Positions 1-41,087 of a stretch of 41,087 bases of DNA are shown here, in pieces. Source of the DNA: Limisphaerales bacterium (lineage in GTDB: Bacteria; Verrucomicrobiota; Verrucomicrobiia; Limisphaerales; CANJXF01); assembly GCA_046593365.1 (NCBI GenBank), contig JBKJOA010000066.1, forward strand, positions 1-41,087, read 5' to 3'. The notes beneath the pieces are model-generated. The model was not told where the DNA came from and ran no database searches. It saw only the letters and a list, made by a program, of their open reading frames with translations. Both the position numbers and the translations under genes were made by a program. Each line of letters starts with the position of its first letter. Position 1 is the stretch's first letter.

Positions 1-1626
1 CCCGTCTTTTTCATTCAAGACGCGATGAAATTTCCCGATCTCGTTCACGCCGTGAAGATGGAACCGGATCGCGGCTTTCCGCAGGCCGCTTCCGCGCACG
101 ACAACTTTTGGGATTTCATTTCGCTCACCCCGGAATCGTTTCACATGATCATGTGGGCGATGTCGGATCGCGGCATTCCGCGTTCGTTGCGCATGATCGA
201 AGGTTTTGGCGTCCACACGTTTCGCCTCATCAACGCAAAGGGCAAATCGCATTTCGTGAAATTTCATTGGCGTCCAACCATCGGCGCCCAATCCGTCATC
301 TGGGATGAAGCGGTCAAAATCAATGGAGCCGACCCGGATTTTCATCGTCGCGATTTGTGGGAAGCCATTCAGAACGGAAATTTCCCCGAATGGGAATTGA
401 GTTTCCAAGTCTTCGATCAAAAAACGGCGGATAGTCTGGACTTCGATATTCTCGATCCGACAAAACTCATTCCCGAAGAAATCATTCCACTTCGCAAAAT
501 CGGAAAGCTCGTGCTGAACCGCAATCCCGACAACTTTTTTGCCGAGACAGAGCAAGTCGCTTTTTGTCCGGCGAACATCGTACCCGGCCTCGGCTTCACC
601 AACGACCCATTGTTGCAAGGTCGTTTGTTTTCTTATCTCGACACGCAACTCAGCCGTCTCGGCGGGCCGAACTTTCATCAGATTCCCGTCAACGCACCGC
701 GCTGTCCGTTTCATAATATGCAGCGCGACGGCATCGGCCAGATGCAAGTGCCGAAAGGCCGCGTGAATTACGAACCGAATTCGCTTGATCCCAATGCGCC
801 GCGTGAAAATCCCACGCTCGGGTTCACCACTTTTCCAGAAGAAGTGAGCGAAGAAAAATTGCGTAAACGTGCGGAAACATTTGCCGATCACTATTCGCAA
901 GCACGTTTATTTTTTCGGTCGTTGACCGAACCTGAACAACGCCATCTCATCAGCGCGCTCGGTTTTGAATTGGGCAAATTGGAACATCAAACGGTGCGTT
1001 CCCGTGTGCTCGGCCACCTCGCAAACATCGACTCGAACTTGCTCAACCAGGTCGAAGAATCGCTCGGCATGAAAGGCAAGGCGGATAAAATTCAACCGGC
1101 TGTTCCGCCACGCGATTTGAAACCTTCGCCCGCGTTGAGTCTCATCAAAAAAGCGCCTTCCACTTTGCAGGGACGAAAAGTCGGCGTGCTGATCACTGAA
1201 GGATTCGACGCCGGATTGCTCGCCTCGTTGCGCAGTTCCGTCAAAGCGGAAAAAGCGGATTTGATGGTAATCGCTCCGAAACTCGGCGGCGTGAAAGACA
1301 GCGCCGGAAAATTAACACCCGCCGACTCCGCACTTTCCGCAGCACCGTCGATTTTCTTCGATGCTCTCATAATTCTCGCCACCAAAAGCGGCGCGGAAAA
1401 ATTGAGCACGGAAGCCGGAGCCGTCGATTGGACACGCGATGCTTTTGGCCATCTCAAAGTCATCGGTCACACCGCCGATGCGCAACCGCTTCTGGATAAA
1501 GCGGGCGTCAAAAAAGATGAAGGCGTCATTGAACTCAACGATAAAAAATCGGTGAGCCATTATATCCAGACCGCAAAAAATGGCCGCATCTGGAAACGCG
1601 AACCCAAATTGCGTTCGCCGGGTTAA
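1..1626 (+). CDS. katE: Large-subunit (HPII/KatE-type) catalase, 5' end cut by the window edge
   Basis: Frame 1 is open from nt 1 ([17 protein letters not shown]...), so the ORF-track Met at 25 is internal. Catalase core motifs are present ([45 protein letters not shown]). A ~150-aa C-terminal flavodoxin/DJ-1-like extension ([13 protein letters not shown]...) is typical of large-subunit catalases. Confidence 0.9.
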
Positions 1627-1641
1627 TCAGTTACCCGCGAT

Positions 1642-1681
1642 GTGAGAAAGGTGTTCATCCGCCTTTCTCACATTATGTTTT
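1642..1681 (+). terminator. Rho-independent terminator candidate after the catalase gene
   Basis: Perfect 10-bp inverted repeat GTGAGAAAGG (1642-1651) / CCTTTCTCAC (1662-1671) with a 10-nt loop. It is followed by T-rich ATTATGTTTTCT and starts 16 nt after the catalase stop. Confidence 0.6.
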
Positions 1682-2889
1682 CTCACATGGACCTCACTTC
1701 TGATTATCCGTTCTGGAGTATTTGCAACGGACTTTTGGAAGTTTATCCCCCGCTGGATCGCGATATTTCCTGCGACGCTCTGGTCATCGGCGGCGGCATC
1801 ACCGGGGCACTGATTGGATTTCATCTCGCGGAAGCCGGCGTCAAAACTGCGCTGATCGACCGGCGCGACATCGGCACCGGCAGCACCAGCGCCAGCACCG
1901 CCCTGCTCCAATATGAAGTCGATGTCCCGTTGCGCGAATTGGTCAAACGTATGCCGCCGCGCGACGCCATTCGCAGTTATCAACTTTGCCGCGAGGCCAT
2001 CGATAAAATCGGCCACCTCGCGCACAAATTGAAAATCGATTGTCAATTTACCAATCGCCCCAGTTTGTTTCTCGCCAAAACCAAGCGGGAGATTCCTGAA
2101 TTCCGCGAAGAATTTAAGTTACGCCGTCAAAATGGTTTTCATTTGGAATTTCTGGAGGAGAAAGCGATCAAGAAATTATTTCCTTTTTCGCGTCCCGCCG
2201 CGCTTTTCTCGCGCGATGGCGGAGAAGTCGATCCCCATAAATTGACGCACGGTTTGATTGCCGCAGCGCAACGACGCGACATGAAAGTGTTTGACCGCAC
2301 GAAGGCCCGGAGTTTTGCGCCCAACCGCCGAGGCGTTCGCGTAACAACAGATCGAGGTTGCGTGATTTCAGCGCGGCGCGTGGTCTTCGCCACCGGATTT
2401 GAATCGATGAATTACGTGCGCGGCGAAGCCGGAAGTTTGAAATGCACCTTCGCCCTCATCAGCGAACCGCTGGCCAAATTTCCCGATTGGCATCAACGCG
2501 CGCTGATTTGGGAAAGCGGCTCGCCTTATCTCTATCTGCGCACCACTGCTGAAAATCGCATCATCGTCGGCGGCGAAGATGAAGATTTTGTGAACCCTGA
2601 AAAACGCGACGCCTTTATTCCGCAAAAAACCCGAACGCTCGTCCGCAAGTTTTCCAAATTATTTCCCGGCGTGAAACTGGAGGTGGCCTACGCGTGGGCC
2701 GGCACTTTTGGAGAAACGAAGGATGGCCTCGCCTACATTGGGAAAAACAAAGACATGCCGCACGCGTATTTTGCTCTGGGCTACGGTGGAAACGGCATTA
2801 CTTACAGCGTGATTGCCGCTGAAATTATCCGAGACGCAATCTTGGAACGCGCTAATCCCGACGCGCGACTTTTTCGTTTTGGCCGTTGA
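1675..2889 (+). CDS. FAD-dependent oxidoreductase (DAO/glycine-oxidase-like family)
   Basis: N-terminal Rossmann dinucleotide motif DALVIGGGITGALIGFHLAEAGVKTALIDRRD. The ORF is ~400 aa and ends GYGGNGITYS... The ORF-track start at 1642 (GTG) lies inside the terminator hairpin, so ATG 1675 (or 1687) is preferred. Confidence 0.8.
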   Translation: MFSHMDLTSDYPFWSICNGLLEVYPPLDRDISCDALVIGGGITGALIGFHLAEAGVKTALIDRRDIGTGSTSASTALLQYEVDVPLRELVKRMPPRDAIRSYQLCREAIDKIGHLAHKLKIDCQFTNRPSLFLAKTKREIPEFREEFKLRRQNGFHLEFLEEKAIKKLFPFSRPAALFSRDGGEVDPHKLTHGLIAAAQRRDMKVFDRTKARSFAPNRRGVRVTTDRGCVISARRVVFATGFESMNYVRGEAGSLKCTFALISEPLAKFPDWHQRALIWESGSPYLYLRTTAENRIIVGGEDEDFVNPEKRDAFIPQKTRTLVRKFSKLFPGVKLEVAYAWAGTFGETKDGLAYIGKNKDMPHAYFALGYGGNGITYSVIAAEIIRDAILERANPDARLFRFGR

Positions 2890-2992
2890 GTGGAGCAAAA
2901 CAATTCGCAGGATAATTACGGGCAATTGGGTCTGGTCGCTCCGATTCGCTTTTGCACCTTGAAGTTTCATCTGCGCTCCTTAATTTTCTCCC

Positions 2993-3274
2993 ATGTCAGA
3001 TTTTGATGTAAAATATGTGGCGAACCTCGCGCGCATTGCGTTGTCACCCGCCGAAGAAGAAAAACTTGGGACGCAACTTAATGGCATTCTGGGCTACATC
3101 GAAAAATTGAAGGAACTGGATGTCACCAATGTGGAGCCGACTGCCCATGCCGTTCCATTGATAAATGTATTCCGCGCCGATGAAATTCGCTCGTCCATTT
3201 CCAATGAAGAAGCTCTCCGCAATGCGCCCGCAAAAGCCAACGGACTTTTTCTCGTTCCTAAAATTGTGGAATAA
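2993..3274 (+). CDS. gatC: Asp-tRNA(Asn)/Glu-tRNA(Gln) amidotransferase subunit C
   Basis: 93-aa protein. VKYVANLARIALSPAEEEKLGTQLNGILGYIEKLKELDV..EPTAHAV is the canonical GatC pattern. It sits directly upstream of gatA. Confidence 0.9.
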   Translation: MSDFDVKYVANLARIALSPAEEEKLGTQLNGILGYIEKLKELDVTNVEPTAHAVPLINVFRADEIRSSISNEEALRNAPAKANGLFLVPKIVE

Positions 3275-3275
3275 C

Positions 3276-3354
3276 AACCACGAATTCACACGAATGAACA
3301 CGAACTCCGACAGGTCTTTCAACAATTCGTGTTTATTCGTGTCCATTCGTGGTT
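3276..3354. repeat. REP-like imperfect palindrome in the gatC-gatA spacer
   Basis: The 29-nt arms 3276-3304 (AACCACGAATTCACACGAATGAACACGAA) and 3326-3354 (TTCGTGTTTATTCGTGTCCATTCGTGGTT) are complementary at 26/29 positions, with a 21-nt loop. Each arm holds three CACGAA/TTCGTG hexamers at an exact 10-nt period (3279, 3289, 3299 and 3326, 3336, 3346). Confidence 0.8.
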
Positions 3355-3362
3355 AGAAACTC

Positions 3363-4829
3363 ATGCTCAATCAACTCACTATTTCCGGACTGGCCGCAAA
3401 ATTGTCCAAACGCGAAGTCTCATCGCGGGAAGCGATGCAATCTTGCCTCGACCAAATCCAGCGCGTGGATGAAAAAATTCACGCCTTCATTTCGCACGAT
3501 GCCGCTGATGCGCTCGCTCAAGCTGACGTTGTTGATAAAGAAATTTCCGACGGAACAACCTACGCGCAAAAACCGCTGCTCGGGATTCCCATTGCCGTCA
3601 AAGACGTTCTTGCCGTCAAAAACCAGCCGCTCAATTGCGGCTCGAAAATTCTCGGCAAATTCATCTCGCCTTACGACGCCACCGCGATTGAAAAGTTAAA
3701 AGCGGCGGGCGCAATTATTTTTGGCCGGTTGAACATGGACGAATTTGCGATGGGAAGTTCGACGGAAAATTCTGCATTCGGCGCGACGAAAAACCCTTGG
3801 GACACCACGCGAATTCCGGGTGGATCGTCCGGCGGTTCAGCGGCGGCCGTTGCGGCGGATGAATGTCTGGCTTCACTGGGCACTGATACGGGCGGTTCGA
3901 TTCGCCAACCCGCTGCGCTTTGTGGCTGCGTCGGACTGAAGCCAACTTATGGACGCATTTCTCGTTACGGCCTCGTCGCGTTTGCTTCGTCACTCGATCA
4001 AATCGGCTCCTTCACAAAAAATGTTCGCGATGCGGCGACATTGCTCGAAGTGATGAGCGGCGTTGACCCTCGCGATTCGACGAGCATTCCTCACCCCGTT
4101 CCAAATTACGGAGCAGCGCTCACGGGTGAAATCAAAGGTTTGAAACTCGGTTTGCCGAAGGAATACATGATCGGCGGGATGAATCCTGAAGTGAAGCAAG
4201 CCGTCGATGCCGCAGTGAAAAAACTCGAAAAACTCGGCGCGGAAATCGTGGAAATTTCTTTGCCGCACACCGATTACGCTGTTGCGACCTACTATATCGT
4301 CGCCACTGCCGAGGCGAGCGCGAACCTCGCGCGCTTCGACGGCATTCGTTACGGCGCGCGTGTTGATGGCGCGACACCCGATGAACTTTACAGCAAAACT
4401 CGTGGCGCGGGATTCGGCGCGGAAGTGAAACGGAGGATTATTCTCGGCACCTACGTTTTGAGCAGCGGTTATTACGACGCATTTTATTTGCGCGCCCAGA
4501 AAGTGCGCACGTTGATTCGTCAGGACTTTTTGAAAGCGTTTGAAAAAGTGGACGCCATCGTCACGCCAACCACTCCGACGCCCGCCTTTAAAATCGGAGA
4601 GAAATCCGATGATCCGTTGCAAATGTATCTCTCCGACATTTTCACAATTTCCTGCAACCTCGCTGGAATTCCCGGCGTGAGTTTGCCATGTGGTTTTACA
4701 ACAAATCCAAAACTCCCCATTGGATTGCAACTTCTCGGCAAACCATTTGGTGAAGAAACGATATTGAATATTGCTCATGCCTACGAGCAATCCACCGATT
4801 GGCATAAAGAAAAGCCGCAGTTAAAATGA
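3363..4829 (+). CDS. gatA: Asp-tRNA(Asn)/Glu-tRNA(Gln) amidotransferase subunit A
   Basis: Amidase-signature protein of 488 aa with the motifs [13 protein letters not shown] and [13 protein letters not shown]. It has a GatA-typical N-terminus and follows gatC. Confidence 0.95.
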
Positions 4830-4839
4830 ACCCATATTT

Positions 4840-5634
4840 ATGACCCAGCCACTCAAGATTGTTTCACCGATTCGACTGAAAAATTTCGATCCGGGTTTCA
4901 CCGGCGGTTTGGACAAGGAACAAGCGCGCGAAGCCACCATTCCCCTTTGTGTGCGCATTGGAGAATTGCAGGAACGCCTTTACGCCAACGCGCGCCATTC
5001 CGTGCTCATTTTGTTGCAGGGAATGGACACGAGCGGCAAGGACGGCGTGGCCAAACGAGTGCTGGAATTCGTCAACCCAAGCGGCGTCGAAACCGTAAAT
5101 TTCAAAACTCCTTCAGCAGAAGAACTTTCCCACGATTTTCTTTGGCGTGTGCATAAGGCTGTGCCGCGTTATGGGAACATCGGCGTTTTCAACCGTTCTC
5201 ATTACGAAGATGTGCTCATCGTGCGCGTGCTGAAGTTGGTGCCGAAATCTATTTGGCAATCCCGCTATTCCCACATCAATGCTTTCGAGAAATACCTTTC
5301 CGATAACGGGGTTGTCTTACTCAAATTTTTTCTCCACATCAGCAAAGAGGAACAAGCCGAACGATTTAAAGCCCGACTCGACGACCCCGCCAAAAATTGG
5401 AAGTTTCGCACAGGTGACCTTGAAATGCGCGCGCATTGGAAAGAATTTCAAGAGGCCTACGAAGCTGCCATCAATCATTGCAGCACGCAGTTTGCGCCGT
5501 GGCACATCGTTCCGAGTGATCATAAATGGTATCGCAATTACGTCGTGGCTCGCACCGTCGTTGACGCTTTGGAAAAGTTGAAACTCAAGTGGCCAAAGCC
5601 TAAAGAAGATCTATCGAAAATTCGGATCGTGTGA
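4840..5634 (+). CDS. ppk2: Polyphosphate kinase 2 family (polyphosphate:nucleotide phosphotransferase)
   Basis: 264 aa with a Walker-A-like LLQGMDTSGKDG and the lid-region pattern FNRSHYEDVLIVRV. The size fits a single-domain PPK2. Confidence 0.85.
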   Translation: MTQPLKIVSPIRLKNFDPGFTGGLDKEQAREATIPLCVRIGELQERLYANARHSVLILLQGMDTSGKDGVAKRVLEFVNPSGVETVNFKTPSAEELSHDFLWRVHKAVPRYGNIGVFNRSHYEDVLIVRVLKLVPKSIWQSRYSHINAFEKYLSDNGVVLLKFFLHISKEEQAERFKARLDDPAKNWKFRTGDLEMRAHWKEFQEAYEAAINHCSTQFAPWHIVPSDHKWYRNYVVARTVVDALEKLKLKWPKPKEDLSKIRIV

Positions 5635-5659
5635 AAAATCAATTTTCAGACAAAGAGTA

Positions 5660-8600
5660 TCACCCCTTCGGTAACTCGATCCAGAAACGGCTGCCCTGGC
5701 CAGGCTCTGATTCCAATCCCATTTTGCCGTTCATCCGTTCAACGCCTTTACGCACGATGGACAGACCGATGCCGGTGCCCGGATAGCGCGAGCCTTGTAA
5801 TCGTTCGAAAACGCGGAAGACGCGCTCGTGATGTTCTTTTGGGATTCCCAAGCCATTGTCTTGTATCCAGAGCCGCACGGCGCCGCCATTTTCTTCTGCC
5901 CAGAAACGGATGTGGGGTTGGACACCGCGCGGGACGAATTTGATGGCGTTGCTCAATAGGTTGGCGAGCGCCTGCGAAAATGTTGCTTCGTGTGCGCGCA
6001 CTATGGGAAACGGCGGAGCCGCTTCAATCTGCGTTTTTGTTTTTTCGATTTCTGTCCCGCATTGAAAGAGCGCATTGTCCCAAGCTTTTTGCACATGGAC
6101 TGGCTCGAATTCTATTTCCGCGCGAGCCGTCCGGCCAAACGCGAGCAAATCCAGGATCAACTTATCCATGAACTCGGCGGAATGATTGATGCGCGTGAGA
6201 TAATTGCTGGCGGTGTCGTCGAGCGTGGCGGCGTGGTCGTCCATCAACAGTTGCGAGAAGCCTTGCATGGAGCGGAGCGGAGCGCGCAGATCGTGCGCGA
6301 TGGAATAAACATAGGCTTCGAGTTGTTCGTTGGTTTCGCGCAATTCGGCGGTTCGTTCCGCGACGGTCGCTTCGAGGTTCTGGTTCTGACGTTCCAACTC
6401 CTCCTCGCTTTCTCTCAAGGCCTCGCGCGCATGACGTTCCTCGGTTATATCGGTGTGAACCCCAACCCACTCGCGGATCGTGCCGTTGTCGGCGAACACC
6501 GGCACCGCGCAAATGGAACACAAGCGCCATTCCCCATCGCGCCGACGAACGCGATGCTCGAACTCAAACATTTTTTTCTCCGCCACCGCCTGGTTCCAAC
6601 TATTGATGGTCGGTTGCGCATCCTCCGGATGAACGGCCTTGGCCCAACCGTACCCTTGATAATCCTCGATTGTTTGCCCCGTGAAACCCGACCAGCCGGG
6701 TTGCTCTCCTTCCATTTGCCCCAAGTGATTATTCGTCCAGACCAGGCTGCTGACCGCGCCCGCCGCAGCGCGAAAGCGCGCCTCGCTCGCCCGTAACGCT
6801 TCTTCCGCCTGTTTCCGTTCCGTGACGTCGAGATTCGTTCCCACCACCCAGGCGGCTTCTCCCTTGGCGTTAAGGCGGACCGCTTCTACCGATTCGATAT
6901 AGCGGCATTCCTTGTCACCCATCCTGCGAATGCGGAATTCGCGGCGGCTTTGCCCGAGGCGGCGCACCGTGTCTTGCAAAATTTCATCTTGCCGCTGCAA
7001 ATCCTCGGGTAGCACGCACTCGGCCCAACTGCTGTAGGTAATAATCCCATCCGGCGTGGGCGTCATTCCATAAATCCGAAACAACTGGGCATTCCAATGC
7101 ACCTTGCCATTACTTAAATTCCATTCCCAAACGCCTACCCCCGTCGTCTCCGTGGCCAGACGCATGAGTTCTTCGCTTTGGCGCAATGCTTTCTCGGCTC
7201 GTCTTGCTTCTGTAATATCCACTCCGGTCGGGTGCAGAAGGATGACTTGGCCCTGACCGTTGCAGATGGGATGAAGGGCGAAATCGACTACCCGTTCGGT
7301 ACCGTCTGCCCACCAGTAGGGAAGGATCTCGCGATAAGCATCACCTTGGGCCGCTTTCCGCGTGCCCGCTAGAATTTTGTCTTGCACGTCCTTCGACTTA
7401 CGCCACCACGGTGTTTCCCAAAATGGAAATCCAATCACTTCCTCCGCTCGATAACCGCAAGCGTCCAGGCATAACCGGTTCGCTTCAGTGAAAATTCCGT
7501 CCACCGTCATCACTCCCGCAAACACGGCGGCCTGATCAAAGATAGCCTGGAACTTGGCATTGGCGGCGATGGCCTCGGCGCTGAGTTGCCGTTCGCGATC
7601 CTCAGCACGCTTGCGCTCGGTGATGTCGATGAACGAAGTCATCGCGCCGGTAATTACACCCTGTGCGTTCTTCAACGCGACAAAATTCACCAGCACAGCC
7701 ACGCGCGATCCGTCAGGCCGTTCGATAAATACTTCCACGTTATACGCCGGAATTCCGGTGCGCATCACTTCCACAATTGGGCTTAGTGTGTGCAGCAAAA
7801 GCGTGCCGTCGGGAAGCCACAACTTCACTGAGCCGCAATGTTGCTCGACGCCGCACGTTGGTTCTCTGCCCCAAAGCTCCACCGCGCGGCGGTTGTAATG
7901 TTGAATCACCGCGTTCCTGTCGCAGACGAATACGGCCACGGGCGCTGAGTTGAACAAGGTGTGGTAGCGTTCTTCACTTTCGTGCAATGATTGTTCGGCA
8001 ATCCTGCTTCCCGTAATGTCCGTGTAGCTGGTCAGGATCGATTCAGTCTTGGGGTCCAGCACCCACCGGCAAAGCGAAGTCACGCGCCGTCCGTCACGCG
8101 CTATCTGGACGACCTCGCCGCAGAACTGCCCATCCCGGTGAAGTTCCGCGATAATTTCCTCCATCGGCCTGGGAAATTCCGTTTTCATCAAGCGGTGAAG
8201 GTGTTTCCCAATCACTTCTTCGGAGGTCCAGCCGTAAAGCTCCTTCGCCCCATTGTTCCACAAACTGATTTTGTCATCCAGACCACACACGATGATGGCG
8301 TCATTGGTCAGGTCGAGCAGGCGCGCTTTTTCCGCCAGTGCTTGCGCCGTTTCTTCGCGCGCCGTTTCCGCCGTTTCGGTGAGTTCATGCTGGCGCACCG
8401 AACTGAGCAATAACGCCTCGTTCATCGCGATCACCTTTTCATGAAACTCTGCGGTCTCGGTCACTTGAATCATGACTCCTGTCGCGCGTTTATTCGTCAA
8501 AACTGGCCAGGCTGAGAAAGACCAAAAAAGAGAACCAATTTCAGAATGCTCCCGTTCCGTATGGTTTTCGGGTTTTCCGGAGCGGAAAACGCGGTCCAGC

Positions 8601-8806
8601 AACTCCACAAAGCCATTTTTTTCCGGCAGCAGGTCGCCGAACGGTTTCCCGACAAGTTGTTCCGCCGGTTTATTGGCCATGCGGCAAAAGGCGGAATTCA
8701 CAAAGCGCACGATGTGCCCGTTTCCCTCCAGCGTAACTATCGGCAGCGGCGCGCTCTCGATGAGGGCAAGGCAGAGGCTCGATGGATCAGGCTGGCCCGT
8801 TTTCAT
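5660..8806 (-). CDS. Cytoplasmic multi-PAS sensor histidine kinase
   Basis: 1048 aa with no obvious TM segment and about six PAS/PAC-like units (repeated ...DITERK/DVTERK/DITEAR boundaries). The H-box is YSIAHDLRAPLRSMQGFSQLL. The C-terminal HATPase has N/G boxes (LSNAIKF, QDNGLGI, GTGIGLSIV). Confidence 0.9.
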   Translation of the reverse strand: MKTGQPDPSSLCLALIESAPLPIVTLEGNGHIVRFVNSAFCRMANKPAEQLVGKPFGDLLPEKNGFVELLDRVFRSGKPENHTEREHSEIGSLFWSFSAWPVLTNKRATGVMIQVTETAEFHEKVIAMNEALLLSSVRQHELTETAETAREETAQALAEKARLLDLTNDAIIVCGLDDKISLWNNGAKELYGWTSEEVIGKHLHRLMKTEFPRPMEEIIAELHRDGQFCGEVVQIARDGRRVTSLCRWVLDPKTESILTSYTDITGSRIAEQSLHESEERYHTLFNSAPVAVFVCDRNAVIQHYNRRAVELWGREPTCGVEQHCGSVKLWLPDGTLLLHTLSPIVEVMRTGIPAYNVEVFIERPDGSRVAVLVNFVALKNAQGVITGAMTSFIDITERKRAEDRERQLSAEAIAANAKFQAIFDQAAVFAGVMTVDGIFTEANRLCLDACGYRAEEVIGFPFWETPWWRKSKDVQDKILAGTRKAAQGDAYREILPYWWADGTERVVDFALHPICNGQGQVILLHPTGVDITEARRAEKALRQSEELMRLATETTGVGVWEWNLSNGKVHWNAQLFRIYGMTPTPDGIITYSSWAECVLPEDLQRQDEILQDTVRRLGQSRREFRIRRMGDKECRYIESVEAVRLNAKGEAAWVVGTNLDVTERKQAEEALRASEARFRAAAGAVSSLVWTNNHLGQMEGEQPGWSGFTGQTIEDYQGYGWAKAVHPEDAQPTINSWNQAVAEKKMFEFEHRVRRRDGEWRLCSICAVPVFADNGTIREWVGVHTDITEERHAREALRESEEELERQNQNLEATVAERTAELRETNEQLEAYVYSIAHDLRAPLRSMQGFSQLLMDDHAATLDDTASNYLTRINHSAEFMDKLILDLLAFGRTARAEIEFEPVHVQKAWDNALFQCGTEIEKTKTQIEAAPPFPIVRAHEATFSQALANLLSNAIKFVPRGVQPHIRFWAEENGGAVRLWIQDNGLGIPKEHHERVFRVFERLQGSRYPGTGIGLSIVRKGVERMNGKMGLESEPGQGSRFWIELPKG

Positions 8807-8943
8807 GACTCTCCATTTTTAAAGTGCGATAAAATAAAACGTAAAACGCTCCCGGGTAATCTCACTTCGTTTCAATTAATGAGGGAGTGGGGAAACCCTG
8901 AAATTCTTCATGAGGGAAACCTTTTGAAAAACAAATAGTTTCG

Positions 8944-8970
8944 TTGAGACGCCTCGGTGAGACGTCTCAA
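8944..8970 (-). terminator. Hairpin between the receiver gene and the kinase gene (weak terminator or operator candidate)
   Basis: TTGAGACG (8944-8951) / CGTCTCAA (8963-8970) inverted repeat that includes the self-palindrome GAGACGTCTC. On the minus strand a TTTGTTTTT run begins ~9 nt after the stem, which is not a canonical spacing. Confidence 0.3.
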
Positions 8971-9069
8971 TACTACGAGAGGGGTTTATCATTTGAGGCG
9001 GCTAACCGAGCCGTCTTTACCGTTGTTCAGGAAAAAGGGGGAAGTTCATGACGGAAAACGTCTCTGTTT

Positions 9070-9543
9070 TTAACGCCTGACCAGCGACGGCTTTTCGGGC
9101 GAAAGAATCGGCAGACAAATGAACTTATGCCATAAAACCAACCCCCGGATGAAAGCGACCAAATCCTCCACACGGCCCGGCTTGGTGACGTAAGAGTTTG
9201 CCCGCAACTCATAAGCGCGACGCACATCCGCGTCTCGGCACGAAGTGGTGAGAATATGGACAAGCAATGAGCTAAATTTCGGATCCTGTCGAATCCATTG
9301 CAGCACTTCAAATCCGTTAATGCGGGGCATGTTCAAGTCGAGCAGGACGACGTCGGGCAGCGGACACGCCGCGCGGTCGGTGAAATCGCCCCCGCCCGTT
9401 AAATAAGCAATCGCCTCTTCTCCATCGCAAACGGTTTGCAACCTGACCTCAGGAACATCGGCTTTTTTCAGAGCCATACGGAAGAGAGTGAGATCGTCTT
9501 TATTATCTTCGGCGAGCAGGACGGTGAGGCTGTAGTTATTCAT
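9070..9543 (-). CDS. Stand-alone response-regulator receiver protein
   Basis: CheY-like pattern VLLAEDNKDD...PDVVLLDLNMPRINGFEVL...ILTTS...AYELRANSYVTKP with no output domain. ATG 9543 (MNNYSLTVLLAEDN) is preferred over the longest ORF start at 9567. Confidence 0.85.
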   Translation of the reverse strand: MNNYSLTVLLAEDNKDDLTLFRMALKKADVPEVRLQTVCDGEEAIAYLTGGGDFTDRAACPLPDVVLLDLNMPRINGFEVLQWIRQDPKFSSLLVHILTTSCRDADVRRAYELRANSYVTKPGRVEDLVAFIRGLVLWHKFICLPILSPEKPSLVRR

Positions 9544-9662
9544 CCCAGTGCGACTATGTACTCCCATCCCTCACCCTATTCAACAGAATTTCCCCGGCTA
9601 AAAATTTATTTGAGGACCATAAATAAAGCGGCTGTCCTTGAGACAATCATCGCTAATGAGCC

Positions 9663-11159
9663 TCAACTGGAAATAATTTCGTTGATCACCTCCCCGTGAA
9701 CATCGGTCAAGCGTCGATCAATTCCATTATGGCGGAACGTCAACTTTTCGTGGTCAATCCCAAGTTGGTGAAGAATGGTTGCATGCAAATCGTAGCAATA
9801 AGTCGGGTTCTTCGCGGCTTTGTAAGACCATTCATCACTCTCTCCAAATGAAAAGCCGCCTTTGAATCCGCCGCCCGCCATCCAACTCGTGAACGTAAAT
9901 GGATTGTGATCGCGACCTTTGCCACCCTGGCCGCAGGGCATTCGTCCAAACTCCGTTGTCCAAATCACGATCGTGTCATCGAGCATCCCGCGCGATTTCA
10001 AATCCTTGATCAGCGCAGCGGCGGGTTTGTCCATGCTGCGCGCCATATCGAGGTGATCTTTCGCGATGTCTTCGTGGCTGTCCCAGTTGCGACGTGGAAA
10101 GCCATTGTCCGCGCCACTCCAGACTTGCACGAAACGAACGCCACGTTCGAGCAATCGTCGTGCGGTCAAACAACGTTGCCCAAAATCCTCAGTGATTTTT
10201 TCGTCGAGGCCGTAAAGTTTTTTGGTCGCTTCGGATTCACCTGAAATGTCCAAAACCTCCGGCGCGCTCAATTGTAATTTTGCAGCCAATTCGTAGGACA
10301 CGATCCGGGCGTCCAAACGCGAATCACCGCCGCGATTTTCCAGATGCGCATGGTTTAATTCCTTAAGCAATGCTTGCGTCGCCTTTTCACTCTCCGGCGT
10401 GATGAAGTTTGCCGACTTCGGCGGGAACAAATCATTAATCGGATTCGGTTTTCCAATGCCAATCCTTGTCCCTTGATGAGTCGCTGGAAGAAAACCCGCC
10501 GTCCAATTTCCCTGACCGTTCGGCGCAAGGCCGCGTGGATCGGGCAATACCACGAAGGTCGGCAGATTTTCCGTCAAACGACCCAGACCGTAGGAAACCC
10601 AAGCGCCCATCGCGGGAAAACCCGGCAGAACAAATCCGGTATTCTGCATGAATGTCGCCGGGCCGTGAACATTCGATTTGGAAACCATCGAATGAAGGAA
10701 CGCGATCTCATCCACGCACGAACCAATGTGCGGCACGAGGTCTGAAATTTGTTTTCCACATTGGCCGTAGGGTTTCCAGTCCCACGGACTTTTCATCACC
10801 GCGCCAGGATCACTTTGAAATAATTCCACTTTGCCGCCCGGATCAAACTTTTGGCCGCTGCGTTTGATGAGTTCAGGTTTGTAATCAAACGTGTCGCACT
10901 GGCTCGCCGCGCCGGACATGAATAATTGCACGACGCGCTTCGCTTTCGCCGGAAAATGCAAACCGCCATTAAATTCCAGCTTCGGTTTCGCCACATCCGC
11001 GAGCAAACCGTTTTCGCCAAGCAAATGAACCATCGCAATGCCGCCAAGTCCGCCGCCGAAGCGCCAGAGAAATTCGCGACGGTCAATGGCGCGCATATCT
11101 TCCGCGCCAAGTTGAATGGGGGCTTGTTGTGAAGAACAGATGTGAGCGTTCGTTTTCAT
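9663..11159 (-). CDS. DUF1501 family protein (sulfatase/alkaline-phosphatase-like fold) with Tat-type signal
   Basis: Twin-arginine motif DRREFLWRFGGGLGGIAM. DUF1501 hallmark block IVIWTTEFGRMP...GRDHNPFTFTSWMAGGGFKGG. The ATG at 11159 shares one nt with the upstream TGA (TGATG). Confidence 0.85.
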   Translation of the reverse strand: MKTNAHICSSQQAPIQLGAEDMRAIDRREFLWRFGGGLGGIAMVHLLGENGLLADVAKPKLEFNGGLHFPAKAKRVVQLFMSGAASQCDTFDYKPELIKRSGQKFDPGGKVELFQSDPGAVMKSPWDWKPYGQCGKQISDLVPHIGSCVDEIAFLHSMVSKSNVHGPATFMQNTGFVLPGFPAMGAWVSYGLGRLTENLPTFVVLPDPRGLAPNGQGNWTAGFLPATHQGTRIGIGKPNPINDLFPPKSANFITPESEKATQALLKELNHAHLENRGGDSRLDARIVSYELAAKLQLSAPEVLDISGESEATKKLYGLDEKITEDFGQRCLTARRLLERGVRFVQVWSGADNGFPRRNWDSHEDIAKDHLDMARSMDKPAAALIKDLKSRGMLDDTIVIWTTEFGRMPCGQGGKGRDHNPFTFTSWMAGGGFKGGFSFGESDEWSYKAAKNPTYCYDLHATILHQLGIDHEKLTFRHNGIDRRLTDVHGEVINEIISS

Positions 11160-14100
11160 CAATCGACAAACATAAATTCGGACGTGTTAAAAACGAGCCG
11201 GACGAGATTGGTCATTCCATATTTTTGTGCGAACGAAACGAGCCTTTTCATTTCGTCCGCAGTGGGTTGGCGGCTCAAAGCCAGTTGATAAATTTGTTCG
11301 ATTTGCTTTTTCAAATTGCCTGTCTTCGCCACGCGCGTCGCCAGATGTTCGCATTGTTTCAAAACGAATGGATTGTTCAAAACTGCCAGCGCTTGCAGCG
11401 AAGTCATCGTGATGTTGCGCTTCGGCGTGAGAATCGAGGCGTCTGGACAATCGAGCGAATCCATCAGCGGATCCGGCACGCTACGCACCACGAACCGGTA
11501 AATGCTCCGGCGACAACCCGCCGCGCTGTCCACATCGAACTGCGTGTAATCGTAAACTGGCGAATGATCGTCTTTGAATCCAAATTGCTGCGCCGACGAC
11601 CCACCCATCGTGAGATCAAGCTTGCCCGTGATGAAAAGCATCGAGTCGCGAATGGTTTCCGCATCCAGCCGCTCGCTGTTCCTGCGCCAGAGAAAACGAT
11701 TATCGGAATCGAATTTGGCGAATTCAGGATTATTCGCAGAGCTTTGCCGATACGCCGCGCTCGTCACGATCAAGCGGTGAAGTTTTTTCAACGACTCCCC
11801 ATTTTCCGAAAACCAAAACGCAAGCCAGTCGAGCAATTCTGGATGCGACGGCAGTGCGCCCATGTGGCCAAAGTCGTTTGGCGTATCGACGATGCCGCGC
11901 CCGAAATGATATTGCCAGACGCGGTTCACAATGGAGCGGCGGGTCAGCATGTTTTTCGGATTCGTAATCCACTTTGACAAAGCGGCGCGGCGCGTGCCTT
12001 CGTCATTCAAATCTGAAATGTGAAAATCCGAATCTGTTCCGGGCACGGCGGCAATTCCTGCGGGCGACATTAACTCCGTCGGGCGGTTTACATCGCCTCG
12101 CGCCAGGAAATGGACAGGTCGCGGAACTTTGGCCGGAATGAAGCTTCCGTTCGGTTTGAAATCGCTGGTTGCAGCGAAAACTTTTTGCGGCGGCGGCAAC
12201 GCGGCCAGGTCGCGGTCAACTTCGACCAGCCGATTGGTGGTGCGGTTTAGTTCATCGCGCTGCGAGATCTCAATCAAGTTATCCACAAGTGCTTTTCGTC
12301 TTTGGGCAAAGTCGTGTAACTCGCGTTCGAGTTGTTCCCGTTGTTTCCGCATCGGATCATCGGGCAAAGCGTCCGCGAGTTTTTTGCGGCTATCGAATCC
12401 GTCCACGAGAAACTTTTTTCCCCACAGGCCCCCTTCGATGGAATCAAGCGATGTAACTTCCGCGTTCATCGCTGCGTTGGTCCCGCTCACAAAAACCTGC
12501 AGCTCGGAGAGCGCAAAAACGAAATCGCTCGTGCGTTCCCAAAGGAGCGTTGCAGTGATGCGAATGAAACGCGCGGATTTTCCTTTTGCAGCGAATGAAA
12601 CAGGCTTGTCTCCAGGATTTTTGAAATCGGCGATGGTCTGGTCGGCAATCATTTCTGCACCAGCGAATTCTCTATCATTGGAACTCTCAACGCGAAAACG
12701 AGCGGGAAAACCAAAGCCAGGCGTGTCGGAAAAATCAATGGGCCGCGCCGGAACAATGGTGATTTGTTCAAGCGGCAAAGTTTTGCCGAGGTCAACCTGA
12801 ACCCACTTCAAATGATCTCGTGTTTTCTCAATGTCGCTATGATAACCGTTGCTTGGACTTTTTCCGGCGTCTCCAGTCTTTCCCAGCGCAGCGAGCTTTT
12901 GTTGGTCGTCGGCAGTTTGGGCGTCGAGTTGTTTGATTTCAGGACTGGAAATCGCGCTGATTTTGTTGGTGAGAGCCGCCAATTCATTTTCCAAAACGCG
13001 CTTTTCATTTTTCAACGAACGACGGCGAAGTAATGTCTCCTTGTCAGTGTCGAAATTTCTATCCGCACGGTCAACCCCCGCGAAAACAGCCTGCAAACCA
13101 TAATATTCCTTCTGCTGGATGGGATCGAACTTGTGATTGTGGCAACGGGCGCAATGAACCGTCAGACTTTGAAAAGTGGACATCGTCGTCATTACCATGT
13201 CATCGCGATCATTGTAGCGCGCAATAAGGCCGTCCGATTTTTCAATCGGCAATTCGACGTGCCCCACGAAATCCCACGGGCCGGCTGCGATGAAACCCAG
13301 CGCCACAATTCCGTCCGGACTGTCTGGAAATAAAACATCACCGGCGAGCTGTTCCTCGACAAATTGTGAATATGGCTTGTCGTTATTTAGCGAGCGGATG
13401 ACGTAATCGCGATACGGCCAGGCGTTAAGCCGCGGTTTATCCTTGTCGTAGCCGTGAGTTTCACCGAAGTGGACAACATCGAGCCAGTGCCGCGCCCAGC
13501 GTTCCCCATAACGTGGCGATGCAAGCAATCGGTCCACCAGCTTTTCGTAAGCATTCGGATTTTTGTCGCGCGCAAACTGTTCCACTTCTTCCGGCGTTGG
13601 CGGCAAGCCGGTCAAATCAAAACTCAAGCGGCGAATCAAAGTGCGACGATCCGCTTCCGGGGACGGTGAAAGTTTTTGCTCCTTGAGCTTCGCTAAAATA
13701 AAAAGATCGATTTCATTTCGCGCCCATTTTTTATTTTTTACGTTGGGCAGTGGAGGGCGCGACGCTGGTTTAAAACTCCACCAATCCGTTTTGTCTTTTA
13801 TTTTCGGCTGGGCTGCTTCGTCCGGCCAGTTCGCCCCTTGATCGATCCAGGCGCGCAACAAACCGACTTCTTCCACCGTCAGTCGTTCGCCCTTTTTCGG
13901 CATCACTAGATTTTTTTCCAAACCCGCGACGAGGTGGATCATCCGGCTCTTCGAGCTTTGGCCGGGAATGATGGCCGGGCCTGAAGTCCCCCCTTTGAGC
14001 GCGGATGATTTTGTGTCCCAGCGCAGTTCGTTTTCCTGCTTTTCCTCTCCATGACACGAGTAACACCGCTTGGATAGAATCGGCTGAATGTCGCGGACAA

Positions 14101-14206
14101 AATCAATTTGCTTCTGCGTCGGCGGCGGCAATTTTGTCAAATCTAATTGTTGTGCCAGGCTGCCTGAAGCAACGGAGCAGAACAGAATGAGATTTCGTAG
14201 GAACAT
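11159..14206 (-). CDS. PSCyt (planctomycete cytochrome c) / DUF1549 / discoidin (F5/8 type C) / DUF1553 secreted protein
   Basis: Signal peptide MFLRNLILFCSVASGSLAQQ and haem-binding-like CYSCHG near the N-terminus. A DUF1549-like region follows. The central discoidin pattern is KWVQVDLGKTLPLEQITIVP...ARFIRI...FALSELQVF. A second CARCHNHKFDP motif and a DUF1553-like C-terminus are present. ATG 14206 is chosen; GTG 14209 is an alternative start. Confidence 0.85.
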   Translation of the reverse strand: MFLRNLILFCSVASGSLAQQLDLTKLPPPTQKQIDFVRDIQPILSKRCYSCHGEEKQENELRWDTKSSALKGGTSGPAIIPGQSSKSRMIHLVAGLEKNLVMPKKGERLTVEEVGLLRAWIDQGANWPDEAAQPKIKDKTDWWSFKPASRPPLPNVKNKKWARNEIDLFILAKLKEQKLSPSPEADRRTLIRRLSFDLTGLPPTPEEVEQFARDKNPNAYEKLVDRLLASPRYGERWARHWLDVVHFGETHGYDKDKPRLNAWPYRDYVIRSLNNDKPYSQFVEEQLAGDVLFPDSPDGIVALGFIAAGPWDFVGHVELPIEKSDGLIARYNDRDDMVMTTMSTFQSLTVHCARCHNHKFDPIQQKEYYGLQAVFAGVDRADRNFDTDKETLLRRRSLKNEKRVLENELAALTNKISAISSPEIKQLDAQTADDQQKLAALGKTGDAGKSPSNGYHSDIEKTRDHLKWVQVDLGKTLPLEQITIVPARPIDFSDTPGFGFPARFRVESSNDREFAGAEMIADQTIADFKNPGDKPVSFAAKGKSARFIRITATLLWERTSDFVFALSELQVFVSGTNAAMNAEVTSLDSIEGGLWGKKFLVDGFDSRKKLADALPDDPMRKQREQLERELHDFAQRRKALVDNLIEISQRDELNRTTNRLVEVDRDLAALPPPQKVFAATSDFKPNGSFIPAKVPRPVHFLARGDVNRPTELMSPAGIAAVPGTDSDFHISDLNDEGTRRAALSKWITNPKNMLTRRSIVNRVWQYHFGRGIVDTPNDFGHMGALPSHPELLDWLAFWFSENGESLKKLHRLIVTSAAYRQSSANNPEFAKFDSDNRFLWRRNSERLDAETIRDSMLFITGKLDLTMGGSSAQQFGFKDDHSPVYDYTQFDVDSAAGCRRSIYRFVVRSVPDPLMDSLDCPDASILTPKRNITMTSLQALAVLNNPFVLKQCEHLATRVAKTGNLKKQIEQIYQLALSRQPTADEMKRLVSFAQKYGMTNLVRLVFNTSEFMFVD

Positions 14207-14309
14207 CACAATGGTGTAATAACACGAGCTTAAGGCTTCTTGGTTTAAGAGGACATTCTAAAAATTCGTCCGCAATTTCATAAACATCTGAGTGGGTCGA
14301 AAATTTTTC

Positions 14310-15665
14310 TCACCGCGGCAACCGTTCGGGCATATCGGCAATGGTGTAAGCCATCACGGCCAATGCCGCCACACATTGATTGAATTCGTCGCGACTGATT
14401 TTGTCGATGGTGTCTGCATGGGTGTGGTGGTACCAAAAATATTTGGTGCGATCGACTATCAAGTCCATGAGCGGAACGCCATCGGGTTGAAGCTGCGAAA
14501 TATCCGCCCCGCCTGCTCCTGAAGTAATTTCACCTGCGCCGATTTTCTGAAGGAGTTTGGCTACTTCACTGATGACATTTGTCGCGTTCGCGCTGCCGCT
14601 GAAAGCAAACCCAGTCGGTTTGAAAACCCCATCGTCGGATTCAATGGCGAGGACGTGGTTTGCCAATTCACTTTTGTGCGCCGCTCGATAGGCCTTCGCA
14701 CCCGCGATGCCGTTTTCTTCATTCGTCCAAAGCACAACACGAACGGTTCGCCGCGGACGCAGTCCCAGTGTTTGCATTAGCCGAACCGCCTCCCAAGACG
14801 CGACGCAACCGCCACCATCGTCCATTGCACCCTGCCCCACGTCCCATGAATCGAGGTGCCCGCTGATTATAATAATTTCATTCGGTTTTTCGCGACCGAC
14901 AATCTCCGCAACGACATTGCGCGATTTTGCATCAGGCAACGTTTTGGCTTCCATCTTCAGGCGTGCGACAATTTTTTCTCCGCGATCCTGCATTCGTTGC
15001 AACAATTCAGCATCTTCAACCGTAATTGCCGCGTGAGGAATCTTCGGCAGCCCGTTCGTGTACCGCATGTTGCCGGTGTGAGGGGTATTCAATGAAACGG
15101 GTGTGATAGATCGCACCAAACTCGCGATCGCACCGGCTTTCGCCGCTTCCATCGCACCGCGTGTGCGAATCGGAACCGTGTCGTGATACGTCGTGAAAGG
15201 TTCGTTGAAGAGAACAATCCTGCCCTTTGCCTCAGCGACGCGATTGCTAAGATCTTGAAAACTCTTCACCACCAACACCCCTGCCGTGATTCCTTGCGGT
15301 GGTGTCGCCACGCTCCCGCCAAGCCCCAGCATGGCCATCTGATGGGGACGCGGTTGCAGCAGTTCAGCGGATTCCTGGCCGCGCACCCAATGGGGAACCA
15401 TGACCGTTTCTCCGCGTACATTTTGCAGGCCATCCGTTTTCATTTCGGCAAGCACCCAATCAATCGCCGCTTCGAGATTGGTAGTGCCGCTAAAGCGTGG
15501 GCCGAACTTGTCACACAGAAATATCAAACGGTTAAAGGCAAAATCCGAATTGGTCGCAGCAAAAATTATTTTATCGGAAATGACATCGTAATTTGGTTTT
15601 TGCGCCAGGGCCTTTGACGCAACGGAAATGAGAATGAGAATAAGCAAAGTGAGCAAGCGGTTCAT
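14310..15665 (-). CDS. M28 family zinc peptidase (carboxypeptidase Q-like), secreted
   Basis: Signal peptide MNRLLTLLILILISVASKALA. M28 metal-ligand blocks ISGHLDSWDVGQGAMDDGGG and WTNEENG, plus a late HHTHADT motif. Confidence 0.85.
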   Translation of the reverse strand: MNRLLTLLILILISVASKALAQKPNYDVISDKIIFAATNSDFAFNRLIFLCDKFGPRFSGTTNLEAAIDWVLAEMKTDGLQNVRGETVMVPHWVRGQESAELLQPRPHQMAMLGLGGSVATPPQGITAGVLVVKSFQDLSNRVAEAKGRIVLFNEPFTTYHDTVPIRTRGAMEAAKAGAIASLVRSITPVSLNTPHTGNMRYTNGLPKIPHAAITVEDAELLQRMQDRGEKIVARLKMEAKTLPDAKSRNVVAEIVGREKPNEIIIISGHLDSWDVGQGAMDDGGGCVASWEAVRLMQTLGLRPRRTVRVVLWTNEENGIAGAKAYRAAHKSELANHVLAIESDDGVFKPTGFAFSGSANATNVISEVAKLLQKIGAGEITSGAGGADISQLQPDGVPLMDLIVDRTKYFWYHHTHADTIDKISRDEFNQCVAALAVMAYTIADMPERLPR

Positions 15666-15680
15666 GTGTAGAGATGTTTA

Positions 15681-15734
15681 GCCACTCATTTAAAAAATTC
15701 ACGGATTATTTCTTTTTATCCGTGTCATCTGTGG
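15681..15734. repeat. Second, degenerate copy of the REP-like element
   Basis: CACGGAT (15700-15706) / ATCCGTG (15718-15724) hairpin with an 11-nt loop. Its 3' flank TTATCCGTGTCATCTGTGG matches TTATTCGTGTCCATTCGTGG of the 3276-3354 element at about 16/20 positions. The outer arms (CCACTCATT / CATCTGTGG) are only partly complementary. Confidence 0.4.
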
Positions 15735-15757
15735 AACGAGCGACTAAGAATCTGCGC

Positions 15758-16855
15758 ATGAACGTCCTCGGCATCATGTCCGGCACCAGCATCGACAGCG
15801 TCGATTACGCGCTCTGCGAGGTTTCCGAAAAGAAGATTGAATTGCGCAAAGTTTGGACAGCGCCTTTTCCCAAGAAGCTTCAGCAAAGTTTGCACGAAGC
15901 GGCGCGGGGTGATTTGAAGAGTTGGGAATTCTGTCAACTGCACCACGACCTTGGTCGTTTTTACGCAGCGCATGTCACGGACAAGACGAATCGCGCAAAA
16001 CCCACTCTTGTCGGTCTGCATGGCCAGACGGTTTTTCATCATCCAAGTAAAAAAAATCCTGCCACTTTTCAGCTCGGCGAACCGGCCTATCTCGTTGAGA
16101 AATTGCGCGTGCCAGTCGTGAATAATTTTCGCGTCGCGGATTTGGCGGCTGGCGGACAGGGCGCACCGCTCGCGACGCTCTTTCATCGGTTCGTTTTTGC
16201 GCAGCGCGGCCAACATGTTTGCGTCAACAATCTCGGCGGCATCAGCAACGTGACTTCGCTTGACTGGAAACGAGAATCGAAACCGAAGGTTCTGTCTTTT
16301 GATACCGGTCCCGCGAACATGTTGATTGATTTTGCGATCCGCCATTTCTCGAATGGAAAAAGGCATTATGATTTCGCTGGCGAATGGGCGGCGCGCGGAA
16401 CCGCATCGGAAGATTTGCTGAAGCGTTGGTTGCGTCATCCTTATTTCGGAAAGAAACCGCCCAAGAGCACAGGGCGTGAACTTTTCGGCGAGCCATTTTT
16501 TAAAAAGGCGATTCAGGAAATGCGGGGCCTTTCGCAATTTGACGTGGCCACAACTTTTACGGAATACACCGCGCGTTCGCTGGCGCTGAATTACGAAATG
16601 CACCTTCTCACCAAACCGGACAAAATTATTTTGACCGGCGGCGGCGCATCAAATCCGACGCTGGTTCAAGCGATCAGAAAACAGTTTGGTTGTGTTGTGC
16701 AGTCGAGCGACGAGCTGAACTGGCCTGTGCAATCGATTGAACCGGCGGCTTTCGCCTTACTGGCGTTTTTGCGAATTAAGTCGCAACGAGGAAATCTTCC
16801 GGAAACGACGGGGGCAAATCGCGCGGTGATCTGTGGGCAAACGAGCGAGCCCTAG
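15758..16855 (+). CDS. anmK: Anhydro-N-acetylmuramic acid kinase
   Basis: The N-terminus MNVLGIMSGTSIDSVDYAL matches the AnmK GxMSGTSxDGxD start. The ~365-aa size and GGGASNPTL near the C-terminus also fit. The longer ORF-track start (15674) would translate the REP-like repeat, so ATG 15758 is chosen. Confidence 0.9.
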   Translation: MNVLGIMSGTSIDSVDYALCEVSEKKIELRKVWTAPFPKKLQQSLHEAARGDLKSWEFCQLHHDLGRFYAAHVTDKTNRAKPTLVGLHGQTVFHHPSKKNPATFQLGEPAYLVEKLRVPVVNNFRVADLAAGGQGAPLATLFHRFVFAQRGQHVCVNNLGGISNVTSLDWKRESKPKVLSFDTGPANMLIDFAIRHFSNGKRHYDFAGEWAARGTASEDLLKRWLRHPYFGKKPPKSTGRELFGEPFFKKAIQEMRGLSQFDVATTFTEYTARSLALNYEMHLLTKPDKIILTGGGASNPTLVQAIRKQFGCVVQSSDELNWPVQSIEPAAFALLAFLRIKSQRGNLPETTGANRAVICGQTSEP

Positions 16856-17818
16856 TTACTGTGGAATGACGCGGTAAAATCGGGTGCTGGAAGAAATGGG
16901 GTCCGACACGAAAATATTTGTTTCAATGATCGGCGCGCTGATGTTGGTGACGGCCAACCATGAATTTGTAGAAGCAAGCGCGTTTTTAAATTCCACTTTG
17001 TAAGCTTCATTGGCTTCCGCAAGAAACGAAAAAACGAATTGCCCGTTAGTGATTTGAGGATTGAAAATGGTCGGCGGCGCAACGAATTTAACTTCCAGTT
17101 TGGGGGGCGAATTGGTGTCTTCTCCGGTAAATTCTCGTGAGCCAAATCCGCGTGCCGTGTAAGTAGTTCCTTCATTTTCTGTTTTTAAGAGCCAACCGAA
17201 GTTTGCAGAAGGATTATCAAGCCACGTTTGAACATCGGATTCCATGTTCAAACTGGTTTCAAAATGAGGGTACTCCAGAGAGGAAATACTCGCTGATGAA
17301 CTAATCGCCAGGATGTAGTCATTTGAGGCTCCAGGAAAACTCCAGGTGTTGGTGGTCAGGGCAAAACGATGGTTCCAGGTTGCCTCATTGATCGTTGCTA
17401 AAACTCCCAGTCCCGGTGATGCGTTAGTGAACTTGTTCCCTTCGCCCCAGGGTCTCAGCATCCGATGAAGCGTATATGAGGCAGGGACAGAAACGAGTGA
17501 CTGAAATCTGACTTCAAGAAATAAATCGGCAGATTTTATTATTGAGGCTTGTGGAATGGATCTTAAGTCGAATTGAAATAAACCTCGATTTCTCGTGAAG
17601 CCTGCGTTCATGCCGGTCGTGCCAGCATTGACGAAATCAGAGCCGCCGAGGTTATTATCTGGCTCTTTTTCAACCAGGGTCGTATCGGCTGCGGGCTGAA
17701 GAACTACGGTGGTCGCGATTGCCGGATGAGCGATGGTGGCACCCAGCGCAGTCGAAAGAAAAAAACAGCGTATGCCCGCAAAATTCATCTGGAATTTTAT
17801 CGCAGGCGAGTTCTTCAA
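16856..17818 (-). CDS. Secreted protein: DNRLRE-like N-terminal beta-sandwich plus a C-terminal FYR module
   Basis: Signal peptide (MNFAGIRCFFLSTALGATIAHPAIA). AADTTLVEKEPDNNLGGSDFVNAGTT...RNRGLFQFDLRSIPQASIIKSADLFLEV resembles the DNRLRE-domain pattern. It ends ...SSTRFYRVIPQ. The TTG at 17818 overlaps the upstream TGA; the alternative ATG at 17788 lies 26 nt downstream of that stop. Confidence 0.6.
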   Translation of the reverse strand: MKNSPAIKFQMNFAGIRCFFLSTALGATIAHPAIATTVVLQPAADTTLVEKEPDNNLGGSDFVNAGTTGMNAGFTRNRGLFQFDLRSIPQASIIKSADLFLEVRFQSLVSVPASYTLHRMLRPWGEGNKFTNASPGLGVLATINEATWNHRFALTTNTWSFPGASNDYILAISSSASISSLEYPHFETSLNMESDVQTWLDNPSANFGWLLKTENEGTTYTARGFGSREFTGEDTNSPPKLEVKFVAPPTIFNPQITNGQFVFSFLAEANEAYKVEFKNALASTNSWLAVTNISAPIIETNIFVSDPISSSTRFYRVIPQ

Positions 17819-19503
17819 ACAATGTCTAACTCACCGGCGATGGTAGTGCCATCGGTTTTTTCTGTAGTGCTGTTGCTCGTAGTTCCTCCGTTTTGCAGCT
17901 TTTGGTTTACGACTGTATAGGCCGGGATGATTCTATTTAACTGTGACTGGGTGGCACCGAGATGGTCACGAATGATTTCCCCGAGCACAGATCGATAATC
18001 AACGGAGCGTTTCAAATAACTGGAACTGACTCCAAACATAGTACCGTTCTTGATGTTCGGTGGTTTTACAGGGTCGGGGTCCGGGATGACGGCTCCCGGA
18101 GTCCACCCAACCGAATGGCCGTTGTAATTGTCGCCCGTATGGCAACCAAAAATGCCAGTGATGCGGCCATTTTTGCCATAACCTTTCACACCGCCCCCGG
18201 CAACGAACATCGGGCCAGCTTCGGCGTGATCTGTGCCGAAAGTTCCGTTTTCGGCGCTGGTTCTGCCAAATTCGGAGAGGGTCACGACGATCATGTTATC
18301 CCAGGTGGCTCGGTCATGGTAAATCTGGAAATATTTTCGAAGGCCATACATCGCCCAGGCAATTCGCTTTTGGAGCTTGGCGTGATCGCCTTCAAAACGA
18401 TTAGGGAGCGCCGTAACTGGATCAACAGGGAGGATTTGATTGCTATGTGTGTCAAATCCTCCTAATTCCGTGCCAGCGATAATGGCGTCGGTTTTGTTCA
18501 AGATTTGCGCCGCTGCTTTCAGGCTTTTAAAGAAAGTATAAGTGTTGGAACTGGAATCGACCACGCCATTGGGATTTTTAGCAGCCGCAGTTGGAAAGAG
18601 ATAATAACCTTGGGTCGGCCCCGCCACGGAATCCTGAAATGTGTTTCCCGTTTCAGAGAAATCGATTCCTCCCGCAAACTCGCCCAAGACCGTATTGAGG
18701 TTTTTATATTGCAAGCTGAGAAGCTCGCGATTTTTTTTGTTCGGCCCCGAAAAGCTGTTGGCAGTGAAAAGGTTGTTGGTCGCCTTCAATTGTCCAGCCG
18801 TAATGTTGGGGATGCCGAGCAATTTAAAACGTGTGGGATCACTGAGATTGGTCATGGCCGCATCGGAACCGCGCAACAAAAGCGGCAATGCGGATTGAAT
18901 CGAAACGCCGGTAAGAGGATTGGTGTTCGCCAAACCTGACTCGATCATTGCGCGATAAAAAATTCCGTCCTTGGAAAGGTTATTGTTCGGATTGCCGTTT
19001 TCCCAATAGATTTGGGAATCAAAATGAGAGCGCGATTGCCTTGGATAGCCGACACGATGGATTAATGCCAAGTCCCCCGCGTTGTGGACCGGAGCGAGAT
19101 ATTTTAAGGACGGATGAAGTGCGGCAAACCCATTGCCGCCACGGATGGCTTCCGTCGGAAAACCCGCCAGCCCACTAAAGTCATCCATTAAACCGGTCGC
19201 CGTGGAATAATAATTTGCCGGTGCCGTCCCGCTTTTTGGAATACCAATTTTGGGACGATTAGGGGCATAAACCGGATCTTCAATTGGAATGACGGAATTG
19301 AGACCGTCATTGCCAAAGCGCAGAAAAATAAAAAGCACTTTCTTAGTTTTTCCGTCTGGTCCGGGAATTCCAATGTTGCCTTCAGCCAGGGCGCGCTTCA
19401 TTACGAACGGAATGTCGGTCAAAGTGGAGAGCGCAACACCAAGGCCGATTTTTAAACTGCGGTCAAAGAAACCGCGACGGGTGATAATGTTAAAATGTTG
19501 CAT
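17815..19503 (-). CDS. DUF1501 family protein with Tat-type signal (DUF1800 partner type)
   Basis: Twin-arginine motif TRRGFFDRSLKIGLGVAL. Hallmark blocks YPRQSRSHFDSQIYWENG, GGFDTHSNQ and VVTLSEFGRTSAENGTFGTDHAEAGPMFVAGGGVKG. Confidence 0.85.
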   Translation of the reverse strand: MQHFNIITRRGFFDRSLKIGLGVALSTLTDIPFVMKRALAEGNIGIPGPDGKTKKVLFIFLRFGNDGLNSVIPIEDPVYAPNRPKIGIPKSGTAPANYYSTATGLMDDFSGLAGFPTEAIRGGNGFAALHPSLKYLAPVHNAGDLALIHRVGYPRQSRSHFDSQIYWENGNPNNNLSKDGIFYRAMIESGLANTNPLTGVSIQSALPLLLRGSDAAMTNLSDPTRFKLLGIPNITAGQLKATNNLFTANSFSGPNKKNRELLSLQYKNLNTVLGEFAGGIDFSETGNTFQDSVAGPTQGYYLFPTAAAKNPNGVVDSSSNTYTFFKSLKAAAQILNKTDAIIAGTELGGFDTHSNQILPVDPVTALPNRFEGDHAKLQKRIAWAMYGLRKYFQIYHDRATWDNMIVVTLSEFGRTSAENGTFGTDHAEAGPMFVAGGGVKGYGKNGRITGIFGCHTGDNYNGHSVGWTPGAVIPDPDPVKPPNIKNGTMFGVSSSYLKRSVDYRSVLGEIIRDHLGATQSQLNRIIPAYTVVNQKLQNGGTTSNSTTEKTDGTTIAGELDIV

Positions 19504-19505
19504 AA

Positions 19506-21719
19506 TTATTGTTCCTGGAAACGTTGCAGAGAAAACAGATATGCGACCATACCGCGGACTCGGATATCGTAAGCACCAGTTGCGGTGGCGCTTGGAGTCA
19601 AATTTGCAAAAAAGGTTGCCGTGGCTGGATTATCCGCACTGCCGTCATTTAAATAATTTATTGCAGCCGTTCGATATTGATTAAGATTTCCCGCTCCTTC
19701 GCCCGGATACATGATACCTAATACGTAATCCACGATTGCCGCTGCGTTTGTTCGACTAGCCACCGGCAGTTTTGAGAAAATTAAATTCACCGGCGAGCAA
19801 AAGGTATTATTTCCAGCGTCATTGGTCGAGGTTTCGGATGTGCCGGTGTGTCCAGCCTGGCCAATCGCAGTAGAGAACGACTGCACAAAGCGGATTCGTT
19901 CCGAAAGAGTTCCGGAACTAATCCAATAAGGAGCATCTTCGGGGTAGCCGTCCGGTGCGCCGCGGTCAAAGAGACTCATGGCACCCATTCGATTAAGAGG
20001 TCCTAACAATCCCGGCGAGTTCCCGACTGTTTTAACCAGATTATAACCATCCGTATCCGCTGAGTAGGAATTGACCAGAAAACTTCCATTTGTGCTCGAA
20101 CGCAAAGCTCGAATTGCGCTCACCGTATATTCGAGCGGAGTTTTTACTTTTTGCATAGATCCGTCATGACTTCGAAACAGATCAGAATTAAAAATCGTCG
20201 TCAGCACCGGCCTGATTCGCCCTTTAGGCGGAGTGTTCCACGCTGTCATGCAATCCCTAACCAACTGAGCCTCCGGCGACAAATTTCCTCCAGCGTAGTC
20301 ATAAAAATCGTAAGCGGGATTGTTGGTGTCATTGCTGGGATTTGGGAAGTCGTCATGAACAAAGAGACGGCAAAGTTTTACACTGATATATTCCTGGGTG
20401 AACGGTAAATCCGCCAGATAAGAGATGACGTCGTAGCCATCCTGAATCGCATTGGTACCTGTGCGTGCGGGAAAGCCAAAGGTGTATTTTCCAGGAACGG
20501 TATTCGTCCCATATAAACTAGTCGTATAAGGAGCACCAAAACGCGCTGGAATGGAGGCATTGGTAAACAGAGTTTTCGGACGAGTGCCGGGACTAACGTC
20601 ATGGGCCGCGGAGTTAAAATTAAAAGCCCAAACACCGGCCAGATTCGAGACGATGTTATAATTCGTTTGGCCCGCTGCAATTGCGCTAGCGAGCATATTG
20701 GTCAGGCGCGTCGCAAAAGGATTGAATGCATTGGTTGGTGAGACGATTTGAATTGTCCAACCCGTCCAAGACCTAGACATCGCCAGGATGTCGTTTTGGG
20801 TATATCCGTTATCGACACCGAAGGTAAAAAGCTCCAGAAGTTCGCGCGCATAATTTTCGTTGGCGATGTTTGAACCGTTTCCCTTACTCGTCACTGTGTC
20901 CAAATAGATAATCATCGCAGGGCTTTCCGCGCTTATCCTTAACAGATCGTAGAAAGTGCATGCGGGATTGAGCAGAGCGTTGCGCCATTTATCATTTTCC
21001 AGATACTCGAATTGCGTGGCAATGCGGTTTTCATTCACGCCTCCATCGTAAAATTGATCAAAATAGTCGTCAGATTTCGAAAACTGGGTCACAAAATGAT
21101 TCTCAAAAAACTGGAGCAGCACTTCCAACAATTGGCGTTTCGCGCCAACCGCCCTCAAAATGTGCCAGGCGCGAAAATCATCTATCGTGGCGTAATTGGA
21201 ACTGGAGGGGATTACATCCAAGACGCCGGCGAATTTTGCTTGGATAATATTGATGTTTGTATGGGAATTGGTCACGGTTTCGGCAATTGATTCTGGGGCA
21301 AGTTGTTCGATAATGTAAGCATCGGGACCAATCGGGCTGATTCCGGTAAGGATTCTATCGAGGTCATCGGGCGAAGGTCCGTAAGCCAGCCGATTTAGGA
21401 CATTCGCTGATAATAATTCGTTGCTCGTCAGCGGCGTTACCTTCAGTTGGTAAAAATTTACCGGAACGGTGCTGGTTCCCGTCCATACATACCCCGAAAT
21501 CAGGCCACTGCTATTCGTGGTGAATCCATTAGCCAGATTCGTGCTGCTCAAAATTGAATAGTTCTTTGCAGCAGGGAATGGAGCCCACTTGATGATCTGT
21601 TGCGATCCGTTGAACGAAAAATTTGTTATCGACAGAGGCGGCGGTTCCGAGGCAATCACCAAAAGCGAAGATGCGAATATAAAAAAATTAACCAAAAACA
21701 GTTTATTCATAGCAGTCAT
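19506..21719 (-). CDS. DUF1800 family secreted protein with an extra N-terminal FYR-type module
   Basis: Signal peptide MTAMNKLFLVNFFIFASSLLVIAS. DUF1800 blocks LNRLAYGPSPDDL, LLQFFENHFVTQ and ELLELFTFGVDNGYTQNDILAMSRSWTGW. Its stop is 2 nt before the DUF1501 ATG (TAAttATG). Confidence 0.85.
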   Translation of the reverse strand: MTAMNKLFLVNFFIFASSLLVIASEPPPLSITNFSFNGSQQIIKWAPFPAAKNYSILSSTNLANGFTTNSSGLISGYVWTGTSTVPVNFYQLKVTPLTSNELLSANVLNRLAYGPSPDDLDRILTGISPIGPDAYIIEQLAPESIAETVTNSHTNINIIQAKFAGVLDVIPSSSNYATIDDFRAWHILRAVGAKRQLLEVLLQFFENHFVTQFSKSDDYFDQFYDGGVNENRIATQFEYLENDKWRNALLNPACTFYDLLRISAESPAMIIYLDTVTSKGNGSNIANENYARELLELFTFGVDNGYTQNDILAMSRSWTGWTIQIVSPTNAFNPFATRLTNMLASAIAAGQTNYNIVSNLAGVWAFNFNSAAHDVSPGTRPKTLFTNASIPARFGAPYTTSLYGTNTVPGKYTFGFPARTGTNAIQDGYDVISYLADLPFTQEYISVKLCRLFVHDDFPNPSNDTNNPAYDFYDYAGGNLSPEAQLVRDCMTAWNTPPKGRIRPVLTTIFNSDLFRSHDGSMQKVKTPLEYTVSAIRALRSSTNGSFLVNSYSADTDGYNLVKTVGNSPGLLGPLNRMGAMSLFDRGAPDGYPEDAPYWISSGTLSERIRFVQSFSTAIGQAGHTGTSETSTNDAGNNTFCSPVNLIFSKLPVASRTNAAAIVDYVLGIMYPGEGAGNLNQYRTAAINYLNDGSADNPATATFFANLTPSATATGAYDIRVRGMVAYLFSLQRFQEQ

Positions 21720-21976
21720 TCGATTTATAAGCTCAGCCTCCGCATGGGTTTAATTTCAACATGTTACTGATTTTTAGTAACTTTCTCAAGATTAAAAACG
21801 GGGCCTAAAAATCATTATAAAATTTGCACTAAACTCATTCTCGGATTATCATAAGCAGTTAAGGAGCCATGAATTGTGAATAACTTTTTCCGATTTATGC
21901 TTGTTTTTTTGGCATTTATGTCTCATAACTAGACTTGAAATCAAAATTGATCCCCCTCCAATCGGGAGGAAAACTT

Positions 21977-22735
21977 ATGAAAACGGGCACATTATTTAGA
22001 TCGCCGACAGCAGTTCTTGTTGTGGCCATTGCTGTATTTCCAATCCTCAACGTATTCGCTGAGAATCACTCTGGTGAGGTGGTGCGTGTCGAAGCCATAA
22101 AAGGCGCGGCGCATTATTCCACCGACAAAGAGGTGTGGCTGCCGCTGAAAGTTCGCTCCACTTTGAAGCCTGGAACGCTGGTAAAGACATCTCAGGAATC
22201 AACAGTTCGTCTGGTTTTTAAAGAGAACGCCAGTGTCGTTACAGCCAACCCGAACTCCGTGGTTCGAATTACCCGCATGTCATCTGCTGAGACGGGGCTG
22301 GAATCAGTATCAGAAACTGACTTGGATCTGATCGAAGGTAGCTTGAATGGATTACAAACTAAAAGTTCTGCTCTTTCCCGCTTTAAAATCAACGTGCGAG
22401 AGGGTTTTGCGGTTCTCGATCGGAGCGACTATTCCATCAACGCCGATGGTCCACTCACCATCTTGCGTGGATCGCTTCCTGTTCAATACGATCATATTTC
22501 CTTGGTCGTTTCTCCTCAATATGTTCAAACCATCGCACCATCGGTAGAATCTATCGAGGTTGCTTCAACGAAAGCGCGCTCTTTAGCAGTCTCTAAAGAG
22601 TCCCCGGTTTCACAACATGGAAACAACGGCGTTGGTAATGGTGAAGATCCTGCGCCTCCAGGTAATCCCAAGCCTAATGACGGACCTGGCACAAGCCCTG
22701 GTAATCCAGGCAACGGACGTCCGCCTCGACCTTAG
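21977..22735 (+). CDS. Secreted FecR-domain-like protein with a Pro/Gly/Asn-rich tail
   Basis: GGGAGGA Shine-Dalgarno 6 nt before ATG 21977, and a signal/TM segment LVVAIAVFPILNVFA. VVRVEAIKGAAHYS...WLPLKVRSTLKPGTLVKTSQESTVRLVFKENASVV resembles the FecR fold. The low-complexity C-terminus is GNGEDPAPPGNPKPNDGPGTSPGNPGNGRPPRP. Confidence 0.6.
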   Translation: MKTGTLFRSPTAVLVVAIAVFPILNVFAENHSGEVVRVEAIKGAAHYSTDKEVWLPLKVRSTLKPGTLVKTSQESTVRLVFKENASVVTANPNSVVRITRMSSAETGLESVSETDLDLIEGSLNGLQTKSSALSRFKINVREGFAVLDRSDYSINADGPLTILRGSLPVQYDHISLVVSPQYVQTIAPSVESIEVASTKARSLAVSKESPVSQHGNNGVGNGEDPAPPGNPKPNDGPGTSPGNPGNGRPPRP

Positions 22736-22750
22736 TTAGAATTTAATGTG

Positions 22751-22785
22751 AAAAAGCCGACGGGGAGAATCCCCGTCGGCTTTTT
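22751..22785. terminator. Bidirectional Rho-independent terminator between convergent genes
   Basis: AAAAA-GCCGACGGGG-agaat-CCCCGTCGGC-TTTTT. This is a perfect GC-rich 10-11-bp stem with a 5-nt loop, an A-run upstream and a T-run downstream. Confidence 0.8.
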
Positions 22786-22974
22786 AATTCTTCCTCAGTC
22801 TAAATTCCGCAGCTTAAAAAAACCGCCACAGAATTCGGTTTATGGGCACATTTTAACACCGCTCTTCCCATAGACAGTGAATCGGCTTTTTTCGTAGCAA
22901 ATGCTGTGAAGTTTTGTTGCGTTCTTTCGTAGCCATTGCAACTTCGGTTCAGGGTTGAGATTACGGACATTATC

Positions 22975-25900
22975 TTAATTAACTCGTACTCTGTAGAAGC
23001 GTTGTAGATCCGTAGCGGAACTATCAATAACCAAGACATTAGTTGCAATAACCGGCGTCAAGTTAGTCAAAAAAGCCCATGCGTTCGTGGTGAAGGTTGG
23101 AAGATACTCAACGGTATAGTTAATTCCCGCTTGTGCGTTAAATTGAAAGCTGAACTGCGCCGGAAGTTTCTCGATCTTGCTGAATTCTGATAACCGAGCC
23201 GGAATTGAAAGCCGATAAAACTGCTGGCTGTTCTGACTTGAATCAAAATAGGAGAAACTGTTGGTGCTCACTGCCGCCGTGAAGTTGGTCGCAACACTCC
23301 ATGAACCCGTAGTCAGTGACCCTCGAGTTTCCACTTGGTAAGTGCGCCCGCCAACGACGGCAAAAAAGATCCGCTGACCTTGCGCGTTGTGGCTGATACG
23401 ATCGATTCGTAGAGGTGGTTCTGCCAGGACCAACCGATAAAATCGCTGGCTAAGTTGAATTGGATCTAAATAGGAGTAACTGTTGGTGGTAACTGCGGCC
23501 GTGAAGTTGGTCGCAACACTCCATGAACCCGTGGTCAGCGAACCTCGAGTTTCAACCTGGTAAGTGCGCCCCCCCTCGACCGCAAAAAAGATCCTCATAC
23601 CTTGCGCGTTGCGGGTAACGCGATCAATTTGCAGCGGTAGTTCTGCAAGTACCAATCGATAAATGCGATTGGAATCGTAAGCTCCATCGCTCACGATGAA
23701 ATTCGTGGTAACAGGTGATGCTGCAACAGTTTTTAGCTCAAACCAAGGTGCGTTTGTAGCAGCGGCGTAATCGATTCTGTAAGTTTGTCCGGCCTGTGCA
23801 TTAAAATATAGTTTTGTGTAACCGGAGACGTAAGCTGGCTTTTGGATTTGAAGTAGCTCTACGTTGAGCGGATTGACCACAATTAGAAAACTATTAGTAC
23901 TGCTCAGGGATGGAATTCCGTTATCCGATGCTCGTATTCGAACTATATTCGTGCTTGCCGCTTGGTTGGCACTCGGCGTCCAACTGAAAACACCTTGTGC
24001 AGTGATTGCGGCACCCTGCGGCGCTGCCACCAACGAATAAGTGACGGTGTTCGCTGGGATATCAGGATCCACCGCAGAGTTGGTCAGGAAGAACGGTATT
24101 CCGGCATCAATCAACACGTTCGATGGAACTGAAATAATTGGAGCAGTGTTGATCTCATTTGCAACCACGGCGAAAGAATTTGTGCTGCTTAGATTCGGCG
24201 TGCCATTGTCGGTAACTCGAACTGAAACGATGTTCGTGCTCGATCCTTGCGCTTCGGTGGGTACCCATGAAAATACCCCGTTGGTGCTAATGCTCGCGCC
24301 CGCTGGTGCTGACAAAAGAGAAAAAGTCAGCGTGTTGGCATCCACATCCGTAGCAATATTGGTCACGAGCAACGCAGTTTCTTCATTGACGACCTGTGTG
24401 CCGACAGGAGTGAGAACCGGCGCATGATTCACCGAACTTACGGTCAACAGAAAACTATCACTGTTCGTAATCCCATCAGAGTCCGTCACTATCAGCGTTA
24501 TCAAGGTCGTTCCAGACTGATTTGTTGCAGGAGAGATGGAAACGTTGCGATTCGTTCCACTTCCTCCAAAGATCATTCGCGAAATTGGGAGCAAGGCCAA
24601 GTTAGATGAAGTTGCTGAAACAACCAGATTTGACGCGGGGGTTTCCAAGTCGCTTACATTGAAAGGAATCAACGCACCCACCGCATTTTCGTTGATAGTT
24701 TGGTTGCCCACATCAGAAATGAAAGGAATGGTTGTTGTACTGAGCTTTGTTACGAGAAAATCACTTCCACCCACGCTAGTGACTATATTCGTTCCTAAGG
24801 ATGCTCTTGAGAAGAATACTCCTGCCACAAAGGCGTTTCCGAGACTGTCTAAAGCGATGCTGTTTCCGTAATCGTAGTTAGTACCCCCCCCTTTTTGAAT
24901 CCACCCGAGCGTCCCGGTGCTGCCATACTTGGCGATGAATAAATCATGCTGGCCGCTGCTCGTAACATTCGTTCCAGAAAAAGAAGCAGTCCCTCGAAAA
25001 TATCCAGTAAGGAATGCATTCCCGAACCGATCAATAACAACGGAATACGCTTCATCATCCCCGGTAGATGACCCCGCTTTTTGTGCCCAAAGAAAATTTC
25101 CGGCAGTGTCATATTTCGCAAGAGCGATATCGGCGCTTCCGCTGCTGACTAGATTTGTGTTTCCAAATGTCGCAGTGCTTCGAAATGATCCACAGACGTA
25201 TGGATTGCCCAGAGTATCCACTGCAACTGAATAACCATAGTCAAACGCTCCACTTCCTCCCGCTCGCCGAAGCCATTGCGCGATTCCATTGGGATCATAC
25301 TTCGCCAAAAAAATATCCTGCGCGCCTAACGCATTAGCCGTTTTTCCGGCTAATGTCACCGCGCCTACCACCCACCCGGAAACAAAGACATTCCCTGCGT
25401 TATCGGCTGCTACGCTAAATCCAACATCGTTTGCAGTACTTCCAAACGAATTCGCCCAGAGCACATTTCCAGCGGCGTCATACTTGACCACAAAAATGTC
25501 CCTGTTACCGCCACTCGTTAAAACAACATTACCAAACGTTGCGGTGCTTGAGAAAATACCCGTTACGAAAACATTTCCTGAAGTATCCGTGCAGACCGCG
25601 TTGGCATAATCAACATTGGTCCCGCCGCCACGACGCGCCCACAAAAAGTTTCCATTCGGGTCGTATTTGGCCAAAAACATGTCGTGAGTTCCCGCACTTG
25701 TTAGATTGGTGGTGCCAAAAGTTGCTGTGCTGGTAAATCGCCCGGCGATATAAATATTCCCGAGGCTATCCAAGGCAGTGCTGTACGCCTCATCCGTGTT
25801 CGTTCCTCCTGCTTGCTTCAACCAGACTCGGCCTCCGCTGGGGTTGAGCTTGATCAAGTAAATTTCATCCTGCCCGCTGCTGACGATATTTGTGCCAAGA

Positions 25901-26091
25901 AAGCTGGCGTTCCCGGTAAAACGCCCCGTTACAATCGAATTACCCGACGCATCAACGGCAATACTGTTGCCATAATCGTCACTGATACTGCCGCCAGCTT
26001 TCGCCCAAAGAAATTCTGGCGGAGTTCCCGCGTGAAGCTCGGATAAGCACGCAGCAAGCAAAAATAAAAATATAAAAAAAGCACAGCGCAT
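22975..26091 (-). CDS. Giant secreted protein: 7 SBBP beta-propeller repeats, 3 cadherin/Ig-like domains, 4 FYR modules
   Basis: Signal peptide MRCAFFIFLFLLAACLSELHA. Seven ~55-aa repeats carry the core (V/L/I)D..GN..(V/I)(T/S/A)G.F...A.FG (VDASGN, LDSLGN, TDTSGN, ADNAGN, VDTLGN, IDRFGN, LDSLGN). Three ~95-aa units are of the type VNHAPVLTPVG...TFSLLSAPAGASIS.NGVFSWVPTEAQ...VRVTDNG. Four C-terminal ~74-aa modules end RIYRLVLAE, RFYRLVLAE, QFYRLSIP and RFYRVRVN. Confidence 0.85.
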   Translation of the reverse strand: MRCAFFIFLFLLAACLSELHAGTPPEFLWAKAGGSISDDYGNSIAVDASGNSIVTGRFTGNASFLGTNIVSSGQDEIYLIKLNPSGGRVWLKQAGGTNTDEAYSTALDSLGNIYIAGRFTSTATFGTTNLTSAGTHDMFLAKYDPNGNFLWARRGGGTNVDYANAVCTDTSGNVFVTGIFSSTATFGNVVLTSGGNRDIFVVKYDAAGNVLWANSFGSTANDVGFSVAADNAGNVFVSGWVVGAVTLAGKTANALGAQDIFLAKYDPNGIAQWLRRAGGSGAFDYGYSVAVDTLGNPYVCGSFRSTATFGNTNLVSSGSADIALAKYDTAGNFLWAQKAGSSTGDDEAYSVVIDRFGNAFLTGYFRGTASFSGTNVTSSGQHDLFIAKYGSTGTLGWIQKGGGTNYDYGNSIALDSLGNAFVAGVFFSRASLGTNIVTSVGGSDFLVTKLSTTTIPFISDVGNQTINENAVGALIPFNVSDLETPASNLVVSATSSNLALLPISRMIFGGSGTNRNVSISPATNQSGTTLITLIVTDSDGITNSDSFLLTVSSVNHAPVLTPVGTQVVNEETALLVTNIATDVDANTLTFSLLSAPAGASISTNGVFSWVPTEAQGSSTNIVSVRVTDNGTPNLSSTNSFAVVANEINTAPIISVPSNVLIDAGIPFFLTNSAVDPDIPANTVTYSLVAAPQGAAITAQGVFSWTPSANQAASTNIVRIRASDNGIPSLSSTNSFLIVVNPLNVELLQIQKPAYVSGYTKLYFNAQAGQTYRIDYAAATNAPWFELKTVAASPVTTNFIVSDGAYDSNRIYRLVLAELPLQIDRVTRNAQGMRIFFAVEGGRTYQVETRGSLTTGSWSVATNFTAAVTTNSYSYLDPIQLSQRFYRLVLAEPPLRIDRISHNAQGQRIFFAVVGGRTYQVETRGSLTTGSWSVATNFTAAVSTNSFSYFDSSQNSQQFYRLSIPARLSEFSKIEKLPAQFSFQFNAQAGINYTVEYLPTFTTNAWAFLTNLTPVIATNVLVIDSSATDLQRFYRVRVN
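23212..23655 (-). repeat. In-frame tandem duplication (2 x 222 bp) inside the SBBP gene
   Basis: Units 23212-23433 and 23434-23655 align without gaps. A 35-nt stretch is identical (23276-23310 = 23498-23532: GCCGTGAAGTTGGTCGCAACACTCCATGAACCCGT). The encoded blocks are IFFAV(E/V)GGRTYQVETRGSLTTGSWSVATNFTAAV(T/S)TNS. Confidence 0.85.
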
Positions 26092-26618
26092 GGCAGGAGC
26101 GTCACCATATCAGAATCAGGGAAAACCTCAAAATGATTTTTGCATTCTTTTGAAGCCCTTTGCGATGGCAGCCAACGTAATTGTGCTTGATCTTGTTTAG
26201 GGCGTCACGTCAGACGGTCGCCGCAAGTGGTCTGGACAACGCCTTCGTTTTACATCTTGTAATTTTGGGGAACACCGGCGGATTTGGTGCGCTTCGGCTT
26301 GGCGTGCAACATCACTCGTCGAGTGCGCTAATTACCGCATTTTCTTGCGCAGGAATGGCAAATATTGGCATCCATTCCAGAGTGGGCGGCATTTGCACAT
26401 GGGCGTCCACTTTTCGCTGCCTTGAAGGCAGCTCTCGGATGGTCCGCAATTGGCTGCGAAGCGAACCAAGCTCGCAGTTGAATCTAAGGAAATTTTTGGG
26501 GAGGCCTGGCCCCGATTCAATGCCACTTCAATGGCATCATGCATGTGCCAACGAAGTATTAACGCAAATCCTCTCCCGCTCCGGGAAATTCGGACGCGCC
26601 AATCGCGAAGATTGCCGT

Positions 26619-26696
26619 TCAGTAAACTCCGAGAAATTTTAAAAGGACAATCACAACCACGATGACTCCGATGATGTAAAATACAGATCTATTCAT
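26619..26696 (-). CDS. Candidate 25-aa hydrophobic micropeptide (below the ORF-track cutoff)
   Basis: ATG at 26696 is preceded by AGGA at about -11. It translates to MNRSVFYIIGVIVVVIVLLKFLGVY*, a single TM-like helix. It lies 118 nt downstream of, and on the same strand as, the 914-aa gene. No homology could be checked. Confidence 0.3.
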   Translation of the reverse strand: MNRSVFYIIGVIVVVIVLLKFLGVY

Positions 26697-26814
26697 GGCA
26701 AAATCCTAAAACCCTCTTTTCGAAAGCAGAATCAGCCTCTAGCTGAAAAAAGCCGACGGTAATTAGCTTAACGGATGTTGAGAATTGCCCTGTAATGAAT
26801 TCGACGCGTCTCCC

Positions 26815-29559
26815 TTATGGAATGCGCATTTGATAAAAGCGGCGCGCGTAATTCGTCGCGTTGGCATCGATGAATTGATACAAATCCGGTGCAATTTGTG
26901 TGGCTGCGCCGATCATCGTCCAATTGATTAGATTTGTGGAGGCATAGACGCTGCCGCTTTGGCCACTGGCGGTCGAGAAAGCGAATTGGAACCTTCCGTC
27001 GCCGAGTCGTGAGATACCCGTCAGGCTCGTAAGGAACGAAACCCGGCGCGGAGTTACATCGGACCATGAATTGCCGATTCGCAACTCGTCCCATTGCATC
27101 GCAGCGGGAAGAGAATTTGCACCAGTCGCTAAATTTTGTCGGAAGTTGAAGCGGTCAATCGCGATGCCGTCAGTGCCAGTATTTGCCGAAATGGAATTCG
27201 TCGGAGCGGAGCCACTGCCTAACGCGGACGAGTTCGAATTGATCCAGAGAGTGACTGGGTTAGGCACGGTGCTGAAATCATATTTTCCCACGATCAAAAC
27301 GGTTTCGTTAGTGTGATACTCCGTGGTGTCGAATATAGCCGAAGCTCCAGTTCCACCTTTTTGCACACCCATGACGTAGCCCGACGAAGAATTGCTTCTC
27401 ACCATTATTTGGAGCCGAAAACCAGTGTTATCCGTCGCCCCCAAGGCACCGACTTGCGACGACAACCCGTTCCATCCGCCAGCTCCGTATCCGAGATTGT
27501 TCATCCTGAACAGCACGGAAAAATAAAGATTGCCGCTGTTCACGTTCGTTCCGATTAACCGCCGGAGGCCATAACCGATTCCGCCATTAGTTACACTGTT
27601 GCCAATTGGAACGGTTAAACCCGGATAGGAAAGACTTCCGCTGGTCACATGGGAATCGTCGGGTGCGTTGTTTCCACCCAACGTCCAGTTTACCGGTGTG
27701 TTCGCGGTGACCGGACCGCCAAAATTCGAGTAATTAAATGGCTCATAGAAAAATGGCTGGCTGGAGGGAACGGTCAAATCCGCAGGGGTGCTGGTCGCAG
27801 TCCCCACCGCATTGCTCACGATGACGGTGTAGCTGCCCGCATCGGCAAATTGCACATTTGAGCGGGTGAAAGTATTCGCGGTGGCTCCCGGGATGTTGAC
27901 TCGGTTGAATTGCCATTGATAAGTGAGCAGCGCAGTCCCCACCGCATGCGCGGTAAACGTCGCATCGGTTCCCAAAAGGTTTTCGCGGCTGACCGGGTGT
28001 AGCGTTAGCGCGGGCGAACCGGTCACGGGCGTCGATTGCACTCCGACAAACGAAGCGCCATCCGCAAATTTAAATAAGGCCGCGTTGCCGCCGTTTAAGT
28101 TTAAGACCAACTGCCGAAAACCATTCGTCAACGTGAGCCATTGCAGTTCCGCCACGCCGGTTAGCGGATTCAACATTTGCACAGCGGTGACACTGCTATG
28201 AAAGTTGAGCCTAATTTCCTGAAGGCAATCAGCGGCGGTTCCGGTGGGATCACTCAAGCCGTTTACGACCATCATGTAAGTTTCATTCGTGTAGTTCGGT
28301 CCGTCGAAACTTTCATCCAAGGGCTTGAACCAGGAAACGATCACATCGCCGGGGTGGCCGTTGTTTTTAGCTCCCAAATTGGTAATCGTCCAATTGTTCG
28401 TGAGGTAAGGATCGTTGCGCCGATAAACCCACTCGGTGTAACTCGCGCCCGGCATATCCTGATCTGTCAGGAAGCCAATGGGAATGGGTGTGACCGCGCC
28501 ATTCGCATCTGTTCCGCGTATTATCGCCATGCTCGTCGTGTAGCCAACATACCCTTCAATGGTGATTGGGGTCAGACGAGTGAGCGCTTTTCCGAGATTT
28601 CGAGCGCGCTTGTTGACATCGGTGATTTCCGCATAGAGCCCGTTCGTGCTGATAACACTGTCACCCGAGCCATTAAAAGTTTTTGTAAACAAAGAACCAG
28701 AACTTGTGTTGTATGTAAAATCGGTAAAAAATTTTGCGTTGAACGCCATCGCGGCGAAAGTGTTGAGTCGAAGTTCTGATGGCGAAGGATCACGAAAAAC
28801 ATGTCCGTCGTAATCCTGCACGGCATGAAACGTTTGCCGATAAATCGCCAGTGGAATACCTGCGCCTTTTGCGTATTCGCGATATTGACGCAAATAGCCA
28901 TACCAATCTTTCACTAGCGTACTGCCCGGCCCGGGGATCGCAGGACCGGTGTTGTTCGGTTCGGCTGTGTCGTAAACCGATTGCCAAGGGTAACTGTCGA
29001 AGCAAAGCATATCGGGTTGAGCGCGTGTGATGAAATCGTAAAGCTGCGCGTCCCCGATCTGGCCACCCCAATTATTGTGATAAAGAATTGAATTTGGCCA
29101 ATTGCTGCGTACTGCAACAAACCAATCAACCAAACTTGTGCGAATCGTATCGTCATTCAAATTCCATTCATCACCGAGTTGAATATTGACGAGTTGGTTC
29201 GTGTGGGGAATTTCGTTTGTTCGTGAAAATGAGTCTCCGTTCCCAGTTTGACCGAAACCCATGGTGGGCATGTTCGCTTCATCAGAAGCCCATCGCGCCC
29301 AGGGGAAACCGAGTGGCTCACCGACAAATGTTGAAATGGGTCCCACGTTGCCCGTGGAATTCCATAGAAAATTTACGGCGGTATAATTCGCATTCGAATA
29401 GGTGTCTAAATGAAAATAGTTGTCCGGCTGCACCATTCCCTGAATCTGCAAACCTCGATCGAGGAGAATCTGATTTCCTTTGCTAATCTGAGCATGGCTG
29501 ATCTGAGAAAAGAGCGAGTTGATTAAAGTCAGCGCCAAAACAAAACGAGAAACAAACAT
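26815..29559 (-). CDS. Large secreted multidomain protein (N-terminal ~470-aa domain of unknown family, Ig I-set, LamG/ConA-like, C-terminal FYR module)
   Basis: Signal peptide MFVSRFVLALTLINSLFSQISHA. The Ig I-set pattern is TFTAHAVGTALLTYQWQFNRVNIPGATANTFTRSNVQFADAGSYTVIVSNAVGTATS. A jelly-roll-like segment ends MQWDELRIGNSWSDVTP. The C-terminus is ...NYARRFYQMRIP. A glycoside-hydrolase (TIM-barrel) reading of the N-terminal part (QLGDEWN, LCFDSYPWQ) is only a guess. Confidence 0.8.
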   Translation of the reverse strand: MFVSRFVLALTLINSLFSQISHAQISKGNQILLDRGLQIQGMVQPDNYFHLDTYSNANYTAVNFLWNSTGNVGPISTFVGEPLGFPWARWASDEANMPTMGFGQTGNGDSFSRTNEIPHTNQLVNIQLGDEWNLNDDTIRTSLVDWFVAVRSNWPNSILYHNNWGGQIGDAQLYDFITRAQPDMLCFDSYPWQSVYDTAEPNNTGPAIPGPGSTLVKDWYGYLRQYREYAKGAGIPLAIYRQTFHAVQDYDGHVFRDPSPSELRLNTFAAMAFNAKFFTDFTYNTSSGSLFTKTFNGSGDSVISTNGLYAEITDVNKRARNLGKALTRLTPITIEGYVGYTTSMAIIRGTDANGAVTPIPIGFLTDQDMPGASYTEWVYRRNDPYLTNNWTITNLGAKNNGHPGDVIVSWFKPLDESFDGPNYTNETYMMVVNGLSDPTGTAADCLQEIRLNFHSSVTAVQMLNPLTGVAELQWLTLTNGFRQLVLNLNGGNAALFKFADGASFVGVQSTPVTGSPALTLHPVSRENLLGTDATFTAHAVGTALLTYQWQFNRVNIPGATANTFTRSNVQFADAGSYTVIVSNAVGTATSTPADLTVPSSQPFFYEPFNYSNFGGPVTANTPVNWTLGGNNAPDDSHVTSGSLSYPGLTVPIGNSVTNGGIGYGLRRLIGTNVNSGNLYFSVLFRMNNLGYGAGGWNGLSSQVGALGATDNTGFRLQIMVRSNSSSGYVMGVQKGGTGASAIFDTTEYHTNETVLIVGKYDFSTVPNPVTLWINSNSSALGSGSAPTNSISANTGTDGIAIDRFNFRQNLATGANSLPAAMQWDELRIGNSWSDVTPRRVSFLTSLTGISRLGDGRFQFAFSTASGQSGSVYASTNLINWTMIGAATQIAPDLYQFIDANATNYARRFYQMRIP

Positions 29560-29707
29560 CGTCCAACTGTAATCCCTTCTTCCAACTCAAACAAGCCGCA
29601 AACCAAATTTTGGGGGCCTAATTGGCGCTACCAGGAATAAATATTTGCCAGCCAAGAGGACTGTTGGTTACTCCTTGAAACCAAAATGTCTGACGAAGCG
29701 GTATTGC

Positions 29708-31069
29708 CTACATATTGACGATGATATTATCGCCGAACTCGGAACATTTAATTTCCATAGCGCCTTCCATTTGCCGCGCAAAGTCGTAAGTAACGCGTTT
29801 GGAACCAATCGCACCGTTTAAACCTTTGATGATCAGGTCCGCCGCTTCTGTCCAGCCCATGTAACGCAACATCATTTCACCGGAGAGCACCACGCTTCCC
29901 GGATTTACCTTGTCCAGATTCGCATATTTTGGTGCCGTGCCGTGAGTCGCTTCGAAAATGGCGTGACCAGTAATGTAATTAATGTTTCCACCGGGCGCGA
30001 TGCCGATCCCGCCAACCTGAGCCGCCAGTGCGTCGCTCAAATAATCCCCGTTCAAATTCAACGTAGCGATGACATCAAAGTCTTCCGGACGCGTGAGGAC
30101 CTGCTGCAAGACGATATCTGCAATCGCATCTTTGATCAGCAAACGTCCCGATTTGATTGCAGACTTTTGTTCCTCGTTGGCGGCGGGTTCGCCTTTCTCC
30201 TTTTTTGTGCGTTCCCATTGTGACCAGGTATAAACTTTGTCGCCGAAAATGCGTTCCGCCGCAGCATAACCCCAGTCACGGAACGCACCTTCGGTATATT
30301 TCATGATGTTCCCTTTGTGAACGAAGGTGACACTCTTGCGTTTGAATTTCAGTGCGTATTCGATCGCCGCTTTGACGAGCCGAATCGTGCCGACGTTGGA
30401 GACCGGCTTGATGCCGATGCCGACTTGCACCGGAATATTCGAGACATCGTGATCAGGCGCTGCCAGCTTCATATATTCGGCGATTTTTTCTTTCGTGCCG
30501 AAACGAATCTTGCTGAAGTCCTTCGGAAATTCCTTGGCAATAAAATCCAAAACTTTTTGTGCTTCAGGCGAGCCGCCGACGTATTCGATCCCTGCGTAAA
30601 TGTCCTCCGTATTTTCACGGAAGATGGTCATATCCACTTTCTCGGGATGTTTCACCGGTGAGGGAACGCCGGTGAAATACTGAACCGGTCGTAAACAAAC
30701 ATAGAGATCGAGCATCTGACGCAACGCGACGTTCAGCGAACGAATACCGCCGCCGATTGGCGTGGTCAGCGGTCCCTTGATTCCGACGAGAAATTCCCGG
30801 AACGCCTCAACCGTGTCGTCGGGCAACCAGTTGTTAAATTTTTGGAACGACGTCTCGCCGGCGAAAACTTCGAACCACGAAATTTTCCGGTTTCCACCGT
30901 AAGCTTTGAGAACAGCAGCATCGAACACCCGCTCGCTCGCTGCCCAAATGTCCGCACCAGTGCCATCGCCGCGGATGAAAGGGATAACGGGATTTTCTGG
31001 AACGGTGAGTTTGCCGTTTGCGATCGTGATTTTGCCGCCGGTTGGTGGAGTGATGTCTTTGTAAGCCAT
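29708..31069 (-). CDS. icd: NADP-dependent isocitrate dehydrogenase (homodimeric prokaryotic type)
   Basis: [72 protein letters not shown] and [11 protein letters not shown] are canonical ICDH blocks. Confidence 0.95.
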
Positions 31070-31573
31070 ATTTGTAATTCAGTTAAAAATTGAGGAAAGA
31101 GTTGAGTGGCGAAACTGACGGAAATCAAGGAAAAGATAATTACTTCCTGCCACGGTGTAATTGGTGTCGGCCTGTACCGGCAACATCCACGGGTCGCGCG
31201 TGGACAACTTCAAAACTTTTATTGAAACAAATGTTGTTCCAGGTCCGTGGGGCACCAATTATGCCCGCAGGTTTTACCGCGCAATTTTAGTAGAGTGAGG
31301 GTCAATCAACCAGATCGGTTCAGCGCGAAACTCCCTCGTGAATTTATAGACAAGCCGCACTGTTCCACGTCAGGCAACTCTCCACCTGGCCCAAGCCAAT
31401 CCCTGACTGGAGGAACTGCGCAACCCATCGTATTTATTAGCAGGTCGCGGGGCGAGCAAACAGGACAAGTAAGACAAGTTGTTTTGTTAACTACAAAAAG
31501 TCCTGTTTTAAAAATTACGCGGCGGCCATTGCCATAAAACTTGCAGCGAGTCGCGTCTGCATCTAAACATTGC

Positions 31574-32824
31574 ATGGCTGTAGCGGAAAACCAGCCGACC
31601 AAAAACCGCGTGAACACAATTCTATCTTTCCACGATTTCGCCGAGGCTCTGTGCGAGTTCATTCACCAAAGTGCTGCCGACATGCTGTCGGCAAAATCGA
31701 CCGAGCTGCCGACCGAATGCCGGCAGCACCTTGAAACGCCATTCAACGAACTCGCTTTGTCTCTTTTCGCCCTGCAATTCTCTGGGGTTGCTCCGTATCG
31801 CCGCTTCTGCGACGCGCGAAAAATTTCTCCAACCAACATCAAACAGTGGAAAGAAATTCCCTCTCTGCCCACGAGCGCTTTCAAAGAACTCGAACTTTCC
31901 AGTTTGAAAACAAACGAACGAACCCATGTTTTTCACTCCAGCGGAACGACCGAACAGGTTCCCAGCCGCCACTTTCACAACGCGGAATCCCTCGCGATTT
32001 ATGAAGCGTCGCTCTTGCCCTGGTTCCAAAAACATTTTCTGAGCGACTGGGACAAATTGGCCGAGCCTGCGTTAACGGGTCCGATTGAAAAGCCCGGTTT
32101 TATTTTTCTGACGCCCCCCCCTGCCCTTGCGCCAAATTCTTCGCTCGTTCACATGTTCGAAACCGTTCGCTACCATTTGGGTTCACGCGATTCTTTTTTT
32201 GGCGGGAAAATTGACGACGCCAATTCCTGGACATTGGACATCGAACAAACGCTTTTCGGTTTGCGCAAATCTATGTGTGCAAATCGTCCCATCGGGATTC
32301 TTGGAACGGCTTTCTCGTTTGTTCATCTTTTAGATTATTTTGCCGCCAACAACATTCGCTATCGGCTCGCCGCCGGATCGCGTGTTCTGGAAACGGGCGG
32401 CTACAAAGGGCGTTCGCGATCTTTGCCAAAGGCGGAATTGCATCAACTGATCACCAAACACCTTGGAATTCCCGCGTCGCACATCATTTGCGAATACGGC
32501 ATGAGCGAACTCAGTTCTCAAGCCTATGATCACTCGATTGAATTTCAGCCCGATTCTGAAAATAAAAACATAAAATCTAAAACCAAAAACTCGCGGGCGT
32601 TTAGTTTTCCCCCGTGGACGCGCGTCCAAATTATTTCGCCCGAAACGGGCAACGAGGTTAACGAAGGCGAAACCGGTTTGATCCGCATCGTGGACCTGGC
32701 GAATGTCTTTTCCATCCTCGCCGTCCAGACCGATGATTTGGGAATTCGGTGCGGCAATGGTTTTAAGCTGGTGGGTCGCGCAACGCTGGCAGAACCGCGC
32801 GGTTGTTCCTTGATGGCGAAATAA
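31574..32824 (+). CDS. LuxE-family acyl-protein synthetase (adenylate-forming) homologue
   Basis: FHSSGTT (AMP-binding-type motif), LETGGYKGRS, EYGMSELSSQ, PPWTRVQII.PETG, GLIRIVDLAN and the C-terminal LVGRATLAEPRGCSLMAK follow the LuxE family layout. ATG 31574 is chosen; TTG 31541 and ATG 31682 are alternatives. Confidence 0.8.
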   Translation: MAVAENQPTKNRVNTILSFHDFAEALCEFIHQSAADMLSAKSTELPTECRQHLETPFNELALSLFALQFSGVAPYRRFCDARKISPTNIKQWKEIPSLPTSAFKELELSSLKTNERTHVFHSSGTTEQVPSRHFHNAESLAIYEASLLPWFQKHFLSDWDKLAEPALTGPIEKPGFIFLTPPPALAPNSSLVHMFETVRYHLGSRDSFFGGKIDDANSWTLDIEQTLFGLRKSMCANRPIGILGTAFSFVHLLDYFAANNIRYRLAAGSRVLETGGYKGRSRSLPKAELHQLITKHLGIPASHIICEYGMSELSSQAYDHSIEFQPDSENKNIKSKTKNSRAFSFPPWTRVQIISPETGNEVNEGETGLIRIVDLANVFSILAVQTDDLGIRCGNGFKLVGRATLAEPRGCSLMAK

Positions 32825-32893
32825 TCTCAGAGCGACAAAACAATCCGTGAAATCTCGTTTCAACTGTGGCTAATTCCACTCGGCTTTCACAAG

Positions 32894-34153
32894 ATGGATC
32901 AAAATAGAAAAAGTAAAATTCGAACGCTCTGGCTGTGCGGGGCGCTGCATGCGTTCACGCACATTTATCACGTCGCGTTGATCCCGCTCTATTTGCTCAT
33001 CCAAAAAGATTTCCAGCTCGCCAGTGTTGAGGCGGCCACGCTGCTCGTCACCATCATGGGGATCTCTTATTTTCTGCCCAGCTATCTGATGGGAATTCTG
33101 GCGGATCGCGTGAGCCGCAAAAAACTTCTGGCGTTTGGCCTCGCGATCAACGGCCTCGGGTTTGTGGGCCTCGCCTTTGCGCCGACTTATTCCGTGGCGT
33201 TGGTCTGCGTGATCATCGCTGGTTTGGGTGGAAGTTTTTATCATCCGGCAGCCACGGCGTTGGTGGCGCGTTTGTATCCAACCGGAACCGGTAAAGCCCT
33301 CGGCCTGGTTGGGATTGGTGCCAGTGTTGGATTTTGTGTAAGCCCAATTTATTCCGGTTGGCGCGCCATGCATGGAAACTGGCGAAACCCCGTTCTCGAA
33401 CTTGGCTTGTTGGGCATCGTTGCCGCCATTGCCTTCTACTTACTCGCGGAGGAAGATCGTTTGCCGGAATCGGAAACCCGATTCTCGTCGTCATCCGAGA
33501 AAATTTTTCCGACGCGCACGCTCTGGCTATTTTTTATTGCGGCTAGTTTCGCTTTCAGCATGCGTGATTTTGCGGGGAGCGGCATGGGAAGTTTGTCATC
33601 GCTTTTTCTCCAGCAAGCGCACGCGTTCAATCCGAAATTCACCGGCCTGGCGCTCTCGGGACTCTTCCTCGCTTCCGCGATCAGCAACCCGCTCTTTGGC
33701 GGCCTCAGCGACGGTGGACGCATGCGGTGGACAAGTTTGGTGCTTCTGGTCGCAGCCCTTATGATCGCCCTCTTTCCGCATGTCTCCCAAAACTGGATCA
33801 TTCCAACGCTCGCGATTTACGGATTCTTTTTCATGGCCAGCTATCCAATGGTCGAAGCGGCGATCATGGAATCAGTGCATGATTCCGTGCGCGGCCGGGT
33901 CTTCGGATTGTTCATTACGGTGGGTGGATTGATCGGCAACGTGTCGCATTGGGCGGTGGGAAACTGGGTTAAACATTTAGGTGAAAAGAGTCACCTGCCC
34001 AGCTCCTACTCTCCAATATTCAGCCTACTCGCACTGTTGGTTTTACTTTCCCTGATTGGCTTGCCTTGCTTGCATGCAATTCGGAAAAAGGAAATTCTTG
34101 CGCAGGTTGACGGGGTAACTCGAGAACCGGCCATTCGCGCTGAACCAAAATGA
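32894..34153 (+). CDS. MFS transporter
   Basis: 419 aa with ~12 hydrophobic segments and the MFS loop 2-3 signature GILADRVSRKKLL. A central hydrophilic loop separates two 6-TM halves. Its stop overlaps the next gene's start (ATGA at 34150-34153). Confidence 0.85.
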   Translation: MDQNRKSKIRTLWLCGALHAFTHIYHVALIPLYLLIQKDFQLASVEAATLLVTIMGISYFLPSYLMGILADRVSRKKLLAFGLAINGLGFVGLAFAPTYSVALVCVIIAGLGGSFYHPAATALVARLYPTGTGKALGLVGIGASVGFCVSPIYSGWRAMHGNWRNPVLELGLLGIVAAIAFYLLAEEDRLPESETRFSSSSEKIFPTRTLWLFFIAASFAFSMRDFAGSGMGSLSSLFLQQAHAFNPKFTGLALSGLFLASAISNPLFGGLSDGGRMRWTSLVLLVAALMIALFPHVSQNWIIPTLAIYGFFFMASYPMVEAAIMESVHDSVRGRVFGLFITVGGLIGNVSHWAVGNWVKHLGEKSHLPSSYSPIFSLLALLVLLSLIGLPCLHAIRKKEILAQVDGVTREPAIRAEPK

Positions 34154-35511
34154 ATCTGCCGAATTATTTTCTCGCGGATCTTTCTCACGGCACTGCGTTG
34201 ACCCCCGCGGTCATTAGTGATGCCTGCCAAACGCTCAAGAAGAATCGGGAAAATTATTTAGCGACACGTTCGACGCAAAGTTTAATTCGCATCGTGTCCG
34301 GCATCGCGAAAAATTGGCTCGATCCCGATGACGTGTTTCGTCAGGAAACCATTCGGCACGGACCTGCTGCCACCGGTTTTACCCGCGAGACATTGGCAAC
34401 CGGATTGGATTTATTTTTTGAACAAGTCACTGCGGAAAATTTGCAAACGTTGGTCATCCAGGAATTCGGCGACGCGCAACGCCTCGACACGCTCAGCGCC
34501 ACTCCATCCGAGCAAAAAACCAATCGTGCTTCGTTTGTGCGCGGCCCGGAATTACTCGCGCACATCACCGGCGGAAGCATTCCCAACCCGGTGTTGACCA
34601 GCATCATTTTTGGGCTGCTCACGCGCTCGGCACAGTTTGTGAAATGCGCCAGCGGCAGCTCATTTGTGCCTCGGATGTTTGCACACTCGATTTATGAAAC
34701 GGAACCAAAACTCGGTGCCTGTCTGGAAATCGCCGAGTGGAAGGGCGGCAACGAAATCCTGGAAAATGCGCTCTTCTCTGAAATCAATACGCTCACCGCC
34801 ACTGGCAGCGACGAAACTTTGGAAACCATTCGCCGACGCTTGCCGCCAAAAGTTCGTCTGATCGGCCACGGTCATCGTGTGAGTTTTGCCTTTGTCACAA
34901 ACGAAGTTCTTTCTGGAATGAATCCGCAAAGGATTGTCTCACGCGCCGCGCGCGACATCGTGGCGTGGAACCAACTCGGCTGTCTTTCGCCCCATGTGAT
35001 TTACGTCGAGACCGGCGGAAAAATTTCCTCAGAACAATTTGCGGAAATGCTCGCGACGGAACTGGACACGATGGAGCAACAACAACCGCGCGGAATCTTG
35101 TCCACCGAAGAAGCGTCCGCCATCGCTTATCGCCGCTCATTTTACGAAGTTCGCGCAGCGCATTCACTGGACACAAAATTGTGGAGCAGCAGCGGTTCGA
35201 CCGCGTGGACGGTGGTGTTTGAAAATGACCCCCGGTTTCAGATGTCGTGTTTGAATCGCTTTATTTATGTGAAGGCAGTGGGCAATTTGAAGCAGGCGTT
35301 GGAAGGCGCGGACGCCGTGCGCACCAAGGTTTCAACTGTAGGAATCGCTGCTACCGAAGATCGTGCGCTGGAAATTGCCAACGAACTTGCGCAATGGGGC
35401 GCGACCCGAATTTGTCCACTTGGCCAGATGCAAAACCCGCCGCTGTTGTGGCGGCACGATGGACATCCGGCTCTCGGTGATCTCGTCACCTGGACCGATT
35501 GGGAAATGTAA
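34150..35511 (+). CDS. LuxC-family acyl-CoA/acyl-protein reductase homologue
   Basis: 453 aa with an aldehyde-dehydrogenase-like layout. Motifs include HITGGSIPN, LTATGSDETL, GHGHRVSFAFV and a candidate nucleophile Cys in DIVAWNQLGCLSPHVIYVE. It sits in an operon with the luxE-like gene. Confidence 0.75.
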   Translation: MNLPNYFLADLSHGTALTPAVISDACQTLKKNRENYLATRSTQSLIRIVSGIAKNWLDPDDVFRQETIRHGPAATGFTRETLATGLDLFFEQVTAENLQTLVIQEFGDAQRLDTLSATPSEQKTNRASFVRGPELLAHITGGSIPNPVLTSIIFGLLTRSAQFVKCASGSSFVPRMFAHSIYETEPKLGACLEIAEWKGGNEILENALFSEINTLTATGSDETLETIRRRLPPKVRLIGHGHRVSFAFVTNEVLSGMNPQRIVSRAARDIVAWNQLGCLSPHVIYVETGGKISSEQFAEMLATELDTMEQQQPRGILSTEEASAIAYRRSFYEVRAAHSLDTKLWSSSGSTAWTVVFENDPRFQMSCLNRFIYVKAVGNLKQALEGADAVRTKVSTVGIAATEDRALEIANELAQWGATRICPLGQMQNPPLLWRHDGHPALGDLVTWTDWEM

Positions 35512-35541
35512 ACCGCAGTAACGTAGAAAGAGAATAGAAGC

Positions 35542-35901
35542 ATGAGAATGGAATTAAGAAAAAGTTTTCAGTTTGAAGCGGCACACCTTTTGCCGCATCT
35601 GCCAGAATCGCACAAATGCCGGCGTCTTCACGGACACAGTTTCACCGCTGAAATTGTGGTCTCTGGAGAATGCGATCCAAGGCTGGGATGGTTAATGGAT
35701 TATGCTGAAATCTCCGCCGCCTTCAAACCGCTCTGGGAAAAACTCGACCATTTTTATCTCAACGAAATTCCCGGCCTGGAAAATCCGACGAGCGAAAACA
35801 TCGCCGTCTGGATTTGGGATCAATTGAAGCCGAAGCTCCCGATGTTAAGTGAAGTGGTGATCGCGGAAACATGCACTGCGCAGTGTGTTTATAGGGGATG
35901 A
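35542..35901 (+). CDS. queD: 6-carboxy-tetrahydropterin synthase / 6-pyruvoyl-tetrahydropterin synthase family (T-fold)
   Basis: 119 aa. [26 protein letters not shown] (Cys...HGH zinc/catalytic motif) and the C-terminal ETCTAQCVY match small bacterial QueD/PTPS. QueD and PTPS cannot be told apart by eye. Confidence 0.8.
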
Positions 35902-35907
35902 AGTTCG

Positions 35908-35942
35908 CAGCCGTGTCTCGCATGAGCACGGGTTGGTTTTTT
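35908..35942 (+). terminator. Rho-independent terminator candidate after queD
   Basis: CCGTG (35911-35915) / CACGG (35927-35931), extendable with one mismatch to AGCCGTG/CACGGGT. It is followed by GTTGGTTTTTT (T-run 35937-35942). Confidence 0.55.
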
Positions 35943-35997
35943 AAATCAACAAATAACTGTCGGCACCGGGAAGAGGTGACATCTTCTAACCAACAGC

Positions 35998-37176
35998 CTA
36001 CCGCGTCCCCATGCCGACACTTTGCACGGTTTGGAAGAGTTTGCCCTCGGTCTTGATGCTGGGAGCGATAATGATTTCGGTTTCTTGAAACTCGCGGATG
36101 CTTGACGCACCAACGTTGCCCATGCAAGTGGTAATGGCCCCGACCAAATTTTGAGAGCCATCGTCAACGGTCGCCGGACCGAAGAGAATTTGTTTAAGCG
36201 AACCAGTCACGCCGACCTTGATGCGTGTGCCGCGAGGGAGATTGGCGTGAGGCGTTGCCATACCCCAGTGATTTCCTTTTCCGGGGGCTTCTTCAGCGCG
36301 GGCAAACGCGCTCCCCACCATGACGGCATCCGAACCGCAGGCCAGAGCTTTGCAGACATCTCCGCCTTTGCTCATCCCACCATCGGTAATGATGGGAATA
36401 TATTTGCCGGTCTTTTTGAAATAAGCATCGCGGGCCGCGGCGCAATCCACCGTGGCGGTGACTTGCGGAACGCCCAGCCCGAGCACACCGCGACTCGTGC
36501 AAGCCGCTCCCGGCCCAACGCCGATCAACACACCAGCGACACCGTTCTTCATCAATTCCAAAGTCACATTGTAAGTCACGGCATTTCCAATGATGACCGG
36601 GATATTTAACATTTTCGTGAACGCCGCGAGGTCAAACGTTTTGTATTGCGTGGAAACATGACGCACGGTCGAGACAGTCGATTGCACGATAAAAATATCC
36701 GCACCGGCTTCTTGCGCAATGCAAGCGAACCGTTCAGCTTTTTGCGGAATGGAACTGACGGCGGCAAGTACACCAGCGGCCTTCAACTCCTGAACGCGCT
36801 TGGCAATTAATTCTTCTTTGATTGGTTCCAGATAGAGCTTTTGAATAAGCGTGGTAACTTCGTCTTTGTTGGCATTGACGACTTTTTCCAAGACGTCGCG
36901 GGGATTCTCATAACGGGTTTGTACTCCTTCGAGATTGATGACGCCCAGACCGCCCAGCTTGCCCATCTCTATGCAGAAACGAACGTCCGTGACGCCGTCC
37001 ATGGCACTGGCGATGATCGGAATGGCAAGTTCAATCGAGCTGCCGTCTTTGCGCGGTATTTTGAAACGAGTATCGACTTCGTTGGGGTTGATGGTCACTT
37101 CGCCCGGGACAAGTGCAATCTCGTCAAATCCATAAGTGACGCGTGCTTTTCGATTTCGGCCAATCCACATTCCCAT
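35998..37176 (-). CDS. IMP dehydrogenase family protein lacking CBS domains (GuaB3-like)
   Basis: 392 aa. The N-terminus is TYGFDEIALVPG, and the active-site-loop-like segment is GVGPGAACTSRGVLGLGVPQ. DGGM..GGDV.KALA.GSDAVMVGS is also present. It is too short to contain the CBS pair of canonical GuaB. Confidence 0.85.
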   Translation of the reverse strand: MGMWIGRNRKARVTYGFDEIALVPGEVTINPNEVDTRFKIPRKDGSSIELAIPIIASAMDGVTDVRFCIEMGKLGGLGVINLEGVQTRYENPRDVLEKVVNANKDEVTTLIQKLYLEPIKEELIAKRVQELKAAGVLAAVSSIPQKAERFACIAQEAGADIFIVQSTVSTVRHVSTQYKTFDLAAFTKMLNIPVIIGNAVTYNVTLELMKNGVAGVLIGVGPGAACTSRGVLGLGVPQVTATVDCAAARDAYFKKTGKYIPIITDGGMSKGGDVCKALACGSDAVMVGSAFARAEEAPGKGNHWGMATPHANLPRGTRIKVGVTGSLKQILFGPATVDDGSQNLVGAITTCMGNVGASSIREFQETEIIIAPSIKTEGKLFQTVQSVGMGTR

Positions 37177-37236
37177 ACAAAATAATCAGTTAACGTTGTT
37201 TTGGTTTTGGTGCAAATGAAACGCAAAAACGCTTCA

Positions 37237-37461
37237 TCAAAATTCAATCGCCTCGTTCAACGTCCCGCATTGCGAACAGCGGGAGCGGTCAACATCCGCA
37301 TCGTCCGTGTAAACAAAGGAACATTTCTCGCAACGGAACACATGATCCTCACTCGCTGACGGTCGAAAACGGCGGCTCCGTAACTCGGAATATATGGCCG
37401 CAAAACAAAGAGCCGCAAGTAAAGAAACGACGTAAACAAATAAAAGCAAATCAGCAGGCAT
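37237..37461 (-). CDS. Small membrane-anchored zinc-ribbon protein
   Basis: 74 aa with an N-terminal TM helix (LLLFVYVVSLLAALCFAAIY) followed by CEKCSFVYTDDADVDRSRCSQCG (CxxC-x17-CxxC). It starts 6 nt after the TonB-like stop. No clear Shine-Dalgarno was seen. Confidence 0.45.
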   Translation of the reverse strand: MPADLLLFVYVVSLLAALCFAAIYSELRSRRFRPSASEDHVFRCEKCSFVYTDDADVDRSRCSQCGTLNEAIEF

Positions 37462-37467
37462 AAGAGT

Positions 37468-38253
37468 CTAGGGCTGTGCTGCTTTCGGAACGTCATTGGT
37501 TCCGCTCACTGGAACGGTATGCCATTTGAAAATCAATTTGCCCGAGGAGAGGCCACCTGTCCGCACTGGCAAAAAAGGCAGGCGTCGCGCGATCTCCATG
37601 GCAGAACGGTCGGCCTCGGACGATCCCGACTTCGCCAATAATAGCGCCAAAATGACCAATCCATCTTGATCCACCGTAACTTGCGCAACGGTGTTGCTCA
37701 GAATTTCATTTATCGTCCACGATTTAAGTTGTGGAAGAGTTGACAACCGCGTCGCCAGACTCTCTTCGATGTGAAATTGCGAATTGCTTCTTATCGTTAC
37801 CGTGGGATCAGACAGTTCGGGAATTCGAATCTGCGGTTGTGAATCTCGCTCGAAAGAAATGGGTGCCACGACCGCACTGCGTACAAATTGGCTGATCGCA
37901 ATTCCGAGGTGACCGGAGTTTAAAGAGAGCCAGAACGGCGTTTCACCCTTTTCGGATAACTCGTAACGACGCGGCGTCCGGTTCAACCACGCCGCACCTG
38001 AAAAACCTTGAGGATTTGCCATCGCAAATAAAGTGGGATCGCTGCCTAACACACTTTCCAGGAGTTTTTCCTCACTGCTTTGTCCGGAAACCATTTGAAA
38101 CATGGTTCGCGTCAAAGGAGGCACCGGTGAGGAATAATTTTTTCGCGATGAAAGAAAGTAAATCAACAAAAGTTGAGAGGCAAAAACGAGCAGGAAAAAT
38201 AGCGCCCAACGCTGGAGGCTCCAAATCAGCGGTTGAGGAGGCGCGCTGTTCAT
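37468..38253 (-). CDS. Membrane-anchored protein with a TonB-C-terminal-like domain (atypical TonB candidate)
   Basis: One N-terminal TM helix (WALFFLLVFASQLLLIYFL). The C-terminal VAQVTVDQDGLVILALLLAKSGSSEADRSAMEIARRLPFLP resembles the TonB_C pattern. It occupies the operon position after exbB/exbD with an ATGA overlap. No Pro-rich spacer is present. Confidence 0.5.
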   Translation of the reverse strand: MNSAPPQPLIWSLQRWALFFLLVFASQLLLIYFLSSRKNYSSPVPPLTRTMFQMVSGQSSEEKLLESVLGSDPTLFAMANPQGFSGAAWLNRTPRRYELSEKGETPFWLSLNSGHLGIAISQFVRSAVVAPISFERDSQPQIRIPELSDPTVTIRSNSQFHIEESLATRLSTLPQLKSWTINEILSNTVAQVTVDQDGLVILALLLAKSGSSEADRSAMEIARRLPFLPVRTGGLSSGKLIFKWHTVPVSGTNDVPKAAQP

Positions 38254-38927
38254 CGAAACGTTTTTGCCGCAACCGGTTTGATTTGGAGCGTTGCTTGTTG
38301 GATGCCCGCCTGTTGCGCAATCTGCGCCAGCCGCATGACAAAATCATATTCCACCCCTTTGTCTGCGAGAACAATCAAGGTCAGCGGCAAACGCGATTGC
38401 CTGACCCGTTCGGCCAGGCGCATCTTGAGCTGCTGTTCGCCAATCAATTGATTTTCAAAAAAAAATTGGCCCGCCATGTTGACTGCGACCACGGCCGTTG
38501 CCCCCGCAACTCCAACAAAATTTGCCGCAGGCGGCAATTCAATCGGGGCGCCGAGCACTTCAAACCCAAGGCGTAATCCCCGCGCCATCTCGCGCACCTC
38601 GATCAGCACGTTCCTGGGAGCATCCTTTTCTGCTTCGACGACGAGCGTTGCCGGGAGAGCAAGGTTTTTCAACTCCGCACGCAATTGTTCCATCGAGTTC
38701 GTTTGGTAAATTTGCTTTCCTAAATGAATTTCGCCTTGTGCTTTGATCAGAAGATTTCTTCTAGCAGCCCCGGCATTCGCACTAGCGGAAGAAAGTTGAA
38801 TAGGAACTCCCGGCGTGTAAACCAGCGAGGCGAGCAAAATAAAAATCAGCAACAGAAAAAGCACTCCAGCCAGCGGTGCCAGGTCGATTTGACCGCGAAA
38901 TGGTTTTACGTTGCGAGGAAACCTCAT
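38250..38927 (-). CDS. exbD: ExbD/TolR family protein with a duplicated periplasmic domain
   Basis: The N-terminus is IDLAPLAGVLFLLLIFILLAS (ExbD TM motif). Two consecutive ExbD-like periplasmic units follow: LLIKAQGEIHLGKQ...LPATLVVEAEKDAPRNVLIEVREMARGL, then AVVAVNMAGQFFFENQ...LPLTLIVLADKGVEYDFVMRLAQIAQQAGI. Confidence 0.75.
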   Translation of the reverse strand: MRFPRNVKPFRGQIDLAPLAGVLFLLLIFILLASLVYTPGVPIQLSSASANAGAARRNLLIKAQGEIHLGKQIYQTNSMEQLRAELKNLALPATLVVEAEKDAPRNVLIEVREMARGLRLGFEVLGAPIELPPAANFVGVAGATAVVAVNMAGQFFFENQLIGEQQLKMRLAERVRQSRLPLTLIVLADKGVEYDFVMRLAQIAQQAGIQQATLQIKPVAAKTFR

Positions 38928-39550
38928 GGTGTTCGGGCGGGAGTCGATTCAGTCACGATGTTAAGGATTTCTGTGGAAATATGTTCCATGTCCAGCACGA
39001 TGGAGTTCACGCGGCTCACGAGATAATTGTATCCAGCATAGCTCGGAATCGCGACAGCCAAACCGGCCGCCGTGCAAATCAACGCCTCCCAGACTCCGCG
39101 TGACAATTGCCCCACATGCGCCTGTAAACCGGCATCTTCAATCTGGCCAAAGATGTGAATAAAACCGATCGCCGTTCCCAGCAAACCGATCAGCGGCGCG
39201 ATTTGTGCAATCGTCGCCAGCAGGTTTAGTTTTTCTTCGAGCCTTGGAACTTCCAAAAAACCCGCGTCTTCCAGCGCCTCGCGAACGCCTTCGCGTCCCT
39301 GGTCGCGATGCAGAATTGCGATCTTCACGAGTCTCGGCACCGGGCCGGGCGTCGCGTCGCAAATCGCCAGAGCTTCGACCACATTATCGCGCTTGAGCAC
39401 ATTGCGCACGCCATTGAGGAACTCGGTGGAATTAATCTGGGCGCGGTGATAATGCAGCATTCGTTCGATAAACACCGCGACGGCGACGGCACTGGCGGCC
39501 AGAATCACCCAGATCATCGGCCCACCATCAGCAAGAAAAGGCGGCAACAT
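38924..39550 (-). CDS. exbB: MotA/TolQ/ExbB proton-channel family protein
   Basis: 208 aa with three TM segments and the signature LATIAQIAPLIGLLGTAIGFIHIF. The stop overlaps the exbD start (ATGA). Confidence 0.85.
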   Translation of the reverse strand: MLPPFLADGGPMIWVILAASAVAVAVFIERMLHYHRAQINSTEFLNGVRNVLKRDNVVEALAICDATPGPVPRLVKIAILHRDQGREGVREALEDAGFLEVPRLEEKLNLLATIAQIAPLIGLLGTAIGFIHIFGQIEDAGLQAHVGQLSRGVWEALICTAAGLAVAIPSYAGYNYLVSRVNSIVLDMEHISTEILNIVTESTPARTP

Positions 39551-39676
39551 ATTGGTGTTATAGAGTTTCGAGAGAACGGTTCAAAGTTTAAAGTGTCTTT
39601 GACGCGCGACATAACTGTTGCATTCGTTTGAAAAAATTTTCTACTTTCCCCCACAGAGTTCTGTATTCTGCCGCCC

Positions 39677-40057
39677 ATGGAAAAACCTGATCAACTTCGT
39701 GAACTTTTTCGAATGCAACAGTCGCTCAACCAACGCATCGGCGTGAACACCGAGAGCATGACCGAAGAGGAAAAAACCAAATGGATTTTAAATTATTGCC
39801 GCGCCATGTCGCAGGAAATGGCGGAGTTGACCGACAGCGTTCCGTGGAAATGGTGGGCAAAATATCAAAAGTTCGACGAACAAAACGCCCGGGTTGAAGT
39901 GGTGGATTTATTTCATTTTCTCATCAGCATGGCGCAAGTTTTGGGCATGAGCGCCGACGACGTTTTCAATGCTTACACGAAAAAGAACGAAGTGAATTTT
40001 CAGCGGCAAGAATCAGGTTACGTGAAAAAAGATCACGATGATTCAAAGCATATTTGA
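39677..40057 (+). CDS. All-alpha NTP pyrophosphohydrolase (dimeric dUTPase / MazG-like family)
   Basis: 126 aa. CRAMSQEMAELTDSVPWKWWAKYQKFD...EVVDLFHFLISMA matches the E..E...WKWW ... D..HF pattern of dimeric dUTPase-type enzymes. Confidence 0.6.
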   Translation: MEKPDQLRELFRMQQSLNQRIGVNTESMTEEEKTKWILNYCRAMSQEMAELTDSVPWKWWAKYQKFDEQNARVEVVDLFHFLISMAQVLGMSADDVFNAYTKKNEVNFQRQESGYVKKDHDDSKHI

Positions 40058-40782
40058 AGTTCAAATCAGAAAGCAGTCTTGTGAAAATTGAAGCACTCAA
40101 ACAGCTTTATGGAGCAGAATATCCAGCAGCCGTGATTTGTGAAGGCGTGCGAATGTCGTTGAAACGAGAATCACGTTTTGCGCGCCATTACGATTCTCCA
40201 GATCGAAAAATGGGAACCACAATCTCGCGATTTATGGATGGTTCGGCTTCTCTCACAGCGGAAGAACTTAAGAATGAGTGGCCAAATTGGACGAAGGACG
40301 AGCAAATGGATTTTTGTCAGGAGAGTAGTTGGCTTTATAAGCAGTCTGATTTTCCTGAAATGCTTCGATTTATCATGGCCCACGGCAATCCTGGCAATTG
40401 GTCGGGAATCGCTGTATCCGTGGGTTCGTATTTACCAAAGGATGAGGCATTCGAACTTCTATTACGGGCCTTGCAGGCCACAGATGTGGGAAGCACGGGC
40501 AATATCACGCAGGGAATTGCTCTGACGAAACACCCAATGGCGACAGCCACCCTTCAAAAGCATCTTCAATCTGTTTGGTCGCAGCCAGCCCTTTGGGAGG
40601 ATGACCAGTTTAATAACTGGTTAGCTTTCGACGCTACAACATGCATCGCGCATCTGCTTGAACTCGGCGCTTCGGCTCCCGATTTTGAAGAACACGTTCG
40701 TCAGCTTGCGAAGCACGTTTGCTCTGGTAACCGGAATTCGTGTCGCAACTTCCTTTCAAAGTATTACGAATGGCTCAAATAA
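40054..40782 (+). CDS. Hypothetical protein (predicted helical, no family recognised)
   Basis: A 242-aa ORF whose TTG start overlaps the preceding stop (TTGA). Alternative starts are GTG 40081 and ATG 40153. Its composition looks coding, but I recognised no motif. Confidence 0.5.
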   Translation: MKFKSESSLVKIEALKQLYGAEYPAAVICEGVRMSLKRESRFARHYDSPDRKMGTTISRFMDGSASLTAEELKNEWPNWTKDEQMDFCQESSWLYKQSDFPEMLRFIMAHGNPGNWSGIAVSVGSYLPKDEAFELLLRALQATDVGSTGNITQGIALTKHPMATATLQKHLQSVWSQPALWEDDQFNNWLAFDATTCIAHLLELGASAPDFEEHVRQLAKHVCSGNRNSCRNFLSKYYEWLK

Positions 40783-40922
40783 AGAAACGCACATCCGCTG
40801 TTTTCGCCCGCAGCTTCAATCGCGTTCCCGCCAGTTGGAGCAAAGTGGTCGAAACCATTTTAATCACCTAAGCGGACGTTTCAGCCCTTGCCGCAAATTA
40901 AATCCGTCTTTATTGTCTCTCC

Positions 40923-41087
40923 ATGCAAGCTCACCGCACTGAAACCGTAGTTTCCGAAGATGGCGTTCTCACTTTGCGCGACCTGCCGTTTCGTCGCGGC
41001 GAGTTGGTGGAAGTCATCGTGTTGCCTTTTCCAAGTGCGCCGCCGTCCACGCCTTGCCCGTTGCGCGGCACACCAGTTTCCCTGAAG
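40923..41087 (+). CDS. Partial ORF running off the window, antitoxin-like N-terminus (SpoVT/AbrB or DUF104-like)
   Basis: ATG 40923 translates to MQAHRTETVVSEDGVLTLRDLPFRRGELVEVIVLPFPSAPPSTPCPLRGTPVSLK... The G.L.L.DLPF..GE.VEV pattern recalls small swapped-hairpin antitoxins. The ORF is truncated, so the call is weak. Confidence 0.3.
   Translation, partial: MQAHRTETVVSEDGVLTLRDLPFRRGELVEVIVLPFPSAPPSTPCPLRGTPVSLK

Follow-up and report, generated by a model that had tools for sequence, protein, structure and literature searches.

A LuxE/LuxC-type gene cassette with queD in a Limisphaerales bacterium: a candidate riboswitch-controlled queuosine-precursor operon

Gene content of the cassette

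The window analysed here is a 41,087-nt stretch of Limisphaerales contig JBKJOA010000066.1. As listed in Table 1, it contains four same-strand ORFs: a luxE-like gene, an MFS transporter gene, a luxC-like gene and queD. These had been recognised in an earlier sequence-only reading, together with the 69-nt spacer between luxE (stop at 32824) and the MFS gene (ATG at 32894), the ATGA shared by the MFS stop and the luxC start (34150-34153) and the 30-nt spacer between luxC (stop at 35511) and queD (ATG at 35542), all of which are present. The four genes look co-transcribed. The luxE start had been placed at ATG 31574, which is 36 nt too far upstream. GTG 31610 is probably the true start, since homologues show a conserved RNA motif followed by ATG or GTG; some 100 related loci share this element (31576-31609) 5' of their start codon. 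The closing hairpin with a T-run was indeed found, and the next gene is convergent, but with a z-score of -1.46 and no report of the hairpin in a consensus scan, a terminator is plausible rather than strong.

Table 1. Features of the cassette and of its leader (positions in the window)
Feature	Position	Strand	Evidence or remark
Candidate riboswitch leader, H-type pseudoknot resembling preQ1-I	31576..31609	+	Covariance model, covariation, motif conservation
Leader P1, 5' strand (GGCUG)	31576-31580	+	
Leader L1 (UA)	Between P1 and P2 5' strands	+	
Leader P2, 5' strand (GCGG)	31583-31586	+	
Leader L2 (AAAAC)	Before P1 3' strand	+	'AC' invariant
Leader P1, 3' strand (CAGCC)	31592-31596	+	
Leader L3	31597-31605	+	A-rich
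Leader P2, 3' strand (CCGC)	31606-31609	+	Abuts the start codon
luxE-like acyl-protein synthetase, 404 aa from GTG 31610	31610..32824	+	Pfam LuxE; alignment to 7XC6 chain E
MFS_1 transporter, optional cassette member	32894..34153	+	Pfam MFS_1
luxC-like acyl-thioester reductase (predicted NADPH-dependent, aldehyde-forming)	34150..35511	+	Pfam LuxC; Cys278 alignment
queD, 6-carboxy-5,6,7,8-tetrahydropterin synthase, PTPS-I type (HKCxRLHGH motif)	35542..35901	+	TIGR03367; 4NTM
Terminator-like hairpin, then six-U run	35908..35942	+	MFE -13.7 kcal/mol

Profile searches placed both enzymes in the families suggested for them, with 69.8 bits for LuxE (PF04443, cut-off 24.9) and 228.2 bits for LuxC (PF05893, cut-off 21). 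The LuxE motifs FHSSGTT, ETGGYKGRS and YGMSE, its C-terminal PRGCSLMAK and the LuxC motif NQLGCLSPH, with its candidate nucleophile, are all found. Alignment to the Photobacterium phosphoreum LuxC-LuxE structure (7XC6) matches Cys278 of LuxC, unchanged across 16 homologues, to the catalytic Cys in DQQACFS, and the C-terminal Cys of LuxE to the Cys in KGCSL, i.e. the acyl site Cys364 of chain E. The Lys/Arg pair of LuxE (GGYKGRS; vgR) is likewise aligned. With both catalytic cysteines intact, the pair can be considered a putative module for carboxylate activation and thioester reduction. It is also non-luminous as proposed, no luciferase (luxA, luxB), LuxD or LuxG family being found among the other ORFs of the window. 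Against the lux NCBIfam equivalogs, LuxC reaches only 57 bits (cut-off 750) and LuxE 65 bits (cut-off 550), so both are far from true lux proteins. Characterised LuxC/LuxE enzymes reduce myristic acid; the LuxC studied here is without some 30 C-terminal residues of the P. phosphoreum protein, a segment bearing I472, L478 and F483 of the distal myristoyl cleft.

The QueD product matches Pfam PTPS (121 bits), the QueD equivalog TIGR03367 (101.5 bits, cut-off 89.25) and the E. coli QueD structure 4NTM (185.7 bits, E = 2.8e-54). The transporter belongs to MFS_1 (141.7 bits, 3.6e-41), and LplT is absent from its 25 best NCBIfam matches. One documented MFS_1 protein has been shown by experiment to carry preQ0 and preQ1 (PMC11130926), and the transporter is probably an optional importer of a 7-deazaguanine precursor.

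Conserved partners and the leader RNA

The cassette was compared across 80 related Verrucomicrobiota genomes, with QueD counted over 78 loci and the MFS over 67. QueD lies directly 3' of luxC in 75 of the 78 species-level genome loci, the two genes overlapping in some, while an MFS orthologue occupies the same position in 24/67 and is missing from 64% of the orthologous cassettes. The conserved partner is QueD, not the MFS. The earlier hint at a functional link of the T-fold enzyme was the right lead, and of the synteny expected for luxE-MFS-luxC(-queD) the QueD link holds, whereas the transporter cannot be regarded as a defining partner. Among the flanking gene families none is shared by more than 34 of the 80 loci, so the luxC-queD linkage is selected rather than inherited synteny; the same order also occurs in a 44%-identical clade. 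Hundreds of free-living species have the cassette, as a single chromosomal copy surrounded by housekeeping genes (dcw cluster, thrS, nuo). Three loci of the clade from genomes and six from metagenomes have no queD after luxC, which is counted against the interpretation given below.

In a sister clade, queE, an 80-aa ORF (orf80), a class-III aminotransferase gene (Aminotran_3), luxE and luxC form a co-directional operon, found in several different genomic contexts. Its QueE scores 280-298 bits against TIGR04349, and queE and the aminotransferase gene are both present in 17/19 core-clade loci with at least 5 kb upstream. This gene set is the one expected for a conversion of 7-carboxy-7-deazaguanine (CDG) to an aldehyde and then to an amine. 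Neither an aminotransferase gene nor queE was found in the window (41 kb) or in flanks of ±8 kb around the 80 loci of the same clade, and this too is counted against the interpretation.

A conserved H-type pseudoknot of about 34 nt lies against the luxE start in both clades. Among 107 relaxed pattern matches in 2.17 Mb of related loci, 101 are at the 5' end of luxE. Covariance model R1 detects the copy in the window with 53.3 bits (E = 3.5e-15) and no second copy there. Covariation in P1 scores 0.072 versus 0.041 in shuffles, and 0/500 shuffles reach that value; pair 5 of P1 is GC in 83 sequences, CG in 5, GU in 2, UA in 1 and AU in 1. P2 is without covariation support since it never varies (93/93 sequences unchanged). 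In the sister clade the 3' strand of P2 falls within codons 3-4 and is still invariant, indicating constraint at the RNA level. A TAnnnT box is located at a fixed distance of 8 nt from the motif in 47/78 loci (11/78 when shuffled), which locates the motif at the 5' end of the mRNA. No Rfam family matched the leader, although this is a weak test, as the validated preQ1-I element of E. coli yhhQ was also missed. The leader shares traits with a review description of preQ1-I and with the yhhQ leader, and its topology and key nucleotides match those of preQ1-I riboswitches, making it a candidate riboswitch. That both clades have the same RNA motif 5' of luxE speaks for a common function and a common ligand.

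More distant LuxE-LuxC-SDR clusters in cultured bacteria are located behind TPP riboswitches at the Rfam gathering score and carry nucleobase-type or ABC transporters. Non-lux LuxCE pairs thus recur in riboswitch-regulated cofactor-precursor metabolism. A thiamin-salvage hypothesis has been proposed for such OarX/ACS clusters (PMC11223231).

A proposed route to preQ1 and its alternatives

Based on these associations, we somewhat favour the view that the unit is a riboswitch-controlled 7-deazaguanine (queuosine-precursor) operon, in which LuxE/LuxC and a transaminase would yield preQ1. QueD, given its close similarity to the E. coli enzyme, would convert dihydroneopterin triphosphate to 6-carboxy-tetrahydropterin, from which a QueE encoded elsewhere in the organism would form CDG. 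LuxE would adenylate the CDG carboxylate with ATP and load it onto its C-terminal Cys, after which LuxC would take the acyl group onto its own Cys and reduce it with NADPH to 7-formyl-7-deazaguanine. A class-III aminotransferase, as known from the sister-clade operon, would then produce preQ1. Such a route would take the place of QueC, which forms the nitrile, and of QueF, which reduces it, and the MFS, where present, might feed imported precursor into it. The leader would fold around a 7-deazaguanine, probably preQ1, so that P2 sequesters the four nucleotides beside the start codon and luxE translation is switched off. Counted against this reading, a pterin ligand would offer a similar hydrogen-bonding face. 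In the literature, no publication describing a LuxE/LuxC-based preQ1 operon was found; if the proposal is correct, this tRNA-modification precursor is made by a hitherto undescribed route.

Another explanation, which we find improbable, is that LuxE/LuxC act on 6-carboxy-tetrahydropterin, or on imported pterin-6-carboxylate, to give 6-formyl-tetrahydropterin for folate synthesis (as FolB bypass or salvage) or for another pterin cofactor. 6-Formyl-tetrahydropterin is a tautomer of 6-hydroxymethyl-7,8-dihydropterin, the QueD product is itself already a carboxylic acid, luxC is physically coupled to queD and an oxidised pterin could enter through the MFS. However, the same enzymes and leader are combined in the sister clade with QueE and an aminotransferase, neither of which would be needed for a pterin route. 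Furthermore, folE, folB, folK and folP are absent from 2.17 Mb of flanks and the Rfam scans found no THF riboswitch.

Slightly less probable again is a non-queuosine 7-deazaguanine pathway, leading to a deazapurine secondary metabolite or a DNA modification precursor, or ending at the aldehyde. The QueD and QueE links would fit it equally well, and neither tgt nor queA is nearby, but a housekeeping setting in so many free-living species speaks against it. Besides, the clusters contain no DpdA/TGT-like, glycosyltransferase or phosphoribosyltransferase genes, and the only phage match is one unannotated record with 20% identity (E = 2e-6). We give the same low probability to salvage by analogy with the OarX-type clusters, in which the cassette would mainly import and recycle an exogenous heteroaromatic carboxylate, e.g. 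an oxidised or damaged precursor, instead of running a de novo bypass. Transporters are embedded in both cluster families and the published thiamin hypothesis is a precedent, but synthesis fits better than pure salvage, since cassettes that are without the MFS retain de novo genes (queD; queE in the sister clade).

The sequence-only reading itself, a stand-alone fatty-acid reductase with the MFS acting as in LplT/Aas and a housekeeping queD merely sharing the transcript, can draw on the myristate chemistry of characterised LuxC/LuxE and on the translational coupling of luxC to the MFS in the window, yet it is very unlikely given the frequent loss of the MFS, the near-universal QueD linkage despite differing flanks, the low lux equivalog scores and the absence of recurring LuxD, thioesterase, acyltransferase or lipid genes near the loci. 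The conserved associates are 7-deazaguanine genes, the leader is preQ1-I-like and the closest relatives that can be characterised are controlled by TPP riboswitches, leaving both the fatty-acid substrate and the LplT analogy unsupported; the cassette most likely serves something other than fatty-acid metabolism.

Comparison with known systems

The Lux fatty-acid reductase LuxC-LuxE(-LuxD) of Vibrio, Photobacterium and Photorhabdus (7XC6) belongs to the same Pfam families, with alignable LuxC Cys, LuxE GCSL acyl-Cys motif and Lys/Arg pair, and its luxC and luxE are also co-directional and adjacent. In contrast, the cassette has no luxA, luxB, luxD or luxG, scores about a tenth of the equivalog cut-offs, has a LuxC without the segment lining the distal myristoyl cleft, and is associated with QueD, QueE, an aminotransferase and a riboswitch-like leader 5' of luxE. 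Its substrate would be a heteroaromatic acid instead of a C14 fatty acid. In E. coli LplT/Aas, an MFS gene similarly adjoins the gene of an adenylate-forming enzyme, but the cassette has no acyltransferase, its MFS is not LplT-like by its 25 best NCBIfam matches and most orthologous cassettes dispense with it.

The TPP-riboswitch LuxE-like/LuxC/SDR clusters (OarX-type thiamin-salvage candidates, PMC11223231) share homologous LuxE and LuxC (31-33% identity), riboswitch control and an embedded transporter. They differ in the riboswitch class, in having an SDR instead of an aminotransferase or QueD, in occurring in other phyla and in their presumed product, the alcohol of a thiamin moiety. Cascades of a carboxylic-acid reductase and an omega-transaminase, which supply the alkylamine in tambjamine and prodigiosin pathways, likewise lead from acid to aldehyde to primary amine by a thioester reductase and a class-III aminotransferase, but with fatty acyl substrates on carrier proteins and other enzyme architectures (e.g., TabE is ATP-independent).

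With preQ1-I riboswitches (RF00522; types I-III, e.g. the E. coli yhhQ leader), the leader has in common a ~34-nt H-type pseudoknot, a 5-bp P1, an L1 with U as its first nucleotide, 'AC' directly before the 3' strand of P1, an L3 rich in A, a 4-bp P2 that would occlude the initiation region and a queuosine-precursor gene downstream. Unlike these, its P2 (GCGG/CCGC) lies beside the start codon and is not an anti-SD/SD pair, L3 may hold hairpin insertions, and the candidate comes from Verrucomicrobiota with the Rfam model unmatched, as for the validated E. coli element. In Bacillus, the queCDEF operon, which follows a preQ1-I riboswitch, represents the canonical preQ1 pathway of QueD, QueE, QueC and QueF. 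The proposed pathway would resemble it in having QueD and QueE in operons, in starting from CDG and ending at preQ1, and in its preQ1-I-like 5' leader, but would use ATP/NADPH-dependent carboxylate reduction and transamination in place of the QueC nitrile and its reduction by QueF.

Gene content and conservation of the cassette

The four-gene cassette described in the sequence-only reading is confirmed, with one correction concerning the start of luxE. Four ORFs lie on the + strand with the junctions as described: luxE and the MFS gene are 69 nt apart, the MFS gene and luxC overlap by an ATGA, and 30 nt separate luxC from queD. The luxE start was moved to the GTG at 31610, based on a conserved nucleotide motif upstream. 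Profile searches place LuxC in PF05893 (228.2 bits, cut-off 21), with residues 38-448 covering profile positions 2-401 of 401, and LuxE in PF04443 (69.8 bits, cut-off 24.9), both above the cut-off. The MFS protein scores 141.7 bits against MFS_1 and the fourth protein 121 bits against PTPS. The latter also exceeds the cut-off of the QueD equivalog TIGR03367 (101.5 vs 89.25 bits), carries the QueD active-site motif HKCRRLHGH (Cys-x-x-x-H-G-H type) and matches the E. coli QueD structure 4NTM with 185.7 bits.

Residues were aligned to 7XC6, the only solved LuxC-LuxE complex. Both cysteines predicted to be catalytic find their counterparts: NQLGCLS of the window LuxC pairs with DQQACFS of 7XC6_A (Cys286/296 of P. 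phosphoreum LuxC), this Cys being invariant in 16 clade members, and the C-terminal acyl-Cys of LuxE (PRGCSL) pairs with QKGCSL (Cys364), with RGCSL kept across loci. The adenylation Lys/Arg pair of LuxE aligns as well (GGYKGRS vs GGWKTKQ), the Arg included. Against the bioluminescence equivalogs, LuxC (57.3 bits, NF052251) and LuxE (65 bits, NF052244) stay below the respective cut-offs of 750 and 550. In line with the claimed lack of lux partners, Pfam detects no luciferase, LuxD or LuxG family among the window's other ORFs, and the luxA, luxB and luxD families are not among the recurrent neighbours of 80 homologous loci either. The hairpin plus U6 said to close the unit is present, although it is thermodynamically unremarkable (z-score -1.46).

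Within luxE, an inverted repeat with 27-nt arms (85% complementary, 13-nt loop) is flanked by a second, 11-nt pair. It sits in a variable in-frame N-terminal insert that is found in the window and one further locus (L009), is lacking in L005 and L011, both close relatives, and may represent either a repeat element inserted in frame or a structured stretch of the mRNA.

Coordinates of the cassette, its leader and other features of the window and of homologous or comparison loci
Feature	Sequence	Position	Strand	Remark
Cassette (luxE-like, MFS_1, luxC-like, queD)	window	31610-35901	+
RNA leader	window	31576-31609	+	followed by start codon GTG 31610
Inverted repeat in luxE	window	31667-31733
Flanking 11-nt pair	window	31653-31663 / 31745-31755
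IMPDH/GMP-reductase-family gene	window	35998-37176	-	convergent to queD
Two PVC-typical gene pairs	window	9663-14209 and 17815-21719	-
queE to luxC operon	L173 (sister-clade locus)	9091-13612
Promoter-like element	L173	9040-9093		upstream of queE
RAYT	L092 (sister-clade locus)	6613-7152		between queE and aminotransferase
ICMT/PEMT-like methyltransferase	L092	8571-9002		between aminotransferase and luxE
TPP riboswitch	L180 (Pantoea dispersa replicon)	5589-5718
TPP riboswitch	L181 (Lactiplantibacillus plantarum replicon)	1390-1497
TPP riboswitch	L183 (Azospirillum lipoferum replicon)	5472-5604
yhhQ leader, preQ1-I type III	L184 (E. coli)	5170-5220

The closest homologues all belong to Verrucomicrobiota (Limisphaerales or Pedosphaera-like MAGs). 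Scanning one genome per GTDB species yielded 449 genomes encoding a relative, and the best 80 loci were analysed. luxE lies upstream of luxC in 59/59 loci and queD directly downstream of luxC in 75/78, the two overlapping in some, while an MFS gene separates luxE and luxC in 24 of 67. The commonest flanking gene family is seen in no more than 34/80 loci; the recurrent neighbours, none of them above this count, are housekeeping genes (ddl-ftsQAZ, mutY-like, cysteine desulfurase-like, RNase HIII-like, rluA-like and SOD) and are functionally uninformative. Based on these counts and the differing flanks, luxE-luxC-queD can be considered the conserved core and the MFS gene an optional insert, which reverses the earlier emphasis on the MFS protein. 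The proposed LplT/Aas-type coupling is not borne out either, LplT not being among the best 25 of the 44 sub-threshold NCBIfam hits of the MFS protein. An MFS_1 protein was experimentally shown to transport preQ0 and preQ1 (PMC11130926); for the window's MFS protein this is a precedent, not evidence.

The IMPDH/GMP-reductase-family gene convergent to queD was set aside, as it stands next to the cassette in no other locus. Its interest lies in the ToyE-type enzymes of deazapurine pathways and in the guaC gene adjoining the Priestia LuxEC cluster. Elsewhere in the window are two gene pairs of a PVC-typical kind, a PSCyt1/PSCyt2/PSD1 (DUF1549/DUF1553) protein with DUF1501 and DUF1800 with DUF1501, consistent with a Verrucomicrobiota origin.

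RNA leader and sister-clade operons

According to the N-terminus alignment, the peptide 'AVAENQP..KNR', which seemed to be a conserved LuxE N-terminus, actually lies upstream of the real start codon. The RNA leader directly 5' of luxE has the consensus GGCUG-U-N-GCGG-AAAAC-CAGCC-(variable, A-rich)-CCGC-AUG/GUG and occurs at this gene's 5' end in essentially every window-clade locus, as well as in about 15 loci of the sister clade. A relaxed pattern run over 2.17 Mb gave 107 matches, 101 of them at a luxE 5' end. A covariance model trained on 93 distinct leader copies gives the window leader 53.3 bits (E = 3.5e-15) and detects no further one in the window.

As to structure, P1 (GGCUG/CAGCC) is 89-95% paired and three of its pairs change on both sides, e.g. 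pair 5 with GC 83, CG 5, GU 2, UA 1 and AU 1. The covariation score of 0.072 compares with 0.041 in shuffles and is reached in 0/500 shuffles. For P2, the loop GCGG is complementary to the tail CCGC and both are invariant in 93/93 sequences, so that no covariation signal is possible; complementarity and invariance together make an H-type pseudoknot likely. In the sister clade, CCGC falls within luxE codons 3-4 yet does not vary, pointing to a constraint at the RNA level. A -10-like TAnnnT box at a fixed 8 nt upstream of the leader was detected in 47/78 loci vs 11/78 in shuffles, which places the leader right at the 5' terminus of the transcript.

Representatives with 37-47% identity to the window LuxC have mixed gene contexts: one is again luxC-queD, and another has a queE-type radical-SAM gene and a class-III aminotransferase gene upstream of luxE-luxC. 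A second round of homologue searching, a metagenome scan (80 loci) and a search with the aminotransferase as entry point revealed a recurrent co-directional operon of queE, an 80-aa ORF, Aminotran_3, luxE and luxC in several unrelated genomic contexts (L173, L088, L092, L174, L175 and about 17 metagenome loci), with QueE scoring 280-298 bits against TIGR04349. Of the 19 core-clade loci whose upstream sequence is long enough, 17 contain both queE and the aminotransferase gene, as do all 3 loci reached from the aminotransferase side. Named aminotransferase matches place this clade in Verrucomicrobiae. The 80-aa protein (MSLR..VKSDQIQGWIEERHG..) is kept in 14 loci and has no Pfam match. Upstream of the sister-clade queE, no regulatory RNA was found, only a conserved promoter-like TTGACG-N17-TGnTAnnnT; since the GTG start follows about 7 nt past the -10 box, a leaderless queE mRNA is suggested.

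Some variation was seen in this group. In L092, a REP-associated tyrosine transposase (RAYT) gene is inserted in the operon, and about five sister-clade loci carry a gene for a small ICMT/PEMT-like membrane methyltransferase. In some LuxC-family clades 37-45% identical to the window LuxC (P0124, P0126 and P0130 in alignment A2), the catalytic Cys is replaced by Gly or Pro (NQLGGQAP, NQFGPFAP, NQTSGHAP), which rules these relatives out as thioester reductases of the usual type.

Proposed role in queuosine-precursor metabolism

The bacterial queuosine pathway is considered fully solved, leading from GTP over 6-carboxy-tetrahydropterin (CPH4, the product of QueD), 7-carboxy-7-deazaguanine (CDG) and preQ0 to preQ1. 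QueE makes CDG, a carboxylic acid, and preQ1 is the product of the canonical QueC and QueF steps. LuxE/LuxC-type enzymes convert a carboxylate to an aldehyde, and class-III aminotransferases an aldehyde to a primary amine. This established chemistry and the gene clustering suggest a chain from CDG via an aldehyde to preQ1. The window's unit is most likely an operon of leader, luxE, optional MFS gene, luxC and queD under the control of a preQ1-type riboswitch, in which LuxE/LuxC would reduce CDG to 7-formyl-7-deazaguanine; a class-III aminotransferase would then turn this aldehyde into preQ1 without QueC and QueF. That the cassette belongs to 7-deazaguanine/queuosine-precursor metabolism is highly probable. 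For the specific bypass from CDG over the aldehyde to preQ1, which is predicted from sequence, the balance tips slightly in favour. There is an even chance that at least 449 species-level soil and freshwater Verrucomicrobiota combine a QueC/QueF-independent preQ1 route with a new preQ1-I-like riboswitch subtype at the luxE start.

Neither an aminotransferase gene nor queE was found near the cassette in the window's clade (the 41-kb window and ±8 kb of 80 loci). Likewise, the 2.17 Mb flanks of 174 loci hold no queC or queF homologues, nor queA, tgt, folE, folB, folK or folP as searched with E. coli queries. With these que and fol neighbours missing, the gene neighbourhood neither strengthens nor refutes the reading.

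With queD as a core gene, LuxE/LuxC might instead act on a pterin carboxylate, QueD's own product. This is unlikely, and a FolB bypass from CPH4 via 6-formyl-H4-pterin to hydroxymethyl-dihydropterin was demoted once operons with QueE and an aminotransferase, and a leader common to both clades, had come to light. A salvage-only role of the cassette, whose MFS gene is optional while queD is retained, is rather improbable, and equally so is a deazapurine product not destined for tRNA.

The original fatty-acid/MFS model, built on the LuxE/LuxC families and the intervening transporter, is very improbable. More distant LuxC homologues with 31-33% identity (about 235 bits) are encoded on plasmids and chromids of Pantoea, Azospirillum, Priestia and Lactiplantibacillus, in clusters of a LuxE-like 'fatty acid-CoA ligase', LuxC, an SDR and an SLC23 nucleobase-type or ABC transporter. 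Directly upstream of 3/4 LuxE-LuxC-SDR clusters examined, a TPP riboswitch is found at the Rfam gathering score. These clusters appear related to the OarX/acyl-CoA-synthetase thiamin-salvage clusters (PMC11223231), and their composition suggests carboxylate to aldehyde to alcohol salvage of a thiamin moiety. Non-luminous LuxE/LuxC pairs are thus repeatedly met where riboswitches regulate the metabolism of small heteroaromatic cofactor precursors, frequently together with an importer, which fits the deazaguanine reading and argues against fatty acids. A phage collection held no close relative, only one unannotated record at 20% identity.

Full-text literature searches turned up no paper that links LuxC/LuxE to QueD, QueE, CDG or queuosine, and no mention of 7-formyl-7-deazaguanine or description of the leader motif. 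Protein families and riboswitch architecture are of known kinds; what is new is their combination and the implied route. If this nitrile-free CDG route is true, the scoring of Q-pathway completeness in genomes and metagenomes, in which organisms without queC/queF are currently called salvagers, would change, and thousands of 'acyl-CoA reductase / long-chain fatty acid ligase' annotations would gain a first physiological role beyond bioluminescence. Structural and synthetic biology would also gain a small riboswitch of a new variety, and biocatalysis a carboxylic-acid reductase that needs just two proteins and acts on polar heteroaromatic acids. Together with the TPP-riboswitch clusters, non-luminous LuxCE pairs would be redefined as heteroaromatic-carboxylate reductases in cofactor-precursor metabolism, and the TPP-riboswitch parallel offers a concrete lead on the unsolved question of OarX thiamin salvage.

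The leader and class I preQ1 riboswitches

Rfam reports no preQ1, THF or other known riboswitch in the window or in eight sister-clade loci, a search that is insensitive for small preQ1-I elements. An RF00522 scan of 96 nt including the leader gave no match at E <= 10; the positive control, the experimentally validated yhhQ preQ1-I type III leader, is likewise missed by Rfam 15 at E <= 1 in a 301-nt stretch. Since a validated E. coli element goes unreported as well, the Rfam negatives carry little weight.

Class I preQ1 riboswitches are H-type pseudoknots of roughly 34 nt. Their P1 5' strand is followed by U residues and their P1 3' strand is immediately preceded by AC or UC, the C of which pairs with the ligand; the tail is rich in A, and P2 occludes the initiation region (PMC11625349). 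Alignment A4 of the leader shows invariant A23 and C24, a T14 with at least 90% conservation, and conserved A35, A36 and A38. The leader associates genomically with queD, and with queE in the sister clade. It resembles preQ1-I in all of the listed features, including the invariant AC and with GCGG/CCGC as the candidate P2, and its element lengths parallel those of the E. coli yhhQ leader (UUGGG-UU-CCCU-CAC-CCCAA-...AAA-AAGG).
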